DNA from: an uncultured virus (IMG/VR IMGVR_UViG_2541047343_000006) | Lineage: Duplodnaviria; Heunggongvirae; Uroviricota; Caudoviricetes | Virus record (IMG/VR): IMGVR_UViG_2541047343_000006 | Span: 62,001-126,000 of that record | Direction: 5' to 3' (one strand) | Length of the DNA stretch: 64,000 nucleotides | Part shown: positions 1 to 64,000 of the stretch, piece by piece | How the letters are laid out: the number at the start of each line of letters is the position of its first letter | How positions within the stretch are numbered: position 1 is the first letter of the stretch | Notes under the pieces: model-generated | What the model was told of the DNA's origin: nothing | Databases searched by the model: none | The model's input: only the letters and a program-made list of their open reading frames with translations | Program-made: the position numbers and the translations under genes

Positions 1-249
1 TAGTTTATATATTTCAAATATAGTATCATTTTCTTGGCTTAATAATATTCCTAACGCTTTTTTGAAATAATATTCTTGAATTATACTTCCTTCACTAGCA
101 ATTTTTGAATTATAAAAAATACTTTTTTTAGCTAAATTCATGTACTTTAATTTATCTTTATTATAGTACTTATCTATAAAACTGTAACACTTACTATTTA
201 TTGATAATGCTTCTGCCAAAAACGGTATTAAGTTAAGTTCTCGCTTCAT
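1..249 (-). CDS. Hypothetical protein, N-terminal part (runs off the window)
   Basis: My translation from ATG 249 after an AGAGAGG RBS: MKRELNLIPFLAEALSINSKCYSFIDKYY...EGSIIQEYYFKKALGILL; open to position 1. Confidence 0.75.
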   Translation of the reverse strand, partial: MKRELNLIPFLAEALSINSKCYSFIDKYYNKDKLKYMNLAKKSIFYNSKIASEGSIIQEYYFKKALGILLSQENDTIFEIYKL

Positions 250-290
250 AGAAACCTCTCTTCTTTAAAAAAACAAAATATTTTCATCAA

Positions 291-737
291 TTATACATCC
301 CTATCATGTTTATATTTTCTTATAGTAATTTCTTTTTTTTCTCTATCAAAGCTTATAATCACATATCTTTGTTCCTCTGGTTCTTTTTTCACACCTATAT
401 CTTTTATCCAAGAAGTAGGTATTGTGATTCGATTTGTAAATGATGATTTTTTTCCTTCTGAGTTTCTATATCCACTTGTATTATAAATCACCTTAGCTTT
501 TCTTTCTCTGTTCTCTTCTCTTGGTGTTATAAAATCATTTTTATATTTTCTTACAATAATTTCTTTTTTTTCTTTATCAAAACTTATAATTACATATCTT
601 TGTGCTTCTGGTTTTTCTTTAATACCCATAGCTATTATCCACAAATTAGGTATTGTAATTCGATTTGTTATTGTTGATTTTCCACTTAAATTATAAATTA
701 CCTTAGCTTTTCTCTCTCTGTCATCAAACCTTAACAT
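291..737 (-). CDS. Tandem-domain AbrB/SpoVT-like DNA-binding protein
   Basis: Two copies of RERKAKVIYN...TNRITIPxxWI..G.K..PE.QRYVIISFD.EKKEI..RKYK; paralog of 10628..10816. Confidence 0.65.
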   Translation of the reverse strand: MLRFDDRERKAKVIYNLSGKSTITNRITIPNLWIIAMGIKEKPEAQRYVIISFDKEKKEIIVRKYKNDFITPREENRERKAKVIYNTSGYRNSEGKKSSFTNRITIPTSWIKDIGVKKEPEEQRYVIISFDREKKEITIRKYKHDRDV

Positions 738-811
738 TACAAAATTCCTTTCAATTTTATATTCATATTCAATTTTAGTAAGTTATTTTTTTAAACAGCT
801 ACTTTATTGTA

Positions 812-1483
812 TTATAAAATACATAATTCCTTATGATCACTTCTCCAATATGGAGGTATTATTGGAAGTTCTTTCAGTGAATTTTCTTTAGCTATTGGTT
901 TTTCTAACTTCATATATTCCCTAAATGGTATAGGTCGCATTAGTTTTCCATCTTTAAATATAGAATAATTATCATCACAATCTAAAAACTCATATTTCAA
1001 AATTTCACCATAACCTTGTGAATTTTTCTTTCCTACAAAATTTATATTATTTTTAAGTAATTTTTTAATTTTCTCTTTATCTCCTCTGACATAAAATGTA
1101 ATTGTTTTATAACTTTTTAAATTAATTTGATTGTTATATGCTTTAAAATGTCCAGATGCAATACTTACTCGTGGCTTTCCTCTTTTTTTTTCTTTTACAA
1201 AATCAATATCTTTAGAGTTAAATTGTTTTGACCAAAATGATACAAATTCTTCATTATTTCCTATAGCTTTAGATGTACAATATACTCCCATATTTTTATC
1301 TAATACTAAATCTAATGATTTTTCTATTTCTTTTTTTGTTCCATACTTCTTTTTACCACTATAATACTTTTCTGAAAAACATTCTTTACAAATAGCTGCA
1401 CTAATTATACTATCTAAAATTATATCGTCTATAGCTGCAACAGGGGAACTCATATACATAATTACTTTAAAATTAGTAAACAA
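812..1483 (-). CDS. csf3: Type IV Cas5-like RAMP (Csf3)
   Basis: N-terminal SSPV..LDS, G-rich loop VGKKNSQGYG, RPIP and C-terminal PPYW; follows csf2. Confidence 0.8.
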   Translation of the reverse strand: MFTNFKVIMYMSSPVAAIDDIILDSIISAAICKECFSEKYYSGKKKYGTKKEIEKSLDLVLDKNMGVYCTSKAIGNNEEFVSFWSKQFNSKDIDFVKEKKRGKPRVSIASGHFKAYNNQINLKSYKTITFYVRGDKEKIKKLLKNNINFVGKKNSQGYGEILKYEFLDCDDNYSIFKDGKLMRPIPFREYMKLEKPIAKENSLKELPIIPPYWRSDHKELCIL

Positions 1484-1502
1484 ATATTTTCACCTCAATT
1501 CA

Positions 1503-2330
1503 TTATTTTAATTTACTTTCTATTACAGTAATCCAATTTAAAATTGATTCTTTATTTTCTTTTAGATAATCATAATATAATTTAGAAGATACCATATGTT
1601 CTTTATCGTATTCTATTTTAACTTCACCATACCCAATATTTGTCTTACCACCAATAAAAGGCTTTCTTTCAAACAACTCTAACATTGCAGTAACACAACT
1701 TTTTTCAATCTCATTCATATTTTCTAAATAAATATGTGATATAAGTTCTGAACCTGCACAAAGAGATTGCATTTCATATTTCATCTGTATTTTTTCATTA
1801 TTTTCACCAATAATTTCAATATTGCTATTTCCAGTCTTACTACTTTTTAATGAATCTGTTCTTACATGATATACCTCTTCTAACATTTCATAAAAAGACA
1901 TGTTACTTTCTATACCTGTATAATCAACTAATTCTTTACAAATAGGTTTAAATATTCCAATTTTTAGTTTTCCCTCATACATAGTATTACCAATAATAGT
2001 CCCTAATACAGAAACTGGTGGGCACATGTCTCTTGCATTCTTCATTTCTTCCATATCACAATATTCTTTACCACTAACTAATGAACCCCCAGAAAATAAA
2101 GAATGATATAATTTAGCTGTTATTTTTAGACTATCTACATTCTCTAAATAATCTTTCATTATTAATCGTCTTAGAATCCCTCTAAATGAATTTGCTGAAT
2201 AAACTGGTATATATATGTATTCATCATTGTATTTAAATTTAAGCATTCTTGTTATTTGCATATTTCCAATATTTTCATCATCAAAATGCATTAAACTAGA
2301 TAATAATTTCAGCTTTATATTAATTTTCAT
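1503..2330 (-). CDS. csf2: Type IV Cas7-like RAMP backbone (Csf2)
   Basis: IPVYSANSFRGILRR, LFSGGSL, PPVSVLG, GKLKIG and C-terminal IGGKTNIGYG G-loop. Confidence 0.85.
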   Translation of the reverse strand: MKINIKLKLLSSLMHFDDENIGNMQITRMLKFKYNDEYIYIPVYSANSFRGILRRLIMKDYLENVDSLKITAKLYHSLFSGGSLVSGKEYCDMEEMKNARDMCPPVSVLGTIIGNTMYEGKLKIGIFKPICKELVDYTGIESNMSFYEMLEEVYHVRTDSLKSSKTGNSNIEIIGENNEKIQMKYEMQSLCAGSELISHIYLENMNEIEKSCVTAMLELFERKPFIGGKTNIGYGEVKIEYDKEHMVSSKLYYDYLKENKESILNWITVIESKLK

Positions 2331-2718
2331 AAATTGTGTCTCCTTCTTTATCTTGATTTTCTTCTTTATCTTCTTTATGTTCTTTTTCTCTTTCTCTTTT
2401 CAGCCTCATTTCTAAAAATATTATCTGAGGTTGTTCCCTAAAAAGTTTTAATATCTCATATTTTGTTTCTTCATCCATATTAGAAATTTCATTTATCTTT
2501 GGAAGTGAAAGACTTTTTATTTGTAATTTAGAACACAATTTTTCTACAAATATTTCATATTTACTCGTTATCATTGATGAGCGTTTAATATTATTAATAA
2601 AATTTTCTGATATTTTTATATAATTTTTTTCATCCCAATTTATTCTTATCCATATTTCATTTATTGTTTCAACTGCTAATTCTTTTATATCATAGTAATT
2701 TTTTTTAGTCATTATCAT
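2320..2718 (-). CDS. Putative Cas11-like small subunit
   Basis: 132-aa helical protein that overlaps both csf1 and csf2, the position cas11 occupies in type IV-B. Confidence 0.6.
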   Translation of the reverse strand: MIMTKKNYYDIKELAVETINEIWIRINWDEKNYIKISENFINNIKRSSMITSKYEIFVEKLCSKLQIKSLSLPKINEISNMDEETKYEILKLFREQPQIIFLEMRLKREREKEHKEDKEENQDKEGDTIYEN

Positions 2719-3443
2719 TTCACCTTCTTATTTTTTATTGATTTATTATTTAACTTTTCTAGCTTTTTCTTCTCTTTTAAGTATTCTTTTTTCTTTGCAG
2801 AATCCATAATATATATTAATAGTTCAAATTGATATGTTCTTCTATATTTTTTAAATAGATTCTCATATTCATTAAACTTATTAATACCAAGTTGCTCTAT
2901 AAATAGTACACTATAATTACCAGTTCTTAACTCTTCTTTTGAAAAATGTAAATATGCTTCATTTAATTTTTGATACAAATATTTCATCTTATCAACATTA
3001 AATAAATATTCTTTATCTTCTTCTCTAATATAAAAATTGTTTATATCATAATTTACTCTACATCTAAAAGAATTATGTTTTTTAAAACTTCTTGTTACTC
3101 CAACTACAAATGGTGTTGATATAAATTCATTTAAATTAAACAAATAAGTTGCTAAATCATCCTTTTTAAGATAAATAATCTTTGACTCACAAGCTATAAA
3201 GTTGCTTTTCCTTAATCTTGCTTCTTTCATACAAAAAGAACATTCTTTACAAACAAATTTTGAATTTATATCTTTGCATACATCAAAATTTGTAAACTTT
3301 GCACCTATAATCTCATTTACGAGACAACCCTCATTTATATTAGAACCACAGACAAAACATTTTTCATTTATGTTCTTTATACATTCAATATCTGGTGAAC
3401 CGGCAGCCTTATATATTATTTCAGAATTTCTCACATTATTCAC
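2715..3443 (-). CDS. csf1: Type IV Cas8-like large subunit (Csf1)
   Basis: Zn finger CFVCG...FTNFD...CKECSFC and a KKH motif; first gene of the RAMP cassette. Confidence 0.75.
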   Translation of the reverse strand: MNNVRNSEIIYKAAGSPDIECIKNINEKCFVCGSNINEGCLVNEIIGAKFTNFDVCKDINSKFVCKECSFCMKEARLRKSNFIACESKIIYLKKDDLATYLFNLNEFISTPFVVGVTRSFKKHNSFRCRVNYDINNFYIREEDKEYLFNVDKMKYLYQKLNEAYLHFSKEELRTGNYSVLFIEQLGINKFNEYENLFKKYRRTYQFELLIYIMDSAKKKEYLKEKKKLEKLNNKSIKNKKVK

Positions 3444-3484
3444 TATCCAATCGTTAAATTTATTTAAACTGTAAAGATTCAGTA

Positions 3485-4057
3485 TTACTCTATTTCAATA
3501 AATCTAATATCATCATCAATTTTATATTGAGTTATTCCTTCGCCACAATCTAATTCTTCTATTTCCTCAACAAAATAATTTGCTCCAAGAGAGTTAAATT
3601 CGCCAACAAATATTCCTCTTTCTAATAATAAATTTATTGGATTTTCTATCTTGTTATTTGAGCATAATATATATTTAATGATATATTCGTTAGGTACAAC
3701 TCTATGGATAACATGATTAACCAGATATACATAATTACATTTATTTTCTTTTTTTATATCATTTACCCACTTATTAAAATCTTTAAAGAAATCTAAATTT
3801 ATATTAAATGGAAAATCAAAATTTTCTAGTTCATTCTCAACACAAGTCTCAATCTTAAATACATTATTTATTCCAAAATTTCTACCGACTAAACAATATT
3901 CTCCTTCACCTTCCCAATTTATATCCAATTCTTCCTCTAAACCTTCTTTTATTAAATACTCTTTCATTTTATTTATAAGTTCTTTTTCACTAGTTGCACT
4001 TACTAAACATTCGTAATTTTCTTTATTACATTTTTTTATAAATTCATATAAGTTCAT
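3485..4057 (-). CDS. Acidic hypothetical protein, probably first gene of the csf operon
   Basis: 190 aa with GGGGGA RBS; upstream TTGCCA-17-TATACT promoter-like sequence near 4097-4125. Confidence 0.7.
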   Translation of the reverse strand: MNLYEFIKKCNKENYECLVSATSEKELINKMKEYLIKEGLEEELDINWEGEGEYCLVGRNFGINNVFKIETCVENELENFDFPFNINLDFFKDFNKWVNDIKKENKCNYVYLVNHVIHRVVPNEYIIKYILCSNNKIENPINLLLERGIFVGEFNSLGANYFVEEIEELDCGEGITQYKIDDDIRFIEIE

Positions 4058-4308
4058 TTTTATTCCCCCTTAAATAATATCTTTCTTTATATTTATAGTA
4101 TAACATATACGTTACGATTTGGCAATGGTTTTATTGCAAAAATATTTAATTTAATTTTATATCTTTACTTACCTTTTATGTTAGGTATATTTTATACAAT
4201 TAATAAAGTTATTTTAAATAATAATCAAATTAGTATTGACAATACCATAAAAAATGTTATATATTTCTAATATAAGTTAGAAATATATAACAAAAGGAGA
4301 GTATAACA

Positions 4309-4737
4309 ATGAAAAAAACTATAAGTCGTAGAAAAAAAGAATTTCTTAGTGAGGGTATAATTGGCATACTATTAATTTTTTGTGGTTTATCAGAGGTATA
4401 TAAAAAAACACATAATATTTCAGCAAACTACAATAACAATACAATTTTTATAATTTTAGCTATAGTATTATGTCTACTATTATTAGCTAAAATTATTATA
4501 AATATTTTCTTTAAGGTAGAAAATGAAGATGAATTATCTGAATTAAATAAATTAAAAGGTAGAAGTGATACATTACTTATTGTTCAACTTCTATTAGTAA
4601 TTGGTCTTTTTATAACTAATTTCAAAAATACATTATCTATAAATATTGATTTAGTGGTATTAATACCATTTTTATGTGGTGGAGTTTGCCTATTTAATTT
4701 TTTATTTTTTATTCTTCATGAAAAAGTTGGTGAATAA
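4309..4737 (+). CDS. Membrane protein with 4 predicted helices
   Basis: Four hydrophobic segments, central EDEL motif, AAGGAG RBS. Confidence 0.75.
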   Translation: MKKTISRRKKEFLSEGIIGILLIFCGLSEVYKKTHNISANYNNNTIFIILAIVLCLLLLAKIIINIFFKVENEDELSELNKLKGRSDTLLIVQLLLVIGLFITNFKNTLSINIDLVVLIPFLCGGVCLFNFLFFILHEKVGE

Positions 4738-4738
4738 A

Positions 4739-4951
4739 TTGGCAGATTTTAAAACTAGAATACATGAATTAAGAAAAGAAAAAAATATATCACAAGCTGA
4801 ACTAGCATCTCTTGTTGGTGCAAGGCGTGAAACTATAAGTCAATTGGAAAATGGTCGTTATAATCCATCCTTAAAATTAGCCATGTTAATTTCTAGGGTA
4901 TTTGAAGTACCTATAGAGGAAATATTTACACTTATAGATATTAATGATTAA
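4739..4951 (+). CDS. XRE-family HTH regulator
   Basis: ISQAELASLVGARRETISQLENGRYNPSL; probable TTG start at 4739. Confidence 0.9.
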   Translation: MADFKTRIHELRKEKNISQAELASLVGARRETISQLENGRYNPSLKLAMLISRVFEVPIEEIFTLIDIND

Positions 4952-4962
4952 AAATAAACCTA

Positions 4963-5005
4963 ATATGGTCTAACTTATTTTCATGAGTTAGACCATATCT
5001 ATTTT
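4963..5005. terminator. Hairpin terminator between convergent genes
   Basis: ATATGGTCTAACT...AGTTAGACCATAT inverted repeat. Confidence 0.6.
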
Positions 5006-5287
5006 AATCTAATTATTATTACATTTTCCTTTACTATATTATAAGTCTTAATAAAATTTCCTAATTCATCTTTAATGTTAGCATTCACAAAACAATCATA
5101 ATTTTCCTCATTAATATAGTTTTAAAATTTTTTCATTTTATTCCCTCCTGCATATATTGATTTTTATTTGTTTTTTCAATTTTAAAACCTCTTAATTTAC
5201 CATCTTTTATAATGAAACAAAATCCCTCTTTTGCTAACATATCAGCATCTTCTAAACTTATATTATATATATCTTTTATATAGCGTA

Positions 5288-5785
5288 TCATATTGTCACC
5301 TCATTATCAAAATAAGTGACAACACAATTACTTAAATCAATTTTACTATCTAATGTTAAATACCAATCACCCATGCAAGAAGGATAAAAGTAATATTTAT
5401 TATCCTGTTTTATATAAACAATTGAACTTCCATCATTTAAAAATACTTTAATGTTTTCATTGTTATTTAACTTATTAATCACATATACATCCTTTGAGTG
5501 ACTTACATTGTTTGATAGCTCTTTGTAAGTTGCAACTGCGTTATCTAAATCTTTTTTATTTTTAAAGCTATAGTTCCAGTCACCCATACAAATTGGATAG
5601 AAATTATAAACTTGCTCTTTAGTATCATATAAAACTATACTTTCATCTTCTAAAACTTCAATAACTCTGTCTGTAGTTTCTACATAAAAATTATCTAATT
5701 CGGCAGCCTTAACTTTTGTTGCTCCTGCAACTCCAACAAGAATTAAACCCAATACTATTCCCATAACTATATTTTTAAATTTCAT
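5288..5785 (-). CDS. Secreted protein with an internal duplicated domain
   Basis: Signal peptide ending VKA; two copies of Y.FYP.CMGDW. Confidence 0.75.
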   Translation of the reverse strand: MKFKNIVMGIVLGLILVGVAGATKVKAAELDNFYVETTDRVIEVLEDESIVLYDTKEQVYNFYPICMGDWNYSFKNKKDLDNAVATYKELSNNVSHSKDVYVINKLNNNENIKVFLNDGSSIVYIKQDNKYYFYPSCMGDWYLTLDSKIDLSNCVVTYFDNEVTI

Positions 5786-6101
5786 TTTTACACCCTCCTA
5801 GTTTATGATTATGACCCTGTACAAGCCTCTATAGGCTGTTTGAAAATCATCTTAATGATTTATACCTTTTGATTTTTATAATCTTTAAAATCCTTTTATC
5901 AAATCACTATCATTATCATTTGAATTATAATAATATAGCTATAACAATAGCGATTTGATAACTCATATATCATATTAAAAATATAATTTTAAACTCTTTT
6001 ATTACTTCATGTCCTATATTAAAGATATGACACTCTTTTATATAAAATATAATCCTCATCTATATAAAATTCATTGTCATTAATTCATCGCCTACATACA
6101 T

Positions 6102-6686
6102 TTATTGCATACTTTTATATAGTTCTTTTAAATCTTCATTTTCATCTAATATTACTTTTAAAGGTTTCATAGTATAACAACTTTTATATTTATATTTGTT
6201 TTTATTGTAATTTTCATCAAATTTACTCATATATTCCTTATACTTGATAAACAAACTGTTTAATATATCTATATCTATCAATCCAGACTTACTAAGTTTA
6301 TTCATTCTCATACAACTATCTATCATACGAGCCAAAGACCAAGCCACTTCCGCAATTGCATCTTCTAACATTTGTTCATTAGATTTATAAGCATAAGAAC
6401 CTTCTTTGTATTTAGTATTATTCTTCACTATTTTATTAAGATTTGTCTCTATATCTAAACCCTTACTGTAGTACTCCATACATTTGTAATGTTTTTTTAT
6501 CTCTCTCGACAATGCTTTGTAAAATGTAACATTCAATTTCATTATTTTTTCTACACATGTTAATCCAACATGAAAAACTTCTCCTGTAACATTATTTTTT
6601 ATTGTAGCTATATTTTTTATAGTTCTTCCACAGTGGTCACAAGCTCCTTTACCTTTTGTATAATTTATCAAAATATACTCATTCAT
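6102..6686 (-). CDS. Hypothetical protein with N-terminal Zn-binding motif
   Basis: CDHCG...HVGLTC; GGAGG RBS. Confidence 0.7.
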   Translation of the reverse strand: MNEYILINYTKGKGACDHCGRTIKNIATIKNNVTGEVFHVGLTCVEKIMKLNVTFYKALSREIKKHYKCMEYYSKGLDIETNLNKIVKNNTKYKEGSYAYKSNEQMLEDAIAEVAWSLARMIDSCMRMNKLSKSGLIDIDILNSLFIKYKEYMSKFDENYNKNKYKYKSCYTMKPLKVILDENEDLKELYKSMQ

Positions 6687-6723
6687 GTTTAAACCTCCAA
6701 TTATATTAAAATCATTCTTTTAA

Positions 6724-7002
6724 TTACATTTCCATAAAGATAAAATTAATTATCAAAATCAAGTTATCTATATACTTTTCTATTTCTTTATATTTCAAGT
6801 CAAATATATCTGTATTATCAATTTTGTAACACAATTTATCTATTTGATATTCTGTAATTTCATCTATTTTATTCTTATATTTATATCCTGATAGTGCTTT
6901 TCTTAAATCTTTTATGTATCCTTTTAGTTCTCTTAAGCTGCTTGTTTCAAGTGATGTTTTAATACCTTTAGCCTTATTTATTAACATTTCAACCCCCTCC
7001 AA
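6724..7002 (-). CDS. Hypothetical phage protein
   Basis: ORF; the likely start is MLINK after GGAGGGG. Confidence 0.65.
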   Translation of the reverse strand: MEGVEMLINKAKGIKTSLETSSLRELKGYIKDLRKALSGYKYKNKIDEITEYQIDKLCYKIDNTDIFDLKYKEIEKYIDNLILIINFIFMEM

Positions 7003-7037
7003 TTATATTAAAATTAATATTTTAAGTACTTGTATTT

Positions 7038-7400
7038 TCATCTGTAATAACTCTTTATATAGTTTAATAGTTTTTCTTCTACATCTATATCAAAGACAGT
7101 TTTACACCCTACTATATTTTTTAAATCATTTAAAGTAAGCATTATTAAATGTGTATTATTCAAATCTAATCCATTTACAGTGTTTAAATTATATGTATCT
7201 AAATAATGAGATAAACCACAACCAAAACTATAATTTGCTAATCCATATTTATATCTAAATGGTGCTATATGCTCTACTCCTTTACACAACTTTAGTGTGA
7301 CATCCTCAATGTTATTATTATCTATTAAAAAAAATCTAGTTTTTATTGCTTTCATACTTCTTAAGCAATTACCTATGCAACCAATTAAATACTTATTCAT
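7038..7400 (-). CDS. Hypothetical phage protein
   Basis: ORF with GGAGGG RBS. Confidence 0.65.
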   Translation of the reverse strand: MNKYLIGCIGNCLRSMKAIKTRFFLIDNNNIEDVTLKLCKGVEHIAPFRYKYGLANYSFGCGLSHYLDTYNLNTVNGLDLNNTHLIMLTLNDLKNIVGCKTVFDIDVEEKLLNYIKSYYR

Positions 7401-7450
7401 TTTAAACCCTCCATTTATATTAAAAGTTGAATTTTATTTAGTTTATCTTA

Positions 7451-7798
7451 TCAATAATTTTGATTGATTGAATAATCTATAGTTCTTCTAAAACCATTTT
7501 GTGCTTTTAATCTATAAATTCTTTCAAAATCATTTTCTATATCTTCAAATATATTAATATATTTTATATACTTATAAATTATGTCAATAGAAACAATTTC
7601 ATAAAATAACTCATTTTCTATTATATATTTTACGCTATATAGATTATACTCTTTTACATTTTCAAAGAACATTTTAATTACATCCGACAAGTTATTGTCT
7701 TCTTTTATACGTTTTATCATTTTTATTCTTTGTGTATTTTTTTGTAGTGTATTCCCATCAAATTTTTTTGATGATTTTATTATACTCATTTCCAACAC
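7451..7798 (-). CDS. Hypothetical protein (paralog of 42417 and 45143)
   Basis: Shared motif YIIENELF(Y/F)E...LK..NGFRRT.DY. Confidence 0.75.
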   Translation of the reverse strand: MLEMSIIKSSKKFDGNTLQKNTQRIKMIKRIKEDNNLSDVIKMFFENVKEYNLYSVKYIIENELFYEIVSIDIIYKYIKYINIFEDIENDFERIYRLKAQNGFRRTIDYSINQNY

Positions 7799-7801
7799 CT
7801 C

Positions 7802-8560
7802 CTAATTATTCCAACTATAAACATCTTCCATGCTTTCTATACCGTCTATCATTGCATGAACCTCATTGAATTTAGCAATAGGTATATCTTCCCACTTTGT
7901 TACATCATATTTTGAAAATAATCTAGTAACCACAGTTCTATAAATATAACTGTCTGCATTAACATTATATCCTTTTAATTCTGATAGCTTTATTTTTAAT
8001 AATTTTGATAACATAGAAACATTTTTAGATTTTAACCCTATCATATCTTTCATTTCTTGGAATTGTTTATCTTGTTTCTCATATTTCATATCTAATTTAT
8101 TTTCTATTTGATTAAATCTAGCATCTATCTTTTTATCATTTTCTATTGATAATTGTTCAAATCCTGCTAACATACCATTTAACATTACTGGCATTAATAC
8201 GTCTTTTATGTTATCACGATTGATACTGAATGAACCATGTTTACGTATATTTGGTAATACCTCATCAGTAACCCAATCTTGAAATTTTTCTGCTTCCTTC
8301 TTTTTAGATTTAAATATTAATTTATATACTCCGCTTTCAGTTAGAAAGTTTTCTCCTCTATTATGTAATTTTCTAAAGTCGGTTAAACCGATTTTAGAAT
8401 TAGTTAACTTTACAACTTGTTTTTCGTTCATTTTAGATATACTATCATTTACATTCTTTATTCCTAAACATTCTGCCACATGTTTAGGATTAAATAAAAT
8501 CCTCCCATCAAGTTCAAATATTTCTACCTCTTTACCTTCAAATACCATTAAATTATTCAT
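7802..8560 (-). CDS. BRO-N domain antirepressor-like protein
   Basis: FLTESGVYKLIFKSKK.EAEKFQDWVTDEVLP.IRKHG. Confidence 0.85.
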   Translation of the reverse strand: MNNLMVFEGKEVEIFELDGRILFNPKHVAECLGIKNVNDSISKMNEKQVVKLTNSKIGLTDFRKLHNRGENFLTESGVYKLIFKSKKKEAEKFQDWVTDEVLPNIRKHGSFSINRDNIKDVLMPVMLNGMLAGFEQLSIENDKKIDARFNQIENKLDMKYEKQDKQFQEMKDMIGLKSKNVSMLSKLLKIKLSELKGYNVNADSYIYRTVVTRLFSKYDVTKWEDIPIAKFNEVHAMIDGIESMEDVYSWNN

Positions 8561-8602
8561 ATTTTTCCTCCTATAAATTAATTATTTTTTTACTTAGATT
8601 AT

Positions 8603-8839
8603 TTAAAATTCTTTATATTGAATTTTATTTTCATTATCTAAATACATCATATTATTAATATTTTGTATTAATTGCTGTCTCAATTCTTCTCCTTTTAAAG
8701 CCCAATCTAATCCGATTAAGTTTCCTAGTCTAGTACTTAAGGAATTATAAGTTCCTGCTTCTCCTATTGTTTCACCTTCTAAAATGTCACATATATTTAT
8801 TAAATCTGTTGCAGTCATATATTTAGAATAATTTATCAT
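8603..8839 (-). CDS. Hypothetical protein
   Basis: ORF with AGGAGG RBS. Confidence 0.6.
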   Translation of the reverse strand: MINYSKYMTATDLINICDILEGETIGEAGTYNSLSTRLGNLIGLDWALKGEELRQQLIQNINNMMYLDNENKIQYKEF

Positions 8840-8883
8840 TTTTAACCCTCCTAATATTTTACATCTATCTTAAGAATTGAATT

Positions 8884-9105
8884 TTATAAAACAATAGCTT
8901 TAGCTTCTGTTATTTCATTATTAAATTTTATATTTTCCAACCATACACCACTTGGTAGTTTTTCATCAAGTGACCACAGGTAACAATCAACATCATTATG
9001 ATATATTGTTGGGTTGAAATTTTCTATAAAAAGTATATCCTGCTTATTTAACTCTTTTGTTTTTATGTCCCATACTACATTTGATATTTTGCTATTTATT
9101 TTCAT
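8884..9105 (-). CDS. Hypothetical protein
   Basis: ORF with GGGGGA RBS. Confidence 0.55.
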   Translation of the reverse strand: MKINSKISNVVWDIKTKELNKQDILFIENFNPTIYHNDVDCYLWSLDEKLPSGVWLENIKFNNEITEAKAIVL

Positions 9106-9328
9106 TTTTAATAATCCCCCTTTATAATTTATTAGATTGTTTCAATAATTTTAATTGATTGCTGTTTCCACATTTTAAAATAATACTTTCTGTAGTACTC
9201 CAATAGCTACTATCTAAATCCTTTTTAAACAATGATTTTATCTTGATTATTAATTTTTTCATGATTTTTCCCCTTTCAATTTTTTTATTGGAAGTGGCGT
9301 TTTTAAAGAACGCCCTAAAACTTTTTAT

Positions 9329-10042
9329 TTAAGAAACTATAGCTAAATAATTTGATGCTATACAAATATTCTCATAACGTAAGTCAGTTCCATATAGCTC
9401 ATAATTAAAGTATCTTTCAAGTGTTTCTTGACCTAACTCTTCAATATCTCCTAATCGTTCAATATAATTCTCTGCAAATTCAATATCTGTCATATTTTCA
9501 TAATATTCTATATCTTCTTCGTATAAATTTTCAATAATCATATCTCTATCAAAACGTAAATCTCTTGAAAATGCTTCTATGTCAAAGTAGTAAGCAATAT
9601 TTTCTATACAAGATAAATCACCACAACATATTTCTTCTATGTAACTACGTCCTAAATTTTCATCATCCAATGGTGACCTGTCATCAAGTTGTATAAAAGT
9701 ATAATTACCTGATAATCTGCAAATATCCCCTTCAAGCATGTCATAAAAATCAATGTATCCACGTTCAAGTAAAGCCTTTAATTGTTCAATCTCATATTCT
9801 TCTAACTCTTCAAGCTCTTTTGCTAATTCATTCAGTTGCTCTATATTGCTATATTCACTTATTTCTAACCCTTCTATATCTGTTTCAAAATCAGTTATGA
9901 AATACTCCTTATATTATTCATTTATCCCTATTCTATTTAATATTTCTTGTAATTCTTCCTCGTTTACTGGAAATTCAGCCCATTCCCCTATTAATTCACC
10001 TTCGTTATATTTCCCTAAATTAGTTATGTATATATTTAACAT
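9329..10042 (-). pseudogene. ardA: ArdA antirestriction protein with an in-frame nonsense codon
   Basis: MLNIYITNLGKYNEGELIGEW...EYFITDFE...YFDIEAFSRDL...YFNYELYGTDL in one frame; TAA at 9914-9916 (codon 43). Confidence 0.85.
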
Positions 10043-10199
10043 TTTTATATCCTCCCTTTTATTTATTCGCTTATTTAATATGGTTAAAATGACGAGTTGT
10101 ATTTTATTATTATTCCTTCTTATGCTTTTCTTGATTTTATTATATTACACACTCGCCAAAATTACAATATGTTTTTGAAGATTTATTTTTAAAAAATTT

Positions 10200-10397
10200 T
10201 TATAGTTTTATTTCTAATAACTCTGATGGCTCTATATCTAATACAAAACAAATCTTTTCAAATTCGCTAATTGTAAAATCTCTATGTCCATTTTCTTTTT
10301 TAGAGTAGGTTTTAAAAGTTATCCCTATCGCTGTACTTAATTGCTGTTGTGTGAATTTCTTTTCTACTCTTAATTCTTTAAGTCTAGCTAAATTCAT
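10200..10397 (-). CDS. Small XRE/Cro HTH protein
   Basis: LKELRVEKKFTQQQLS...YSKKENGHRDFT; start MNLARL after AGGAGG. Confidence 0.85.
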   Translation of the reverse strand: MNLARLKELRVEKKFTQQQLSTAIGITFKTYSKKENGHRDFTISEFEKICFVLDIEPSELLEIKL

Positions 10398-10465
10398 ACC
10401 ACACCTCCTAATAGATATTATTATAGAATAATAATACCATATCAGAAAGTTATATAAAAGGCATC

Positions 10466-10507
10466 TCAATCATATTTTCCTAGGTTAGTTATGTATATAT
10501 TTAGCAT
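10466..10507 (-). pseudogene. Duplicated ardA 5' remnant
   Basis: RBS plus MLNIYITNLGKYD*, nearly identical to the ardA start at 10042. Confidence 0.7.
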
Positions 10508-10574
10508 TTTTATATCCTCCCTTTTTACCAACTCGTTACTAGTCATTTTGTAAAAAATTTTATTTTATGATTTA

Positions 10575-10603
10575 ATTATAATCGACTCGTCACGAGTTGT
10601 CAA
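10575..10603 (-). promoter_or_regulatory. Consensus sigma-A promoter with an internal palindromic operator
   Basis: TTGACA-17-TATAAT enclosing ACTCGTGACGAGT. Confidence 0.75.
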
Positions 10604-10627
10604 GTATTTTTTTGAGTAGATTTTTAT

Positions 10628-10816
10628 CTACTCATCTATTTTTTCTATTACTATTTTATTACCATCAAAAGTCAACAAAACTTCCCTGTCTAGTTTAGTT
10701 ATGTCCATATGTTTTATCCATGTAGTTGGAATTGTAACCCTATTCGTATATGATTCTCCCCTAGAATTACCAGCTCCTTTATTGAATATTACTTTTGCTT
10801 TTCTCTGCTCATACAT
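10628..10816 (-). CDS. AbrB/SpoVT-like small DNA-binding protein
   Basis: RKAKVIFNK...TNRVTIPTTWIKHMDI...VLLTFDGNKIVIEK. Confidence 0.7.
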   Translation of the reverse strand: MYEQRKAKVIFNKGAGNSRGESYTNRVTIPTTWIKHMDITKLDREVLLTFDGNKIVIEKIDE

Positions 10817-10909
10817 TCGTTATACCTCCAATGATATTATTGTTTAATAATATCATACTAAGAGCTTGTAGAAAAGACACTCAATACTCAAGTGTCTTTT
10901 TATGTACTA

Positions 10910-11143
10910 CTATTTAATTGATTTTGCTGTTTCATTTTGCACTATATCAAGCTTAGTATACAATGAGGTTTGACCATTTTCTAGGTCTTCAATTCTAAAA
11001 TCAATACGACTAAAACATTCTAAAAGTCCCTCAACATTAGATTTTATTTTATCTTGTGTATAATCAAATTCGTCAAGCTTGTCATTTAAAATTTTAATAC
11101 TTTCCTGTATTTCTCGTAGCAATTCTAATGTTTTCTCATCCAT
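10910..11143 (-). CDS. Coiled-coil protein (MDEK.LELL family)
   Basis: Heptad pattern; one of four paralogs. Confidence 0.7.
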   Translation of the reverse strand: MDEKTLELLREIQESIKILNDKLDEFDYTQDKIKSNVEGLLECFSRIDFRIEDLENGQTSLYTKLDIVQNETAKSIK

Positions 11144-11154
11144 TTTATCTACTC

Positions 11155-11466
11155 CTATTTAATTGATTTTAACTTTGCTATTTCATTCCAATTTTTAGAT
11201 GTAGCTATTTCTACAAAGTTCATGTCATTTTTTAAAGTGTCTATTTTTTCTCCAACTTCTGTTATGCCTTCCATATTTCTAGCAACTTGATTATAAGTTA
11301 AGTCTAGTTTCTTTTTAATTTCTTCTTGACCTTCTTTTAAATCACTAAGTTGGTTTTCAATCCCATCAAAACGACCATCCATACTATCTAGTCTATTTTC
11401 GATTCTGTCAAATCTAGTATCCATTTTTTGTAATAATTCTAATATTTTTTCATCCATGCCGTTCAC
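11155..11466 (-). CDS. Coiled-coil protein (MDEK.LELL family)
   Basis: RFD..E.RLD heptads; C-terminal NW.EIAKLKSIK. Confidence 0.75.
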   Translation of the reverse strand: MNGMDEKILELLQKMDTRFDRIENRLDSMDGRFDGIENQLSDLKEGQEEIKKKLDLTYNQVARNMEGITEVGEKIDTLKNDMNFVEIATSKNWNEIAKLKSIK

Positions 11467-11905
11467 ACTCCTATTTTATTATTATATCATAATTTAAGTG
11501 TTGTATTCTAACACTTACTAAAATAATCTAATAAATAGTTTAAATTATACTAGTAAATATTAGATAGTTTATAACCATGTAGGTGTCAAGCAGTACAAAC
11601 TATAATTTTAATGCTCAATCTTTAGTACTTTTTATAACGCAGTACCTCACAACTGCTATGTCATATTAAATTGTATTGAGTTCCATTATAGAAGCAACTA
11701 AGTTGATACCTCAATTTTTTATAGGCTTTAATTGGAAACCTTTATTAATTTTATTTACTTATTTACTTAGTGTTGGGAACACCTCACCAACTGGTATGAC
11801 TAATTCATTTTTGTAGTTAAAAAATGAAGAAAAAACTATGTGTAATATTTGTGTTGTGTGCCTTTCACCATTCACACCATTTAAAAGGTCAACTTAAAGG
11901 TAATA

Positions 11906-11959
11906 ATTTTTTAATAGTAGTTTAATATTTTTTAATAGTAGTTTAATATTTTTTAATAG
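11906..11959. repeat. 21-bp tandem repeat, about 2.5 copies
   Basis: Unit TTTTTTAATAGTAGTTTAATA. Confidence 0.85.
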
Positions 11960-12134
11960 AATCCTTTAAGATATTAGCTTTAGAGTTTTAAGAAGGTTCT
12001 TTGCCTGTTACTTCATTGAGAGGTGGCTTAGTGTTTTCTTGTTCTCCCTTGCTATGATTTAATTATACGACATTATCCCATTTTTGACAAGTCATTTTTG
12101 AGATTTATTTTTAAAAAATAATGGAATTAATCGA

Positions 12135-12323
12135 CTAATCAAGTAATTCCAATGGGTTTACGTCTAAAATTTTATATATTTTCTCTAATTCACTTACAGT
12201 AAAATCGGTTTTACCTTGTTCTTTTCTATTATATGTTTTGTAATTTATATCTATTAAAAGAGAGAACTCTAATTGTGTATATCCTTTTTGTTCTCTAAAT
12301 TCTTTTAATTTATCAAGTTTCAA
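12135..12323 (-). CDS. Small XRE/Cro HTH protein
   Basis: LKEFREQKGYTQ...YNRKEQGKTDFT. Confidence 0.85.
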   Translation of the reverse strand: MKLDKLKEFREQKGYTQLEFSLLIDINYKTYNRKEQGKTDFTVSELEKIYKILDVNPLELLD

Positions 12324-12509
12324 TTTTTATTCACTCCTTTTTTATTCTATATGTTATATAATATTTTAATAATAGAGTTTTGTCAAATATGAGATTTACA
12401 TAATGAATAGAGATGAAAGAACAATAAAGCGAGTGTATTAAAACATACTTAGAATAGATTTAAATAGCTTGTATAATATGTTGTTGTAATAAAATAGACT
12501 AGCTACAAA

Positions 12510-12716
12510 CTAGTCTATTTTTCTATGTGGTTCTAATAATTCATTTGCATTTATATCTAAGTAATATAATATTTGTTCTAGTTCTTCAACTGTAAAATCT
12601 CTTTGCCCATTTTCCTTATAAGCATAAGCTCTTATACTCATACCCATTTTAGTACTTAATGTTTGTTGAGTATAACCCTTTTGTTCTCTTAACTCTTTTA
12701 ACTTACTAAGCTTCAT
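12510..12716 (-). CDS. Small XRE/Cro HTH protein
   Basis: LKELREQKGYTQ...YAYKENGQRDFT. Confidence 0.85.
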   Translation of the reverse strand: MKLSKLKELREQKGYTQQTLSTKMGMSIRAYAYKENGQRDFTVEELEQILYYLDINANELLEPHRKID

Positions 12717-12799
12717 TATATCACCTCTTGTAATTTTAATATTGGGTGTGTTACAATATACCTATAATATACTATTTACAGGTATATTGTAGCTTGTTA

Positions 12800-12955
12800 T
12801 TAGTTATTAATCATATCTATTAATATGTATAACAAGCCTATAAATGAGATTAAAGCAAAAAGTATTTGTTCGGCTGATTTAATCATCTGAACTACGAGCT
12901 TTTCAAGTTGGTGGCACAACTCGATTAGCTCTTTTATTTTGTCTTTGGTTATCAT
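12800..12955 (-). CDS. 51-aa small membrane peptide (not in the ORF track)
   Basis: MITKDKIKELIELCHQLEKLVVQMIKSAEQILFALISFIGLLYILIDMINN; GGGGTG RBS. Confidence 0.6.
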   Translation of the reverse strand: MITKDKIKELIELCHQLEKLVVQMIKSAEQILFALISFIGLLYILIDMINN

Positions 12956-13341
12956 TTAAGACACCCCAATATTAAATTATATAAGGTAGTATTATATTAA
13001 GTTCTACCTTAATTATATTATAATGCTACAAGCAACAATGTTCAAGTAAAATTTTACTTATAATTCAAAGCTTTTAAGTTTGAGAATTTCCTTCTAGTTA
13101 TTTATATTCGATTTTAAAAACTAAAGGTACAAACATAAGGCAATCACATTACAATACGCTTAGAATAGATTTAAATAGCTTGTATAATATGTTATATTGT
13201 GTAGAATGTATTATAATATAACCATATCAAAAAAAATCCGACAACCTGCATACTTATATAGATATATATATCAATATGCGAGTCATCGGAAAAATTAAAA
13301 ATATAAAAGTACTTAACAAAATGTCAAGTACTTTTTATGTA

Positions 13342-13719
13342 TTATTGTAATTTTATTTTTATTTCTTCTAATTGTTCCATATTTCTAGCGACTTGGTCGG
13401 TTGCTCCATTTAGCTTTCTATTAATCTTAATTACTCTAGTTTCTATTGCATTTAACTTAATGTCAACCACATCAAAGTTATCTTTAATAGAAGTCATTTC
13501 CTCTGCTGTTGAAATAGATTGATTATATAGTATATCTTGTTTCTTTTCAATACTGTCAAGCCTATTTTCTATACTATCAAATCGCTTGTCCATGTTATCA
13601 AGTCTGTTGTTAGTTTCAACCTGTCCAATTTTTAAATCATTGATGTCCTGTTTCATTTCAGTAATATTACTATCCATTTTCTGTAATAATTCTAATATCT
13701 TTTCATCCATTAATACCAC
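13342..13719 (-). CDS. Coiled-coil protein (MDEK.LELL family)
   Basis: Heptads; paralog of 11155..11466. Confidence 0.75.
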   Translation of the reverse strand: MVLMDEKILELLQKMDSNITEMKQDINDLKIGQVETNNRLDNMDKRFDSIENRLDSIEKKQDILYNQSISTAEEMTSIKDNFDVVDIKLNAIETRVIKINRKLNGATDQVARNMEQLEEIKIKLQ

Positions 13720-13723
13720 ACTC

Positions 13724-14047
13724 CTACTTAATTGATTTAAGCTTTGCTATGTCTGTCCAATTACTAGATGTAACTATCTCAACTTTGTTTAAATCCTTTT
13801 TAATATCTGTTGTATCCTCTACCAATTTAGAAGTATGTTTAATTACTGCATCTAATGTGTTTCTATTAACCTTAACATCTGACTTAATTTCTGTAATGTC
13901 TTGTTTCATATCTGTAATGTCATTTTGCATTTTGTTAAGTCTGTTATCCACATCATTAAATCTAACGTCTATATCCTTTTTCATTTCTGTAATACTGCTT
14001 TGCATCTCTTGTAATAACTCTAGTATCTTTTCATGCATCACGACCAC
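13724..14047 (-). CDS. Coiled-coil protein (MDEK.LELL family)
   Basis: C-terminal NWTDIAKLKSIK shared with 11155..11466. Confidence 0.75.
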   Translation of the reverse strand: MVVMHEKILELLQEMQSSITEMKKDIDVRFNDVDNRLNKMQNDITDMKQDITEIKSDVKVNRNTLDAVIKHTSKLVEDTTDIKKDLNKVEIVTSSNWTDIAKLKSIK

Positions 14048-14599
14048 GCTCCTTTTATTATTATAACATAATAGTTAATGTTATATACAGCTAATTGTCG
14101 TATTCTAATCAACTTGTGTCATTATAAGTTTTCATTTGTCACACTTCCTTTTGATTTTATTTAATTGATGATTTAATAATACATTACTTTCCAATTTTTG
14201 TCAACACATTCTATTATATTTATATATTTTATTTAGTTATTGTTCTTATAAAAATATTGCTTGACATGTTGATATTACTTGTTTATGAGTACATAATTGT
14301 GTGAATTATTTTTTATATCTACTATAGTATGTAAATTTAATTGATAATTAAGAAATGTAGTGATTATGTGATAGTAATGTAGTGATAATATTAAGCTAAT
14401 AATGTGCTGATAATATTAAACTAGTAATGTAAGAGTTCTATTTCTATAAACTTTTTTATTTAATAATGAACACAAAAAAATAATAACTCATGCTATCATC
14501 TTTAAAATAACATAAATTATTATTTCTAATAAAAAGTAAGATTTAGTACCTTTTTATTCGTTTTTAACAAAGTAATTTCTTTTCTTAACATACATTAAT

Positions 14600-14631
14600 A
14601 ACGTCGCATAATAAGATGATTATACGACGTT
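14600..14631. other. Candidate site-specific recombination (dif/lox-like) site
   Basis: AACGTCGCATAAT-AAGATG-ATTATACGACGTT: 13-bp inverted arms with 1 mismatch around an asymmetric spacer. Confidence 0.5.
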
Positions 14632-15528
14632 GACCCTAAAAATAAAGAAAAGGGGGCTATTTTTAGACTTTAGTATCAAATGATATTCATTATCATTTTG
14701 TAGTCCTTTTTCTTCTACATCCCAAATTCCATTCAGCCCTTAAAATAAACATTTATACAAAATTACACCACTAATTCAAATTTTTAAACATACACTCATG
14801 AACAATTTCAAACCGTCTCCGAGTATTATAAAACAGTGTTAATTCAATACTTATTTTTCATTAATCATGATAAAAAAATAGCCCCATCTATGTTTTGAAC
14901 CTATGTTATAATGCTAAAGCATGAACATGGGGTGTATGTTTTATTTTAATTCATATGAACTATATAAAATATATATTATATCCTATAAATCAACTATAAT
15001 TGTTATAAAATAATTTTAAATAGTGTATGTTTTAAATTTGAACATCTCAAAATCCTATAGACAAAATTTTAATTCTATCAAGTTATCATTTTTTACTTAA
15101 AATTCAATACAATTCAAACAAAATATACTTCATGCAATTTATTCAAGATTAAAACATATAAATATGTCTATTTTATAGAAAAATATATAGTAATTTATAT
15201 AATTTTTCATATCAATTTTCGTAGACACTATACTCCAGAAAATCAATCTAAAATGATAAGTTTTATAAAATAATTTTCAAACTTAAGTAGTGTATGTATG
15301 GTTTTTATAAAAATTATTAATATTTAATATGCAATTGCATATAAATTATATTAAAATTTATAATTAAATGTAAAACAAATTGTAATATAACTTTCTTTAC
15401 GATTGTAGTATATGTTGTATTACAATTATAGTTTAATAGTATATATAATTTATATTAAATTTGCATTGTAATTATATACCAATTGAAATATAATTAAACT
15501 AAATGAGCTATAAAAGGAGGGGATTTTT

Positions 15529-15762
15529 ATAAAAAAGGATACTTATAATTTACAGATACCTATTCCAATAGAATTAGCTGATAAATTAAAATCACTAGCT
15601 GAAAAGGATGAAAGAAGTTTAAGATTGTATTGTAAAAGAGTACTACAATTACATGCAGATGAAATTTATAATAATAATAATGATATTGACGAAGCTAATA
15701 CTAATAATCAAAATGAAACAGCTAAAAAAAGAAAAGTAGGAGCTTTAAAACCACAAAAATAA
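15529..15762 (+). CDS. Ribbon-helix-helix protein, putative ParR adaptor (non-canonical ATA start)
   Basis: KKDTYNLQIPIPIELADKLKSLAEKDERSLRLYCKRVL; AGGAGG at 15515-15520; in-frame TAA just upstream. Confidence 0.7.
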   Translation: MKKDTYNLQIPIPIELADKLKSLAEKDERSLRLYCKRVLQLHADEIYNNNNDIDEANTNNQNETAKKRKVGALKPQK

Positions 15763-15779
15763 TTTAGGGGGATTTACTT

Positions 15780-16724
15780 ATGAAAAAAGAAAAAGTAAAA
15801 GTTGCAGTAGACTTAGGTAATAGTATGCTTAATTCAGCAGCATATATTGAAAAAGAATTAATTTTAAAAAAGTTACCAAATAAACTTCAATTTGAAAAAA
15901 CAATATCACCAAAAGCACGTGTTATGAAAAAAGATGGTAAGGTAATCTACCTAGGTGTAGGAGATTTAAATAATAATGTTCTTAAACATACTAGAAAAAA
16001 TTTATTAGAACAAGTTTTAGTCATGATTCATGAAATATTTCCTGATGAGGATAATCTTTCTGTGGAATTGATAACCGGATTACCACCAACTCAAATGTTT
16101 AATGAAAAATATTTGAAATTATTTCAAGATATTTTTATTCAACCTGGAGAAATAAAAATTACTATTGATGGGAAACAAAAGACTTTTGAAATACTTAATG
16201 TTGATGTTAAAGCAGAAGGATATTCAGGATTTATTTCACTTGTAGACAAGATTACTACTAAACAGAATATTCTAGGAATAGATGTTGGAGGCAGTACTAC
16301 AGATTTATGTAATTATGAATATGATTATGAGGATGATATGTACTATCCTAATGTAACAGACACTATAGAAAAAGGAATCATAGACTTTGAAACAGCAATA
16401 GCAAATAAATTTAATAGTAAAAATGGTGCAGATATAAAAATAAGTCAAATAGATGTAATATTAAGAAACGATATTGATGTTATAGAGTATGAGGGTTCTA
16501 AATACAAATTAGATGATTATATTGATGCCATGTACCCTATTATTGATGATATGATTAATAAAATCACTAATAAATTTGGTCAGCTAGATGGATATTATGT
16601 TGTTGGTATTGGAGGGGGCTATAAAACATTTAATAAATATGCTAATCAATTTATAAGTAAACAACTAGAAGTCGATGATGATTCTCGTTTCTATGCAAAT
16701 GTAATTGGATACCTTGAACAATAA
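15780..16724 (+). CDS. parM: ParM/StbA actin-like partition ATPase
   Basis: VAVDLGNS, ITGLP, AEG, GIDVGGSTTD, GIGGG and ANVIGY actin-fold motifs. Confidence 0.9.
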   Translation: MKKEKVKVAVDLGNSMLNSAAYIEKELILKKLPNKLQFEKTISPKARVMKKDGKVIYLGVGDLNNNVLKHTRKNLLEQVLVMIHEIFPDEDNLSVELITGLPPTQMFNEKYLKLFQDIFIQPGEIKITIDGKQKTFEILNVDVKAEGYSGFISLVDKITTKQNILGIDVGGSTTDLCNYEYDYEDDMYYPNVTDTIEKGIIDFETAIANKFNSKNGADIKISQIDVILRNDIDVIEYEGSKYKLDDYIDAMYPIIDDMINKITNKFGQLDGYYVVGIGGGYKTFNKYANQFISKQLEVDDDSRFYANVIGYLEQ

Positions 16725-16822
16725 TACTAAAAATATTTAATGAGAGCCATTTTAAGACAGTTCCATGCTCGTCCATGATAATTAATTCATATTCAGAAAT
16801 AAAATCGCTTAGAATAGATTTT

Positions 16823-16850
16823 AAAGGTCACTAAATTAGTGACCTTTTTA
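16823..16850. terminator. Bidirectional terminator
   Basis: AAAGGTCACTAAATTAGTGACCTTTTT between convergent genes. Confidence 0.7.
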
Positions 16851-17477
16851 TTATTTCTTTTGTTGTTTTTTTATTATCTCTCTCATCTTACTCGCACCTG
16901 ATGCAATTTCTTTTTCAGACATAGAATATATTTCTAATTCAGTAAATCCATTTTCTTTTAGTACTTGTATATCTTTTTCTTTTTGTGTTATAATATTATT
17001 ATCATTAATTGAATTTAAAGTTTTTCGTTTCGAGTCATCTGTTGAAGCTGCTACTTCATCAGGTGACTTTTTACTTTTCTTCTTTTCCCTTTTCGTCTTC
17101 ATGTAACTCTCTGCATTTTCTCGAATTTTTGACTTAGACATTGCAATTTCATACACGTTATTTCCATATAAATTATTTTCATTTTGGATTCTATAAACCT
17201 TAATAAATCCATTTTCCTTTAAGACCTCAACATATTTTATAAAAGCATTTTTACTTATGTTCAACTCTCCATAGATTGTTTCCATTCTTGGATGACAGTA
17301 TTTTTTATTACCTGCGAAACTAGCCAGATAAGCGTAAATAGCTTTTGAGTAAATAGGTATGTCTTTATTTCTCATAAGAAATTTTGGAGATATACCATAA
17401 CCATCCGAAAGAATACTATCTTCCTCTAGTCTAACATCTAAAACCTCACCATCTTTAATTTTTATTATATTATTCAT
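16851..17477 (-). CDS. Winged-HTH replication initiator-like protein
   Basis: GYGISPK.LMR...SKAIYAYLASFAG...P..ETI..ELNIS....KY...L.E.GFI; lies next to iterons. Confidence 0.7.
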   Translation of the reverse strand: MNNIIKIKDGEVLDVRLEEDSILSDGYGISPKFLMRNKDIPIYSKAIYAYLASFAGNKKYCHPRMETIYGELNISKNAFIKYVEVLKENGFIKVYRIQNENNLYGNNVYEIAMSKSKIRENAESYMKTKREKKKSKKSPDEVAASTDDSKRKTLNSINDNNIITQKEKDIQVLKENGFTELEIYSMSEKEIASGASKMREIIKKQQKK

Positions 17478-17486
17478 AAGTTACTC

Positions 17487-17726
17487 CTAGTGCAATTTGT
17501 ATTCATATACAAATATTCCATTTTCAAATTTTTTATTAACTTCAAGATAGCCCTTGTCTTTCAATTCGTTCCATGCCATTCTAAACGAATATGCTCCCAA
17601 ATCTAAATAGTCCATCAAAAATTGTTTAGAGAAGTAAGGTTCGTTTTTAAATGCTGAGATAGTTCCATAAAGACCTTTAGCTTTTAAGCTAATACTTTTA
17701 CTTTTGAATATATCTTCTTTTACCAT
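17487..17726 (-). CDS. Small wHTH replication-associated protein
   Basis: ISLKAKGLY...AWNELKDKGYL. Confidence 0.65.
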   Translation of the reverse strand: MVKEDIFKSKSISLKAKGLYGTISAFKNEPYFSKQFLMDYLDLGAYSFRMAWNELKDKGYLEVNKKFENGIFVYEYKLH

Positions 17727-17865
17727 AGTCTAATTTTTACACCCTCCTATTTTTTTATTTTAAACTTATTATAATTTATAATTCCCATTTTTTCAAGGTA
17801 ATTTTTCCCTTTACATAAACAAATAAATACAAAAACAAATATATTAAAGACTGTTTATATTAATA

Positions 17866-18125
17866 TACCATCTCATGGTACGCCCATAGCATGGGATATC
17901 GAAAAATTCGATGTACCACGAGATGGTATATCGAAAGAATCGCTATATTTCAACGTTTTTTCGATTTTTGCCTCGATATACCACGAGATGGTACATCGAA
18001 AAATTAAAATATCTGAAATAATTTAAAAATTATATAGTTATGCACAGATAAAAATGCAAATTGTTAATAAAATTGCAACTTATCAACATGTTATCAACAA
18101 CTTACTAACAGCTTATCAACAGGGA
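17866..18125. other. Putative replication origin (iterons and DnaA boxes)
   Basis: Two copies of CGATRTACCACGAGATGGTAYATCGAAA plus an inverted partial copy; TTATGCACA at 18038; TTATCAACA at 18080, 18091 and 18113. Confidence 0.7.
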
Positions 18126-18336
18126 ATAAAACTGAATAAAATACTAAATTGACAAAAATAATATAAAATGTTAATATATAATTATAGATAAAATTAAGAT
18201 AAAATATTAAATTAATAGGAGGAAATTTATATATGAAAAATATTTAACAACTAAATAAAATCAAAAAAACAAAATTGAAATGGAGGTTAAAATATGAAGA
18301 AAAGTAAAGAATACAAAAAGATGAAAGGACTAGAAG

Positions 18337-18531
18337 ATGGTAAACAAAAATATAAAAATATTAAGAGAGGATTATAGTGAATTTTTAGATGACTGGAATA
18401 TAATTGGAAAAAGAAATATATATAAATGTCCAGAATGTCAATATCATGGGAATAAATGTGACAGACATAATAATAGTGAGGGGGTAAGCTATGGCTTTGA
18501 TAAGTGGCAATTTCAAAGGGAAAATAGATAA
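18337..18531 (+). CDS. Small Cys-rich hypothetical protein
   Basis: CPECQYH..KC. Confidence 0.45.
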   Translation: MVNKNIKILREDYSEFLDDWNIIGKRNIYKCPECQYHGNKCDRHNNSEGVSYGFDKWQFQRENR

Positions 18532-19705
18532 TAAAAGTATTTGGGACTACATGCATAAATTAGACTATAAATTAGAAACATTAGAAGAAAGAAAGAAATT
18601 TATTGATGAATTATTAAATCTAAAAAATATAGATGAGCTTAAATTCAGTGATGATGAATTTTGGCAAGAAGTATTCGATAAAGGAATATGCAAAGCTAAT
18701 TTAAATACAATAGATGTATTATGGTCAGAAACCAATATAAGTCATTTCTTAGAAAAAGTAGGTACATATCTATTAGCAAAGGATGATAAAAAAGAAGAAA
18801 AAGAAAATATAAAAGTATATGACTCTTATTCAGAATTTAAAAGGAGTATGCAACAAGAGAAAAAAATGCGAAAACATGCAGAGGTGGTTGAATTTGATGT
18901 TGAAGACAATGAAAATTCAAATGGAAAACCAGTAAGAATACTAAAAAATCAGAAAAATTTTAAACTATCTCCAGATATAAAAATAAGTAAAAAAGATAGA
19001 TTAAAATATTCTGAAATAGAAGATTATTATAAATATAAACAGTATTTATTAAACTTAAAAAATGATAAAGAGCATAGAGAAAATTTATCAAAAAGTATAA
19101 ATTCAAATAATGTAAAATTAAGAATTAAAAAAGGCGGGGATATTTACAGGTTTGCAATCAAACAACTACCACTAGTTCAGGATGATATGTTACAAGTCAA
19201 ACTCCAAAAAGATAAAAACATAATTTGGAAAGCTCCATTAAAAGATAGTTGTAATGACATCAATATAGACTGTGATTTAATAGATATGTTTGACCCAGTA
19301 CATGTAAAAGCTCTATTACAAATTCCTTATAATGATAACTTAATAGATGAGATAGCATTAAGTAAACAAGACATATTAAATAAAATAGAGTTAACTGATA
19401 CACAAAAAATTATATTATCATTATGGGAAAAAGGTGTTACACAAAATGAAATAGCCAAGCAATTAGGTATAGCTCAAAAAAATGTAAATTTACATATTGA
19501 TAGAATAGTAAATAAGTTTATAGATAAGTATACTGAAATATATGAAGACGAATATTATTATGTTTATTTAGTAAAAGGAAAGTATAAAAAATGTAGCAAA
19601 TGTGGAGAAATTAAACTAATACAAAGGTTTGATAAAAATGGGAAAAAGGGACATAAATCAATTTGCAAAGCCTGTAGGCAAGATGGTGTCCAAAATAGGG
19701 TATAA
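18491..19705 (+). CDS. Phage regulator with sigma region-4-like HTH and C-terminal Zn finger
   Basis: LTDTQK.ILSLWEKGVTQNEIAKQLGI; CSKC...CKAC. Confidence 0.65.
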   Translation: MALISGNFKGKIDNKSIWDYMHKLDYKLETLEERKKFIDELLNLKNIDELKFSDDEFWQEVFDKGICKANLNTIDVLWSETNISHFLEKVGTYLLAKDDKKEEKENIKVYDSYSEFKRSMQQEKKMRKHAEVVEFDVEDNENSNGKPVRILKNQKNFKLSPDIKISKKDRLKYSEIEDYYKYKQYLLNLKNDKEHRENLSKSINSNNVKLRIKKGGDIYRFAIKQLPLVQDDMLQVKLQKDKNIIWKAPLKDSCNDINIDCDLIDMFDPVHVKALLQIPYNDNLIDEIALSKQDILNKIELTDTQKIILSLWEKGVTQNEIAKQLGIAQKNVNLHIDRIVNKFIDKYTEIYEDEYYYVYLVKGKYKKCSKCGEIKLIQRFDKNGKKGHKSICKACRQDGVQNRV

Positions 19706-19791
19706 AATCGGCTGGAAAAGATATTAATATATGTAGGGGTAATTAATACTGCTACATATAAATAAAATATATAATAAAAGTCGAGGAGAGA

Positions 19792-20103
19792 TTGAAAATG
19801 AGAAAAAATGAATATGTAAAATTATTTCAAGAGAAACTAAAGGAAGAAGGATTAGAACTAAAACAAAAAGAAGTAGATGTAGTATTAGATGCATTTAAAG
19901 AATTAGTTGTAGATATATTTAAATCAGGTGAAGACGCTACTATAGGTGGATTTCTAAAAATAGGAAGAAAAGAAATAGAAGCATGTGAAAAAACACATAC
20001 TTTACCAGGAAAAGAAGGAGAAAAATATATTGTACCAGCGAGTACTAAACCAACAGTTAAATTTATAACTTCTTTTGTAAAAGAACACATGATATTAAAA
20101 TAG
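19792..20103 (+). CDS. HU/IHF-family DNA-binding protein
   Basis: VLDAFKELV...GEDATIGGF...VPASTKPTVKF. Confidence 0.8.
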   Translation: MKMRKNEYVKLFQEKLKEEGLELKQKEVDVVLDAFKELVVDIFKSGEDATIGGFLKIGRKEIEACEKTHTLPGKEGEKYIVPASTKPTVKFITSFVKEHMILK

Positions 20104-20172
20104 TTATAAACTAAATAAAATACAAAATTAAATAAATAAGCCTTAAATTAGGCTTATTATTATGGAGATACA

Positions 20173-20207
20173 GGAGATTCTTAATGGTTCGATTCCATTA
20201 ATCTCCA
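20173..20207 (+). ncRNA. tRNA-like minihelix (acceptor stem and T arm only)
   Basis: GGAGATT/AATCTCC-A acceptor; AATGG-TTCGATT-CCATT T arm. Confidence 0.5.
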
Positions 20208-20220
20208 TCTTTTAAGCAAA

Positions 20221-20259
20221 AAGAAAGCACATGTCGTGAGATAGCAGTAAGTCTTTCTT
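20221..20259 (+). repeat. 39-bp structured leader motif, copy 1
   Basis: AAGAAAGCACATGTCGTGAGATAGCAGTAAGTCTTTCTT, identical at 21882-21920. Confidence 0.85.
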
Positions 20260-20289
20260 TTTCTTTTTTTATTAAGAAAGAGAGGATGC

Positions 20290-21489
20290 ATGGAAAAAAA
20301 ATATTTAAATGAGATATTTAGAAACAAAAAGTTTAATAAAAATAGCTTAATAATAAGTCCTACTGGTTCAGGTAAGACACATTATATTATTAATTATTTA
20401 TGTAAGAATAAAAAAGTATTATATTTATGTGATAATAGTAATTTAGAAGAACAAATATTATTAGAAAATAACACAAGGAGCTTAAAGAATAATTTACCTA
20501 AACATGGTTTTGAAAAAACAGATATAACTGTGATGACATATAAAGCATTTGGATACAAAATTAAATATGATTTAGACAACAAATACATAAATCAATTTGA
20601 ATTAATAATAGCAGATGAAATACATAATCTTATTGATTATCAAACTTTTTCTAATGATGCAGATTTGTCTCATGCAATAAGAGCATTGATGAAAAAATAT
20701 AATAAAACAATAATATTAATGTTTACCGCTACACCTTATTATATAAATGATTTAAAAAGCAGATATGATGATATAGGTAAATATTTTGATACAATCGATT
20801 ACTCAACTAGTAAAGAAATTAAAAGATATATTAATAAAAGAGAATCATATATAAATCATATTTCTCAAATACAATTTCAATTAGATGAGTATAGACAATC
20901 ATTTGAATATGCAGATATGAAATGTCTTATATATACAACAAGTATAAGTAACATGCAATTCATAGAACAAATGTGTATAGATAAAGGTTTAAATCCAATT
21001 TGTATATGGTCTAATAATAATAAAGATTATGAAATGACAGAACAACAATTAGAAGTAAGAAAGTATTTAATAGAAAATGGAGAATTAAAATTTCCATATA
21101 ATGTACTAATAATTAATAGAGCTACAGAAACAGGAGTCAACATATATGATAAAGACATGCAATTGGTCATAGTTAATACTACAAATTTGACTCAACAAGT
21201 TCAGGCTAGAGGTAGAGTAAGACATGATGTTGACTTATTAATAGTTAGGACTGATGATGATAAAAAAGTAGATGTAATTACAATAAAAGATGAATATTTA
21301 AGTCAATGGTTATTAAAAGTAGATTTAGAAAATTTAATAAAAGAATATGGATTAAAAGACAATAAAAAAAGAATAATGTCAGTTAATAAATTTATTAATT
21401 ATTTAGAAAAACATGATTATAAAATTAAAAAAACTATTAAAAGATTAGATGGGAAAAGAATTACTATGTATAAAATAAATAAAATATAA
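20290..21489 (+). CDS. SF2 (DExH) helicase
   Basis: SPTGSGKT, DEIH, TAT, TGVN and QARGRVRH. Confidence 0.9.
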   Translation: MEKKYLNEIFRNKKFNKNSLIISPTGSGKTHYIINYLCKNKKVLYLCDNSNLEEQILLENNTRSLKNNLPKHGFEKTDITVMTYKAFGYKIKYDLDNKYINQFELIIADEIHNLIDYQTFSNDADLSHAIRALMKKYNKTIILMFTATPYYINDLKSRYDDIGKYFDTIDYSTSKEIKRYINKRESYINHISQIQFQLDEYRQSFEYADMKCLIYTTSISNMQFIEQMCIDKGLNPICIWSNNNKDYEMTEQQLEVRKYLIENGELKFPYNVLIINRATETGVNIYDKDMQLVIVNTTNLTQQVQARGRVRHDVDLLIVRTDDDKKVDVITIKDEYLSQWLLKVDLENLIKEYGLKDNKKRIMSVNKFINYLEKHDYKIKKTIKRLDGKRITMYKINKI

Positions 21490-21881
21490 CTGTACAAAAA
21501 AATGGGACTTTTTAGTTGAGGAGTCCCAAAATTTTGTACAGTTATATTTTATAACATAGAATAGTAAATCACAAGGCTTTAGCCGAAGTGATGCGGTAGC
21601 TATTACTAACGCCTTCACTTCGTTCAGTTGTTATCCTCAGCTAAAGCTTCGGATTTACTATTTTTAATTTAATACATATGGGTTAAAAACCCCTTCATAT
21701 GGTGACATATGGTAGCAAACCTAGAATATGCTAAAAGTTAATACAATTAGCAGAGATAGCTCATTTGAGAAGCTCTGGTGACTAATAATAGGCATCTTAT
21801 ATTGTAAGATGATGATGTCACTAAAAATATTAAACTACAACGTGAAATTTGTGGGATAATTACTCACCATTTCAGAACTGG

Positions 21882-21920
21882 AAGAAAGCACATGTCGTGA
21901 GATAGCAGTAAGTCTTTCTT
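21882..21920 (+). repeat. 39-bp structured leader motif, copy 2
   Basis: Identical to 20221-20259. Confidence 0.85.
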
Positions 21921-21956
21921 CCTTTTAAATAAATACTAAAAGGGAGATTTGATAAA

Positions 21957-22844
21957 ATGAATGGTGAAAAACTTATAGAAAATAAAGAATTAAGAGATAG
22001 AAATATAGATAGAGTAGATGTATTGGAACATGTGAAAGAGATATTAACTTTAGCAAATACAGATTTTAGTACAGTAGAACTTGTTTCTGAGTATTATGAA
22101 GTTAAAGAAGCTACAGTTCAAGAATGCATAAGATTAAACAAAGAGGAGCTAAAGAATGATGGACTAAAAAAATATAAGAAAAATGAGATAATATCTATAT
22201 TTGAACGAAATCCAATTAATTTGGAAAACGTAAAAAATGAAAGAACAAAATCAATAGTAACATTTAAAAACAATGAAAGTGTATCTATAAATAATACAGG
22301 ATTAATATTAATACCAAAAAGAGCAATTCTCAGAATAGGTATGTTACTTAGAGATTCAGAAGTTGCTAAAGAAGTTAGAACTAGATTACTAGATATTATA
22401 CACGATGCAGAAGAACAAACTGAAATTGTAAATGATGTAATAGAAGAAATTAGAACTGAACAAAATATAAAAGAAGATATGCTTGAAGCGATAATTTCTG
22501 GCGACCATAATAAATTATCTGTACTACAGACAGAATTAATAGGGTTGAAGAATAAAAGAATATCTCATTTAGAAGATATTATAACTAATTCAGTCACTAT
22601 AACAGAAAGTAAAGCTATTATTAATAAATGTGTTAGGACAATAGCAGTTAAAAAATTTAATTGTATGTTTGGTAAAGCATGGGATGAATTTTATAGATTT
22701 ATTAACTATAAACTTGGCATTAATGTTAGAAATCGAAAAGGTAAAGGATTAGCTAGATTTTCAGATGAAGAAATCTTAAAGATGGAGAAGATAGCGAAAA
22801 GCTGGTTAGAGGAAAATGATATAGATTTTAAATTGGTAATATAA
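21957..22844 (+). CDS. Phage antirepressor-like DNA-binding protein
   Basis: RAILRIGMLLRDSEVAKEVR motif, common in Firmicutes phage regulators. Confidence 0.6.
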   Translation: MNGEKLIENKELRDRNIDRVDVLEHVKEILTLANTDFSTVELVSEYYEVKEATVQECIRLNKEELKNDGLKKYKKNEIISIFERNPINLENVKNERTKSIVTFKNNESVSINNTGLILIPKRAILRIGMLLRDSEVAKEVRTRLLDIIHDAEEQTEIVNDVIEEIRTEQNIKEDMLEAIISGDHNKLSVLQTELIGLKNKRISHLEDIITNSVTITESKAIINKCVRTIAVKKFNCMFGKAWDEFYRFINYKLGINVRNRKGKGLARFSDEEILKMEKIAKSWLEENDIDFKLVI

Positions 22845-22862
22845 TTTAAATTTGTTTTCAAA

Positions 22863-22939
22863 AGGGATATAGCTCAGGTGGTTAGAGCATTCGGTTTATA
22901 CCCGAAAGGTCATAGGTTCGACTCCTATTATTCCTACCA
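22863..22939 (+). tRNA. tRNA-Ile(UAU)
   Basis: Complete cloverleaf; anticodon stem TTCGG/CCGAA with loop TT-TAT-AC; encoded CCA. Confidence 0.9.
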
Positions 22940-22944
22940 AATAT

Positions 22945-23035
22945 GGAGAGGTACTCAAGTGGTAAAGAGGATAGTTTGCTAAACTATTAGGTCAATTAAT
23001 TTGATACGAGGGTTCAAATCCCTTCCTCTCTTCCA
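22945..23035 (+). tRNA. tRNA-Ser(GCU)
   Basis: ATAGT/ACTAT stem with loop TT-GCT-AA, long variable arm, TTCAAAT T loop, CCA. Confidence 0.9.
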
Positions 23036-23090
23036 ATAAAAAAAGTTTGTTATTTTTAAATAATATCTTAATTAAAAGGGAGATGTTTTT

Positions 23091-23708
23091 ATGGTTAAAT
23101 ATAATGTTCATAAAGCTTTAGCAGAAAAGAAGTTATTAGAAGATAAGATAGATAGATGCATTAGTAATTTTAAAATTGTAGGTACTAAAAAAGGCTCTGA
23201 TAAAAATGTATATGAAACAAAAACAAGTGTAGAAGATTTTAATGTAGAAGTTTCAAGTAAATACCAACAAATAGAAGATTTAATATATAATTATAATGCA
23301 TTAGATAAAGCAATTAATATCTCTAATGCTGTAACAAATGTTCAAATTGGTAATAAAAATTATACAGTTTTAGAAGCAATAAAAAGAAAAAATAGTATAG
23401 AATTAGATAAATCCTTGTTGAGACAAATGGTTAGTAACTATGATTGTATGATGTCTGAAGTAAATCGTAGAAATGAAGAAGTACAAAGAAATACAGATAA
23501 AATGTTTGAGGAAAAAGAAAAAAGTGAAGATGGAGCAAAATTTATTTCATTTTATAAAAAACAACAAGAATGGTCTTTAGTAGACCCTTTAAAAGTAAGA
23601 GAGAAAATAGAAAAGTTAAGGGATGAAATAGAAGAATTTGAAAAAGAAGTTGATTTTGCATTGAGTACATCAAATGCACTTACAATTATAGATGTAGATT
23701 TAAAATAG
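23091..23708 (+). CDS. Coiled-coil hypothetical protein
   Basis: 205 aa; motifs HKALAE.KLL..KI, SNA.T.V.IG..YTV.EAI, LVDPL, VDFALS.SNA.T.I. Confidence 0.8.
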   Translation: MVKYNVHKALAEKKLLEDKIDRCISNFKIVGTKKGSDKNVYETKTSVEDFNVEVSSKYQQIEDLIYNYNALDKAINISNAVTNVQIGNKNYTVLEAIKRKNSIELDKSLLRQMVSNYDCMMSEVNRRNEEVQRNTDKMFEEKEKSEDGAKFISFYKKQQEWSLVDPLKVREKIEKLRDEIEEFEKEVDFALSTSNALTIIDVDLK

Positions 23709-23730
23709 TCCTTAATTGGACTATTTTTTA

Positions 23731-24028
23731 ATTTGCAGGTTAGGTGAATAACATAAATTATAAGTTCCCATTGATTTTGGGTTAAAAATCAAACTGCTTA
23801 TATAAAAAGTGATGGGTACATACAAACGAAACGATTGTACTGTATAAAAGAGAACAATGGATATAAAGCTTAAAGTTAAAAATTCAAATGTAAAATCTCA
23901 AGGATAAAAGATTAAATTATTAAAATAGTAAAAATAAAATAAAAAAGTTATAGAAAATCCTTGATAAATGCTAAATGCGTTAACTTATATTAGCTATTGT
24001 TAGCTACAAGGCTGCCTAATTTGCAAAT
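23731..24028 (+). ncRNA. Candidate structured ncRNA with a heptad A-tract core
   Basis: 15-bp closing stem with three G-U pairs, nested helices and eight 7-nt units. Confidence 0.55.
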
Positions 24029-24077
24029 AAATATATTCCCAGTAGAGTTAATAAAATTATAAAAAAGGTGAGAGTAC

Positions 24078-24266
24078 ATGAAAAATAATAAAGGAACAGT
24101 ATTAGAAAAATGTGAAATAATAAAACAAGAAAATAATACATATAAAATTATAGAACATTTGAAAGATGGAGACCATGAAGTATTACTTAGTGATGTTTTG
24201 GATAAGTATACTGGTGATACAGATTTAAACATAACGATAAGATTAAGTGAAACAATAGTCCAATAA
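24078..24266 (+). CDS. Small phage protein (SPbeta YonK-like by position)
   Basis: IIEHLKDG...LSDVLDKYTG..LNITI; precedes the phosphoesterase. Confidence 0.55.
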   Translation: MKNNKGTVLEKCEIIKQENNTYKIIEHLKDGDHEVLLSDVLDKYTGDTDLNITIRLSETIVQ

Positions 24267-24342
24267 ATCAATATTGGACTATTTATTTTTTACTTAATAC
24301 ATTGATAATGATATTTATGTGATAAATAGGGAGATATTAAAT

Positions 24343-25536
24343 ATGGAAGACATATTGAAGAAAAAAGAAGATGAGTCACTAGTTGACTATAGGATTAGAA
24401 TACGATTGGCAAAGGTTAATAAAGAGATAGATTTGGATTGGGGAGAGATAGTTGAACTATTAGGGTTAGAATGTTCTCCAGACCATTGTAGGAAGGTTTC
24501 TTATGGGTTGAAAGAGGCTTTTGATTATCTTAATTCTAAGATACAGAATAATTCTACCCAAGAAGAGGTTGATAAAATAAATGAGAAAATATTAGAGTTG
24601 AAAAAGATAAAGGTACAGTTATCTGATGAAAGGTCGTTAGTAAATAAGAAAATAAGAGAATATTCAAGGATAGATAATATAATTGATTTATTTAATAATA
24701 AAATAGATGATATATCACTTCATAAGCCGTTTCTAAGTGATTCTAGTTACAAATGCTATGAATCTTCAAATCAAGAGGCTATTATGCTAATTTCAGACAT
24801 ACATTATGGATTAGAGACTATTAATGCATTTAATAGATATAATTCAGAAATATTCAAGATAAGGCTACAATATTTAAAAGATAAAATTATTGAATATAGT
24901 AAGTTACATAGGGTTAAGAGACTACATGTAATGCTACTTGGAGATTTAATCTCTGGCCACATACATAATTCTATAAGATTAGAAAATAGAGAAAATATAG
25001 TTGAACAAATTATAGAAGTATCTGAAATACTTAGTGAATTTATATATGAATTATCTAAAGAAATTGATAAAATCATTGTTTATTCAGCAGGTGGAAACCA
25101 TGATAGGATTCTTCCTGGAAAAGATGAAAATTTAGATAAAGATAATTTTACACTATTAATAGATGAATATATAAAGCTAAGAATTAAAAGTTTAGATAAT
25201 GTAATATTTCAAGAAAATATATATGATAATGACATAATAGTAGCTAAAATATGTGGAAATACATGTTTCGCAGTACATGGAGATAAAGATAAAATGTCTA
25301 CAGCAATTCCTAAATTAACCTCTCTTATAAAATTAATTCCTGATTATATTTTCATGGCTCATCTACACAATTGTAAAGAAGATAGTTATGGAGAAAGTGA
25401 AATTATTGTAAATGGAAGTTTTTCTGGAACAGATACATATGCTAAGAATCTAAGATTAAGTTCATATGCAATGCAAAAATTAATGATATTTAATGATGAT
25501 GGAAGATTATGTACTTATAATATTAAGCTTAAATAG
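24343..25536 (+). CDS. Calcineurin-like metallophosphoesterase
   Basis: SDIHYG, LGDLISG, GNHD, HGD and AHLH. Confidence 0.85.
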   Translation: MEDILKKKEDESLVDYRIRIRLAKVNKEIDLDWGEIVELLGLECSPDHCRKVSYGLKEAFDYLNSKIQNNSTQEEVDKINEKILELKKIKVQLSDERSLVNKKIREYSRIDNIIDLFNNKIDDISLHKPFLSDSSYKCYESSNQEAIMLISDIHYGLETINAFNRYNSEIFKIRLQYLKDKIIEYSKLHRVKRLHVMLLGDLISGHIHNSIRLENRENIVEQIIEVSEILSEFIYELSKEIDKIIVYSAGGNHDRILPGKDENLDKDNFTLLIDEYIKLRIKSLDNVIFQENIYDNDIIVAKICGNTCFAVHGDKDKMSTAIPKLTSLIKLIPDYIFMAHLHNCKEDSYGESEIIVNGSFSGTDTYAKNLRLSSYAMQKLMIFNDDGRLCTYNIKLK

Positions 25537-25678
25537 AGCTAATTATTAAAGGACTAATACGATAATATTCCATCATTATGATATGGTATTAGTCCTTTAA
25601 TGGGCTAAATTCAATCTCCCTTCTGAGGTCGGTTTCATGCTGACCTCTCTTTTTTCATCTCAAAAGGAGAGTGATAAA

Positions 25679-26539
25679 ATGGCTAGAAAAGGTAAAATTA
25701 AATGTTCTTGTTGTGGAGAAGAAAAGTCAGCAGCAAGAGATTTTTATAGTAGCTCTAGTAAATTACATAAGAGCTTGAGTACTTTTCCTATGTGTAAAAA
25801 TTGTATTGAAGAATTATATGATGAGTTAGTTTACAGGTATGCTGGGGATAAAAAAATAGCAGCAAAGAGACTATTTGTAATGTTAGATGTTTATTATGAT
25901 GAAGACTTATATAATGCATGTATTAACAAGGAAAACAAAGGAAAATCTAAATGGTTAGGCGAGTACATGAAAACTAAAGCAAATGCTAGATATGTGAGTA
26001 AATCAAGTCTTGATAATATTAATTCAAAAAATCCAGTTGAAGATGATATTGATTCTGATTTTAAATTAAATGAAATAAAAATAAATAATGATATGGTCGA
26101 AAGATGGGGAGCAGGACTAAGAAAAGAAGATTATATGTTTTTAGAAAATAAATTTAATGAGTTTTCTATGGCATATCAATGTAAAAGACCTGCTGAAAAA
26201 ATGTTGTTAGAACAAATTTCTAAATGTTTATTAAAGAGCGATGAAGCACTAAGAAATGGTGATGCTACAGGGTTTGAAAAAATGAATACCTTAATATCAA
26301 AACTTATGAATGATGCAAATATAAAACCTATTCAAGAAGCCAGTTTAGCAGAAAATGAAACGATTACATGGGGTACATGGATTGATAAAATAGAAAATTA
26401 CAGACCTATAGGAGAGCCTTCAGAACAATTCAAAGATGTAGATAAAATAAAAACATATATTAATAAGTGGTTTATAGGACAAATGAGAAAAGTATTCGAT
26501 TTAGCTAGTGAGGATAATCCAAATGATGACCAAGACTAG
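25679..26539 (+). CDS. Zn-finger protein, putative terminase small subunit
   Basis: CSCC...CKNC; directly upstream of terL. Confidence 0.5.
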   Translation: MARKGKIKCSCCGEEKSAARDFYSSSSKLHKSLSTFPMCKNCIEELYDELVYRYAGDKKIAAKRLFVMLDVYYDEDLYNACINKENKGKSKWLGEYMKTKANARYVSKSSLDNINSKNPVEDDIDSDFKLNEIKINNDMVERWGAGLRKEDYMFLENKFNEFSMAYQCKRPAEKMLLEQISKCLLKSDEALRNGDATGFEKMNTLISKLMNDANIKPIQEASLAENETITWGTWIDKIENYRPIGEPSEQFKDVDKIKTYINKWFIGQMRKVFDLASEDNPNDDQD

Positions 26540-28298
26540 AAAGCTAAATAATAACGAAATTAACTCAGATAAAAATAAAGCTCTTGAAGAAGGAATAATT
26601 GAATGGACTAAGTTCTATAGAGAAAATCCACATAGATTTTGTATTGATTATTTTGGTCTTAATTTATATTTAGTTCAAATTATTCTTATATATATGTTTG
26701 ATAAATGTAATTATGCGATGCTTATATGTGCCAGAGGGTTTGCAAAGAGCTGGATTGCTGCTGTATATGCATGTTGTAGAGCTGTTTTATATCCAAATTC
26801 TAAAATTGGTATAGCTGCATTTACTAAATCACAAGCAGAACTTATTATAAGAGAAAAGATAGAAAAAGAATTAGTAAAACAATCTCCTATGTTAGCTAGA
26901 GAGATTAAAAAGATAGAATATAATAATAAATTTTCTAAAGTAACATTTCATAATGGAAGCACTATAGAAGCTATAGTCTCAAATGAGCAATCAAGAGGTT
27001 TCCGTTTCAATATTCTTATTGTAGATGAGTTTAGATTGGTAAAAAAAGAAATACAAGATAGGATTCTTAAGCCATTTCTAAATGTAAGTAGAAATCTAAA
27101 GTTTAAAAAAGATGGAAAATATGAAGATTACCCTCCGGAGCCTAATAAAGAATTATATTTAAGTAGTGCATGGTTTAGGATGCATGAAGCATATGACAAA
27201 TTTAAATTGTATGTGAAAGATATGGTAGATGGTAGAGATAAATTTGTACTTAATTGTAATTATAAACTTTCTCTTCATCATGGAATATTAGATAAAGAAA
27301 GAGCAGATGAAATGAAAAGAGAAATGGATGCTGTTTCTTGGATTATGGAGATGGAATCACTTTTCTTTGGGGAAAATGAAGATGCTATATTTAAATCATC
27401 TTATGTGAATCCATGTAGAACATTAAAAAATCCATTTTATCCTCCAACAGATTTAGAAATATTATCTGCTAAAAATGGAAAAGTTAAGTGTAATTTACAA
27501 AAAAGAAAAGGTGAATTGAGGATAATTTCTGCTGACATTGCTGTTGCAGAAGGAGACAATAATGATAACTCAGTGTATACATGTTGGAGATTATTGCCTG
27601 AAAAAGATTATTATGAAAGAATGGTTGTTCATATAGAATCTCATAATGGTATGAAGCCAGACAAACAAGCAATAAGATTAAAACAATTATTCTTTGATTT
27701 CGAAGCAGATTTCTTAGTTATAGATACTCAAGGGGTAGGCCAAAGTGTTTTATCTGATTTACTTAGGGTTAATTATGATGATGCTAGAAATAAAGAATAT
27801 AATGCGTTTTCTCATGCTAATACAAATCATTTACATAATAATTTTATTACAAAAGAGAATTATCCAGTTATATTTGAGATTAAGGCATATGGACAAATAA
27901 ATCATGATTGTATAATTGGCTTACTTGATGTATTTCTAAAAAATAGAATAAAGTTACCTATAAATGATGTAGAAGCTAATGACATGTTAAGTAGTACATC
28001 TGGATATGCAAAGAAAAATTATACAGACCAAGCGAGAATGATATTACCATACAAACAAACTACACTACTTGTAAACGAATTAATAAACTTAGAAACTGTT
28101 AAAAATGATGGTCAAAAGTGGCTTAAGGTCAAAGAAAAGGGAAAAGCAAGAAAAGATAGATATTCTTCTTTAGCATATGGAAATTATCTAGCAAATTTAC
28201 TAGATGGAGAATTAAAAAAAAGAAATAGTAAGAACAGTGGACAAATAATTTCATTCTGGTCAGGAGGTGGAAACCATAATAGAACTCAAAGAAGATAA
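26508..28298 (+). CDS. terL: Terminase large subunit
   Basis: ARGFAKS, RGFRFNILIVDE, LSSA, nuclease ISADIA and KDRYSS. Confidence 0.9.
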   Translation: MRIIQMMTKTRKLNNNEINSDKNKALEEGIIEWTKFYRENPHRFCIDYFGLNLYLVQIILIYMFDKCNYAMLICARGFAKSWIAAVYACCRAVLYPNSKIGIAAFTKSQAELIIREKIEKELVKQSPMLAREIKKIEYNNKFSKVTFHNGSTIEAIVSNEQSRGFRFNILIVDEFRLVKKEIQDRILKPFLNVSRNLKFKKDGKYEDYPPEPNKELYLSSAWFRMHEAYDKFKLYVKDMVDGRDKFVLNCNYKLSLHHGILDKERADEMKREMDAVSWIMEMESLFFGENEDAIFKSSYVNPCRTLKNPFYPPTDLEILSAKNGKVKCNLQKRKGELRIISADIAVAEGDNNDNSVYTCWRLLPEKDYYERMVVHIESHNGMKPDKQAIRLKQLFFDFEADFLVIDTQGVGQSVLSDLLRVNYDDARNKEYNAFSHANTNHLHNNFITKENYPVIFEIKAYGQINHDCIIGLLDVFLKNRIKLPINDVEANDMLSSTSGYAKKNYTDQARMILPYKQTTLLVNELINLETVKNDGQKWLKVKEKGKARKDRYSSLAYGNYLANLLDGELKKRNSKNSGQIISFWSGGGNHNRTQRR

Positions 28299-29751
28299 AA
28301 AAGATTATACTTTAGACCAAATAAAGTACTTAAATGAACAATTAAGACAAAGAAATTATGCAATGATAGAAAATACTATAAATCTATCAAATGAAATGTA
28401 TAAAATAAGAAATATAAGTAGAGACCAAGTAAGAAAAGCTATGACAGACCCTTACAAAAACGTAGAATTACTACAAAAGGTAAGTCTTTTGCTTAAAGAA
28501 ACATCCGGTACATATAAAAGAATTCTAAATATGATTTCAACCATGAATACATTTGACCATTATATTATACCAATAAATATTTCTAAATTTAAAGATAAAA
28601 ATGATTATGTCAACTCTTTTTTTAAGTCAGCTGCACTTCTAAAAAAATATCAACTTAAACATATTTGTCCTTGGATAACTGAAAAAGTGTTAGAACAAGG
28701 AGAAATATATCTATATAAAATTGAAGATTCAAAATGCATAATGATGCAACAAATACCAGCCTCTTATTGTACAATAACATCTAAAGTAAATGGAGTATTA
28801 AGGTATGGAATTGATTTACGGAAAATAAATAAAAAGACTCTATCAGCATTTCCAGTAGAAGTTCAAGAAGCATATAAAAAATTGAATGATGGAAGATTAA
28901 AAAAAGAAGACTTAATAGAAAATAAGTATTATGAATTAAGTGATAATGCTGTGGCATTTAATATAGATATTGATTCGACAAAAGGAATACCATTTTTTAG
29001 TTTTTTATTTGATGATATCCTGGAACTCGAAGATATGAAAGATTTAAAGGGTTCTAATGCTATCATTGAAAGCATTAAGTTAATACATGGGAAAGTTCCT
29101 TATGGTAAAAATGATGAGCCATTAGTTGCTTTTGATTTATTAAGTGCATACTACCATGATATAAAATCAAACTTACCAGCTGGTACATCTGTAGCAGTTA
29201 CTCCACTAGATATGGAAGGAATTAATCTAAGTGATGGAAAATCAAAGATTAATGATTATGTTAAAGAAGCAAAAGAATTTATATTTGATAATGCTGGAAT
29301 TAATACAGCTCTTTTTAACTCAGATAAAATAAATACAGAATCAATTGCAGATGGTGTTATAGCAGATAGTTTAATACCTATGAGGATTCAAAATGAAATA
29401 GAGACATGGATAAATTATGAACTAAATAAAAAGAACTCATCAAAAGCATTCCAACTTTACTTTGTTGGTACAACTCATTTTAACCAATCTAAAATATCAC
29501 AACAACTTAGAGAAAATATAAATAGTGTAGGAGATAGTAGAACAGTATATTTAGCTAGTACTGGAAAAGAGCCAATTGAAATTGCTAATTTATATAAGGC
29601 AGAACAATTAATGGAAATAGATGATTTATTACCAGTTAAACAGGCTTCATATACATTTTCAAATAATGATGTTGGAAGACCTACTAATGAAGACAAAGGT
29701 GATGGTGGTACAAATGGAAATAAAGCAGATAGAAAAGATGAAAACAAATAA
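28267..29751 (+). CDS. Portal protein
   Basis: 494 aa directly after terL; GIPFF and GRP tail. Confidence 0.75.
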   Translation: METIIELKEDKKDYTLDQIKYLNEQLRQRNYAMIENTINLSNEMYKIRNISRDQVRKAMTDPYKNVELLQKVSLLLKETSGTYKRILNMISTMNTFDHYIIPINISKFKDKNDYVNSFFKSAALLKKYQLKHICPWITEKVLEQGEIYLYKIEDSKCIMMQQIPASYCTITSKVNGVLRYGIDLRKINKKTLSAFPVEVQEAYKKLNDGRLKKEDLIENKYYELSDNAVAFNIDIDSTKGIPFFSFLFDDILELEDMKDLKGSNAIIESIKLIHGKVPYGKNDEPLVAFDLLSAYYHDIKSNLPAGTSVAVTPLDMEGINLSDGKSKINDYVKEAKEFIFDNAGINTALFNSDKINTESIADGVIADSLIPMRIQNEIETWINYELNKKNSSKAFQLYFVGTTHFNQSKISQQLRENINSVGDSRTVYLASTGKEPIEIANLYKAEQLMEIDDLLPVKQASYTFSNNDVGRPTNEDKGDGGTNGNKADRKDENK

Positions 29752-29941
29752 TAAAAGGTTTATTATTGCATTTACAAGTGATAAAAAAGACGAATTAATG
29801 AAAAAAGGATTTGCTTTTATTAACAAAAATAAATATGGAGAAGAATCATTTTATTTATTTGAAAATAAGCCTGATGAGATACTTAATTTTAGTAAGGAAG
29901 ATTTTAAAGATATAGGTTTTAGCGATGTAATGTTTGTTTAA
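29738..29941 (+). CDS. Small head-module protein
   Basis: MKTNNKRFI...YLFEN. Confidence 0.55.
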   Translation: MKTNNKRFIIAFTSDKKDELMKKGFAFINKNKYGEESFYLFENKPDEILNFSKEDFKDIGFSDVMFV

Positions 29942-29953
29942 GGAGGTGAGAGA

Positions 29954-31336
29954 TTGAAAGTAGTTAGTATTCCATGTGGATTTGAGACATTTTCTAATGA
30001 AGAGGATGATAGAAAATTAAATGTAAAATTAAAGATTTTACATGAAGGTAAAAATTTAAATAAAACTAAGTTTAATTTGTCAACTATAAATGAAGCAGAA
30101 TCAACTTTATCAGATATACCAATACTTGGATATATAAAATATGATGAAGAACAAAATGTGGTAGATTTTGATGAGCATAATATGATAACTAAAGTTGTAA
30201 AGGATGATAATGGTTATTCTATAGAGTATAAATTCTTAGAAAGACCACTTGGTGTGATTCCAAATAATACAGAGATAACTTATACAGAAGAAGATGGAAA
30301 GACATATTTAAACTGTACAGGACTTATTTGGAAGCATTATTCTAATTCAGCATATCAATTATTGACAGAGTCAAAGTCAAAAAGTGTAAGTATGGAAATA
30401 GCAGTTGAAGATGGAGCGCTTGATAAAGCTGATGGTTATTATAATATTAAAAAATTTAGTTTTTTAGGAATTACTATTTTAGGAGATGATGTTGCTCCTG
30501 GAATTGAAGGGGCATCTATAAATACATATAGTAATTTTTCAAAATATAAAAAGGCAATCTATGATATTTACAAAGAAATGTATTCATTTAAAGGGAAGGA
30601 GGAAAATGTATTGGATAAAAAGAAAAATGATTTATTATCAATAGAAGAGATAGATACTTCTATTAATAGTCAATTAAAAAATAAGATGGTTGAGGTTGAA
30701 GACCCTTACTGGGGAGGTAAATACACAGCTAGAGAATATTATTTAAGAACTATTCTCCCTGAAGAAAAAATAGCTATATTAGAAGACAATATAAATTATT
30801 GTAATTATTATGGTGTACCATATTCTATAGATGGAGATGATGTTTTTTTAGATTATGAAAACAGAAAATCATATATAGAAGAATGGAGAGAGAAAAAAGA
30901 AGGAGAAGTTATAGAAACTTTTTCTAAAGAAGATACTTTAAAAGAATTAGTCCTTGAAAAGTTTAATGAAAAAGAGATTGAAATAAAAAATCTGACTGAA
31001 GAGTTGGAAAGTTTAAGAAAATTTAAGGCTGACAAAGAAATGGAAGAATATAAAGTAGAAGTTTCTAGTGTTATCTCAGAATTTAATTCTTTAACAGAAG
31101 AGGAAGTTAAGACTTTTAAAGAATCTGCTATAAAGAAAGAGATATCTTTAGAAGATTTAAGAAAAGAGTTGAGTTTACTTGATTATGCTAAGTTAAAAGA
31201 AAACACAAAGAAATTTAATTCTGATAAGGGACTTATAGTTGAAGAAGCAAAAATAAATTTTTCATCTACATTAGAAGATGAAAATAAAAATACAAAATCA
31301 TATGAACAAATATTAAGAAAACACTCAAATAAGTAG
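29954..31336 (+). CDS. Prohead protease/scaffold protein
   Basis: HEGKNLN, IPILG, SVSMEI, F.GITILG..V.PG; coiled-coil C terminus. Confidence 0.75.
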   Translation: MKVVSIPCGFETFSNEEDDRKLNVKLKILHEGKNLNKTKFNLSTINEAESTLSDIPILGYIKYDEEQNVVDFDEHNMITKVVKDDNGYSIEYKFLERPLGVIPNNTEITYTEEDGKTYLNCTGLIWKHYSNSAYQLLTESKSKSVSMEIAVEDGALDKADGYYNIKKFSFLGITILGDDVAPGIEGASINTYSNFSKYKKAIYDIYKEMYSFKGKEENVLDKKKNDLLSIEEIDTSINSQLKNKMVEVEDPYWGGKYTAREYYLRTILPEEKIAILEDNINYCNYYGVPYSIDGDDVFLDYENRKSYIEEWREKKEGEVIETFSKEDTLKELVLEKFNEKEIEIKNLTEELESLRKFKADKEMEEYKVEVSSVISEFNSLTEEEVKTFKESAIKKEISLEDLRKELSLLDYAKLKENTKKFNSDKGLIVEEAKINFSSTLEDENKNTKSYEQILRKHSNK

Positions 31337-31376
31337 TGTTTATTTTTATGAAAAAAATAAAAAAGGAGATATAAAA

Positions 31377-31835
31377 ATGGCAGATAAAGCGATATTAAAT
31401 TGTGATATAGACAAGTACCCAGACGTTGTAACAGCAAAAAATGGAAGTGATGTATTAGAAAATGGTGCAATAGTTGCATTAGGTGGCTTAGTCGATTCAG
31501 AGCTAGGAAACGATTGTTATAAAATAGAAAAATTATCAGAAGGATGTAGATTTGGAATTTTAGATAGTGTTGCACTTCAATATGATGAAAGATTGGATGA
31601 AAGAGATTATGAATTAAAAGCAAGTGAAATAGATAGAGTTAGATTACCTCATAAGGGATTATGTATGACATTAGCTAAAAAACATTTTGATGGTGTAGTA
31701 GCTGTTGGTGATGAATTGGAACTTAAGGCAGATACCTATAAGTTGACAAAAAAAACTACAGGTTTAGTAGTTGCAAGAGTTGAAGAGTTATATAACTTTA
31801 ATGGACAAGATTCTGTATATGTATCTTTTATGTAA
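31377..31835 (+). CDS. Capsid decoration protein (putative)
   Basis: LENG.IV.LG motif; lies between protease and capsid genes. Confidence 0.55.
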   Translation: MADKAILNCDIDKYPDVVTAKNGSDVLENGAIVALGGLVDSELGNDCYKIEKLSEGCRFGILDSVALQYDERLDERDYELKASEIDRVRLPHKGLCMTLAKKHFDGVVAVGDELELKADTYKLTKKTTGLVVARVEELYNFNGQDSVYVSFM

Positions 31836-31904
31836 TAACAAGTAGATGAACTGGAAACAGTTCTTTTTTTATGCAAAAAATGACTAATGAAAGGTGGAAA
31901 AAAG

Positions 31905-32876
31905 ATGGCTATAGATATAATAGCATTAAAAGATTTATCAAATGATATATTAAATAGAAAAGTAAAAAATTATGCTCAATGTGAAGATGCATTAAGAAAA
32001 GAAATAATAGATATATGTGGAGGTAAGTGGGGACAATATACGTTCTTTGAAAATAAATATAAGATATTCCAGATATTATCTGAAACAATAACTGATAAAG
32101 TAAATAGATTAACTGAAGAAGCATTTTCAGATTTTTGTGATGTAGAAAACTTTGATTTAGGAAATAAAAAAGAATTTACAGTTAAAAATACTGATTTATT
32201 AAGAATTGCAAATATAGCTGAAGGTAAAAACAGTACAAGAAGACAAAGATTATTAGGAAAAAAAGTTCCTACATCTGCATTTAAATTAGCAATAGCTATA
32301 TATGAAGAATTTGATAGATTTATAACTGGAAGAATAGATTGGTCTGAAATGGTAGACAGAGTATCTTCTACATTCCAACATCATATAGCAGAGGCAATAG
32401 CATCTACTATGGAAGGAGCTTATACATCTGTACATACTAATTTAAAAACTAGTGCTGCTTATTCAGATAGAGACTTAAAGAAAATAGTTAACAAAGTCAA
32501 AGGTGCTACTGGACAATCTGTAGCTATATATGGAACTCCAGAGGCAGTAGGAAATATAGAAGGTGTTGGAGCTGACTTAGATAAAGACGACAAGAGAAAC
32601 TTTGGATATGTTAAAAATTTTAGTGGAACACCTGTAATAGAATTACCTAATTATTATGATGTTGAGAGAGATAAATGGGCATTAAGCAATAATATTTTAT
32701 ATGTTATACCAAATGATGAGAAGATAATTAAATTAGGTTTTGAAGGTGACACATTGATAATAGAAAATACTGATGGAACAGTTAGAGATGACCAACAAAT
32801 AGAGATGTTTATGTCAAGAAAAATGCACCTAGGTGTTGTTGTGGCTTCTAAGTTTGGAATGTATAAAATACAATAA
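31905..32876 (+). CDS. Major capsid protein
   Basis: About 323 aa; position; G.PVIELPN; a terminator precedes it. Confidence 0.75.
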   Translation: MAIDIIALKDLSNDILNRKVKNYAQCEDALRKEIIDICGGKWGQYTFFENKYKIFQILSETITDKVNRLTEEAFSDFCDVENFDLGNKKEFTVKNTDLLRIANIAEGKNSTRRQRLLGKKVPTSAFKLAIAIYEEFDRFITGRIDWSEMVDRVSSTFQHHIAEAIASTMEGAYTSVHTNLKTSAAYSDRDLKKIVNKVKGATGQSVAIYGTPEAVGNIEGVGADLDKDDKRNFGYVKNFSGTPVIELPNYYDVERDKWALSNNILYVIPNDEKIIKLGFEGDTLIIENTDGTVRDDQQIEMFMSRKMHLGVVVASKFGMYKIQ

Positions 32877-32900
32877 TATTATTTAGAAGGGAGATTAAAA

Positions 32901-33494
32901 ATGGCTGGAAAAGCAAAAAAAGAAGTTTTAAATGAAATTGAACAAATTAATGAAAATAAAATATTGCAAAAGAAGAGTTCAAGAAAAACATATAAACAAT
33001 TGAGAAGTGAATTAAGGAAGCTTAAAGATGAAATAGAAGTTGAGATAATGAACTTAGATACTGGTACTGTTCTTTATAGAGATAGAGATGAAAGACTAAT
33101 ATTTGAAATGAATAAAGCTGGAGAAAAAACATTTATATTATTGTCTGATTTATATGAGATATCAAATAAACATAGAGGGTATTTTGAAAACTATCTTATA
33201 ACTATAATTGATGTTGATAGTGATGATTATACTGTTGAAGATATATTAGAATATTTAAACTTAAAGGATATGTATGAGTATTTAGATGAATATGATTTAG
33301 ACTATATAAATCATATATTATTAAAATTAGATAATGATAAGTTTGTTAATCTAGTAGAAAAAGCTAATTATGGTTTGATAGAGTGCCTAGGTTCAAGGGT
33401 AATCGAATTATATAAAAAAGGTAAATTTGATTCTCACTATAAGGAACGTTTAATAGCTACTAGACTAGGTTTACAAAGCTTATTTGAGGACTAG
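32901..33494 (+). CDS. Head-module hypothetical protein
   Basis: ORF after the capsid gene. Confidence 0.6.
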   Translation: MAGKAKKEVLNEIEQINENKILQKKSSRKTYKQLRSELRKLKDEIEVEIMNLDTGTVLYRDRDERLIFEMNKAGEKTFILLSDLYEISNKHRGYFENYLITIIDVDSDDYTVEDILEYLNLKDMYEYLDEYDLDYINHILLKLDNDKFVNLVEKANYGLIECLGSRVIELYKKGKFDSHYKERLIATRLGLQSLFED

Positions 33495-33539
33495 GGTGGT
33501 GTTATACATCACCTATTTTGTTGAAAGAGTGGTGATGAT

Positions 33540-34175
33540 ATGGCTACACCAGTAAAAGATATATATAAACAATTTCTTTCTTTAATAAATGATGAGGAGA
33601 TGTTGTTACTTGAAGAAGAAATAATTGAAGAAATGATGTATTCATATCTTCAAAAAGCTATATTTGATTTTTACGAATGTAGAAAAGAATTATCCATAAT
33701 AGGACAGGAAGAATTATGTATTACAATTCCAATTGGCCAATCAGAATTTATTATTGAATATAATAATCAATTTGCAGAAATAAAACTAATAGGAAAATAC
33801 ACAGATAAAGAATATGAAATCAATAAAGATTATACTATAAAGTATAAAGAGGAAGACTGTACAATAATCTTTGAAACAGAAACAGAGGAAGAAATCTTAT
33901 TTAAGAGTAAATATCTAGGAGAAATAATTTCAGACCTTGATTTAGATGAAATAATTATATTAGCTTATGGAATGATGATTTGGTGGCTTCAACCTAAGAT
34001 TCTTAGAGAAGAAAATTTAAAGCAGATGTTAACAGATTCAGACTATAATACTAAGTCTGGTGCTAATATGTTAGCAAAACTTTGTTCATTAGAAATTCAG
34101 ATTAGAGAGCAACTTGCCAAATATAAGACAAGGTATTCATACAAAGGGTTTAAAGGTTGGGATAAAATTGAGTAG
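33540..34175 (+). CDS. Putative head-tail adaptor
   Basis: MATP..IY..FL; EIIILAYGM..WL; position. Confidence 0.5.
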   Translation: MATPVKDIYKQFLSLINDEEMLLLEEEIIEEMMYSYLQKAIFDFYECRKELSIIGQEELCITIPIGQSEFIIEYNNQFAEIKLIGKYTDKEYEINKDYTIKYKEEDCTIIFETETEEEILFKSKYLGEIISDLDLDEIIILAYGMMIWWLQPKILREENLKQMLTDSDYNTKSGANMLAKLCSLEIQIREQLAKYKTRYSYKGFKGWDKIE

Positions 34176-35160
34176 TTATATTAATAATTTTAAAAAAAGA
34201 ATTGGACTAGGATGTTCAACACCTAAAAAAAAAAGAATATTACAACTAAGATTAAGTTTTAAGAAATATTTAAAAGAAACACCAACCTGTATTGAAGTTC
34301 CTATAACTGATATAGATGAAATTTGTATAACCGAAGATACTAAAAAAGCTGTAGTTTCAATTAATGATATAACTAATAATGATAAAAGAGCTTTAGATGA
34401 AAAAAATCTATTAGTTGAATCTGATTTAAATGTAGATGTGGGTTGCTATCTTTTCTATGATAATTGTTATTGGCTAACTATATTTAAAGAACATAAAGAA
34501 ATGGATACATATAAACATTTCATAATAAAAAGATGCAATCAATTCTTTAATTATAAATATAAAGGTCAGATGTATAAAATCCCTATAGCTGTTGAAAATT
34601 TAACCTTATATTCTGATGGTATGGCAGATAATAAATATACTTCTATCTCAGATACAAAAAGACAACTTTATTTTGGAAGTAATCCTGTCACTAAAACTAT
34701 AGATATTGACACTAGAATAATGTTAACTGGTAAAACTGTATTTAGAGTTACTAGTATTAATGACTTTGAGTATAATGGCAGAGAAACAGGAGCAGATGGT
34801 CTTATTAAAGCTATTTGTTTACAAGATGCATTGATTTCAAAAGATGATACAGTAAATAATATAGCTTGGAATGATCTATCTGAAAATGATAGTGTAATTA
34901 TTCCTTTCAGTAAGATTATAGGGGATGGATTTATTAATCTAGGTGAAGAAAATGAATACAGAATAGACCATTCTCAAGGAGTTAAATGGCTCTTAGACAA
35001 GCAATACAGATATTGTGATATAATTTATCAAGATGAGAAAAGATGTGTCATACAGGCTAATACATTGGCTAAGTATTCTGGCTTAGAAGCCTTGCTATTG
35101 GCTAAAGATAAAGATACAAATGAAATAATAGATACTAAAAAAATAACACTAAGGGGGTAG
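34168..35160 (+). CDS. Putative head closure/neck protein
   Basis: Position; YWL...IKRCN. Confidence 0.5.
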   Translation: MSSYINNFKKRIGLGCSTPKKKRILQLRLSFKKYLKETPTCIEVPITDIDEICITEDTKKAVVSINDITNNDKRALDEKNLLVESDLNVDVGCYLFYDNCYWLTIFKEHKEMDTYKHFIIKRCNQFFNYKYKGQMYKIPIAVENLTLYSDGMADNKYTSISDTKRQLYFGSNPVTKTIDIDTRIMLTGKTVFRVTSINDFEYNGRETGADGLIKAICLQDALISKDDTVNNIAWNDLSENDSVIIPFSKIIGDGFINLGEENEYRIDHSQGVKWLLDKQYRYCDIIYQDEKRCVIQANTLAKYSGLEALLLAKDKDTNEIIDTKKITLRG

Positions 35161-35174
35161 ATATATGGGTCTAT

Positions 35175-35669
35175 ATGGCTTTCCCTAACAAGATGATAAG
35201 TAATATAGGAACAACTCTAATGTCAAATCAAGACTTCGCTAAATTTATGATTTATAATAATGAATCACAAAAAGATATTTTATCCATGCCTGATATAAAA
35301 AATCCAGTTAAAGAGCTTAGAAACAAGAAAGTGTTTTTTAATAGAAGAGTAGAAAAAGTATTAAAAGAAGCAGATGTTTCTGTTTACATAACATTATTTA
35401 AATATAATCTTTATAAAGATAGAAGTAGAATAATAAAAACTACTAATATTGAAATTGGTGTAGTATGCCATGATGAATGCCAAGATACTTTTAATGGACT
35501 AAGAGATGCCGCATTAGTATGTTGTATAGTGGACACAATCACTGAAAATGAGGAGATAGCAGGTATAGGAAAAATAAAATTAGAGAGCTGTTCCCCCATG
35601 TTTAATTTAGATACAAGTTATAATGGATTTAGCATAGTTGTATCATCTGAAAGTTTTGGTGATATGTAA
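35175..35669 (+). CDS. Putative tail terminator/neck protein
   Basis: Position; GIGK motif. Confidence 0.45.
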   Translation: MAFPNKMISNIGTTLMSNQDFAKFMIYNNESQKDILSMPDIKNPVKELRNKKVFFNRRVEKVLKEADVSVYITLFKYNLYKDRSRIIKTTNIEIGVVCHDECQDTFNGLRDAALVCCIVDTITENEEIAGIGKIKLESCSPMFNLDTSYNGFSIVVSSESFGDM

Positions 35670-36472
35670 TGTTGGAAAATTATTATATTACAGGATTACC
35701 AATTAAGCTAAGTGAAATATTAGGAACTGTATATCAACCTACTATTGAAGAACTTATTAAACTGGATATAGCTAATTTAGAGATAGTTAACCCTTTTTTA
35801 ATACTTGAGAAGAATTACTCTCAGCTATGTAATAATGAATTTTTTAACTTGAAATATAAATATGACGCTATACCTATTTTAGATTTAAATATGTCAGAAT
35901 CAGATAAAGATTCTTCAAAAAAAACTGAATTACTTAGTGATAAGATAAAAAAATCTTTATCTATATTATATAAAACCGATATTGAAAATATTGAATATAT
36001 GAATAATATTAAAATCGGTATTTTAATTAAATTTGATGATAAAAAGAAAAATGCTTTTATAAGTAGAGAAGATTTTGGACTAGTATCAGATTTAATTTTG
36101 GAAATGTTTTATATTGATAAAAAGAATTTATTTAAAGATGAGGAAGATAAGTGGATTGAAAATACTGGCTCTGAAAGAGAAAAACAGTTGATTGCACACT
36201 TTAAAGAGAAGGAAAGAAAGAAAAGAGAAAAAGAAGCATATCACTTATGTGATTATATAAATGTAGTTCAAAACATAGATAGATATGTACCAATAGATGT
36301 TATTCTAAAAATGACTTATTGGCAATTAATTAATGCTTATAAGACTAAGATACAATTTAAAAATTATGATGAAAGTTTAGGCTTTGCAATGTCTTTTAAA
36401 TATCAAGTTGAGGCAGACAAGATTAAACATTGGTCTAAAGAAATAAAAATACAAACTAGCACTGTTAAATAA
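35669..36472 (+). CDS. Tail-module hypothetical protein
   Basis: 267-aa ORF; MTYWQL...HW. Confidence 0.55.
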   Translation: MLENYYITGLPIKLSEILGTVYQPTIEELIKLDIANLEIVNPFLILEKNYSQLCNNEFFNLKYKYDAIPILDLNMSESDKDSSKKTELLSDKIKKSLSILYKTDIENIEYMNNIKIGILIKFDDKKKNAFISREDFGLVSDLILEMFYIDKKNLFKDEEDKWIENTGSEREKQLIAHFKEKERKKREKEAYHLCDYINVVQNIDRYVPIDVILKMTYWQLINAYKTKIQFKNYDESLGFAMSFKYQVEADKIKHWSKEIKIQTSTVK

Positions 36473-36514
36473 CAGTGTTATTTTTTATGCAAAAAATGAG
36501 AGGATGATGAAATA

Positions 36515-37330
36515 ATGAGATTTGCAATAAAAGATGCAAGTAATATAATAGTAAAAAATAAAACAACTGGAGAACCACTTTTTTATACAGCAGATTTAAA
36601 TGCTTTTAATTTCAAATTAGATTCAGAAAGCATGTACGCAAAAGCTAAAGGTGCAAACACAATAGCATTTGATGGAGCTATAACAGCAAGTTTAGCACTT
36701 GAACAAGAGGTAATACAAATGCCACAACTAGCAATGTTATTAGCTTCTGATATGGTTGAAGAATCTGCTAAGGTTGGTAAAAGAAAATTACTAACTTCTG
36801 ATGGTACTAAGAAAGTTACTTTAGAAAATGTAAAACCAGTTACTAATAGTATATCTGCATATAGTGTTGAAAAAGATGGTATATCTTTAGTTAAGAAATT
36901 ACAGTTTACTTCAACTGTAACAGGCTCTAACACAGAAATAACAATATCTACAGCTGATTTTAATGCAGGAGATAAAGTAGCAGTGTTTTACTTAGAGGAA
37001 TTACCAAAGGCAAAAGTTATAAAAATAAAAGAAGAGTCTACTGCTCCAAACTATGTAATAGAAGCAGATGTTATGGCTAAAACTGCTGATGGTGAATATA
37101 TGGTCTTATATATGACTATACCAAATGCAAAGGCACAAAGAAGTATAGAATTAAATCTTACTGCTGAGAATCCATCTGGATTTAATATGACACTAGATGT
37201 TTTGCCAGATGAAAATAAAGAATATGTAGTATTCGCTTTTGTTGGAGATGAAGATGTTAGCCCTGTTAGAATGGCTTCTATGTTAGGTGCTGAATTAATA
37301 GACGAAAAGGATGTTAAATCTAAGAAATAG
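36515..37330 (+). CDS. Major tail tube protein
   Basis: Beta-rich; IPNAK...ELNLTAENPSGFNMTLDVL; flanked by terminators. Confidence 0.7.
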   Translation: MRFAIKDASNIIVKNKTTGEPLFYTADLNAFNFKLDSESMYAKAKGANTIAFDGAITASLALEQEVIQMPQLAMLLASDMVEESAKVGKRKLLTSDGTKKVTLENVKPVTNSISAYSVEKDGISLVKKLQFTSTVTGSNTEITISTADFNAGDKVAVFYLEELPKAKVIKIKEESTAPNYVIEADVMAKTADGEYMVLYMTIPNAKAQRSIELNLTAENPSGFNMTLDVLPDENKEYVVFAFVGDEDVSPVRMASMLGAELIDEKDVKSKK

Positions 37331-37408
37331 TGAATTTCCCTACTCAAAAGAGTAGGGTTTATTTTTTTTACGTTTAAATCTGGTTTTAATCGGATTTGAA
37401 CTTAAAAA

Positions 37409-38212
37409 ATGAAAGAAGGTGATAAAGTGGTATTTTTAGATGATAAGTTTTTATTTGATAATATTTCAAGTGAATCCATGAACATTAAATTAGTTACTTT
37501 AGGTGATGATGAAATACTAAATGAATATGGATTGCCCTACGAAGAAGCGATTAAATCTGATAGTACTTTTAATAAAAATCCTTGTTACTCAGAGGATGAA
37601 ACTACTATTGAACCTATAACACTACAATTCTGTTTGTGTAGCGAACATGGGGAGGCTTACGAATGGGATGACTATACGCTAGAAAACATATGTAATTGGT
37701 TTTGGCAGAGAGAATTTAAACCTTTTATCAGTTATGACAATATAGAAGAAATATACTATCTCAAAGCGAGAAAGATAATAAAAAGATATACAAAAGATAA
37801 AAAAGGTGTGTTAGAAATAGAGTTTCAACCATATACAAATTATGCTTATAGAAGCTTTCAAAAAGTCATAACAGTCAAAGATACAAGGGAAATTAAACTA
37901 AATAATGTATCTAATGTAGATGAAGAATATGCTCCAGTAATTGATATTGAATGTCTAAAAGATGGAGATATAACTATTAGAAATTCTACTATCAGTGATA
38001 ATGAAGAAGATAGTTTAGTTATAAGTGGATTAGAATTAAATGAAAAAATAACAATAGATAATTTATACTATACTGTTTTAAATAGTTCTGGTGAGAATAG
38101 GTTTAATATTGTTAATAGAAAGTGGATTAGGTTAAGAAGAGGTGTAAATATATTGAAGTTTACTGGAAACTGTAAAGTTTCTATTAAGTGTAAATATCCA
38201 ATAATAAAATAA
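37409..38212 (+). CDS. Distal tail (Dit)-like protein
   Basis: F.FD.ISS..MNI N terminus; EKITID...WIRLRRGVNILKFTG C terminus. Confidence 0.7.
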   Translation: MKEGDKVVFLDDKFLFDNISSESMNIKLVTLGDDEILNEYGLPYEEAIKSDSTFNKNPCYSEDETTIEPITLQFCLCSEHGEAYEWDDYTLENICNWFWQREFKPFISYDNIEEIYYLKARKIIKRYTKDKKGVLEIEFQPYTNYAYRSFQKVITVKDTREIKLNNVSNVDEEYAPVIDIECLKDGDITIRNSTISDNEEDSLVISGLELNEKITIDNLYYTVLNSSGENRFNIVNRKWIRLRRGVNILKFTGNCKVSIKCKYPIIK

Positions 38213-38225
38213 GGGAGAGGTAAAC

Positions 38226-38675
38226 ATGAATAAAATACAAGTAGATAAATTAATACAAGATGAAGTTAGGGCTATAATACCAATTATAGATGAGAATGGT
38301 AAAGAGGAATATATAGAAGTTAGAAATCCTGATAAGGAGACTAAAGAAGAAATATTAAATAAAATATGGATTGGTATGGAGAATCCTGATTTAGCATTGT
38401 CTCAAGAAGATATTCTTAAAATGTTGATTGATAAATTGACTAATATAGAGTTAAATATTGAAATAGAAGATGTGATAGATGGTAATATATCTAGTGAGTT
38501 AGAAACTACGATGTATTACATAGGTCAAATAGAAAATGAATTAACTGCATCTTTATTAATGAATACTGAGGTTAAGTTAGGTCAGATGAAGAATGAGATA
38601 TTACAGGATAGAGTTTTAAAAGAAACTGAAGAAATTGAAAAGATGAATAATATTAAAGATAAGGTAGTGAATTAG
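38226..38675 (+). CDS. Putative tail assembly chaperone
   Basis: Acidic 149-aa protein; position. Confidence 0.4.
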   Translation: MNKIQVDKLIQDEVRAIIPIIDENGKEEYIEVRNPDKETKEEILNKIWIGMENPDLALSQEDILKMLIDKLTNIELNIEIEDVIDGNISSELETTMYYIGQIENELTASLLMNTEVKLGQMKNEILQDRVLKETEEIEKMNNIKDKVVN

Positions 38676-39113
38676 ATGGAATTTAAATCATTAGATGAAC
38701 TAGTTGCCTATACAAAAAATAAGATTGCTGCATCTATGCCAGAAGTTGGAAAAGAAATGAAAGAGATAGTAAAAGGAGAAGTGAACAAACAAGTTTATTC
38801 TAATTACGCTCCATCACTTTATGATAGGACTTATGAATTGCTTAATGCAATAGATGTGTCTGAAATAACATCAAATTCTGTAGCTACAGAAATTAAAGAT
38901 AGTGGGAGTTGGTTTGATATATATAGCAAAGCACATGCTTTTCCAATGGAGCGATTTGAAAATGGAGGCGTGTGGGGACATGGAAGTACTAAATATAACC
39001 CTGTATTTAGACCTAGAACAAATATAATGGAGGAAAGTAATTCTAAGGCACAAGAGAGAGTACCTAAGTGTTTTAAATCAACTATGAATAGATTGGGAGT
39101 GCCAATAGAATAG
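38676..39113 (+). CDS. HK97 gp10-like tail completion protein (putative)
   Basis: VY..Y.P..Y.RT.EL; RPR. Confidence 0.5.
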   Translation: MEFKSLDELVAYTKNKIAASMPEVGKEMKEIVKGEVNKQVYSNYAPSLYDRTYELLNAIDVSEITSNSVATEIKDSGSWFDIYSKAHAFPMERFENGGVWGHGSTKYNPVFRPRTNIMEESNSKAQERVPKCFKSTMNRLGVPIE

Positions 39114-39337
39114 TATAAAAGATTTCCTATGCACATTTTCTTAAAATAAATAAAATTTAAAAATATATTGTAAAAGATGAAAAAGTATGATACTATTTAA
39201 AAATAGAGAATTAATATGCTAATCATATTTTTAATGTATAAATTATTGTGTTGATTCCAACAACTAAATAAAATATAAAATAACAATTAAAAATATGAAA
39301 AGTATTGGTTAAATTTTATAAAAAGGGGGATGTGTAT

Positions 39338-40143
39338 ATGGAAAATGAAATGAAAGTAGAAGTCTTTAAAAATGAGCAGTTTGGTGAAATTAGAGTGTTA
39401 GAAAAAGGTGGAGAACCTTGGTTTTTGGGAAAAGATGTAGCTGAGATGTTAGGATATAAAAATCTTAGTGATGCTTTAAGAAAACATGTTGATGAAGATG
39501 ATAAGATGCAAATCGCATTTTACGATTTGCAAAAACTGGGTTTTGGAGATATTGGAACAAAAGGAACTCCAATTATTAATGAAAGTGGATTATATAGTTT
39601 AATCTTAAGCTCTAAATTGGTAGAAGCTAAAAAGTTCAAAAGATGGGTGACAAATGAAGTATTACCCACAATAAGGAAACATGGAGCATATCTGACAGAT
39701 GATAAGATAGAGGAAATACTATCAAATCCAGATACAATTATAAAACTGGCTACAGAACTAAAAGAAAAGAGAGAAAAAATCAAACAATTAGAATCAGAAG
39801 TTGTCCATAAAGAAGATGTGATAATAGGATTAGTTGAAGATATAAGTTTAGCAGAGAAAAGACAGAGAATTAATCAAATAGTTAAATACAAGGTAGAGCC
39901 TAAGAATTTCAGTAAAAGATGGAATTTATTATATGACGAATTTGAGAAAAAATATCATTTGATTTGAAGAGAAGAATTAATAATTGTGATATCAAACCTA
40001 AAATTAAGAATAAGATAGACTATATAGATAGAGAAATGAGTATGATTCCTCAATTGTACGAGATAGCATGTAAGCTGTTTGAAAATGATGTGGAAGAGTT
40101 GAAGAATGAATGGATTTCTGTTATAGAAGAAAAAGTTTGTTAG
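39338..40143 (+). pseudogene. BRO-N antirepressor, frameshifted near 39960
   Basis: BRO-N ORF stops at 39967; the -1 frame continues DLKRRINN...LYEIACKLFE...VC* to 40143. Confidence 0.7.
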
Positions 40144-40272
40144 ATTTATATGTGATAAATAGTCACTTCCAAAGTAGCATTGATAATTAAATAATACGAC
40201 TAGAGAGATTAGTCTAATATCATTGTTATTCTAATCTCTTAAACTAAATAAAATTAAAAAGGAGATTGATAT

Positions 40273-41088
40273 ATGAATAATTTAATGGTGTTTGAAGGGA
40301 AAGAAGTTGAAGTATTTGAGTTTGAAGGAAAAATTTTATTTAATCCAAAGCATGTAGCTAAATGCTTGGAATTAAGTGAAAGTGCAACAAGAAATCATTT
40401 ATCTAAAATGAATGGTAAACAAGCTATATTATTAAGAAATTCAGATGTCCTTATCTCGGACATCCGAAAATTAAATAATGCAGGAGAGAAATTTCTTACA
40501 GAAAGTGGAGTATTTAAGTTAATATTCACATCAAGAAAAGAAGAGGCTGAGAGATTTCAAGATTGGGTAACAGATGAGGTGTTGCCAACCATTCGTAAGC
40601 ATGGTGGATACTTAACGGATTTAAAAATAGAAGAAATACTATCTAACCCAGACACCATAATTAAATTAGCAACTGACTTAAAGGAAGAGAGAGCGAAGAG
40701 AAAGAGTTTAGAAGAAACGAATAATAAACAACAACAAATAATAGGAGAACTCAAACCAAAGGCAGATTATACAGACTTAATACTTAGAAACAAAGGATTA
40801 GTAACTATAACTCAAATAGCGAAAGATTATGGCATGAGTGGTAAAGCTATGAATAAGAGGTTAAATGAATTGGGAATACAATTTAAGCAGAGTGGTCAAT
40901 GGTTATTGTATAGCGATTACCAAGCTAAAGGATATACTCATTCGGAGACCATTGATATTGTAAGAGCTGATGGAACATCTGATATTAAAATGAATACTAA
41001 GTGGACTCAAAAAGGAAGATTAATGATATATAAGAAATTAAAATCTATTGGTATACTACCCGTTATAGAGCTTAGTGAAGTTTGCTAG
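40273..41088 (+). CDS. BRO-N + KilA-C (ANT) antirepressor
   Basis: KPKADY.D.IL...ITQIAKDYGMS...WTQKGR. Confidence 0.9.
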   Translation: MNNLMVFEGKEVEVFEFEGKILFNPKHVAKCLELSESATRNHLSKMNGKQAILLRNSDVLISDIRKLNNAGEKFLTESGVFKLIFTSRKEEAERFQDWVTDEVLPTIRKHGGYLTDLKIEEILSNPDTIIKLATDLKEERAKRKSLEETNNKQQQIIGELKPKADYTDLILRNKGLVTITQIAKDYGMSGKAMNKRLNELGIQFKQSGQWLLYSDYQAKGYTHSETIDIVRADGTSDIKMNTKWTQKGRLMIYKKLKSIGILPVIELSEVC

Positions 41089-41485
41089 GTAATGTCAAAA
41101 TATATATTAATATTATTCTAATCTCTTTGAAGACAATAAATAAAAGGAGAATTAAAGAATCTTCATTGTGGGGGATTTAATTAAAAATAATAAATAATCG
41201 CCAACATTGGCGATTTTGAAAATATAGCATAAATATAATAAGATTAGTTGCTCTCATTTTATTAAAAAATATCTAAGGGTGGTTAATCTTATTATATTTG
41301 TAGAATAGAAAATATTATATACAAATTTATAAAAAACAAATAAAACGATAAAAAACAAAAATAAATAACATATTATTACATATTTTTCCATTTTAATTAT
41401 TTTGAAAAAGTGTTAGAATTTGTATAACAAATAATAATTCCGGAAAGACTTGTTTGAACTTTATAGCAATATTGGAGGTATTATT

Positions 41486-42190
41486 ATGTTTAAAATAATT
41501 ATATGTGAAGATGAAGAAATTCAAAGAAAAATAATGTTTGAATATATAGAGATTTTCTTTAAAAAAGATATTGAATATGAAATTATTTGTTTTAATAATG
41601 GAGAAGAATTAATAAATAATTATATTAAAGCAGATATAATTTTTATGGACATAGGACTTAAAGGTATGAATGGCTTAGAAGCAGCAAAAGAAATAAGAAA
41701 AATAGATAAGGATATTGTTATAATATTTGCAACAGCTTTCGTATCGTATGCTACAGAAGGTTATGATGTTAGAGCTTTTAGCTATTTACTAAAACCTATA
41801 ACATATAATTCTTTTGAAAAGATAATGTCAAAATATTTCATTGAAAAGTCTGAAGAAAAGAAATTAATAGAATTTAAAATAAAAGATGAAACAAAAGTAA
41901 TAAAATTAGAAGAGATAATATGTATAGAGAGTTTAGGTAAATATGTAAAGATTCATACTAAGACTGAAAGTTTTTTTACTGCAATTAAAATTAAAAGGAT
42001 TGAAGAGAAGCTTTCTAGTAAAATATTCTTTCGATGTCATAAAAGTTTTTTAATAAATTTATTAGAAGTTAGAAATTATAATAGGAAAGAAGTCATTTTA
42101 GGTGATAGAAAAATAAAAGCTACAATTTCTTATAGAAAATATAACAATTTTAAAAAGAGTCTCACTTCTTTTCTATGTGATAGATTTTGA
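41486..42190 (+). CDS. LytTR-family response regulator (orphan)
   Basis: Receiver ICEDE, FMDI, GYDV.AFSYLLKP; LytTR FFRCHKSFLIN. Confidence 0.9.
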   Translation: MFKIIICEDEEIQRKIMFEYIEIFFKKDIEYEIICFNNGEELINNYIKADIIFMDIGLKGMNGLEAAKEIRKIDKDIVIIFATAFVSYATEGYDVRAFSYLLKPITYNSFEKIMSKYFIEKSEEKKLIEFKIKDETKVIKLEEIICIESLGKYVKIHTKTESFFTAIKIKRIEEKLSSKIFFRCHKSFLINLLEVRNYNRKEVILGDRKIKATISYRKYNNFKKSLTSFLCDRF

Positions 42191-42240
42191 ATAAAATAAA
42201 TTATTTATAATTATAAAATGAATAAAATTATTCTTGAAAT

Positions 42241-42270
42241 TGCGTTTATACCGTTTTCCTATGCGTTCAT
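42241..42270 (+). promoter_or_regulatory. LytTR-type direct-repeat box
   Basis: TGCGTTTAT-N12-TGCGTTCAT. Confidence 0.6.
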
Positions 42271-42416
42271 TCCTTTTCACTTGATTTTCTACTGAAAAGA
42301 AATTATTATATAATTAAAAGATACGTATCCTATTTAAAAGAGAAGCTTATCAAAAATAAATTATTAAAGATAAGTTTCGAGATTATTTAGTATTTTTAAG
42401 TACATTTTATAGGGGG

Positions 42417-42785
42417 ATGACGTATATGGAAAATTTTAAAAAAGATTTTGTGAAAAGTATGGGTATAATTAAATCATCTGAAATATTTCAAGGAAATATA
42501 TTAGAGAAGAATGAGCAAAGACTTGAGATGATTGAATATACGAAGCGAGATATTAATTTACTGACTAAAATTAAACATCTTTTTGAAAATATAAATGAAT
42601 GTAATTTACAAGATGCACAATATATAATAGAAAATGAATTGTTTTATGAAAGAGTTTCAATTAATACAATAAATAAATATATAAATAAATTTGGTGATAT
42701 AAATGATTTTAAATATGCATATAGATTGAAAGCAAAAAACGGGTTTAGGAGGACTATGGATTATTTAGTTAGAAAAAAGCATTAA
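42417..42785 (+). CDS. Hypothetical protein (paralog of 7451 and 45143)
   Basis: YIIENELFYE...LKAKNGFRRTMDY. Confidence 0.75.
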   Translation: MTYMENFKKDFVKSMGIIKSSEIFQGNILEKNEQRLEMIEYTKRDINLLTKIKHLFENINECNLQDAQYIIENELFYERVSINTINKYINKFGDINDFKYAYRLKAKNGFRRTMDYLVRKKH

Positions 42786-42944
42786 GATAATTAAATTTGT
42801 ATATATTAGAGGCAATCTAAATTGATTGTCTTTTTTTATTAAATAATTTATGTTGCAGTTATTCCAATGATGACAGAGGTATGACAAGGATAATTATGTT
42901 TATATATTAGAAATAAAAATAAGCATCTCTAGTTGTTGAGATAC

Positions 42945-43781
42945 TTATCTTAGATTGTTTTTATCTTGTATTAGTTTATCCACTAGATTGGAGATTAGGT
43001 CTAGGCAATCATCGTTTAGTAGGTCTATTTTACTAGATAGAGAAGGCTTGTCTTTTTTATTATTTAAATGTTCTTTTTTTATAAGGTCATCAAATTCATC
43101 AAATGGTAAAATGGCATTGTCGTCTATAAATCTTATTTTTTTAAAATGGTAAGGGGTTTGTTCTTTATTATTTTTATTACGTATTTTTAATATTTTATTT
43201 AAGTCTTTCAAAGGTATGGTTACTTCAAGTATATCTCTACAATTTTTCCTATTAGGATAATCTAAAATTTTGTCTAAATCTGACAATGCTTTTTCAGGAT
43301 ATCCAAGGAAAGTATAAAGATTTCCTCTTTCTAGTAGAGCATTTTTATATTTAGAATTTGTCTCTATCACTTTAGTATAGTCAGCAATTGCATTTTCATA
43401 ATCTCCAAGTATAGCATACATAAAGGCTCTTTGATAATAAGATTCTAAAGCATGGTGAGGAGCTTCTATAATCTCTGATGTATAAAAATCTATTTTTTCT
43501 TTTATATAAGCATATTTCTCTTCTGTTAGAGGGATATCATTTCCATCTGTGATGTTTAACTCATGAATTTCATCAAGACTAAATTTATGAAGATTCATTA
43601 TTATATCTGTGGAAGTATCCAAAGCTGTTGCTAATTTTTCAAGTATATCTAAATTTGGAACTCTTTCTTCTCTTTCATAGTTCCCTAATGCTACTCTTGA
43701 TATCCCAGCTTTCTCAGCTAATTGTTCTTGAGTCATTCTTCTATCTTTTCTAAATGTTTTTATATTCTCTCCGATTCCCAT
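42945..43781 (-). CDS. XRE HTH + TPR regulator
   Basis: MTQEQLAEKAGISRVALGNYERE; TPRs YYQRA...GDYENAIADYTKVIE and ERGNLY..LG..EKALSDL. Confidence 0.85.
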   Translation of the reverse strand: MGIGENIKTFRKDRRMTQEQLAEKAGISRVALGNYEREERVPNLDILEKLATALDTSTDIIMNLHKFSLDEIHELNITDGNDIPLTEEKYAYIKEKIDFYTSEIIEAPHHALESYYQRAFMYAILGDYENAIADYTKVIETNSKYKNALLERGNLYTFLGYPEKALSDLDKILDYPNRKNCRDILEVTIPLKDLNKILKIRNKNNKEQTPYHFKKIRFIDDNAILPFDEFDDLIKKEHLNNKKDKPSLSSKIDLLNDDCLDLISNLVDKLIQDKNNLR

Positions 43782-44092
43782 AATATCAGCTCCTTTGTCA
43801 TAAGTGTAACATAAATGACAACAAATGTATATATTTTGTTGACATTTTGATATGGTGCTATTATACTAAAATTAAGATAACAAAATATATACGAATGTTA
43901 TCATGTGTTGTCTTGATTTTAGTATAATATTATTTTTAGGTTGATAGAGGTTTTGTTTGGAGATTGATAATATATGAAATTCCTCAAATTGATTAATTAA
44001 AAAAATAATTAGAAAAATCTGGATAATATATTGACTTTTTGGAACGCAAATAATATGATTATATTGTGGAACACAAAAAGTGAGGTGAAACA

Positions 44093-44263
44093 ATGAGTTC
44101 TAAGATAGGAAGACCAAAAGTAGATAATCCTAAAAATGTTGATGTTAAAGTAAGGTTTGATGAAAATACTCATAAGAAATTGTTAGATTATTGTGAAAAA
44201 GAAAATATTACTAGAACAGAAGCAATAAGAAAAGGAGTAGATTTACTTTTGGAAAACAAATAA
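44093..44263 (+). CDS. 56-aa ribbon-helix-helix regulator (not in the ORF track)
   Basis: MSSKIGRPKVDNPKNVDVKVRFDENTHKKLLDYCEKENITRTEAIRKGVDLLLENK; GAGGTG RBS; TGGAACRCAAA repeats over its promoter. Confidence 0.8.
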   Translation: MSSKIGRPKVDNPKNVDVKVRFDENTHKKLLDYCEKENITRTEAIRKGVDLLLENK

Positions 44264-44381
44264 AAAGTAGCCCACATACCGACCAAAGTAACGATGGACT
44301 ACTTTATACAAGAAGTTATCTTCTATGAAATATTCTATCATAGAGAGGTACTTCTTACAATCAATTTGGGGAGGATTTTGT

Positions 44382-45128
44382 ATGATGAATAATTTACAAA
44401 TATTTAAAAATAATGATTTTGGAGAAATAAGAACAATAGAGATAGATAATGAGGTTTGGTTTGTAGGCAAAGACGTAGCTATAGCATTAGGTTATGCTAA
44501 TACAAGAGAAGCGTTGAAGACTCATATTGATAGTGAAGATATAGCTGATGTCGTAATTCACGACGGCAGCCAAAATAGAAACATGAAAATAACAAATGAA
44601 AGTGGATTGTATTCTTTGATATTTGGTAGTAAATTACCAACTGCTAAAAAATTTAAAAATTGGGTTACTAAAGAAGTCTTACCAAGTATAAGAAAAACTG
44701 GTTCATATGATATAAATAATTTAGAAGAAAGAGTAGCTCCAATGATATTTAATGGTATACTTGCTGGGATTAAACAAGTTGCAATAGAAAACGATAAGAA
44801 AATAGATACTAGATTTAATCAAATAGAAGATAAATTAGATAAGAAATATAAGAAACAAGATAAGCAATTTCAAGAAATGAAAAATATGATAGGATTCAAA
44901 GCTAAGAACACACGAATGTTGTCAAAATTGCTAAAGATAAAGCTATCGGAAATAAAAGGATATAATGTAAATGCTTATAACTATGATTATAGAACTGTAG
45001 TGACAAGATTATTTTCAATATATAATGTAACTAAGTGGGAAGATATACCAGTTACTAAATTCAATGAGGTTCATGCCATGATAGATGGAATAGAGAGTAT
45101 GGATGATGTATATACTTGGAATCATTAG
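44382..45128 (+). CDS. BRO-N antirepressor-like protein
   Basis: FGEIRT...WFVGKDVA..LGY...NESGLYSLI; C terminus paralogous to 7802..8560. Confidence 0.9.
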   Translation: MMNNLQIFKNNDFGEIRTIEIDNEVWFVGKDVAIALGYANTREALKTHIDSEDIADVVIHDGSQNRNMKITNESGLYSLIFGSKLPTAKKFKNWVTKEVLPSIRKTGSYDINNLEERVAPMIFNGILAGIKQVAIENDKKIDTRFNQIEDKLDKKYKKQDKQFQEMKNMIGFKAKNTRMLSKLLKIKLSEIKGYNVNAYNYDYRTVVTRLFSIYNVTKWEDIPVTKFNEVHAMIDGIESMDDVYTWNH

Positions 45129-45142
45129 GATGGTGACTGTTT

Positions 45143-45481
45143 ATGTGTATAATTAAAACAGTTTACAAATTTGATGGGGATATATTGCAAAGAAATGCTA
45201 AAAGAGTTCAGATGATAAGGGATATAAAAGGTAGTAGTAATTTGACGATTATAATTAAAAGATTTTTAGATAATGTAAAAGATTATAATTTTAAGAATGT
45301 GAGATACATAATAGAAAACGAGCTATTCTTTGAAAGGATTTCTGTCGATATGATATGTAGATATATGGATACATTGAATAAGTATGAAAATATAGAATGT
45401 ATATTTGAAGAAGCTTATATATTAAAGGGAGAGAATGGATTTAGAAGGACTGTAGATTATTTGGTCAGACAAACATATTGA
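45143..45481 (+). CDS. Hypothetical protein (paralog of 7451 and 42417)
   Basis: YIIENELFFE...NGFRRTVDY. Confidence 0.75.
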   Translation: MCIIKTVYKFDGDILQRNAKRVQMIRDIKGSSNLTIIIKRFLDNVKDYNFKNVRYIIENELFFERISVDMICRYMDTLNKYENIECIFEEAYILKGENGFRRTVDYLVRQTY

Positions 45482-45738
45482 TGTATAGGTTAAAAATATT
45501 AAGGCAGCTTATATAGCTGTCTTTTTTGTATAGAATAAAAAAGTTTATTATAACAGATAGTTATTATTTTATTAGTGTGTTACCAAGAATAAATTCCTTT
45601 TATCTAATATTTATTACAAATAATATATATATTTATCTAATGAATGATTTTATATTTTAGTGTAAATTGGTATATTTTACCATTTACACTTGATATAATA
45701 AAAAATATAAACTATTTAAATAGAATTAGGGGAATTGT

Positions 45739-48700
45739 ATGGAAAAGTATCTTTTTAATCAAAAACTATTAAAAGAAAAATATAATATGGAAATAGACCT
45801 AGACTTATATGACTATAAACAAAGACGATTAATTTTAGAAAAATGGAGAGATATAATTGATAATAAATCTATTGATAAATTAAATGAAATTCAACTTAAG
45901 GAAATATTTGTATCGGATATTTTAAACAAAGTTCTTAGGTATAAAAGTCTTACGGACAATATAATGGATTATAATATAAAACCAGAAGAAAAAACTAAGA
46001 TTGATGGAACAAGAGCTGATATTGTACTAGGCTATTTTTCTAATGAAGAAAGTGACTATAGAGTAGCAATAGAATTAAAAAAACCAACAACTAATTTAGA
46101 TGCAAAACAACTAAGAAAAAACAATCATAATACACCAGTAGAACAAGGGTTTTCTTACTTGCCTAAATATGGAAGAAATTGCACATGGCTTATTGTCTCT
46201 AACTTCAAGGAAATTAGATTGTATAATGCTAATGATGCTACAGAGTATGAATTTTTTTCTATTAAAGATATATATGAAAAAGATGATGTATTTAAAAAAT
46301 TTTTATATCTTTTGTCATCTAAATCTTTAATGACCAAACATGGAAAATCTAGGGTTGAAGTACTTTGGGAAGAAAATATAAAGCAAGAGGAAGCCATAGA
46401 AAAAGGTTTTTATGACCTATATAAAAATACTAGATTAAATTTATTTAATGATATACTTTTAAATAATAAAGATATTTTGGATGTAAAAACTTGTTTAACA
46501 AAGACACAAAAAATATTAGATAGAGTTATATTTGTTTGTTTTGCAGAACATAAAGGATTAATACCAGAGAATATCTTTGAAACATGTATTCAAGTAGGGA
46601 AAAAAAGTGTATCTAGGTTTGGAGTCTGGGAACAAGTAAAGGGTCTGTTTGAATCTATAGATTTAGGTAATCAGGAAAAGGGCATAAATCAATTTAATGG
46701 AGGTTTATTTGCAGAAGATTATATTTTGAATAATCTAAAGATACCAAATAAATGTTTCGAGAATTTATACAAGTTATCTTTATATGATTTTAACAGTGAT
46801 TTAAATGAAAATATATTAGGGCATATATTTGAAAAATCTATATCTGACTTAGAAGAACTAAAACTAGAAATAAATCAAGTTAATATTAAGAAAAAAGATA
46901 GTAAGAGAAACAAAGATGGGATATTTTATACTCCCAAATACATAACGAAACATATTGTTAATAACACCATAAGAAGATATTTAGATGAGAAGAAAAAAGA
47001 ATTAGGCGAAGATAAACTTCCAGAACTAAAAGAAGAAGATTATGAAACAGTTGTGGTTGGTAGGAATATACAGCATAAGCGTGTACAAGTTGTAGAATAT
47101 AAAACTGATAAAATTCAAAAATATATAAACTTTTGGAAAAATTATAGAGACGTTGTAAAAAATATAAAAATTTTAGACCCAGCTTGTGGAAGTGGAGCTT
47201 TTTTGAATGAGGCTTTTTCTATGTTAAAAAAAGAAGCTGAATCAGTAAACGAAATACTTCGTGATTTAACCGATGGTGAGATATCATTTTTTGACTTAGA
47301 TGCTAATATATTAAAAAATAATTTATATGGAGTTGATTTGAATGAAGAATCTGTGGAAATAACTAAATTGTCTTTATGGCTTAAAACAGCTAACAAGTAT
47401 AGTTTATTAACTAGCTTAGATAATAATATAAAATGTGGAAATTCTATTATTGATAACAAAGAGGTTGATTGTGCTAAAGCTTTTGATTGGAATGTTGAAT
47501 TTGAAGATGTAATGATGTCAGGAGGGTTTGATATTATAATTGGAAATCCCCCATATGTTTCAACTAAAATGATTCCAGAAAAGCATAGAGAATATTATTG
47601 GAAAAAATATAAAGATTTACTAATTAGCGAAATGGATTTGTATGAGTTGTTTTTATATGAGTTTTGTGAAAATAAATTAAAGCAAGATGGATTTTTGGGA
47701 TTTATAACACCTAATACGTACTTTACAAATAAAAGCTTTGAAAATTTAAGAAAATATTTACTTAAAAATGTATGTGTTGATACTATTTTAGACTTTCCAT
47801 ATAGATTTTTTCCTTTTGAGGATGTAAACAAGGAAACCGCTATAATTATAATTAATAAAAAATTGCCAAATATTAAAAATAATATAAATCTTATAAGTAT
47901 AAATAAAGAAAATATGAAAAAGATTAAGATTTTCAATAGTAATACATACAACTCTGAAAATAAAATTACTATAAAAAGTATTATAAATGATTTGGATAAT
48001 AAAATTGTTATACAAAGCAACCCAATAATATTAAAAATGCTCAAATGTAAGCATAAATTAGGGGATTATTTAAATTTACATAAAGGTTGGATGAGTGTCC
48101 CTAATAAAACAATTTGTGATGGAATTATATATGATAAGAAAATATTAAGTAGTAATGATATAAAAGATAATAACCAATTAAATGGAATTTTAAATAAATG
48201 TTTGGAAGGTAAGGATATACATAGATACTATATTGATAAAGTAGATAAATTTGTAAATATTGAAAACATGGATGACAAAACTATGAGGTGGCACAAATCA
48301 CCTAAGATAATAACACAAAGAATAGTTGGTCAAAATCAAAATAAGATAATTGCAACAGTAGATATTGAAGGTACTATAATATTCCCTAGTGGAAATATCA
48401 TAAATTTAATTAAAGAAGATAATTTGGAAGATATATATTTTTATATAGGAGTTATAAATTCTAGTTTAATAAATTACTTTTATAATAAATTTTATGGAGA
48501 ATCAAATACCAACTTGACAGCAGATGCAGTAAAAAATATACCAATACCAAATTTAAAAAATGTTGATAAATCAATTGTTATAAATAATAGTAAAATACTA
48601 ATAAATAAATATGGTAAATTATACTTATACACTAATAAATTTTTGAAAAATGTATTTAAGATATTGAGCATAGATAATAATCCATCTAATAAATTATATA

Positions 48701-48966
48701 ATTTTTATTTATTAGATTTTGATGAATTTTACAATGAACTTAGCAAAAAAAAGAAGCTTTATTTTAAGAATATTGATGAGTTAGAGGAATATTTTAATAA
48801 GTACAAAGATGCTATTAATAGAATCATATACGATATAAATGTATGCGAAAATACAATCAATACTTTTGTATATGATTTGTACGGTATAACTGAGCTAGAA
48901 AGTAAATCTATAGAAGATATATGTAAGACAACAAAAGACACTGTGGTTACAAGTTTAGCTTATTAA
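45739..48966 (+). CDS. Type IIG restriction-modification enzyme (fused nuclease, N6-MTase and TRD)
   Basis: ADIVL...AIELK nuclease motif; GIFYTP; ILDPACGSGAFL; IIGNPPY; TaqI-like C terminus. Confidence 0.85.
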   Translation: MEKYLFNQKLLKEKYNMEIDLDLYDYKQRRLILEKWRDIIDNKSIDKLNEIQLKEIFVSDILNKVLRYKSLTDNIMDYNIKPEEKTKIDGTRADIVLGYFSNEESDYRVAIELKKPTTNLDAKQLRKNNHNTPVEQGFSYLPKYGRNCTWLIVSNFKEIRLYNANDATEYEFFSIKDIYEKDDVFKKFLYLLSSKSLMTKHGKSRVEVLWEENIKQEEAIEKGFYDLYKNTRLNLFNDILLNNKDILDVKTCLTKTQKILDRVIFVCFAEHKGLIPENIFETCIQVGKKSVSRFGVWEQVKGLFESIDLGNQEKGINQFNGGLFAEDYILNNLKIPNKCFENLYKLSLYDFNSDLNENILGHIFEKSISDLEELKLEINQVNIKKKDSKRNKDGIFYTPKYITKHIVNNTIRRYLDEKKKELGEDKLPELKEEDYETVVVGRNIQHKRVQVVEYKTDKIQKYINFWKNYRDVVKNIKILDPACGSGAFLNEAFSMLKKEAESVNEILRDLTDGEISFFDLDANILKNNLYGVDLNEESVEITKLSLWLKTANKYSLLTSLDNNIKCGNSIIDNKEVDCAKAFDWNVEFEDVMMSGGFDIIIGNPPYVSTKMIPEKHREYYWKKYKDLLISEMDLYELFLYEFCENKLKQDGFLGFITPNTYFTNKSFENLRKYLLKNVCVDTILDFPYRFFPFEDVNKETAIIIINKKLPNIKNNINLISINKENMKKIKIFNSNTYNSENKITIKSIINDLDNKIVIQSNPIILKMLKCKHKLGDYLNLHKGWMSVPNKTICDGIIYDKKILSSNDIKDNNQLNGILNKCLEGKDIHRYYIDKVDKFVNIENMDDKTMRWHKSPKIITQRIVGQNQNKIIATVDIEGTIIFPSGNIINLIKEDNLEDIYFYIGVINSSLINYFYNKFYGESNTNLTADAVKNIPIPNLKNVDKSIVINNSKILINKYGKLYLYTNKFLKNVFKILSIDNNPSNKLYNFYLLDFDEFYNELSKKKKLYFKNIDELEEYFNKYKDAINRIIYDINVCENTINTFVYDLYGITELESKSIEDICKTTKDTVVTSLAY

Positions 48967-49054
48967 TAAAGATTTGGAGGTCACTTTCCTTTTGTAGTAT
49001 AAATTTTCCTTTAGAATTGATATAATTAATGTATCAGAATATAGGGGGGATATT

Positions 49055-49504
49055 ATGTTTAAGAAAATATTATTGATTTTAATGATTAGTTTGTTAGGAT
49101 TTGGAGTTATTGGATGTAGTGATAGTAAAGAAGATACAAATGAAGTAGTAAAAAAAGAAACAGAAGAAAAGTTAGATGAAGAAAGTACATCTGAAGATAT
49201 TTATAATAAAAAATTGCAATTTTTAAATGACACTAAAAATCAAAGTGAAATTATAGGAGATGAAATAAGATTACTTACTGAAAAATATAATAACTATGAA
49301 ATTGTGAAAAGTGATTGGAAAGAAGACTTAATAAGTAAAAAGAAAATAATTACTGATTTAAAAAGTGTATTAGAAGAAGAAAAGTCAAATATTTTAGACG
49401 GAGTATCTGATTTCCAAAAAACAATATTACAAAATAAATATAATGAAATAATAGAGTATTATGATTATATGTTGAAAGGAATAAGTCAGAACTTAAATAT
49501 TTAA
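49055..49504 (+). CDS. Lipoprotein
   Basis: Signal peptide with lipobox VIGC. Confidence 0.8.
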   Translation: MFKKILLILMISLLGFGVIGCSDSKEDTNEVVKKETEEKLDEESTSEDIYNKKLQFLNDTKNQSEIIGDEIRLLTEKYNNYEIVKSDWKEDLISKKKIITDLKSVLEEEKSNILDGVSDFQKTILQNKYNEIIEYYDYMLKGISQNLNI

Positions 49505-49583
49505 ACTTAAATATTTTTTATAAAGAAAAAGTACAGTTTCTATATGAACTGTCTTTTTTTTATACAAAAAAGGAGTTGAGTAA

Positions 49584-52500
49584 ATGGTTGAAGAGTTTAA
49601 AATTAAAACCAGTATTGAGCTTGATGACAAAGATGCTAGAGAAAAAATAGAGAAATTAAAAAATAGTGGTCAAGATAAACCTATTAAATTAAATTTGAAA
49701 ATAGGTGAATTAGATAAGTTATCACAACAAGCAGAGCAATTAAAAGGGATATTCAATAAAGCCTTTAAGATTGATAATACTGCTTTGAGCAACTTAAAGC
49801 AAATTGAATCTACTATGAAAGAAATAAATAAACTAAGTAGAAGAAGTCAAGAGAGCTTACTTGGTGGTGGCTCTGGAAACACAGGAAATATAAATAATGA
49901 ACAGCAAGATTTAATAAGACAATATAAAGAAATCTCAAATGTTGTATCTAGACTTCAAAATCAGATTAGAACAGGTCTAGGAGATAGTTCAATTGAAAGA
50001 ACAACAGAACAAATTGAAAGATTAAAAAGACAATTAGATTCAGTGTATGCACAAATGAATTCATCATCTCAAGCTAGAATGGATATGTTTGATGCTTCAA
50101 GAGCAACAAGAGATTTAGCTGATATGAATAGAAATCTTTCAAGAATAGAAGATATGGCAACACAAGCATCTGCTAGGCTTAATGGATTAGGCGATAATAT
50201 AGATACAGATAAAGTAAATAGACTTAGGAATGAGTTACAAGAATTAAAACAGACAGCTAGTAGAAATATAGATTTAAATCTTGATGTAGGTAATATAGTT
50301 AATAGAATACAAGAGATAAATCAAGAAGTTAGAAATCTAGAAAGAGTTGATAGCTTAAGGTCTAATTTCAGCAGAATAGAAGATTCTATTAGACAGGCAT
50401 TTGGGAATGAGAGAGTTGAAGCTTTTAGACGTTCTTTAGAGCAACTTCAAGGTTCGGCAGGAAATCTAAATGGTGATTTTAACAATATATTTGATAGATT
50501 AACAAGAGAAATGAGAGATGCTAGACAAGAAGCTGAAAGATTAAATAATACAGTTTCAAGAGGTGGAGGATTTTTTAATGATTTCTATTCATCTGTAGCA
50601 TCTTATTCTATTGGAGATATGTTGGGCGATGCTTTGACTGATGGAATTAGGTCTATGAAAGATGTTATATTAGAGCTTGATAGCTCTATGACTGACCTTA
50701 AAAAGGTTGCAGAACCAACAGATATTGATAGTACATCTGAGTTAGATAGAATAAGAGAAAAAGCAATACAAACAGCTAAAGATGTAGGAATGAGTGCATC
50801 ACAAGTTCAAGAATCAATAGCATCTTCTTTACAAGCAGGAATTGGAGGCATGCAAGAAAGTATTGCTGCTGCAAGACAATCAATGATACTTGCCAATGTA
50901 GGTGATATGGATGTTGAAGGTGCATCTTCGGCAGTAAACACAATAATCAATGGATTTAGAATAGAACCACTTAAAGAAATGCAAGTACAAGTCGGGAATA
51001 CAACAAAGAAAACAACAGAATTAACTGCTGCAATGGATATGCTAAATTGTTTGGCGTGTTAGATAGAAATATCTAATATTATGAGGGGGCAAAATCGGTG
51101 AAGACTGAGATGTTACCACCGAGGTAAATTAAAGAATTAAAAGACTTTAATCACCGTAACGCATAGGAAATGAACCTATGCTATTTTTATGTTTAAAATA
51201 GTATAGAATATAATTTTCCCACGAGTGTCCTCCATCTTAACAAGTAATCTTGAAGATGAAAATATATGCTGAACTTACATGAATAAGAAATGTAAGAACT
51301 ACAAGATAAAAAGCTTGTAGGATAACAATTTGAAACTATGCAGGGAATAATTATGCAATTGGAACAGCAGGTGTTGCCGAAGCGATTAATTTTAGTCGCC
51401 TTATATAGTAATATATAATGATAAACTCCTTTAACTGCTGGAAACTCCTGTTAGGCTTTTAGTACTAAGTGTAATAATCTAAAAGATAGGGACAATCAGC
51501 AGCCAAGACTCAATAGAGTAAGGTTCAACGACTAGGTTATAAACCGTACATATCAAGCTATTGGATATGGAAATGGGGAGCATCCTTATAGGATGAAGAT
51601 ATAGTCTCGTCTGTATGGAAACATATAGCAGTTCATAAGAGAACGGATTAAGTGTAGCGAACTTAATTGAAGATAAACGGAAACGTGGAGGTAGTGTACT
51701 TCATGAGTATGGTGTCAGTTTAGGTGACACAGTGGGTATGATAACAGCAACAAATGAAGCGATACAAAATCCAGAAAAAGTAGGTAATGGTTTAAAAAGT
51801 GTCGCAATAAATTTAGCAGGTATGAAAGTTTCAGCTGATGATGGTACACTTTCTTTAAATAAAACCGCAAAAGGTTTAAAGGAAATAGCTGGAATAACTA
51901 TTTATAAAAATAAAGATACTGGTGAATTGAAGAATATGGTTCAACTCTTAGATGAGTTGAAAGGCAAATGGGGAGAACTCAGAGAGGATGAACAAAAAGG
52001 ATTAGCTGAAGCAATAGCAGGTAAGCAACAAGCAGCTATATTCCAATCCTTAATGGGTAATTATGAGACTTTTAAAGAAATAAGAAGTGAATTTTCACAA
52101 GGGTTACAATTTGGTTCGGCTGAGGCTGAAAACAAACAATATTTAGATAGTCTTGCAGGGCGTTTAAATGAGTTGAAAACAATATGGGCAGATATATTCC
52201 AAACTGTATTTAATTCAAATACAACATATGGATTTTTAGATGGTTTAATATCTGTATCTAATGGAATAAATAGTGTTATAAAAACATTAGAAAGATTAAA
52301 ATTAACAACACCAGCATTAATAGGAAGTTTTATGACTTTAAAAACGTTATTCTCTGGTATGGGAATGACAAATGGTACTAGAAATGTGGCTAGACTTATA
52401 AATCCTTTAAATATGATAGGAACTCCTATTAAAGCTACAACTACAATACTACAATCATTTAGACATGCAGTAATGGCAGCAAATGTAGCTGGTGCTAATG

Positions 52501-55500
52501 GAGCAAATGTAATTACTAGAGCAGGAACAGGTTTGGGAGCATTAAGACAAAGTTTATCTAGGACTTCTATTGGTATTGGAACATTAAATATAGCGACAAG
52601 TTTGTTAAACGGGGCTATGATAGGTTTGGCTACTTTTGCTATAACTAAAGGTATACAATGGATAGATGATACTATTCACAAGTATGAAAAATTAGCAGAA
52701 AAACAAAAAGAAGTTATTGGAACTACTACAAGCGAGATAAGCTCCTTGCAACAAAAGAAAAAGAGTTTAGAAGGTATATCAGAAGAGTACAATAATTTAG
52801 CTAGTAAGACCGAAAAGACTGCTGATGAAACTGAAAGATTTAGCGAACTTAAACAACAAATTGCAGATATAGCACCAGAATTAGTATTGGGTGTAGATGA
52901 GAATAATGACCCTATTCTAAATATGAGTGGTAACTTAGATGAGGTCATTAATAAATTAAGAAAGGCTATAGAAGAAAAAAATAAACTTTTAAAGTCTCAA
53001 GAAGATGAACTTGCAATAACTACATCAAAGACTGCACCAGATACAAAAAAAGACCTTGATAAAGAAAAGAAAAAACTTGATAAAGTTCTTGAAGATGAGC
53101 ATAATTTATTTAAAAATGCTTTAAGTAAATCTAATTTTAAAGAACAAACAGAAGCATTAAAAAAGGCTTACAATCAACAAGAAACAGATTTTGCAGAACA
53201 TCATCAAAAACTTCTTACTGAATATGAAAAATATAATGAAGAAGAAGAGGTAATGCAGAAAAGGGCGATTAATAGATTAACTAATTCTGATATATCTAAA
53301 ACATATGCTAAACAATCTGAACAAAAGAAAAGTAAAATGAATGAGCTTGTAGCTAATATGAATTGGCATGACTATAGTGTAGGACAACAGAATAGCATTA
53401 TAAGTGCTTTTGATAAAATAAGTGAGTCAATTCCTGTTGAAAAATTAGACCAGTGGAATAAGAAGATAACTGATGCTAATATAAATTATCAGGCATCCGG
53501 TGATATGAATCAATATACCAAAGAATTACAAGGGTTGGCGAATGAACTTCAAAAGCTAAGTGGTGGAAGTATAAGTGCTGATACTTGGCTTATTGGATTA
53601 CAACAAGGTTTTTCTGGATTAGACTTAGCCAGTATGAAATTACATACTTTCTTGAAAAGTTATGGTTCATCTTTAGCTGAACTTGAAAACAAAGATAGTT
53701 TTGCAATAAAGCTTAAAAACCAATTTGATGCATTAAATGATTTTTCTCAAGATTTAGAAGTTAATGGTAAAGTAAATATAAAACTGCTTGAAGATATACA
53801 AAGTGGAGAAGCTGGTCAAGATTTACCACAACAACTAAAAGATATAATAAATGGATTCACATTTGGAGAAGATTCACAAATAGAAGCTCAGGCTCAATTA
53901 GCCCTACAAGTAACAACTACGTTGCAAAACGAAGGTCAATTATCTAATGATGTTGTTAAACAATTAAATGACTTATTTAAGGGTAAATTACAATTAACAG
54001 ATGACATTCTTAAAAATGGACTAAAAATCAGTGACAAGTTACCTGCATTACCAGGAAATATGGTTCAAGCATTAAATGAGCAATTTGCAAATGCTTTTAC
54101 AGGAGACAATGCCCCTGAAATCACTCCTAGTGTCAATGGAGAAAAAGCTAAAAAAGAATTAAAAGAATTAGAAAAATTCAAAAAAGACACTTTTAAATCA
54201 GATAAAATTGTGACTGAAATTAATAATAAAGGACTAGATTTCGCAAAAAAAGACTTGAGTGTATTAAAAGAACAGTTGGATAGATTTAAAAATGAAGATA
54301 CAAAGTTGTCTTTTACTACAGATTGTGCAGATGCTTTTAAAGATGTAAATTCTTTAGAGGAAGCTAGAAAAAAAATATCTGCTCCAATGAGTCTAAAATA
54401 TGATATAGATGTAGATAAAAAAGGATTGACTGAAGCAAAAAAAGTCTATGATATTTTACCTGATAATCTCAAAAAAAAGATAGAAACAGAAGTAATAGGT
54501 ATAGATAAATTAGACACATTACAAAACTTAATAGATAAAGCTCCAAATAAAAAAGAAACTATATTTGAAATAATCAATAAAAATCCAGATAAACTAAATG
54601 AGATAGATGAAATTCTTAATAATGTTCCAAATGATAAAAAGGAAGCTGTTATTGATTTTATAGTAAACAATTTAGACCAACTTGAAAAAGCTAAAAATGT
54701 ACAAGAATTTATAAACAATTTACCTCCAGAAATAAAAAAACAACTTGGAATAGAAGTTGAAGGAGGAGAAAATGCAGAGAAAACTGTTAATACAGTTCAA
54801 AATGCAGATGGAACTAAAGCTGACCTTTTAGTAAATGCAGAAGTAAATGGAGAATCACAAGTAGTTGAATGCATAGAAACATTAGATAAGAATGGGAATA
54901 AAACATACACTCCTAATTTAAATCCTCAAGTTAATAATAGTGAAAAAGTTGTTCAGTGCATGAGAATATTAGATGAATATGGAAATGAATCTTATATTCC
55001 AATTGTAAGTCCTCAAGTTACCAATGAAGAAGGACTTAACAGTACTAAACAAAAAATGGATGAGTTAGATAATAAAACAGTAACTCCAACTGTACAAATA
55101 AAGACAGAAGGAGAAACTGAAGTTGAACAGGCAACCAATTTTATAGAAAATACAAATCCAACTAAGGTTATTGAGTTATCCATAAACAACTCTGGTAAAG
55201 ATGAAATTGACAATACAAAACAAAAGTTAGATGAACTTAATAATGAAAAAGCCACTCCTACTATTGAAGCTACAGGTGCAGAACAAGCATCTGAACAGTT
55301 AAATCAATTATCACAAAAAGCACAAGAAATTGGGCAAGGTAATTATCATATAAATGTTAGTACTTCAACTGAACAAGGGGCTAAGAATATTTCAGGACTT
55401 ATAGCTAGAGTAAAACAATTCTTAGCTTTGAAAGTATCTACACTTGTATTTAGAACTGAAACTGCACAAGCAGCAAAAAATGTATCAGGTTTGTTAGCCA

Positions 55501-57740
55501 AAGTACAAAGTTATGTTAGCCGATATGGTGGAAAAACTATAAAGACTACATTTAGTGCATTAACTGCAACTGCTGCAAAGAACATATCAGGGCTTATTAG
55601 GAAAATAGAGTCATTTAAATCAAACTATGCAGGAAAAACATTCACTACTACATTTGTAACTAATAAAGTAACCAATAGTTCTGGTGGTGGAGGTGGAGGA
55701 AATAGTTCAGATAAGACCAATAAAACTGAACGTACCTCTGTTACTAATGGAACTCCAATTCCAGCTAATCTATCCCAACCTAGAACATCAGAACCAGCAC
55801 CAATAAGTGACGAAACTCCTGTAACAAAACCATCCTTATTCTCAAGAGCAGTATCAAGAGCCACATCAGCTTTTAAAGTAATCAAACCTAAAGTTACAAT
55901 AAACAATGACACAATAGACTCATCTGTAAAATATAGCATAGAATTATTTAAAGAGTTAGAAAATGCTATATCAGCAGTAACAAATGAAATAGCTCTATTA
56001 GACAAAAAAATGGAACATGCTACAGGTGATGAGAAGATTAAATACTTACAGGAGCAAAATAAATTATTTGCTCAACAAAAAGATTTAATAAAACAACAAC
56101 AAGATGGATATAAAGCTGAAAGTAACAGACTTAAAAATAGATTAAAAGAAAAGAAAATGGGCTTTAAGTTTGATGATACTGGAAATCTAACTAACTATGA
56201 AGAAAAGTTAATATCAATAGAAAAAGAATTAGACAAATTAAATTCAAAGTCTGGTGACAAAGAAAATAAAAAAGATGAATCCAGAAAAAAAGAGTTGGAA
56301 GAAACTAAGAAAGTCCTTGAAGAATATATTAAAGTTACATTTACAGAACTGCCTAAATGTGAGCAAGAATGGGAAGAATACAATAATAAAATTAAAGAAC
56401 ACAATGAGGAATTAAGGAAAGCACAAGAAGAAATGTGGAAACTTAATAAGAATTCCACATGGACTTCTATGTACAAAGATGTAGAGCAAGTAAATAATGA
56501 AATAGCAATGATAGATGTATTACTTAAAAATGCTACAGGTGATGAGCAGATAGAGTTGTTAGAAAAGAAAAAAGAGTTAATGGCCAAGAAGGCTAAAGAA
56601 CTATCTGAAACAACAGCATATCTTCAAGAAACACAAAAAGAGCTACAACAAAAGCTACAAGGCTATGGATTTACATTTAGAGATAATGGCGATATAACTA
56701 ACTTCATTCAACATAAAAATCAACTTAAAAAGAACATGACTGATGAAGAATTTAAAAGAATGGAAGATGCAGCAGAGGGATATTTGGATTTATTAATAAA
56801 TAAAATACCTGATGCTAATAAGGAAATTGCTGAATCTAAGAAAGAAATTGAAGCATTAAATAAAGAAATTCAAGATGCTTATAAAGACCAACTCAAAGAA
56901 GCTCAAAGTCTACAAGAGAAAATTAGAGACATGTATAAAAAAGAACTTGAAGAGAGACTTAAAGAAATAGACAAGGAAACTAAAGCTAAAATTGATTCTC
57001 TTAAAAAGCAACAAGATGCTTACAATGATTCAAGAAAAGAAGCCAAATATAAAGATGATTATGAAGAACAACAAGATGTAATAAGTGATTTAGAAAAACA
57101 AATAGCAATAGCTGAAAGAGATAGTTCTTTAAGTGGTCAGAAGAAACTTAAAGATTTACAAAAACAATTAAAAGAAGAACAGAAGAAATTACAGGATTTA
57201 GTACAAGACCATGTAGACGACCAAGTCAATGATATGTATGATAAGGAGTCTGACAGACTACAAGAAGAAGCAGATAAATTAAAAGAAGAGTTAGAGAAAA
57301 AATACTCAGATGAAAATTTAGTTGATTTAATTAATGAAGCAATCAGTTCTGGTAAATTTGTAGGTCTTGATGGAGAAGTTGAGAAACTTCAAGATGCTAT
57401 CATTGAATACATAAACAAATATGAAGATGGCATGTTGGCAATGGGTTCTGTTACTAAGCAAGAATGGCTTGATACACTAAAAGAAGGTAAAGAGACATTA
57501 GAAGATATTAATGACATATTAGATGAATTAGATTTAAGTAAGTTTGCTATGCCTAATTATAATCCTCCTTCAAATTCTCGTTCAAGAAGTGCATTTCCAA
57601 CATCTTCAGTTAATTTTAATTCACCATTCTTTGTTGTTCAAGGAAATGTAACTAAGGATACTATGAAAGACTTGGAAAAATTTGGTAGAGATTTAGAGAA
57701 TAGAGTATATAGAAAAATAGTAGAAAATATTAAATCATAG
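49584..57740 (+). CDS. Tape measure protein, spliced: join(49584..51043,51333..51386,51680..57740), 2524 aa
   Basis: Removing both introns gives an in-frame MDMLNYAGNNYAIGTAGVAEAMKRGGSVLHEYGVSLGDTVGMITATNEAIQNPEKVGNGLKS, a TP901-type TMP core. Confidence 0.85.
51044..51332 (+). ncRNA. Group I intron 1 (289 nt, no ORF)
   Basis: P1 with U-G at the splice site; P4 TCGGT/ACCGA; P7 GCATA(51161)/TATGC(51265); terminal G. Confidence 0.85.
51387..51679 (+). ncRNA. Group I intron 2 (293 nt, no ORF)
   Basis: P AACTGCTGGAAAC, Q AATCAGCAG, R GTTCAACGACTA, S AAGATATAGTC; P1 GCGAU/GUCGC; terminal G. Confidence 0.9.
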
Positions 57741-57839
57741 ATTATTTATATAGACAAAGGATTTTAAGTAGAAATCCAGATTTCTCTAATAAAATCCAGA
57801 TTTTATTTCAAAAAATAATATGTATATGGTATAATAGTA

Positions 57840-57983
57840 ATATAAATGATATAAATTTATATCATAAAGACATAAAAAAAGAGACTACAACTATTTGTGC
57901 TAGGGTGTCTCTTCATAAATAAGCGAAGTGTTAATTAGAGGAAGAATCACCTGAATTGCCGTTCGGGTGATTCTTAATTTTTT
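57840..57983 (+). ncRNA. Putative type I antitoxin RNA 1
   Basis: TGnTATAAT promoter, then AAGAATCACCTGAA/TTCGGGTGATTCTT terminator, antisense to the toxin 3' end. Confidence 0.6.
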
Positions 57984-58110
57984 GCAACGTTTTCTTAAAC
58001 TCATCTATTTCTTTAAAGAGTCTATTTAAATTCTGAACCAACTTAATCAAACTAATAATTATAGTTGTAAGAAATGTTATTATCGTTAACAAACAAATTA
58101 GATATTTCAT
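57931..58110 (-). CDS. Type I toxin-like peptide, 59 aa (not in the ORF track)
   Basis: MKYLICLLTIITFLTTIIISLIKLVQNLNRLFKEIDEFKKTLQKIKNHPNGNSGDSSSN; GGAGGTG RBS. Confidence 0.7.
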   Translation of the reverse strand: MKYLICLLTIITFLTTIIISLIKLVQNLNRLFKEIDEFKKTLQKIKNHPNGNSGDSSSN

Positions 58111-58371
58111 AATATCATATCACCTCCCCTCTTGATTTGACATGGGAAGGCTTATGTATATGAAGATTCACCCTAATAGTTTTTTTTATGTAGTCTCTAA
58201 AAATATTATACCATAAATTACCAATATGTTAAATTTAATATTATATTGTCTACAATTGTAAAAGAATATTGTGTTCTAAGAAGTTATTCTATTAATAATA
58301 TAGCTTTTTTATTTTTCAATGAAGATAATGACAACATTGACTATTTTGATAATATTGGAGTATAATAGTAA

Positions 58372-58525
58372 TATAAATGATATAAATTTATATCATAGGG
58401 ACATAAAAAAGAGACTACAAACTATTTGCTGTAGGGTGTAGTTCTTAAAGTTAACAATAAAAAGAATAGATTTATGTATTACTTTCAGAATCACTAGACC
58501 CGCCAGTCTGGTGATTCTTTAGTTT
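58372..58525 (+). ncRNA. Putative type I antitoxin RNA 2
   Basis: TTGATA...TATAAT promoter; 5' part nearly identical to RNA 1; AGAATCACTAGAC/GTCTGGTGATTCT terminator. Confidence 0.6.
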
Positions 58526-58633
58526 CCTAATAGATGCTTTCAAGTTTAAGATTGCATCTATTAGCTTTGTCAAATGATTGATTATTCTTGTAATCATAAT
58601 TATCATTATTAAAAACAAAACTAAGTACTCCAT
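58472..58633 (-). CDS. Type I toxin-like peptide, 53 aa (not in the ORF track)
   Basis: MEYLVLFLIMIIMITRIINHLTKLIDAILNLKASIRKLKNHQTGGSSDSESNT; GGGGGTG RBS. Confidence 0.7.
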   Translation of the reverse strand: MEYLVLFLIMIIMITRIINHLTKLIDAILNLKASIRKLKNHQTGGSSDSESNT

Positions 58634-58892
58634 AGTCTCACCCCCTTTCTTACTGGGGATTTTAACTAAAGAGCCATCACCCTAATAGTCTAAACTGTAG
58701 TCTCTAAAAATATTATACCATATTTTTCCATAATGTTAAATTTAATATTATATTGACGACAGGAGTAGAATAAAGATATAATACAGGTAACAGAAAATTT
58801 AAAAATTTTACACAAGAATTACTACTTATCTATGCCACCTTAAACAAGTGGCTTTTTTCATACTCTGGTATCTATTTAAGGAGGTGTTACAA

Positions 58893-59048
58893 ATGATAAA
58901 TAATATAGAAGATTGTAAGCTTCTTATTGAGACAGAAATAAGAATGAAAGGTATAGATGAAAAAGAACTAATATCTCAAAACGAAATTCTGAAAGACCTA
59001 AATATTAATGAAAAAGACCTTGAAGATATTGAAGTGAATTTTGAATAA
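58893..59048 (+). CDS. Small acidic hypothetical protein
   Basis: MINNIEDC after AGGAGG. Confidence 0.55.
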   Translation: MINNIEDCKLLIETEIRMKGIDEKELISQNEILKDLNINEKDLEDIEVNFE

Positions 59049-59379
59049 TGAAATGATTTATAATATACCTATTTAAAACATGTATTAATTGATATCAGTA
59101 ATAGTGATTTTTTATTTATTGAATCTGTTTTACAAAAAACGTATTTATGATATAATAAAAGTAAGGAATTTAATCTACTTAATACAAAGAGTGATTGTTT
59201 CCTTAAAGTTAATTAAAAAATCAATTTATCTTTTGAAACCACTCTTATTGGCGTTTGAGTGTTTTTTGCTTTATCATATATGTAACAAGCTATTAAACTT
59301 GTTGCAATATTTAGATTAATAAAATATTTTAGCTCATCTTAATTGATGGGCTTTTCTAATACAAAGAAGGTGATAAAAT

Positions 59380-61095
59380 ATGCATTTTAATGTGAATCTT
59401 AAACAGATAAAATCTGATTACACATTAACCATTCACAAGATGAACAAATCATTTTTAGGTCAAATTCCAATCAACTTTTTAAACTCGATAAAGCGGGAGC
59501 TTGGTGGAGTAGATGAAATACAACTGACCATTCCAAAATATATTACAGATAGATTTTTATTTAATAAAATAATAAATCCCATTTTTGAAGAAGTAAAAGA
59601 AGAACGTCTTATTTGTCTTAATAATAAAGAGTACTTTGTAATTAAGAATGTTGTAACAACAGATGATAAGTTAAAAGTAGTAACAGCTAAATCTAAAGAA
59701 GTTAAACTAGGAAAAATTGATGTGAATATTGAGGACTATGGATTACAGATGTTTACCAAAGATGAAGAAGCATCTATTATATCTCTTAATGATTATTTAA
59801 AACAAGAGACAGGCTGGAAACTTGGTTATGTGGATGATTCAATTGCTTATGAAACTGATAGTGAAGGTAATAAGAGAGAAAAGGTAAGATGGCAAGAAAG
59901 TATTAATTCTAACTGGTTAGACTATTTTAATAATGAACTAAAAGAACAATTTGAATGTATAGCTGATTTTGATACTTATAATAATTTAGTTAATTTGTAT
60001 CATATAGATAGTTTTGGAGATAACATTCAGTTATATTTATCTCATGATAACTACATAAAATCACTTGAAAGAACTACAAATAGTGATGATATAGTAACTA
60101 GACTGAAGCTTGAAGGTAGTGAAGATATGAATGTAATAGGAGCTACAGTTACAGGATATGATTACATTGAGAATTATTCTTATTTCTTAGACAATAAAGA
60201 AATGAGTGAAGAACTTAGTAGAGCTATAAAGAAATACCAAGAAATGAATGAAATAAGAGAGCCAATTTGGAGAGAACTAATAGATACAAAGCTTAAGAAG
60301 CAAAGAGAACGTGATAGTAAAAGCAACGAATGGCAAATGGTAATAGAGATGATAAGTAAGAAAAAAGATATAAAAAAGACATATGATAATCCACAGCATA
60401 AAGATGAAATAAATTCAGCTAAAATAGCAGTAGAGATAAGTGAACTAGAAGATAAAAAAGTAATATTGGATGTTCAAATAAAACATTTAGAAGAAGAAAT
60501 AGCTAAGTTAAATGAAAGTATAAAAGATATAAATATTCTTTGTAAGAGGGAGACTTCAACTGATGAGGATGGATATTTAATATTTAATGAGGTTCTATTA
60601 GATGAATTAAATGAGTTCCTCTACTATGACACTTATACAAATGATGCTTTTTTAAAAGTTGAAGATTTAATAGCAGAAGGTAAAAGGCAATTAAGTTTGA
60701 AATGTATTCCAACACGAGAATGGACTCTGGATGTTATAAACTTCTTAGATAGAATTATAGATATTAATTTTAGACAACATTGGAAGGGAGATTTAAGTCT
60801 GGGAGATATTATAGTGTTACATAGCAAAGAATCTAAAGAAGAAGAATTAGTATATTTTACATCTTTTACCCAGAATTTAAAAAATGGGAAATTGGATACT
60901 TTAGAATTAACTTTAAGTAATAAAAAAATAAAAGAAGATGACAAAAGAACTATAGCTGATTATTTGACTAAAGCTGAACATGCAACAAGAACATTGAACT
61001 CTAAAAGACATTTATTTATTCAGCAACAGAAGAAAAGAATTAACCTACCAGATGAATATATTCCTAAGAAAAATATACAAAAGGAGCTGATGTAA
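59380..61095 (+). CDS. Tail tip/baseplate hub (prophage tail endopeptidase-like) protein
   Basis: DIVTRLKLEG, YIENYSYF, LSLGDII and LTLSN. Confidence 0.7.
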   Translation: MHFNVNLKQIKSDYTLTIHKMNKSFLGQIPINFLNSIKRELGGVDEIQLTIPKYITDRFLFNKIINPIFEEVKEERLICLNNKEYFVIKNVVTTDDKLKVVTAKSKEVKLGKIDVNIEDYGLQMFTKDEEASIISLNDYLKQETGWKLGYVDDSIAYETDSEGNKREKVRWQESINSNWLDYFNNELKEQFECIADFDTYNNLVNLYHIDSFGDNIQLYLSHDNYIKSLERTTNSDDIVTRLKLEGSEDMNVIGATVTGYDYIENYSYFLDNKEMSEELSRAIKKYQEMNEIREPIWRELIDTKLKKQRERDSKSNEWQMVIEMISKKKDIKKTYDNPQHKDEINSAKIAVEISELEDKKVILDVQIKHLEEEIAKLNESIKDINILCKRETSTDEDGYLIFNEVLLDELNEFLYYDTYTNDAFLKVEDLIAEGKRQLSLKCIPTREWTLDVINFLDRIIDINFRQHWKGDLSLGDIIVLHSKESKEEELVYFTSFTQNLKNGKLDTLELTLSNKKIKEDDKRTIADYLTKAEHATRTLNSKRHLFIQQQKKRINLPDEYIPKKNIQKELM

Positions 61096-61096
61096 A

Positions 61097-63022
61097 TTGA
61101 TATTGGATAATTCACCAGCAGATTCATGGATTAGAATTACTGGAGTAATTGTTACTTACAATAACACACTTTACCAAGTAGTAGATAAAGAAACAAATAA
61201 AAAATATATATACTGGGATGCTGATAATCCAGGGACATTAAAAGTTTCTAATGTAAGATTACCAGAAGGAAATACACAATTTTTAGTAGTTGTAAATGAT
61301 AATGGAAAGCATACAGAAGTTCCTACAAACTCATCAATATTCAATATATCTTTTGATGGTAATTCAAGAAAAAATACTGAAGAACAAATCTGGGGATTAT
61401 ATGAAACTGATGAAGAACACAATGAAAAGTTTGTAGTTATTGAAAAAGACATAGATGGGATACATCAGACAGTTTTAGAGGTACAAGAAGATGCATCTCA
61501 TATAAAAGAAAATATGTCTCTTATAGACCAGAGAGCTGAAAATGTAAATATATTAGTAAAAGAAGTTACTAAAAATTTTGGTGGTTCACAAGAAAATATA
61601 ACATTAAGAGAAAACATAAATAAGTCTACAATTAAGTTAAATGCAGATTTAGGTACATTTAGTTCTAATATGTCTAATTATTTTAATGATAATGAGATTA
61701 CAGATGAAGAAAAAGAAAAGATTGATATTGAACTTAATTTATTAGATACAGACAAAGCAAGTTTATATACAGAGCTACAAAAACTTATTGATAGAACTAC
61801 TGGAGTAGACTTAGTAGCAATAAACACTTCAAAAACAGCATTGGATGCAGCAAGTACCAATCTAAACTCTATAATCAATTCAGTTATTTCAGATAGTATA
61901 ATTACACCTTCAGACAGAATTTTAGCTATAAATGCAAATGCTCAATATAACTTAAAGATAAATGAACTTAAAAATACAGTGGATAGAATTTATATAACAG
62001 GTATGGGTGGAAGTATATCAGAGGAATTTTCACAGATAAACGCTACAGCTAAAGAAATAAAATTAGAAGTAGCTAGAGTAGATGGTGTGACTAAAACTAA
62101 TGCTGCTGAAATTAAATTAACCAAAGACGATATAACAATGATGGTTACAAGAAATGGAAGTGGTTCAATTGTAGGAATTAAACCTGATAAAATCGAATTT
62201 GGATTTAATGATATATCAAATTATGTAGAGATAAGCAGGAGTGGTCTAACAGTAAATCAAGGAGCTATAGCATGTGATATATTAACTACTCCACCTGGCC
62301 ATGAACCAATAATCAGATTATTTGGAAGTAGCAGGTCTGGATTTGCAATAGATGCAAGAAGGTCTGATGGTTCTAGTCAAGCATCAGCTATAAGATTAAA
62401 ATATAATAGTAATAATTATTTTTTTGTTGGAGATGGAGGTGCTGCTATATATGTAGATGCGTATGAGAATTATAAATTTGATTTAAATGAAGCAAAATTG
62501 GGAGCTAATAAAATAGAGGTTGGTTCTGATGGAAACACAAGAATGGACTTTTCACGTGGACATTTTAGGTTTTATACATCTGCTGACGAAAGGGCTGACA
62601 ATGGTATTGTTATTTGGAGTGATGGAGCAATATCTTTCATGATTAGAGGAGATGAATGTCACAATTTTGGTAGAAATGGTTCAAAAGTCGGAGGAAGTAT
62701 AGAAATAAATGGTACGAAATTTGGTATGTCTCCAGTTGATAGTCCTAAATTTCTAATTGAAGACGTTTTATTTGATGTAGAAGTTGAAGAAACTGGTACA
62801 ATAATAAAATTAAATAATATCTTTGCTCAGAGTATATTAAATTTTGCAGTATTTAGTTCTAATGCTAATTGCAAGGTTGTTGAAAAAGGAAGTGGCTATT
62901 TTAAAGTAGTTGGACATACAGGTAAATGTGATTTTAGAGTAATAGGTAAAAGAATAGGATACGAACATACATATTACAAAATAATGGGTGGTGAAGAACA
63001 ACATGGCGATTGGAAAGAGTAA
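61097..63022 (+). CDS. Tail fibre / host-specificity protein
   Basis: Coiled-coil stalk with a Gly/beta-rich C terminus ending FRVIGKRIGYE. Confidence 0.65.
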   Translation: MILDNSPADSWIRITGVIVTYNNTLYQVVDKETNKKYIYWDADNPGTLKVSNVRLPEGNTQFLVVVNDNGKHTEVPTNSSIFNISFDGNSRKNTEEQIWGLYETDEEHNEKFVVIEKDIDGIHQTVLEVQEDASHIKENMSLIDQRAENVNILVKEVTKNFGGSQENITLRENINKSTIKLNADLGTFSSNMSNYFNDNEITDEEKEKIDIELNLLDTDKASLYTELQKLIDRTTGVDLVAINTSKTALDAASTNLNSIINSVISDSIITPSDRILAINANAQYNLKINELKNTVDRIYITGMGGSISEEFSQINATAKEIKLEVARVDGVTKTNAAEIKLTKDDITMMVTRNGSGSIVGIKPDKIEFGFNDISNYVEISRSGLTVNQGAIACDILTTPPGHEPIIRLFGSSRSGFAIDARRSDGSSQASAIRLKYNSNNYFFVGDGGAAIYVDAYENYKFDLNEAKLGANKIEVGSDGNTRMDFSRGHFRFYTSADERADNGIVIWSDGAISFMIRGDECHNFGRNGSKVGGSIEINGTKFGMSPVDSPKFLIEDVLFDVEVEETGTIIKLNNIFAQSILNFAVFSSNANCKVVEKGSGYFKVVGHTGKCDFRVIGKRIGYEHTYYKIMGGEEQHGDWKE

Positions 63023-63308
63023 GTTATTAGCAACAGGTCAACAAGTTTATTATTGGAGGATATCAACTGTAAATATATCCTATAGTAATAAAATGGCTCA
63101 GATTAAAGTATCAGGATATATTTCAGAGGAAGCAAGAAGAGAAGGTTTAGATGCTGTTGAATATGAAAATATATCTATTTTAGAAGATAATTTTGATAAC
63201 TATTTTGGAATTAATACACTAGATGCAACAGGTAAAAACCCACTTGAATCAGGATATAATTATTTAAAAGAAAACATAGAAAAATTTAAAGATTCTTTGG
63301 ATATATAA
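63003..63308 (+). CDS. Small tail-associated protein
   Basis: YWRI...Y.YLK...F.D. Confidence 0.55.
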   Translation: MAIGKSKLLATGQQVYYWRISTVNISYSNKMAQIKVSGYISEEARREGLDAVEYENISILEDNFDNYFGINTLDATGKNPLESGYNYLKENIEKFKDSLDI

Positions 63309-63323
63309 AGGAGGATAATAATT

Positions 63324-63485
63324 ATGGAAGTAAACATGCAAAGAGCATATACAATAGCCTTAGAAGAAATAAGAGGATTGCAAAATGAATTAATACTTTA
63401 TAAGGCACTAAATGGACAATTACAAGAAGAGATAAATGAGTTAAGAAAAGAAAAAGTAGAAACTAAACAAAATAAAGAACAATAG
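63324..63485 (+). CDS. 53-aa coiled-coil protein (not in the ORF track)
   Basis: MEVNMQRAYTIALEEIRGLQNELILYKAL...; AGGAGG RBS. Confidence 0.6.
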   Translation: MEVNMQRAYTIALEEIRGLQNELILYKALNGQLQEEINELRKEKVETKQNKEQ

Positions 63486-63496
63486 GATGTGATACT

Positions 63497-64000
63497 TTGA
63501 AAAATTATGAAATAAAGAATCATACCATAGAGGTCGACTTTAGTAATTATAGAATAAACAAAAGATTGCTAGATTATTTTATTTATAATGAAAATGATGT
63601 CAAAACAGCTTATATTGAAGCAATATTGAAAAATAAAGATGAAATAATAGATTTGTCTGAATATGATAGAGTCTTAGTTAGCATTACAAAATCAGACGGA
63701 CAAAAAGTTAATGGCGAATGTGAAGTTGTAGATGCTACTAGTGGTGTTGTAGAGATAGAACTTAGCCGACAAGCACTTGCAAGTGTTGGTATAAATACAT
63801 TCCAACTTTCTCTAGTAAAAGGAAATACTCTTATTAATACTACTAATCTTTATTATCGTGTTGAAGAAGGTATGATTAATGATGATGATTTGACCAGTAC
63901 AGATGAATATGGAGTTTTATTAGTCTTAATATCTCAAGCAGAAGAAATTATAAAGAATAATAAAGAGCTAACTAAAAGAGTTGAACAACTTGAAATAACT
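63497..64000 (+). CDS. BppU-like baseplate upper protein, partial
   Basis: From TTG 63497: YNENDVKTAYI...ITKSDG...VVDATSGVVEIEL..QALASVG. Confidence 0.7.
   Translation, partial: MKNYEIKNHTIEVDFSNYRINKRLLDYFIYNENDVKTAYIEAILKNKDEIIDLSEYDRVLVSITKSDGQKVNGECEVVDATSGVVEIELSRQALASVGINTFQLSLVKGNTLINTTNLYYRVEEGMINDDDLTSTDEYGVLLVLISQAEEIIKNNKELTKRVEQLEIT

Follow-up and report, generated by a model that had tools for sequence, protein, structure and literature searches.

The function of type IV-B CRISPR systems has been an open question ever since the subtype was defined. A 2026 paper still calls both its function and its full architecture unclear (PMC13676074), and reviews place the key to the subtype in a CysH-like partner (PMC7038947, PMC7937560). 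In these sources, cysH is described as “nearly invariant” in IV-B loci or present in “most” of them (PMC7038947, PMC13676074), and the loci as almost always associated with it (PMC7937560). What, then, might an IV-B effector do in a phage that has no such partner? The question is raised by a cassette in a 64,000-nucleotide stretch of DNA from an uncultured virus (the window), which an earlier note, made from the letters alone, had read as an array-less, type IV-B-like effector with no cysH beside it.

The effector cassette

Four co-directional ORFs on the minus strand occupy positions 812-3443 of the window, exactly where a compact csf1–cas11–csf2–csf3 cassette had been proposed, and ORF calling, PADLOC models and profile searches of the PDB bear out that reading:

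2715..3443, minus strand: csf1, Cas8-like large subunit, 242 aa, GTG start, pI 9.2
2320..2718, minus strand: cas11, small subunit, 132 aa; PADLOC Cas11_1_IV, 2.2e-15
1503..2330, minus strand: csf2, Cas7 backbone, 275 aa; PADLOC Csf2_0_IV, 1.9e-54
812..1483, minus strand: csf3 (Cas5), 223 aa, TTG start, 19 bp after csf2; PADLOC Csf3_0_IV, 5.4e-42

The genes csf1 and cas11 overlap by 4 nt and cas11 and csf2 by 11 nt, while csf2 and csf3 are spaced by 19 nt, so that the slot that is the site of an enzyme gene in relatives is here too small for any gene.

The csf1 product matches the PADLOC model Csf1_0_IV (1.9e-29) and TIGR03114 (5e-13, under the cut-off of that model); the NCBIfam models for csf1, csf2 and csf3 all give matches under their cut-offs. 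Searched against the PDB, the Csf1 family profile retrieves the IV-A Csf1 chains 9n3y_A and 7xfz_A (~2e-5), and the CxxC...CxxC zinc ribbon (C29, C32, C65 and C68) is conserved in the family alignment. The Cas11 family profile matches 11fs_N (5.9e-7) and 7jhy_h (4.5e-3). TRF finds a 9-bp tandem repeat at 2343-2398, which encodes the Lys/Glu-rich C-terminal tail of the protein. Csf3 is tied by its family profile to 8rc3_F (2.5e-10) and 7xfz_B (7e-10).

Csf2 scores 24.2 bits with the Pfam RAMPs family, against a cut-off of 22.1 bits, and its family profile matches 11fs_C (7e-28) and 7jhy_e (7e-23). The earlier note had made its reading depend on a RAMP fold, and such a fold is indeed predicted: the AF2 model (pLDDT 83.5) leads in Foldseek to the type IV Cas7 chains 8rc3_D and 7jhy_a at E ~1.5e-13. 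Asp42, considered as a putative catalytic residue of Csf2, falls in an unaligned insertion in the profile alignment to 7jhy, and no such role is claimed for it. The stretch from 812 to 3443 thus encodes Csf1, Cas11, Csf2 and Csf3 of a type IV effector.

Placement within type IV

The Csf2 RAMP backbone, Csf3 (Cas5) and a small, Cas8-like Csf1 are features of type IV, recognized here by PADLOC and PDB profiles and, for Csf2, also by Foldseek. A separate cas11 gene between csf1 and csf2 is a feature of subtype IV-B, as is the absence of a DinG/RecD helicase, a Cas10-like HD large subunit, Cas6, adaptation genes and an array, which is found here genome-wide apart from one weak partial DinG-model match. 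Because there is no adjacent cysH-like (PAPS-reductase family) gene, the locus is regarded as a variant of IV-B and not as a canonical member. The CasDinG helicase, Csf5/Cas6 and array of IV-A are lacking, and so is the mark of IV-C, a large subunit that is Cas10-like and carries an HD nuclease domain: Pfam finds no HD domain in the cassette, and the 242-aa subunit matches Csf1 models only. In a tree built without reference IV-A, IV-C and IV-D sequences, Csf2 falls among CysH-bearing phage cassettes, where it joins three sequences, including C. difficile, with support of 100/100; the larger group around this clade, most of whose lineages bear CysH, is weakly supported (89/64). Among the plasmid matches of Csf2 are loci of Rhodococcus, Mycobacterium and haloarchaea, in which IV-B is frequent.

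The structurally characterized IV-B system of the Mycobacterium sp. JS623 megaplasmid (7JHY; PMC7937560) shares csf1, cas11, csf2 and csf3 with the window and likewise lacks an array, Cas6, adaptation genes and a helicase. The Csf2 and Cas11 profiles match 7jhy chains, and the window Csf2 model aligns with 7jhy_a at a TMt of 0.75, with a sequence identity of ~20%; the JS623 system is plasmid-borne in an actinobacterium, whereas the window derives from a Firmicute phage-plasmid with no cysH-like gene in its closed genome. The cassettes of Clostridia phages and prophages (L010-L080, e.g. Alkalithermobacter prophage L054 and Clostridium lapidicellarium L055) have the same order csf1–cas11–csf2–...–csf3, reside in tailed-phage genomes without arrays and encode Csf2 proteins 45-53% identical to that of the window. 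However, they carry a slot enzyme (CysH-like, PF01507, or putatively TGT-fold), and some have Cas6b, an HD domain on Csf3 or an IbrA/ParB-like pair, all of which the window lacks.

Type IV-C (Cas7c/Cas11c/Cas5c, 11fs; PMC13676074) provides the best sequence match of both the Csf2 profile (Cas7c, 11fs_C, the top PDB match) and the Cas11 profile, but the large subunit in the window is a 242-aa zinc-ribbon protein of the Csf1 type. Type IV-A, a nuclease-free, CRISPRi-like system of Csf1-3, Csf5/Cas6, CasDinG and an array, is matched by the Csf1 and Csf3 profiles and offers a working model of type IV action by binding alone. According to PMC7038947 and PMC13676074, however, IV-A depends on DinG, Cas6 and an array of its own and has no Cas11; in the window, Cas11 is present and those three are missing. 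An atypical IV-B system has been described in Fuxivirus, a virus of Bathyarchaeia (PMC10848311); it too is a virus-encoded effector, with a proposed role in counter-defence or conflict between mobile elements, but beside its csf3 lies a CysH-like gene, and it has a two-repeat mini-array; neither is present here. Phage-borne type IV-B is already published. A literature search returned no paper joining C. difficile with type IV-B CRISPR and none joining type IV-B CRISPR with transglycosylase; the supplement of PMC7038947, which may list C. difficile loci or cysH-less ones, lay outside that search.

The carrier genome

The window belongs to a 134,221-bp record, a phiCD211-like phage-plasmid of Clostridioides difficile. 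Its termini share an overlap of 395 nt (98% identity), so that the genome is closed and no gene is hidden past the ends. A six-frame search of the 134,221-bp genome with PF01507 gave 0 candidates for a CysH-like gene, with matches in 14 of 14 control genomes, and the SGGxDS motif is absent from all 311 ORFs of at least 50 aa in the whole genome. Neither Pfam (93 ORFs outside the window) nor PADLOC (129 ORFs genome-wide) detected Cas6, Cas1, Cas2 or CysH, and six-frame HMM searches of the genome for CasCysH (with a model built from the relatives), the TGT-like protein, Cas6b and IbrA gave nothing at E<=10.

No CRISPR array was found in the genome with a repeat finder that does detect the array of phiCD211, and scans for three-copy and two-copy repeats revealed neither arrays nor solitary repeats. 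The phiCD211 repeat itself has no copy in the genome at up to 7 mismatches in 29, except one chance match inside a coding region. The sole two-copy repeat (17908-17934 and 17973-17999) was rejected as CRISPR; it is a palindrome pair adjoining iterons and a replication initiator gene, and we read it as an origin or operator. In the record of the sibling phage phiCD211, a CRISPR array is annotated in the same accessory region, with a repeat that we take to be I-B-like.

About 17 kb from the cassette, a 399-aa helicase (20290-21489) gives the weak partial match to the type IV DinG model in PADLOC (5.6e-8, residues 16-70 only), which we read as a generic helicase motif of the replication module. 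With this reading, the absence of an array, cas6, cas1/cas2 and DinG that had been claimed for 64 kb holds and extends to 134,221 bp, and PF01507, the CasCysH HMM and the repeat scans together support the description of an array-less, type IV-B-like phage effector without cysH. A cysH gene or array just to the left of the window, which would make this an ordinary IV-B locus, occurs neither there nor elsewhere in the closed genome. The same phage-plasmid does encode a DndB-like protein (genome 21547-22686).

Two ncRNA candidates at 11.5-12.0 kb and 23.7-24.0 kb had been suggested as cargo, but no link to the cassette was seen: Rfam has no family at either place, and 11.5-13.3 kb contains small ORFs and repeats. 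The repeats there are promoter-like, with a 21-bp tandem.

The slot in related loci

The comparison covers 39 informative Csf2 lineages, obtained by clustering 71 loci and the window at 95%. In or beside the csf2–csf3 slot, 31 of these carry only a CysH-like gene (PF01507), 5 only a TGT-like gene, 1 either of the two and 1 another gene; the single lineage with none is the window, and the other 38 of 39 all have a slot gene. The TGT-like gene encodes a protein of ~220 aa, whose assignment as a putative TGT fold rests on a predicted model and an Atlas lead. A Pfam link to TGT/DpdA was dropped, a TGT match being found in just 1 of 43 members, at 0.0093. CysH-like and TGT-like versions adjoin near-identical Csf2 proteins (L012 versus L018 and L057), and the accessory genes in this clade are highly mobile. 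Some related cassettes add an HD domain fused to Csf3, or the IbrA/ParB-like pair.

Cas6b is encoded after csf3 in five of the 39 lineages (L012, L014, L015, L021 and L055) and is missing from the remaining 34; L022 has a fragment. None of the Cas6b-bearing lineages has an array in the DNA available around the cassette. The presence of Cas6b implies repeat-derived RNA as the cargo in these close relatives.

The scans of viral, genome and metagenome sequences gave no relative with DNA context above ~53% Csf2 identity, and there was no close Csf2 homologue in the phage and plasmid collections. Among 401 sampled Peptostreptococcales genomes, 2 had matches to the Csf2 query.

Insertion site and neighbouring genes

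The cassette is flanked on both sides by genes of the same orientation:

4097..4125, minus strand: promoter-like site, TTGCCA-17-TATACT with TG, upstream of the acidic gene (consensus scan only)
3485..4057, minus strand: acidic 190-aa gene, pI 4.5; first gene of the leftward transcription unit, outside the cassette
291..737, minus strand: tandem AbrB/MazE-like gene, 148 aa, two ~74-aa repeats, pI 9.9; phrog_2329
1..249, minus strand: N-terminus of a 474-aa backbone gene; phrog_11092, 1e-35; right edge of the insertion

The acidic protein is 59% identical to one of the C. difficile CD161 phage-plasmid (NZ_CP029155), where its gene abuts the 474-aa gene, uninterrupted by csf genes. Because they are adjacent without csf in CD161, the two genes are regarded as backbone genes flanking an insertion, and neither serves as the functional context that had been supposed. 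The acidic gene, occurring free of the cassette in NZ_CP029155, was accordingly dismissed as a cassette partner. The 474-aa gene has homologues in phiCD211 as well as CD161; the earlier note had seen no PP-loop in its first 83 residues, and this is true of the full gene, which matches 0 Pfam families and has no SGGxDS motif, so that it is no cryptic CysH.

The tandem AbrB-like gene, with weak MazE_antitoxin and PRK08577 matches, is missing from the corresponding position in CD161 and phiCD211, and single-domain AbrB relatives sit elsewhere in phiCD211-like phages. Its only homologues among 5.8 billion proteins are its own cluster, and none is detectable beside the C. difficile relatives of the cassette, so that it is not supported as functional context. 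In 9 related loci, the HMM picks up HTH-AbrB regulators, which are encoded on the opposite strand and belong to one phage group. The gene came in with the cassette in this lineage and is not a conserved partner.

No terminator-like site lies on the minus strand between the promoter-like site at 4097..4125 and position 1, and the genes from the acidic one through csf1, cas11, csf2, csf3 and the tandem AbrB-like gene to the 474-aa gene may form a single predicted operon; the promoter-like sites from the consensus scan are not more numerous than the shuffled expectation.

Persistence in C. difficile

Six C. difficile assemblies encode Csf2 and Csf3 homologues, 64-84% and 69-88% identical to those of the window, respectively, under consecutive NCBI accessions (e.g. 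locus tags ACTPEW_16135 and ACTPEW_16140). Because the accessions are consecutive, the empty slot appears to persist across 64-84% Csf2 identity, and it looks conserved throughout the C. difficile clade, as far as adjacency can be read from the accession numbers; a CysH-like gene may still lie after csf3 or elsewhere in those genomes. Every family-invariant residue in the family alignments is kept in the window proteins.

The cassette is also contiguous and intact in three other isolates. Among the differences listed between these and the window, 10 are substitutions, 5 synonymous and 5 conservative, with 96 further differences outside the listed set; the 5:5 count of synonymous to nonsynonymous changes is too small as proof of selection. 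The four genomes, including the window, show no frameshift or stop, and the two indels are in-frame variants of +9 and +6 nt in cas11, at 2370 and 2384. Divergence of the cassette among isolates is only ~0.3%, and its integrity may therefore stem from recent origin. Seventeen further runs from 14 studies contain at least 81% of the sampled words. No RNA run is listed among the carriers; the RNA run X21 gave just partial reads of <95% identity at two spots, from which it is concluded that its strain does not carry the element.

A binding-only complex?

Our tentative proposal, to which we give somewhat less than an even chance, is that the cassette encodes an intact, selectively maintained, minimal IV-B effector that has lost its enzyme and acts by binding only. 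The cassette would have entered a phiCD211-like C. difficile phage-plasmid as an accessory insertion that separates two backbone genes, in a lineage that would have lost the CysH-like or TGT-like gene kept by related phage cassettes between csf2 and csf3. With Csf1 as large subunit, Cas11, Csf2 as backbone and Csf3 as cap, the complex would assemble on crRNAs from the type I-B system of the host. Once loaded, it might bind to rival elements at complementary nucleic acid and leave this uncut, or else tie up the crRNAs. Binding is all that such a complex can do, since it brings along neither a nuclease nor a helicase nor a modifying enzyme; host crRNAs are proposed as cargo because an array and Cas6 are both missing from the phage. 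The four subunit identities, the genome-wide absence of partners, the adjacency of csf2 and csf3 in the C. difficile clade and the integrity in other isolates are what the sequences show; the loading with RNA, the source of that RNA and the outcome are what we infer.

RNA loading need not involve CRISPR at all. The Csf2/Cas11 backbone could form a filament that coats a fixed length of RNA irrespective of sequence, with a non-CRISPR role for the phage-plasmid, for instance in RNA protection or sequestration, for which no enzyme is needed, as would fit the heterogeneous RNA bound by the solved Mycobacterium complex (PMC7937560), the lack of an array, Cas6 or repeat-like unit in the genome and the conservation of all four subunits. 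However, Csf1 and Csf3 are among the conserved subunits, suggesting specific recognition of an RNA end and a target; they are not resolved in the solved structure, which its authors doubt to be the functional complex (PMC7937560), and Cas6b in 5 of 39 related lineages points toward repeat-derived RNA. We consider such a filament unlikely, but still worth keeping in mind. Slightly less probable is a dedicated anti-CRISPR sponge that soaks up host I-B crRNAs and shields the phage-plasmid from host arrays, with no targeting role. The idea, raised also in the earlier note, is discussed in PMC7038947, I-B is active in the host species (PMC4556805), and this phage, unlike its siblings, has no array of its own; yet those who proposed the sponge judged it unlikely, as being costly compared with small Acr proteins (PMC7038947), and the CysH-like and TGT-like enzymes of the relatives argue for an active output over passive soaking.

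The cassette might also be a decaying remnant that lost an essential enzyme and is now functionless, its ORFs open only through the recency of the loss. The retention of a slot gene in 38 of 39 related lineages, the near invariance of cysH reported in PMC7038947 and the tiny divergence between isolates are in keeping with this, but the adjacency of csf2 and csf3 at 64-84% Csf2 identity makes the loss old relative to that divergence, the family-invariant residues are all retained, and four genomes have no frameshift or stop, with both indels multiples of three. We find decay about as improbable as a sponge. Still more doubtful is an enzyme supplied in trans by the host or another resident element, with the complex working as an ordinary IV-B system. 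The mobility of the accessory genes, with CysH-like and TGT-like versions beside near-identical Csf2 proteins, would allow it, and the phage has other nucleic-acid-modifying genes, such as the DndB-like one. Against it, the phage has no CysH-like or TGT-like gene, Csf2 matches occur in just 2 of the 401 sampled Peptostreptococcales genomes, and CasCysH is reported to co-diversify with its Csf partners, which argues against a generic host enzyme (PMC7038947).

A further reading of the proposed binding-only complex concerns borrowed guides. C. difficile has an active type I-B system (PMC4556805), and crRNAs cut by the host Cas6b might load the enzyme-free complex, so that the spacer memory of the host would be redirected for the phage, with rivals bound uncut or the crRNA pool drained. 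This we regard as a speculation with a rather low probability of being right. Cas6b behind csf3 in 5 of the 39 related lineages lends indirect support to the loading with host crRNAs, here as in the main proposal and in the sponge idea, and the array that the sibling phage phiCD211 carries in the same accessory region also speaks for borrowed crRNAs. Against such loading, the only solved IV-B complex was assembled on heterogeneous, non-CRISPR RNA (PMC7937560), hosts with IV-B tend to have fewer other CRISPR systems, a negative correlation, and the crRNA sponge, an already published idea, was judged unlikely by its authors (PMC7038947). The lack of Cas6b in 34 of the 39 related lineages also counts against it. 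If guides are borrowed, the CysH-like and TGT-like enzymes of the relatives would be optional output modules on a borrowed-guide platform.

A natural four-subunit lineage without the partner enzyme makes the role of the backbone separable from that of the enzyme. The host of this lineage is cultivable and has an active type I-B system, the element is present in many isolates, and close relatives bearing CysH-like, TGT-like or Cas6b genes provide matched comparisons.

Among these relatives, the slot switches between a PP-loop enzyme and a putative TGT-fold enzyme. These two enzyme classes act together in 7-deazaguanine chemistry, and their alternation in the slot offers a concrete biochemical lead on how the partner enzyme may act.

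An enzyme-less type IV-B locus in a plasmid-like phage

Within its first 4.1 kb, the window has a co-directional run of minus-strand genes, four of which encode type IV CRISPR effector subunits and match PADLOC type IV models:

2715-3443, minus strand: csf1, 242 aa (1.9e-29)
2320-2718, minus strand: cas11, 132 aa (2.2e-15)
1503-2330, minus strand: csf2, 275 aa (1.9e-54)
812-1483, minus strand: csf3, 223 aa (5.4e-42)

The genes are tightly packed, with a 4-nt overlap at csf1/cas11, an 11-nt overlap at cas11/csf2 and a 19-nt gap between csf2 and csf3. Matches to the NCBIfam csf1, csf2 and csf3 equivalogs are under their cut-offs, and Pfam RAMPs is above its gathering score in the cassette. Profiles made from the window proteins and their relatives find solved type IV chains in the PDB: Csf2 matches Cas7c of a IV-C complex (11fs_C, 7e-28) and Csf2 of a IV-B complex (7jhy_e, 7e-23), Cas11 matches 11fs_N and 7jhy_h, Csf3 matches 8rc3_F and 7xfz_B, and Csf1 matches 9n3y_A and 7xfz_A. 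The AlphaFold2 model of the window Csf2 (pLDDT 83.5) resembles type IV Cas7 chains, including 7jhy_a (E ~1.5e-13), so the RAMP fold that the earlier note had named as decisive is indeed predicted. In family alignments the window proteins keep all family-invariant residues, including the four zinc-ribbon cysteines of Csf1. The C-terminal Lys/Glu tail of Cas11 comes from a 9-bp tandem repeat (window 2343-2398), the length of which varies between isolates. We consider the identity of the locus secure, with little room for doubt.

By architecture, the locus is subtype IV-B: it has csf1 and a separate cas11 and lacks a helicase, a Cas10-like HD subunit, Cas6 and an array. However, the hallmark association with a cysH-like gene fails here. 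That gene has been called “ubiquitous” in IV-B (PMC8175902), “nearly invariant” (PMC7038947) or present at “most” loci (PMC13676074). Virus-borne IV-B has already been published (PMC10848311 and PMC7038947), and the locus is a real, intact, enzyme-less form of a known system, not a new one. No paper was found linking IV-B to Clostridioides difficile or to a transglycosylase; published locus tables may list this locus. It offers a clean natural control for an unsolved system, in an experimentally workable host.

The carrier is a virus record of 134,221 bp with a completeness rating of 100%, of which the window covers bases 62001-126000; the final 395 nt and the opening 393 nt of the record are 98% identical, as a closed circle would show. 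Besides a terminase, a portal, a 2002-aa tape measure, tail fibres and lysis functions, it encodes a ParM-type partition protein, a replication initiator and several tyrosine recombinases. Its backbone genes resemble those of phiCD211/phiCDIF1296T-like phages and ~130-kb C. difficile plasmids. It belongs to the large plasmid-like C. difficile siphophages described in PMC5786514 and PMC10778935.

The earlier note had proposed an array-less, cysH-less effector on a phage, and scans of the whole genome bear this out. A six-frame search for PAPS reductase (PF01507) gives no candidates, with 14 of 14 control genomes positive, and the SGGxDS motif is absent from all 311 ORFs of at least 50 aa. Cas6, Cas1, Cas2 and CysH were found neither by Pfam in the 93 ORFs outside the window nor by PADLOC in 129 ORFs genome-wide, and six-frame searches with HMMs of the CysH-like, TGT-like, Cas6b and IbrA-like proteins present in relatives give no match at E<=10. 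No CRISPR array is detected in the genome by a simple array finder that recovers the annotated array of phiCD211, a sibling phage. The phiCD211 repeat has no copy at up to 7 of 29 mismatches, barring one chance match within a coding region, and a two-copy repeat scan returns only a palindrome pair in the putative replication origin region. No canonical cysH or array thus lies to the left of the window in the closed genome. The absence of an array, cas6, cas1 and cas2 holds genome-wide; for DinG the one qualification is a weak, partial match of the PADLOC type IV DinG model to a 399-aa replication-module helicase 17 kb away, which we take to be a generic helicase motif.

Neighbours of the cassette

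In the C. difficile CD161 phage-plasmid (NZ_CP029155), a 187-aa gene that is 59% identical to the acidic 190-aa gene upstream of the cassette adjoins, at a spacing of 96 bp, the homologue of the 474-aa gene downstream. The window therefore carries a ~3.2-kb insertion between two backbone genes, made up of the four csf genes and a tandem AbrB-like gene (291-737). The flanking genes, listed in the earlier note as neighbours, are backbone and not partners. The AbrB-like gene was also rejected as a conserved partner: it is lineage-specific, with its own cluster and one weak match among 5.8 billion protein clusters. Single-domain relatives of it are located elsewhere in phiCD211-like phages. A consensus scan, with a match count not above that of shuffled sequence, places a promoter-like site ahead of the acidic gene, with no terminator-like site on the minus strand after it, so the seven-gene run may be a single operon.

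Related loci and the enzyme slot

Csf2 homologues form 38 clusters at E<=1e-5 in a large protein collection, three at 64-82% identity (two named C. difficile) and the others at 53% or less. Seventy-one related loci were fetched (50 viral contigs, 3 species-representative genomes, 16 metagenome contigs and 2 Peptostreptococcales, in which order 2 of 401 genomes have a Csf2 match) and annotated with HMMs built for this analysis. Grouping with the window at 95% Csf2 identity gives 41 lineages, or 39 after exclusion of the truncated, uninformative L058 and L074.

Table. Content of the enzyme slot, in or beside csf2-csf3, in 39 lineages
CysH-like gene only, between csf2 and csf3 or directly after csf3 (PF01507, e.g. 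L010, 1.3e-21): 31
Unannotated ~220-aa gene only: 5
CysH-like gene (L012) or ~220-aa gene (L018, L057, L062) in one lineage: 1
Unrelated 154-aa gene (L044): 1
No gene (the window): 1

In a maximum-likelihood tree of Csf2 (54 rows, midpoint root), the window groups with three close sequences at a support of 100/100. This group forms a polytomy with CysH-bearing lineages, and the larger enclosing group has a support of just 89/64. Because the deeper branches all carry CysH-like genes, the empty slot is most simply read as loss of the enzyme gene on the window’s branch.

In six assemblies the Csf2 and Csf3 homologues of the C. difficile relatives bear NCBI accessions with successive numbers (HDF4164011/HDF4164012, HGS9757423/HGS9757424, HGS9095662/HGS9095663, HBG2405027/HBG2405028, MCH4299903/MCH4299902 and MGO0987463/MGO0987464, the last with locus tags ACTPEW_16135 and ACTPEW_16140). 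Consecutive accessions mean adjacent coding sequences, and thus an empty csf2-csf3 slot in lineages at 64-84% Csf2 identity; with adjacency read from accession numbers, these C. difficile relatives may yet have a partner gene after csf3.

Accessory genes in the relatives

In six of the 39 lineages the ~220-aa gene stands where others have the CysH-like gene (L014:8858-9604, L018:781-1506, L032:8810-9469, L034:8106-8801, L036:2282-2947, L047:9541-10227, L057:8795-9520). It has the conserved motifs ILDSGAF, APD, LGAGW and DSxDSIAYY, and has no match in Pfam or PADLOC. Its family is small: 1.84 billion proteins yield 99 representatives at 50% identity. The protein is confidently modelled as a beta/alpha barrel (pLDDT 88, pTM 0.86). 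The top-ranking PDB structures for this model comprise tRNA-guanine transglycosylases (E from 2.5e-5, TMq 0.51-0.55) together with the TGT-like CBASS protein Cap10 (9ntn_A, TMq 0.61). In the Atlas, the nearest cluster with a name has DpdA in 17% of its members. Since Pfam TGT touches only 1 of 43 family members (0.0093), the predicted fold is termed TGT-like and the protein is not assigned to the TGT family. The Csf2 tree shows five separate replacements of the CysH-like gene by this one, in one case between Csf2 proteins with over 95% identity.

Cas6b directly follows csf3 in five of the 39 lineages (L012:7593-8312, L014:10869-11612, L015:8056-8754, L021:11841-12566, L055:11609-12334), and a 77-aa fragment is present at L022:10990-11223; two of these Cas6b-type genes were scanned with PADLOC (3.9e-38 and 1.4e-81). 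No CRISPR array is present in the fetched DNA of the Cas6b-bearing lineages. The Cas6b genes suggest processing of repeat-derived RNA for these array-less phage complexes.

Csf3 is extended to 385-402 aa in L012:6434-7642, L017:3004-4161 and L060:3295-4452, the extension being an N-terminal HD domain in L012, the one scanned (Pfam HD, 4.5e-7), and a separate HD gene is present in the L022 cassette. In L010 (9885-11874; L054 is identical), L023 (3606-5173), L065 and L066, the cassette is split between the CysH-like gene and csf3 by an IbrA-like gene (PAPS_reduct + DUF3440); a ParB-like gene lies beside it in L010/L054 and L023, the loci scanned for ParB. In sibling phage-plasmids without the cassette, this accessory region has short arrays of repeats (L008:3208-3623, L009:5329-5620). 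The phiCD211 array is annotated as CRISPR, and the window’s phage has none. The sibling-phage repeat is one that we take to be I-B-like.

Possible functions

Without a catalytic partner, the complex would act by binding alone. The reading we favour, tentatively, is that it borrows host crRNAs, leading either to nuclease-free occupation of rival elements or to depletion of the crRNA pool. It is favoured because close relatives encode Cas6b, implying that complexes of this phage clade naturally carry repeat-derived RNA, because sibling phages carry arrays, and because the host species has a type I-B system, reported as active (PMC4556805). Three published points count against it. The sole solved IV-B complex bound heterogeneous RNA (PMC7937560), IV-B is reported to show a negative correlation with the other CRISPR systems of its hosts, and a crRNA sponge was deemed unlikely by its own proposers (both PMC7038947). 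A sequence-independent RNA filament is a less likely alternative, and we find it improbable that the complex is a pure sponge.

It is about equally improbable that the cassette is a decaying remnant. Three other isolate-sized runs, one from each of three studies, have contigs with the cassette uninterrupted, and at least 10 substitutions lie inside the four csf genes; those listed comprise five synonymous changes and five conservative replacements. The differences listed include an indel of +9 nt and one of +6 nt, each within the 9-bp Cas11-tail repeat and in frame. Apart from two runs that may be the source, 17 runs from 14 studies (2014-2025) contain 81% or more of the words sampled from window 250-4300. 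Supply of the enzyme in trans seems quite unlikely.

Other features of the carrier

The tape measure gene is probably split by a group I intron (window 51378-51628; Rfam RF00028, 103 bits) that lies between tape-measure ORFs 49584-51062 and 51732-57740. Amid the structural genes is a 1075-aa type IIG restriction-methyltransferase (45739-48966; PADLOC 3.5e-101), flanked by paralogous anti-repressor genes (39305-41088, 44325-45128). Window 17860-18125, which lies upstream of the replication initiator gene, has the appearance of an origin or operator, with 27-nt palindromes at 17908-17934 and 17973-17999 (chance expectation 0), another palindrome of the form TACCA-N5-TGGTA, and four 11-bp CAACTTATCAA-type iterons at 18076-18121. 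In window 10910-14047, four phrog_5553 paralogues surround a 1.9-kb stretch whose contents are limited to small ORFs of 51-68 aa, a 59-nt direct repeat resembling a promoter (12424, 13135) and a tandem repeat of 21 bp (11901-11959). Outside the window, the carrier also encodes, in whole-record coordinates (G000), a DndB-like protein (21547-22686), an RtcB RNA ligase (41890-43143), a PTH2-like peptidyl-tRNA hydrolase (44389-44652) and a Tpt1 RNA 2'-phosphotransferase (54840-55394), by appearance an RNA-repair set that is perhaps aimed at tRNA-targeting defences.

What the first reader, a model, noticed from the sequence alone, without database searches (positions are those of the whole stretch)
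23091..24028. Coiled-coil protein plus a ~300-nt structured RNA with an eight-unit heptad A-tract: candidate new RNP system
Seen: just after the 205-aa gene and its hairpin, ATTTGCAGGTTAGGT (23731-23745) pairs with GCCTAATTTGCAAAT (24014-24028). All three deviations are G-U pairs valid only on the plus-strand RNA. Nested helices: TATAAGTT/AACTTATA, CCCAT/ATGGG, TTGATTTT/AAAATCAA, GTACA/TGTAC, TCAAGGAT/ATCCTTGA, TAGCTA/TAGCTA. The core 23865-23920 has strict 7-nt phasing: AAAGCTT AAAGTTA AAAATTC AAATGTA AAATCTC AAGGATA AAAGATT AAATTAT. Inference: an oligomeric protein binds one heptad per subunit, as an RNA-templated ring or filament or a type III TA-like pair. I cannot match it to a named RNA family.
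Basis: partly seen in the sequence, partly recalled or inferred. Interest (0 to 1): 0.85.

Follow-up and report, generated by a model that had tools for sequence, protein, structure and literature searches.

The report
Heptad-repeat phage RNA with partner protein
The gap after this 205-residue phage gene encodes a real, evolutionarily conserved folded RNA that always travels with that protein in the tRNA clusters of many large phages (including T5), so it looks like an unstudied RNA-protein machine.

Summary
Window 23731-24028 (+) is a structured RNA gene. It is a divergent member of a widespread family.

- **Structure.** The closing stem, a long-range helix and a 3' helix covary across 63 non-redundant copies: 84% of cells paired against 59% in shuffles, 0 of 500 shuffles as high.
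- **Membership.** A covariance model built without any C. difficile-phage sequence finds the window copy at E 2e-6. It is the only significant hit in 64 kb.
- **Heptads.** The 7-nt periodicity is family-wide: lag 7 is best in 58 of 63 copies.
- **Partner protein.** The RNA lies directly after the 205-aa protein family gene in 128 of 133 loci outside the C. difficile group. In the reverse test, 27 of 28 RNA hits had the gene upstream.
- **Context.** The pair rides in tRNA clusters of large phages and in cyanobacterial tRNA arrays. A copy is in phage T5.
- **Rfam.** In relatives the 5' domain matches RAGATH-27. The window copy does not.

Protein binding, oligomerisation and function remain inferred, and no expression data could be obtained. 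This scan had not noted the element before.

The parts
22863..23035 (+). tRNA-Ile(UAU) 22863-22939 and tRNA-Ser(GCU) 22945-23035. This is the tRNA context typical of the module.
   Evidence: ARAGORN and Rfam tRNA. 106 of 153 homologous loci have tRNA genes within about 3 kb.
23091..23708 (+). Gene for the 205-aa partner protein. PHROG labels the family 'tail fiber protein', which is probably a mislabel.
   Evidence: ORF. phrog_1491 at E 1.9e-72 and no Pfam match. AF2 model with pLDDT 89.8: helical bundle plus a small sheet. 3401 representative relatives.
23702..23727 (+). Terminator-like hairpin followed by a T run, between the gene and the RNA.
   Evidence: Consensus scan. Most relatives have no such hairpin here; their RNA starts 4-60 nt after the stop codon.
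23731..24028 (+). The structured RNA, 298 nt, measured from the outer ends of closing stem P1.
23731..23745 (+). P1 5' arm. It pairs with 24014-24028: 15 bp with three G.U pairs.
   Evidence: Family: 61 of 66 distinct arm pairs are fully complementary over 12 nt, and 65 of 66 hold at least one G.U. 14 of 15 P1 pairs show changes on both sides.
23746..23758 (+). Junction motif GAAUAACAUAAAU. The family consensus is CGAAAACYNNAAAC.
   Evidence: Alignments A4 and A6.
23759..23766 (+). 5' strand of the long-range helix. It pairs with 23982-23989 and is a pseudoknot relative to P4.
   Evidence: Own partner gives at least 7 contiguous pairs in 46 of 63 copies, against 565 of 3906 cross-locus pairings. 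7 of 7 pairs show changes on both sides, but only 64.6% of cells are paired on the MAFFT alignment.
23767..23792 (+). Candidate H-type pseudoknot. CCC 23767-69 pairs with GGG 23779-81, which lies in the loop of hairpin P2 (23771-78 / 23785-92).
   Evidence: the repeat finder I16. The same arrangement with other complementary triplets occurs in about a dozen relatives: ACCU/AGGU, CCG/CGG, GACCC/GGGUC, UCCUG/CAGGA, ACCG/CGGU. No shuffle control was run.
23793..23861 (+). Variable region with a local hairpin at about 23815-23844. In some relatives tRNA genes are nested at this site.
   Evidence: Nested tRNAs in L121, L165 and L160/L166.
23862..23955 (+). Heptad array with units U-Y-A-A-A/G-G-Y. 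The strict block is 23865-23920, followed by a looser A-rich block.
   Evidence: The units are conserved in position in A6. Blastn similarity to distant loci is about 70% identity, E down to 3e-13.
23938..24029 (+). 3' domain matched by covariance model R1. It includes P4 (CCUUG 23959-63 with CAAGG 24007-11) and the P1 3' arm (24014-28).
   Evidence: 42.4 bits, E 2.3e-6, the only significant hit in the window. P4 is paired in 63 of 63 sequences, with four pair types at two positions.
24078..24266 (+). 62-aa gene downstream (phrog_21503). It is a neighbour, not part of the conserved module.
   Evidence: No other neighbouring gene recurs in more than 6 of 62 loci.

Best explanation
Window 23731-24028 (+) is a gene for a roughly 300-nt structured non-coding RNA. 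Together with the 205-aa gene just upstream it forms a conserved two-part module.

**Shown**
- The RNA belongs to a large family of 230-470 nt with a shared architecture:
  - a 12-21 bp closing stem, flanked inside by CGAAA on the 5' side and GGCUG on the 3' side;
  - a variable 5' domain. In many members this is Rfam RAGATH-27; here it is a small hairpin with a candidate pseudoknot;
  - an insertion site that sometimes holds tRNAs;
  - an array of about 7-12 heptads of the form U-Y-A-A-A/G-G-Y;
  - a 3' domain with a covarying helix and a long-range pseudoknot helix back to the 5' junction.
- The RNA and the protein gene are found together, on the same strand and adjacent, in the tRNA clusters of large phages: phiCD211-like, T5-like, Bastille-like Bacillus phages and Lactococcus 949-like phages. 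They also occur in horizontally spread cyanobacterial tRNA arrays.

**Inferred**
- The RNA is made with, or next to, the gene and the tRNAs, and folds into a compact core.
- The fold leaves the A-rich heptad tract exposed as a periodic landing pad. Copies of the partner protein assemble on it, giving an RNA-protein particle.
- The particle serves the phage's tRNA or translation programme, for example by handling or protecting phage tRNAs or by countering tRNA-directed host defences.

**My odds**
- Real structured RNA: about 0.97.
- Functional coupling to the protein: about 0.9.
- Physical RNA-protein complex: about 0.55.
- Heptads are the protein-binding units: about 0.4.
- tRNA- or translation-related role: about 0.35.
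For: **Structure**
- On 63 non-redundant full-length copies, 84.0% of cells form standard pairs, against 59.4% in shuffles (0 of 500 as high) and 32-45% with slid partners.
- The covariation score is 0.567, against 0.171 in shuffles and 0.10-0.13 with slid partners. 25 of 27 pairs change on both sides.
- P4 is paired in 62 of 62 sequences, with up to four pair types.
- 65 of 66 distinct P1 stems need G.U pairs, so they are complete only on the + strand RNA.

**Membership**
- R1 was built from 62 loci with no C. difficile-phage sequence. It hits the window at 42.4 bits, E 2.3e-6.
- It also hits Bacillus phage Deep Blue and Lactococcus phage phiL47, which were not in the training set.

**Coupling to the protein**
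- R1 lies downstream of the gene, on the same strand, in 97 of 100 and 31 of 33 protein-selected loci. 62 of these were training sequences. The five misses end 30-347 nt after the stop codon.
- R1 finds nothing in 2 of 2 related C. difficile phages that lack the gene.
- A DNA pattern taken from the RNA alone gave 28 R1 hits, and 27 of them have the protein gene 239-399 nt upstream (one outlier at 1274 nt). Three more pattern loci with the protein score E 1.6e-4 to 1e-3 with filters off.
- Five whole genomes each hold exactly one copy, at the protein locus.
- No other neighbouring gene is shared by more than 6 of 62 loci.

**Heptads**
- Lag 7 is the best autocorrelation in 58 of 63 copies. The units align column by column from cyanobacteria to the C. 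difficile phage.

**Context**
- tRNA genes lie within about 3 kb in 106 of 153 loci.
- The protein is found in 737 named phage records.
- The T5 copy has a 21-bp P1.

**Precedent**
- Another RAGATH motif, RAGATH-18, proved to be the guide RNA of the adjacent TnpB gene (PMC11061315; title and abstract seen in the listing).
Against: - No binding, oligomer or expression evidence was obtained.
- In the window a terminator-like hairpin separates the gene from the RNA. No convincing promoter was found for the RNA: the scan found 15 promoter-like sites against 15.4 expected.
- Thermodynamic folding gives the heptad zone only a slightly higher unpaired probability: 0.57 against 0.45 for the whole window RNA, and 0.42 against 0.37 in the family.
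- The protein shows no known RNA-binding domain. Its invariant residues are mostly Ser, Asn, Thr and hydrophobic, not basic.
- One locus, L256, keeps a 5'-truncated RNA without the gene.
- The long-range helix is only 64.6% paired on the automatic alignment.
- The pseudoknot rests on a script without a control.
- The T5-like and Pseudomonas phage copies are called by inspection. R1 scores them 16.7 bits (E 0.12) and nothing.
Confidence: 0.55

Rival explanations
1. The RNA works without binding the co-encoded protein, like the large phage-associated RNAs found next to tRNAs. The heptad tract would either bind a host factor (ribosomal protein S1, Hfq, the ribosome or a nuclease) or mediate RNA-RNA multimerisation. 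The protein would act in the same pathway, but separately.
For: - GOLLD and ROOL lie near tRNAs in prophages (PMC5737381, passages read) and form RNA-only complexes (PMC12286853, abstract start seen in the listing).
- The RNA is better conserved at nucleotide level (about 70% identity) than the protein (about 35%) between distant loci.
- The protein has no recognisable RNA-binding domain.
Against: - Adjacency on the same strand is near-obligate across Firmicute phages, proteobacterial phages and cyanobacteria, while every other neighbour varies.
- That pattern is typical of physically interacting RNA-protein pairs.
Confidence: 0.2
2. The element acts in cis. It would be a 3' UTR that stabilises or autoregulates the protein's mRNA, or a processing scaffold for the polycistronic tRNA transcript, rather than a free RNA.
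For: - In most relatives the RNA starts 4-60 nt after the stop codon, with no terminator between.
- tRNAs follow 40-90 nt after it, or are nested within it.
Against: - A 230-470 nt multi-domain fold with pseudoknots and an invariant 3' helix is far more than known 3' stabilisers need.
- In the window a terminator-like hairpin lies between the gene and the RNA.
- Rfam lists RAGATH-27, the 5' domain in relatives, as Gene; sRNA, not Cis-reg.
Confidence: 0.12
3. The pair is a type III toxin-antitoxin-like system, in which a repetitive RNA neutralises a toxic protein.
For:
Against: - The repeats are 7 nt and lie inside a closed fold. The RNA is downstream of the gene.
- No PADLOC family matches the protein.
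- No PDB fold match reaches E <= 0.001 (0 of 388 rows); the best is 3kdq, a protein of unknown function.
- The module sits in lytic phages such as T5.
Confidence: 0.03
4. It is a DNA-level element: iterons, a partition or packaging site, a terminal repeat, or a promoter with upstream A-tracts.
For: - The repeats are A-rich and sit a few kilobases upstream of the terminase gene.
- TTGATA within ATCCTTGATAAA resembles a -35 box.
Against: - TCCTTG covaries with CAAGG as a helix (CCCUG/CAGGG, CCAUG/CAUGG, CCUAG/CUAGG and others).
- The P1 stems need G.U pairs, which become mismatches on the other strand.
- The 378-bp terminal repeat of phiCD211 (PMC5557969, passages read) is a different sequence at the ends of the record.
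- A 7-bp period does not match the DNA helical repeat.
Confidence: 0.02

Closest known systems
RAGATH-27 RNA (Rfam RF03100; candidate sRNA from the Weinberg et al. 2017 survey, function unknown)
   Same: In relatives the 86-nt model matches the first part of this RNA. The match starts 7-32 nt after the protein's stop codon and covers the 5' arm of P1 (L102 3634-3721 at 91 bits; six further loci at 38-67 bits).
   Different: - The Rfam model holds only the 5' domain. It lacks the closing stem's partner, the heptad array and the 3' domain.
- The window copy has a different, smaller 5' domain and does not match, with no hit at E <= 10.
- Neither the main text of PMC5737381 nor any paper in the searched library (0 papers hold 'RAGATH-27') describes it. 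The paper's supplement could not be read and may say more.
GOLLD and ROOL large ornate RNAs
   Same: They are large structured RNAs of unknown function in phages and prophages, often beside tRNA genes (PMC5737381, passages read).
   Different: - There is no sequence or model match.
- Those RNAs are 580-800 nt and form RNA-only homo-oligomers (PMC12286853, abstract start seen).
- I know of no dedicated partner protein for them. This RNA has a strictly linked protein gene and a 7-nt repeat tract.
RAGATH-18-derived guide RNAs of IS607 TnpB
   Same: A RAGATH motif that always sits next to one protein gene turned out to be that protein's RNA partner (PMC11061315, title and abstract in the listing).
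   Different: There is no nuclease-like fold or transposon context here, and no guide segment is evident.
Oligomeric repeat-reading RNA-binding proteins (TRAP with 11 G/UAG repeats; HutP with UAG every 7 nt). This comparison is recalled, not tested.
   Same: They read short single-stranded repeats at a fixed spacing, one subunit per repeat. The 7-nt spacing equals that of HutP sites.
   Different: The protein fold is unrelated (a helical bundle). The repeat sequence differs, and here the repeats sit inside a closed, pseudoknotted RNA rather than in an mRNA leader.
[quoted passage not shown]
   Same: These are the genomic home of the module. The L-array paper notes hypothetical protein genes embedded in L-operons, including that of Calothrix desertica PCC 7102, which corresponds to locus L170 (PMC8421152, section 22 read).
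   Different: The sections I read describe neither this protein family nor any RNA beside it.
ToxIN-type (type III) toxin-antitoxin pairs. This comparison is recalled.
   Same: A repetitive RNA encoded beside a protein on mobile DNA.
   Different: See the membership test: unit length, gene order and protein family all differ.

Membership tests
RAGATH-27 (RF03100) | A match to the Rfam covariance model at or above the gathering score of 76.1 bits. | tested here: not met
   The window region 23600-24200 gives no RF03100 match even at E <= 10. The relative L102 scores 91.3 bits.
Long heptad-repeat RNA family (defined here; it contains RAGATH-27 as one type of 5' domain) | A 3' domain with the P4 helix, scored by model R1, which was built without the window's lineage. 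| tested here: met
   42.4 bits, E 2.3e-6 at 23938-24029 on the + strand.
Long heptad-repeat RNA family | A closing stem P1 whose 5' arm is followed by (C/U)GAAA and whose 3' arm is preceded by GGCUG. | tested here: met
   The stem is 15 bp. The 3' side reads GGCUG. The 5' side reads GUGAAU, a variant of CGAAAA.
Long heptad-repeat RNA family | A tandem 7-nt repeat array upstream of the 3' domain. | tested here: met
Long heptad-repeat RNA family | A long-range helix between the 5' junction and the 3' domain loop. | tested here: met
   8 bp, 23759-66 with 23982-89, in the family register.
Long heptad-repeat RNA family | A position directly downstream of the ~205-aa protein family gene, on the same strand. 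| tested here: met
   The RNA starts 23 nt after the stop codon.
Type III toxin-antitoxin (ToxIN-like) | Tandem repeats of about 34-36 nt upstream of an endoribonuclease toxin gene (definition recalled). | tested here: not met
   The unit is 7 nt and the RNA lies downstream. There is no PADLOC match. No PDB fold match reaches E <= 0.001; the best is 3kdq, a protein of unknown function.
GOLLD / ROOL | A match to the Rfam models. | tested here: not met
   No such match in the window or in the 30 related loci scanned.
Tail fibre protein (the PHROG 1491 label) | A place in a tail gene module and a fibre-like fold. | tested here: not met
   The gene lies among tRNAs, upstream of the terminase, and also in cyanobacterial tRNA arrays. 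The model is a helical bundle. The BFVD matches are all uncharacterised proteins.
Phage terminal repeat or packaging site | Identity with the mapped 378-bp direct terminal repeat of phiCD211. | tested here: not met
   The repeat is at 1-378 of the record and at its last 378 bases. It has no similarity to the region.
DIP1984 family (NF038048 / PDB 3kdq) | A score above the curated cut-off of 70 bits. | tested here: not met
   16.4 bits, E 0.008. Foldseek gives E 0.01 and TM 0.41-0.52. This is at most a distant resemblance.

The most novel reading that the evidence does not exclude
The pair is a previously unrecognised and very widespread phage ribonucleoprotein. The pseudoknotted RNA core displays about 7-12 heptad units, and these template a ring or short filament of the 205-aa protein. 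The particle is carried in the tRNA clusters of hundreds of large phages, T5 included, and of mobile cyanobacterial tRNA arrays. It acts on tRNAs or the translation machinery, for example to shield or mature phage tRNAs or to disarm tRNA-cleaving host defences. RAGATH-27 would then be only a fragment of this machine's RNA.
Probability: 0.35. Interest if true: 0.9.

Novelty: new variant of a known kind. Interest (0 to 1): 0.75.

Why it matters
- Large phages carry tRNA clusters whose non-tRNA content is almost unexplored.
- Here one protein family has 3401 representatives at the 50% identity level and occurs in 737 named phage records. It proves to be tied to a 230-470 nt covarying RNA that databases hold only as an 86-nt fragment, or not at all.
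- The pair occurs in phage T5 and its relatives on E. coli K-12. That makes an RNA-protein system of unknown function directly testable in a standard laboratory phage and host.
- It would correct a widespread 'tail fiber protein' mislabel.
- It would extend an Rfam family to its true size.
- It gives a candidate function-bearing element inside the horizontally spreading tRNA arrays of cyanobacteria.
- The strict 7-nt repeat tract inside a closed fold is unusual for bacterial RNAs and suggests a periodic protein-RNA assembly.

Tried and rejected
1. **Terminal repeat or packaging site.** Rejected. The 378-bp repeat of phiCD211 is elsewhere and is unrelated.
2. **Promoter with a -35 box at TTGATA and upstream A-tracts.** I considered this. 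It was rejected once TCCTTG was seen to covary with CAAGG.
3. **MITE or repeated mobile element.** Rejected. There is a single copy in the 134-kb virus record and one copy per genome in five genomes.
4. **Decayed tRNA or known RNA family in the window.** Nothing was found.
5. **Expression.**
   - 8 runs on record as RNA, among the 17 rows that hold part of the stretch, share sampled words with it.
7. **First generic test of the long-range helix.** It did not discriminate: own mean 8.2 against cross mean 7.5. It was replaced by a register-restricted test.
8. **My first two motif-finding scripts.** They had offset errors and found almost nothing. They were superseded.
9. **Survey of 150 Clostridia genomes with R1.** It found only the starting genome, so it says nothing about RNA copies without the protein.
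10. **aragorn on the excised RNAs.** It called nested tRNAs only in L121, although whole-locus scans also place tRNA calls inside the RNA in L165 and L160/L166.
11. **Defence and curated family libraries.** PADLOC and NCBIfam gave nothing above cut-off, and the ESM Atlas nearest clusters carry no common Pfam family and are all labelled 'hypothetical protein'.
12. **Literature.**
    - No paper in the searched library holds 'RAGATH-27'.
    - Searches on RAGATH with tRNA and prophage, on T5 stable RNA, and on T5 RNA-seq found nothing on this element.
    - The supplement of PMC5737381 could not be read.
Full report
**Setting**

The window is part of a 134-kb virus record. Over 23000-24400 it is 95-98.6% identical to the large Clostridioides difficile phages of the phiCD211 / phiCDIF1296T group.

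The finding lies between two tRNA genes and the packaging genes:
- tRNA-Ile(UAU) at 22863-22939 and tRNA-Ser(GCU) at 22945-23035;
- a 205-aa ORF at 23091-23708;
- a 350-nt gap;
- a 62-aa ORF, a metallophosphatase-type exonuclease and the terminase.

**Check of the observation**

- The + strand folds with the proposed 15-bp closing stem. Its z-score is -3.78, and 0 of 100 shuffles fold as well.
- The - strand is weaker: z -2.08, with 5 of 100 shuffles as good.
- The run of eight AA-initiated 7-mers is reached by 7 of 5000 dinucleotide shuffles at period 7, and by 66 of 5000 at any period from 4 to 12.
- It is the only period-7 run of that length in the window on either strand. One run of 8 occurs at period 11.
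- Rfam finds nothing there, even at E <= 10.

Taken alone this is suggestive, not conclusive.

**Ordinary explanations that were excluded**
- *Terminal repeat.* phiCD211 has 378-bp direct terminal repeats (PMC5557969, passages read). In the deposited record these are positions 1-378 and the last 378 bases, and they have no similarity to this region.
- *Repeated element.* The element is single-copy in its own record.
- *Promoter.* I briefly read the near-invariant ATCCTTGATAAA as a -35 box with upstream A-tracts. Comparative data refuted that, as shown under "The RNA is conserved and covaries".

**The protein family and its context**

The protein has no Pfam match. It matches phrog_1491, labelled 'tail fiber protein', at E 1.9e-72.

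Its relatives are numerous and of uniform length, about 204-220 aa:
- 49 clusters in a word-indexed search;
- 3401 representatives at E <= 1e-3 in an exhaustive profile search, 1602 of them at E <= 1e-30;
- 737 named phage records.

I fetched 153 loci around relatives. Twenty are near-identical C. difficile-phage copies and 133 are distant, at 26-41% protein identity.

In 106 of the 153 loci aragorn finds tRNA genes within about 3 kb. In nearly all of these the nearest tRNA on either side lies on the gene's strand. They include cyanobacterial chromosomes, where the gene is embedded in long tRNA arrays. Such L-arrays are known to spread horizontally and to carry embedded hypothetical genes (PMC8421152, section 22 and passages read). 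I saw no mention of this family or of an adjacent RNA in what I read.

No other protein-coding neighbour recurs in more than 6 of 62 non-redundant loci.

**The RNA is conserved and covaries**

Downstream of the gene, nearly every locus has 300-600 nt without an ORF before the next gene or tRNA. These stretches are alignable between loci whose proteins share only about 35% identity.

The window's heptad core aligns at about 70% identity (E down to 3e-13) with distant loci. Those loci show the same tandem AAAGNUY units followed by AAAAUCCUUGAUAAA.

*The P4 helix.* Anchoring on that motif shows that CCUUG pairs with a downstream CAAGG and changes in step with it: CCCUG/CAGGG, CCAUG/CAUGG, CCUAG/CUAGG, CCUCG/CGAGG, CCACG/CGUGG. 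On 62 non-redundant sequences this helix is paired in 62 of 62, with four pair types at two positions.

*The closing stem P1.*
The 5' arm lies just after the stop codon and is followed by CGAAAAC. The 3' arm is preceded by GGCUG.
- A strict pattern finds this in 107 of 154 loci.
- 61 of 66 distinct arm pairs are complementary over 12 of 12 positions.
- 65 of 66 contain G.U pairs, so the stems are complete only on the + strand RNA.

*Formal count.* On a full-length alignment of 63 sequences I counted 27 pairs (P1, P4 and a long-range helix).

| Measure | Observed | Shuffles | Slid partners |
|---|---|---|---|
| Cells forming standard pairs | 84.0% | 59.4% (0 of 500 as high) | 32-45% |
| Covariation score | 0.567 | 0.171 | 0.10-0.13 |

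25 of the 27 pairs change on both sides.

- *Closing stem:* supported.
- *TATAAGTT/AACTTATA (23759-66 / 23982-89):* supported. In the family register the own partner gives at least 7 contiguous pairs in 46 of 63 copies, against 565 of 3906 (14.5%) cross-locus pairings. On the automatic alignment only 64.6% of cells pair. Relative to P4 this helix is a pseudoknot.
- *TTGATTTT/AAAATCAA:* supported as a hairpin. About a dozen relatives with the same small 5' domain share it.
- *CCCAT/ATGGG:* probably replaced. The three or four bases before the hairpin are complementary to its loop, with different sequences in different members. That suggests an H-type pseudoknot. No control was run, so it is a candidate only.
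- *TCAAGGAT/ATCCTTGA:* the wrong partner choice.
- *The remaining two helices:* local and untested.

**Heptads**

In 58 of 63 non-redundant RNAs the best autocorrelation lag in the zone upstream of the 3' domain is 7. Chains of U-N-A-A units at 6-8 nt spacing have a median of 7 and a range of 1-11. None of 1260 shuffles exceeds 5.

In the full-length alignment the units line up column by column from cyanobacteria to the C. difficile phage.

Thermodynamic folding gives this zone only a slightly higher unpaired probability than the rest. Its single-strandedness is therefore an inference.

**Membership of the window copy**

Covariance model R1 (91 positions) was built from the 3' domains of 62 loci, none from C. 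difficile phages. It hits the window once, at 23938-24029 on the + strand, with 42.4 bits and E 2.3e-6. The next hit has E 2.1.

**Coupling to the protein**

*From protein to RNA*
- R1 lies downstream of the gene on the same strand in 97 of 100 and 31 of 33 distant loci. 62 of these are its own training sequences.
- The five misses (L080, L133, L148, L182, L188) have only 30-347 nt of contig after the stop codon.
- Two related C. difficile phages lack the tRNAs, the gene and the RNA as one block. The homology resumes at about 24025-24053, right at the RNA's 3' end.

*From RNA to protein*
- A DNA pattern taken from the P4 helix alone returned 80 fetched loci.
- 28 of them pass R1 at E <= 1e-3. 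27 of those have the protein gene upstream on the same strand.
- Three more loci with the gene score E 1.6e-4 to 1e-3 with filters off.
- The one exception, L256, is a 5'-truncated remnant.
- This test is limited to the CCUUG/CAAGG variant.

*Whole genomes*
- Five whole genomes each hold one copy, at the protein locus.

**Relation to Rfam**

In L102 the stretch beginning 7 nt after the stop codon matches RAGATH-27 (RF03100) at 91.3 bits; the gathering score is 76.1. In 6 of 10 further loci the same place scores 38.5-67.1 bits.

The match begins within the 5' arm of P1. So the catalogued 86-nt motif is the 5' domain of a much longer RNA whose closing partner lies 230-470 nt downstream.

The window copy has another, smaller 5' domain.

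No paper in the searched library holds the term 'RAGATH-27'. The source paper's main text does not mention it, and its supplement could not be read.

**Named phages**

All four inspected phages have an unannotated 400-560 nt gap after the gene.

| Phage | R1 result | Other evidence |
|---|---|---|
| Bacillus phage Deep Blue | 51.2 bits, E 1.1e-8 | |
| Lactococcus phage phiL47 | 37.7 bits, E 6.4e-6 | |
| T5-like phiLLS | 16.7 bits, E 0.12 | P1 with CGAAA / GGCUG flanks, P4 and heptads by inspection |
| Pseudomonas phiPsa374 | no match on the gene's strand (a 13-bit partial match, E 0.68, lies on the opposite strand) | the same features by inspection |

The phiLLS stretch is 80-100% identical in 440 T5-like records, including T5 itself. 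In T5:
- the protein is on the strand opposite to the annotated T5p083 (E 1.7e-46);
- the RNA has a 21-bp P1 at AY692264.1 complement 34935..35291.

**The protein**

The AlphaFold model has mean pLDDT 89.8. It is a helical bundle with a small three-part sheet formed by the N-terminus, residues 83-92 and the C-terminus.
- The best solved match is 3kdq (DIP1984, function unknown), with Foldseek E 0.01.
- NCBIfam DIP1984_fam scores 16.4 bits, against a cut-off of 70.
- Viral structure matches are all uncharacterised proteins of large phages.
- PADLOC finds no match, and the ESM Atlas nearest clusters carry no common Pfam family and are all labelled 'hypothetical protein'.
- The 'tail fiber' label has no support.

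**Interpretation**

*Shown:* a conserved, covarying, strand-specific RNA with a positionally conserved heptad array, strictly linked to one protein family, in tRNA clusters of mobile DNA.

*Inferred:* the two form a particle in which the heptads are periodic binding units, with a role in tRNA or translation biology.

Reasons for the inference:
- The strict linkage, set against otherwise variable neighbours, is the signature of known RNA-protein pairs. Another RAGATH motif proved to be the guide RNA of its neighbouring TnpB (PMC11061315, seen in the listing).
- The tRNA context and the nested tRNAs point towards tRNA biology. L-arrays are induced under translational stress (PMC8421152, passages read).

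None of this shows binding or function. Expression and self-association could not be tested here.

**Earlier notes of this scan**

Two notes on heptad-repeat spacers between tRNA genes in other genomes are thematically close but concern different sequences.

Noticed in passing
window 51378-51628: A group I intron (RF00028, 103 bits) lies between the 492-aa ORF (49584-51062) and the 2002-aa ORF (51732-57740). It may split a large phage gene.
   Followed up: no
window 22863-22939: The phage tRNA-Ile has the anticodon UAU, which reads AUA. This fits a phage of 25% G+C supplying a decoder for a codon common in its own genes.
   Followed up: no
window 23702-23727 and 24254-24283: Two terminator-like hairpins share the same stem core (AUAGUCC / GGACUAU). 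One ends the 205-aa gene and the other ends the 62-aa gene.
   Followed up: no
L319 (AY692264.1, phage T5 st0) 942-1739: T5p083 is annotated on the strand opposite to the conserved protein family gene (+ strand, 966-1595, E 1.7e-46). It is probably a wrong-strand call. The RNA region carries only 'putative promoter' features.
   Followed up: partly
L121 2810-3279; L165 455-866; L160 3694-3968: tRNA genes, or a tRNA-like segment, are nested inside the P1-enclosed RNA, between the 5' domain and the heptads. The RNA may therefore be cut into two pieces by tRNA processing.
   Followed up: partly
L256 (IMG/VR contig), RNA 3' domain at 1486-1579 on the - strand: This copy keeps the heptads and the 3' domain but lacks the 5' domain and the protein gene. 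It looks like a recombined remnant.
   Followed up: partly
L190 and L189 (phages pCD1602_4 and ES-S-0173-01) against window ~22380-24053: The two tRNAs, the 205-aa gene and the RNA are present or absent as one block between otherwise related C. difficile phages.
   Followed up: partly
L070 515-625: A 'drum' RNA (RF02958, 72 bits) lies in the same phage tRNA cluster as the module, so these clusters hold several structured RNAs.
   Followed up: no
A6 columns 27/761 and 20/768: Two positions of P1 are G.U in most members: 55 of 63 and 38 of 63. They may be recognition or processing sites.
   Followed up: no

Follow-up and report, generated by a model that had tools for sequence, protein, structure and literature searches.

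Group I introns in phage tail genes have been described in several systems. In prophages of the Bacillus cereus group, the introns TMP-IVS1, TMP-IVS2 and TMP-IVS3 interrupt the tape-measure gene at three sites (Tourasse and Kolsto 2008, PMC2504315). Exon skipping has been reported for the three-intron orf142 (tail tube) gene of phage Twort and for the DNA polymerase gene of SIOphi (PMC11878797), a study that also calls the Rfam group I model RF00028 incomplete. Group A IStrons, for example CdISt1, are associated with a TTGAT, ATTAT or TTTAT target, end in TCAG and include IS200/IS605 ORFs (PMC4227781). For the phiCD211-like phages of C. difficile, the GenBank entry of phiCD211 (LN681537.2) marks one tape-measure intron as Intron_gpI and leaves a copy of the family treated below as that of intron 1 unannotated. 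No title or abstract on introns in phiCD211-like tape-measure genes was found in the literature, and passages from some of the papers that contain both phiCD211 and the word 'intron', among them PMC9784644, concern other introns.

The stretch of DNA analysed here (the window, 64,000 nucleotides) covers positions 62001-126000 of a virus record with 134,221 bases, the source of which is a phiCD211-like C. difficile phage present as an extrachromosomal prophage. The 1301 bases around the finding have a perfect match (100% identity) in a plasmid record of C. difficile, NZ_CP132148 (130.8 kb), and phages LIBA6276 and LIBA2945 share 97% identity with 78% of them. NZ_CP132148 has been reported as SC084-01-01_phi3, the 130,799-base element of strain SC084-01-01, which is an active, inducible phage (PMC10993401); the window's phage is likely to be active as well. 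The word 'intron' is absent from the main text of that paper, the supplement of which may mention the split gene. According to a passage of PMC9784644, lytic propagation of the phiCD211-like group was not yet shown. Phage phiCD5763, to which the intron-1-carrying LIBA-2945 phage is identical, has been found to propagate, with big particles making up 0.1% of the mixture (PMC5786514, the supplement of which may likewise mention the split gene).

The flanks of the split region encode terminase, portal and tail proteins. Between 39305 and 45128, the structural module is interrupted by three antirepressor genes, a LytTR response regulator (41450-42190) and a repressor. An Eco57I/MmeI-like restriction-modification fusion of 1075 aa (45739-48966) lies within the tail module, ahead of the tape-measure gene, and approximately 1.6 kb devoid of ORFs of at least 80 aa (57741-59379), in which Rfam gave no match, separates this gene from the next tail gene. 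The window also contains a tRNA with a TAT anticodon (22863-22939, called as Ile), which would read AUA, and a tRNA-Ser(GCT) at 22945-23035; tRNAs with a UAU anticodon are uncommon among bacteria.

The tape-measure gene spans 49584-57740 and comprises three exons and two introns (Table 1). It encodes a long tail-module protein with the PF10145 PhageMin_Tail domain characteristic of tape measure proteins. Exon 1 matches the tape measure family phrog_13137 (E 6e-220) and positions 1-76 of the PF10145 profile, and exon 3, in which no further intron was found (51680-57740), matches phrog_10871, phrog_4211 and profile positions 102-201. The domain, cut at profile positions 76/102 in the window, is whole in the intron-free allele of a related locus, L012 (E 3e-24).

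Table 1. Exons, introns and intron elements of the split tape-measure gene, in positions of the window
Feature	Position	Strand	Description
Exon 1	49584..51043	+	486 codons + 2 nt, N-terminal part of PF10145; ends ATGCT
Intron 1	51044..51332	+	ORF-less group I, 289 nt, terminal G
Intron 1 IGS	51050-51057	+	
Intron 1 P3	51085-51091/51226-51232	+	
Intron 1 P	51091-51102	+	
Intron 1 Q	51117-51125	+	
Intron 1 R	51156-51165	+	
Intron 1 P7.1	51166-51170/51215-51219	+	
Intron 1 S	51259-51270	+	
Intron 1 3' hairpins	51274-51296 and 51299-51320	+	
Micro-exon (exon 2)	51333..51386	+	54 nt, phase 2 to phase 2
Intron 2	51387..51679	+	ORF-less group I, 293 nt, IA2-like, terminal G
Intron 2 P	51433-51444	+	
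Intron 2 Q	51494-51503	+	
Intron 2 R	51525-51534	+	
Intron 2 P7.1	51535-51545	+	
Intron 2 P7.2	51549-51569	+	
Intron 2 S	51596-51606	+	
Exon 3	51680..57740	+	Remaining PF10145 + long rod; one open frame

The initial annotation, made from the sequence alone, had placed intron 1 after ATGCT, with a U-G pair of P1 at the junction and a final G51332, and intron 2 after GCGAT, with its own P1, P/Q/R/S elements and a final G51679, around a 54 nt micro-exon encoding NYAGNNYAIGTAGVAEA. Recomputation of the coordinates, translation of the exon and folding of the introns reproduced this arrangement, the exon contributing split codons in addition to NYAGNNYAIGTAGVAEA and each P1 helix forming with U(-1) paired to G. 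The intron 1 junction is fixed by the natural allele L012, which lacks both introns and in which the exons are joined at exactly the predicted bases; the alleles L001, L011 and L013 lack only intron 2, again with exact junctions. Because these four alleles carry exact empty junctions, the split layout is not a product of chance. The joined frames of relatives are open for 2526-2725 aa (4/4 tested). Removal of both introns from the window's gene gives a protein of 2524 aa, a message from which neither intron or intron 2 alone is removed stops at 492 aa (the unspliced stop lying at 51062), and one from which intron 1 alone is removed stops at 511 aa. The single 2524-aa frame and the unspliced stop put forward initially hold on recomputation, and the claim that the full-length protein needs both splicing events is supported by these premature stops.

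Intron 2 matches RF00028 with 103 bits (E 1e-25) at 51378-51628, the only match to this model above the cut-off in the phage's own genome, and it combines this match with the P1 U-G pair, terminal G and P, Q, R and S elements of group I introns. Introns of class IA2 possess two hairpins, P7.1 and P7.2, between P7 and P3, and two hairpins are likewise found between these helices in the fold of 51535-51575. An IStron origin was considered for intron 2 and rejected, as it is without the IStron target, the TCAG end or IS200/IS605 ORFs (PMC4227781). Separately, a terminase-like gene (L182, G006:C1:118438-118807) is cut after TTGAT by an IA2-type intron approximately 70% like intron 2; this insert fits a group A IStron, and the contig ends there.

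The Infernal check against group I models that the initial annotation had proposed succeeded for intron 2 and failed for intron 1, on which RF00028 scores 12.1 bits (E 0.115), below the gathering score, and Rfam at E values up to 10 gives four chance matches, none of them to a group I model. The miss is a gap in the model rather than the lack of a defining feature. Intron 1 contains the core helices P3, P4, P6, P7 and P8 with the P3/P7 pseudoknot, and its fold has a z of -6.1. A core pattern search of IMG/VR gathered at least 120 loci of the same family, with approximately 170 estimated; 83 had a short core, and 48 were kept at < 85% identity for a covariation alignment. Across these 48 sequences the helices are 98.2% paired, with two-sided changes in 20 of 33 pairs, a result reached by 0/500 shuffles and to be set against 34-49% pairing in slid controls. 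The search pattern fixed P4 and the 5' strand of P7, the invariance of which is therefore no test of pairing; P3, P6, P7.1 and P8, which it left free, all covary, with two-sided changes in 6/7 pairs of P3, 5/5 of P7.1 and 4/4 of P8. A model built from the alignment has a single strong match in the phage's own genome, namely intron 1. These comparisons support the assignment of intron 1 as a group I intron of a family missed by Rfam. Classes IA1 and IA3 have one extended stem with a nested hairpin between P7 and P3, and the covariation of P7.1 suggests that intron 1 is class IA-like.

P7 changes on both strands between the two families, from GCAUA/UAUGC in intron 1 to GACUA/UAGUC in intron 2. 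The suggestion that these differing cores reflect independent invasions is borne out, in that the introns belong to separate families and alleles occur with none, with intron 1 only or with both, intron 2 alone at its site being found in 0/10 loci of the window's lineage (the window, L001, L007 and L010-L016). The longest stop-free stretches on either strand are 45 aa in intron 1 and 66 aa in intron 2, so neither contains an endonuclease gene, as had also been proposed. In other genes, L179 (G007:C1:100392-100568, minus strand) has an ORF-less intron that belongs to the broad intron-1 type and shows a third variant of P7; the host gene looks like an anaerobic ribonucleotide reductase when the translation is judged by eye. 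An intron with a decayed HNH-like ORF was found in L180 and L181 (W04 15410-15585 and W05 89268-89443), in what looks by eye like a class II ribonucleotide reductase gene.

None of the RNA data found came from the phage of the window itself. Seven runs were compared, among which X1 was informative, X2-X4 represented other alleles or parts (including an intron-1-family copy at the phiCD211 site in X3 and an exon piece in X4), and X7, X9 and X13 had 0-2 reads. A join of exon 2 to exon 3 in X2 was not counted, as it may be DNA of an allele without intron 2. X1, a set of RNA-seq contigs, matches the related locus L016 (8/8 contigs at >= 99%, with no listed differences). Two introns of the intron-1 family, 78% (site 1) and 89% (third intron) identical to intron 1 of the window, are removed from RNA in this relative. 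At the first site, an unspliced contig from exon 1 into intron 1 (depth 23) is accompanied by one (depth 17.7) that opens with the final 16 bases of exon 1 and passes from these directly into exon 2 at the predicted position. At the other, a 58-nt contig skips the intron exactly, at a depth of 5.1 against 9.5-12.9 for the retained form; the short sides of these two junction contigs are 16 and 28 bases, below the 31-base bridging threshold. The intron 2 of L016, 98% identical to that of the window, was seen in retained form only, in a 479-nt contig continuous across the border of exon 2 and intron 2, and no spliced intron 2 junction was seen in this one informative run, the contigs of which drop rare forms and carry no strand.

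The distribution of introns across phiCD211-like phages was defined by spliced alignment of 46 loci (11 duplicates left out), with a T before and a G at the end of each insert being required; 2/80 calls were dropped as artefacts before clustering (L018 k357 and L055 k370). By exon similarity, 29 of the loci form a C. difficile-type clade, which includes some genomes represented in two collections and some loci that are cut short. In these 29 loci, 12 intron sites are found between reference codons 110 and 305, a region of approximately 200 codons, with genes harbouring no (1 locus), one (9), two (9), three (7), four (1) or five (2) introns and exons as short as 27 nt. Introns of L037-L040, L050 and L051 and that at k289 are outside this count, their boundaries being uncertain and their folds without the U-G pair. 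At least one intron is present in 18/19 C. difficile-type loci found by protein search, and the remaining approximately 2000 codons contain no intron in the five alleles followed to the gene end.

Four ORF-less intron families of 257-315 nt were distinguished. That of intron 1 occurs at four sites, always after GCT and before an A-rich start (4/4), and that of intron 2 at three, always after GCGAT (3/3); the other two families follow GGT. Between sites, copies often share 88-94% identity, with the guide kept and the P1 loop/P10 strand varying by site, and the two main exon lineages are approximately 52% identical. In a P10 specificity matrix of the four intron-1 sites, the cognate pairing was best or tied in 3/4, the energies being too small to carry weight. 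In each of the loci L041 and L042, the tape-measure gene contains five introns (k110-k305) belonging to three families, with exons of 27 and 57 nt. Distant relatives (L043 and L054, both at k289, as well as L037-L040 and L050) have ORF-bearing inserts of 1.1-1.3 kb in the same domain, with LAGLIDADG_3 found in L054 and a CapR-domain, nuclease-like ORF in L037.

The boundaries, group I folds, empty alleles and, in a relative, the removal of two intron-1-family introns from RNA having been observed, the window almost certainly contains two unrelated ORF-less group I introns within the PF10145 domain, both of which are likely to self-splice to give the 2524-aa protein that sets tail length. According to group I chemistry (PMC3984707), the guide of each intron would pair with the last exon bases in P1, an outside guanosine would cut the 5' site, and P10 would bring in the next exon, the terminal G marking the 3' site. 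By analogy, self-splicing of both introns would be protein-free and guanosine-initiated, and the stops at 492 or 511 aa would take partly spliced messages out of productive use. The introns are likely to be tolerated passengers without a regulatory job. At the 12 sites, members of the four families are found exclusively after motifs that base-pair with the guide of the family concerned. First colonisation of a site could have proceeded through reverse splicing, or through DNA-level insertion filtered by selection, and copies at different sites are likely to have been kept alike by recombination among them. Such recombination is evident from the intron sequences: with groups named by site before the tree was built, the intron-1 tree rejects a single clade for sites k156 (AU p 0.008) and k288 (p 0.02), and 498/1326 pairs of informative columns are incompatible, fewer among neighbours than in 5000/5000 shuffles.

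A stronger version of the RNA route is that excised ORF-less introns reverse-splice into guide-matching sites of the tape-measure mRNA and are fixed via host or trans-acting reverse transcription and recombination. The four gene-less families would then hop without an endonuclease and subsequently retune a few P10 bases, leaving a live record of transposition; both the process and this record are considered rather unlikely. The consistency of the preceding motifs (GCT with the A-rich start 4/4, GCGAT 3/3), which precede 0-1.2% of the T positions in the domain by a post hoc comparison, is consistent with such transposition, but selection alone would produce the same match, as an intron without P1 would kill an essential gene. 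Similarly, introns that share 88-94% identity occupy sites that are not homologous and differ in codon phase, in carrier alleles approximately 50-52% identical in exon DNA, yet recombination among copies explains this identity without recent jumps. The one exception among the carriers is k212 of L016 (89%), which differs from its empty kin on both flanks, as would fit co-conversion or prior divergence. Empty alleles of the same lineage and with the same flanks exist for at least nine sites (k110, 156, 161, 170, 174, 206, 217, 286 and 288), so exon co-conversion is not needed. The phage's own genome has no match to any of the five Pfam families RVT_1, HNH, HNH_3, GIY-YIG and LAGLIDADG_3, in line with spread without an endonuclease; by the same search, no reverse transcriptase of the phage itself was found, which weighs against the RNA route. 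In addition, of the six GCGAT motifs in the tape-measure gene of the window, five have no intron, and the ORF-bearing introns of distant relatives in the same domain (LAGLIDADG_3, k289, L054) mean that the sites may be old homing sites. A passage of PMC3984707 describes such a pattern as the best circumstantial sign of reverse splicing, direct evidence being lacking. Reverse splicing as the general explanation is kept low because of selection on P1, recombination and the possible age of the sites.

A regulatory function would take the form of regulated skipping of the micro-exon, giving a working tape-measure protein 18 aa shorter, or of intron 2 splicing acting as a switch for tail production, and is very improbable. 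The initial annotation was right that skipping would stay in frame, CT and G forming a Leu codon in a product of 2506 aa. Pairing of the P10 strand of intron 1 with the first bases of exon 3 is also possible, in a register shifted by one base, and skipping has precedents: it occurs in orf142 of Twort and affects 47% of the transcripts of the SIOphi polymerase gene (PMC11878797). As a working product, the shorter isoform envisaged by the initial annotation has no support, as the micro-exon, with its conserved NYAGNN motif, is present at its full length of 18 residues, without any exon deletion, in 26/26 aligned homologues, and X1 showed no junction of exon 1 with exon 3, a weak point since contigs drop rare forms and X1 is the one informative run. 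Because of this conservation, skipping probably yields waste through deletion of a conserved segment. The unspliced intron 2 of X1 could be taken as the mark of a switch, but the number (0 to 5) and position of introns differ from one relative to the next, and elsewhere some micro-exons have lengths not divisible by three and set the sites apart in phase, as fits passengers and not a conserved switch.

A naturally split or decayed gene with inert inserts, either a pseudogene or the source of two proteins (492 and approximately 2002 aa), is scarcely credible. Although two ORFs are annotated in databases and GTG 51732 is closely preceded by a Shine-Dalgarno-like AGGTGA, this element is also found in 3/3 alleles lacking only intron 2 and is thus a by-product of the coding sequence, conserved PF10145 residues would be lost, and the exact empty alleles, covariation and spliced junctions favour introns. 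An internal start at GTG 51732 was rejected as an intron-linked feature for the same reason.

With two self-splicing passenger introns as the preferred reading, the tape-measure genes of these common phages of C. difficile are wrongly annotated, as two to six ORFs, and Rfam misses an intron family with an estimated 170 or so matching stretches in IMG/VR. Near-identical gene-less introns at different sites, together with empty alleles, bear on how group I introns reach new sites. Since occupied and empty alleles occur in culturable C. difficile lysogens, the group I RNA route, if it operates here, could be put to a natural test.

Compared with known systems, the two-intron layout alone is ordinary and has published precedents, multi-intron tape-measure genes and exon skipping both being already known. 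Like CdISt1, intron 2 is an IA2-type ribozyme found in C. difficile and inserted after a fixed pentanucleotide with GAT at its end, but it follows GCGAT, ends in AACG, has no IS ORF and is present as a single copy in the phage (PMC4227781). In Twort orf142, which is a tail gene, and in the SIOphi polymerase gene, several group I introns likewise interrupt a single phage gene, with skipping possible; skipping was measured there, whereas in the window's phage it would be in frame only and none was seen (PMC11878797). The tape-measure gene of phiCD211 itself (LN681537.2) also contains two introns, which flank a 33-nt exon, and the first is 93% identical to intron 1; by contrast, its sites are k206 and k217, its allele is divergent, with 52% exon identity, and its second intron is of another family. 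The TMP-IVS introns share with those of the phiCD211-like phages the type of host gene, several sites per gene, a mostly HEG-less state, IA1 and IA2 classes, early intron stop codons, related introns at different sites (IVS1 and IVS2, 80% identical) and different introns at one site (PMC2504315). The P1 of IVS1 and IVS2 has diverged, whereas the phiCD211-like copies are 88-94% identical with the guide kept and only the P1 loop/P10 strand changed. Less ordinary is the density of the phiCD211-like introns, with 12 sites in approximately 200 codons, against three in the B. cereus group, and up to five introns per gene.
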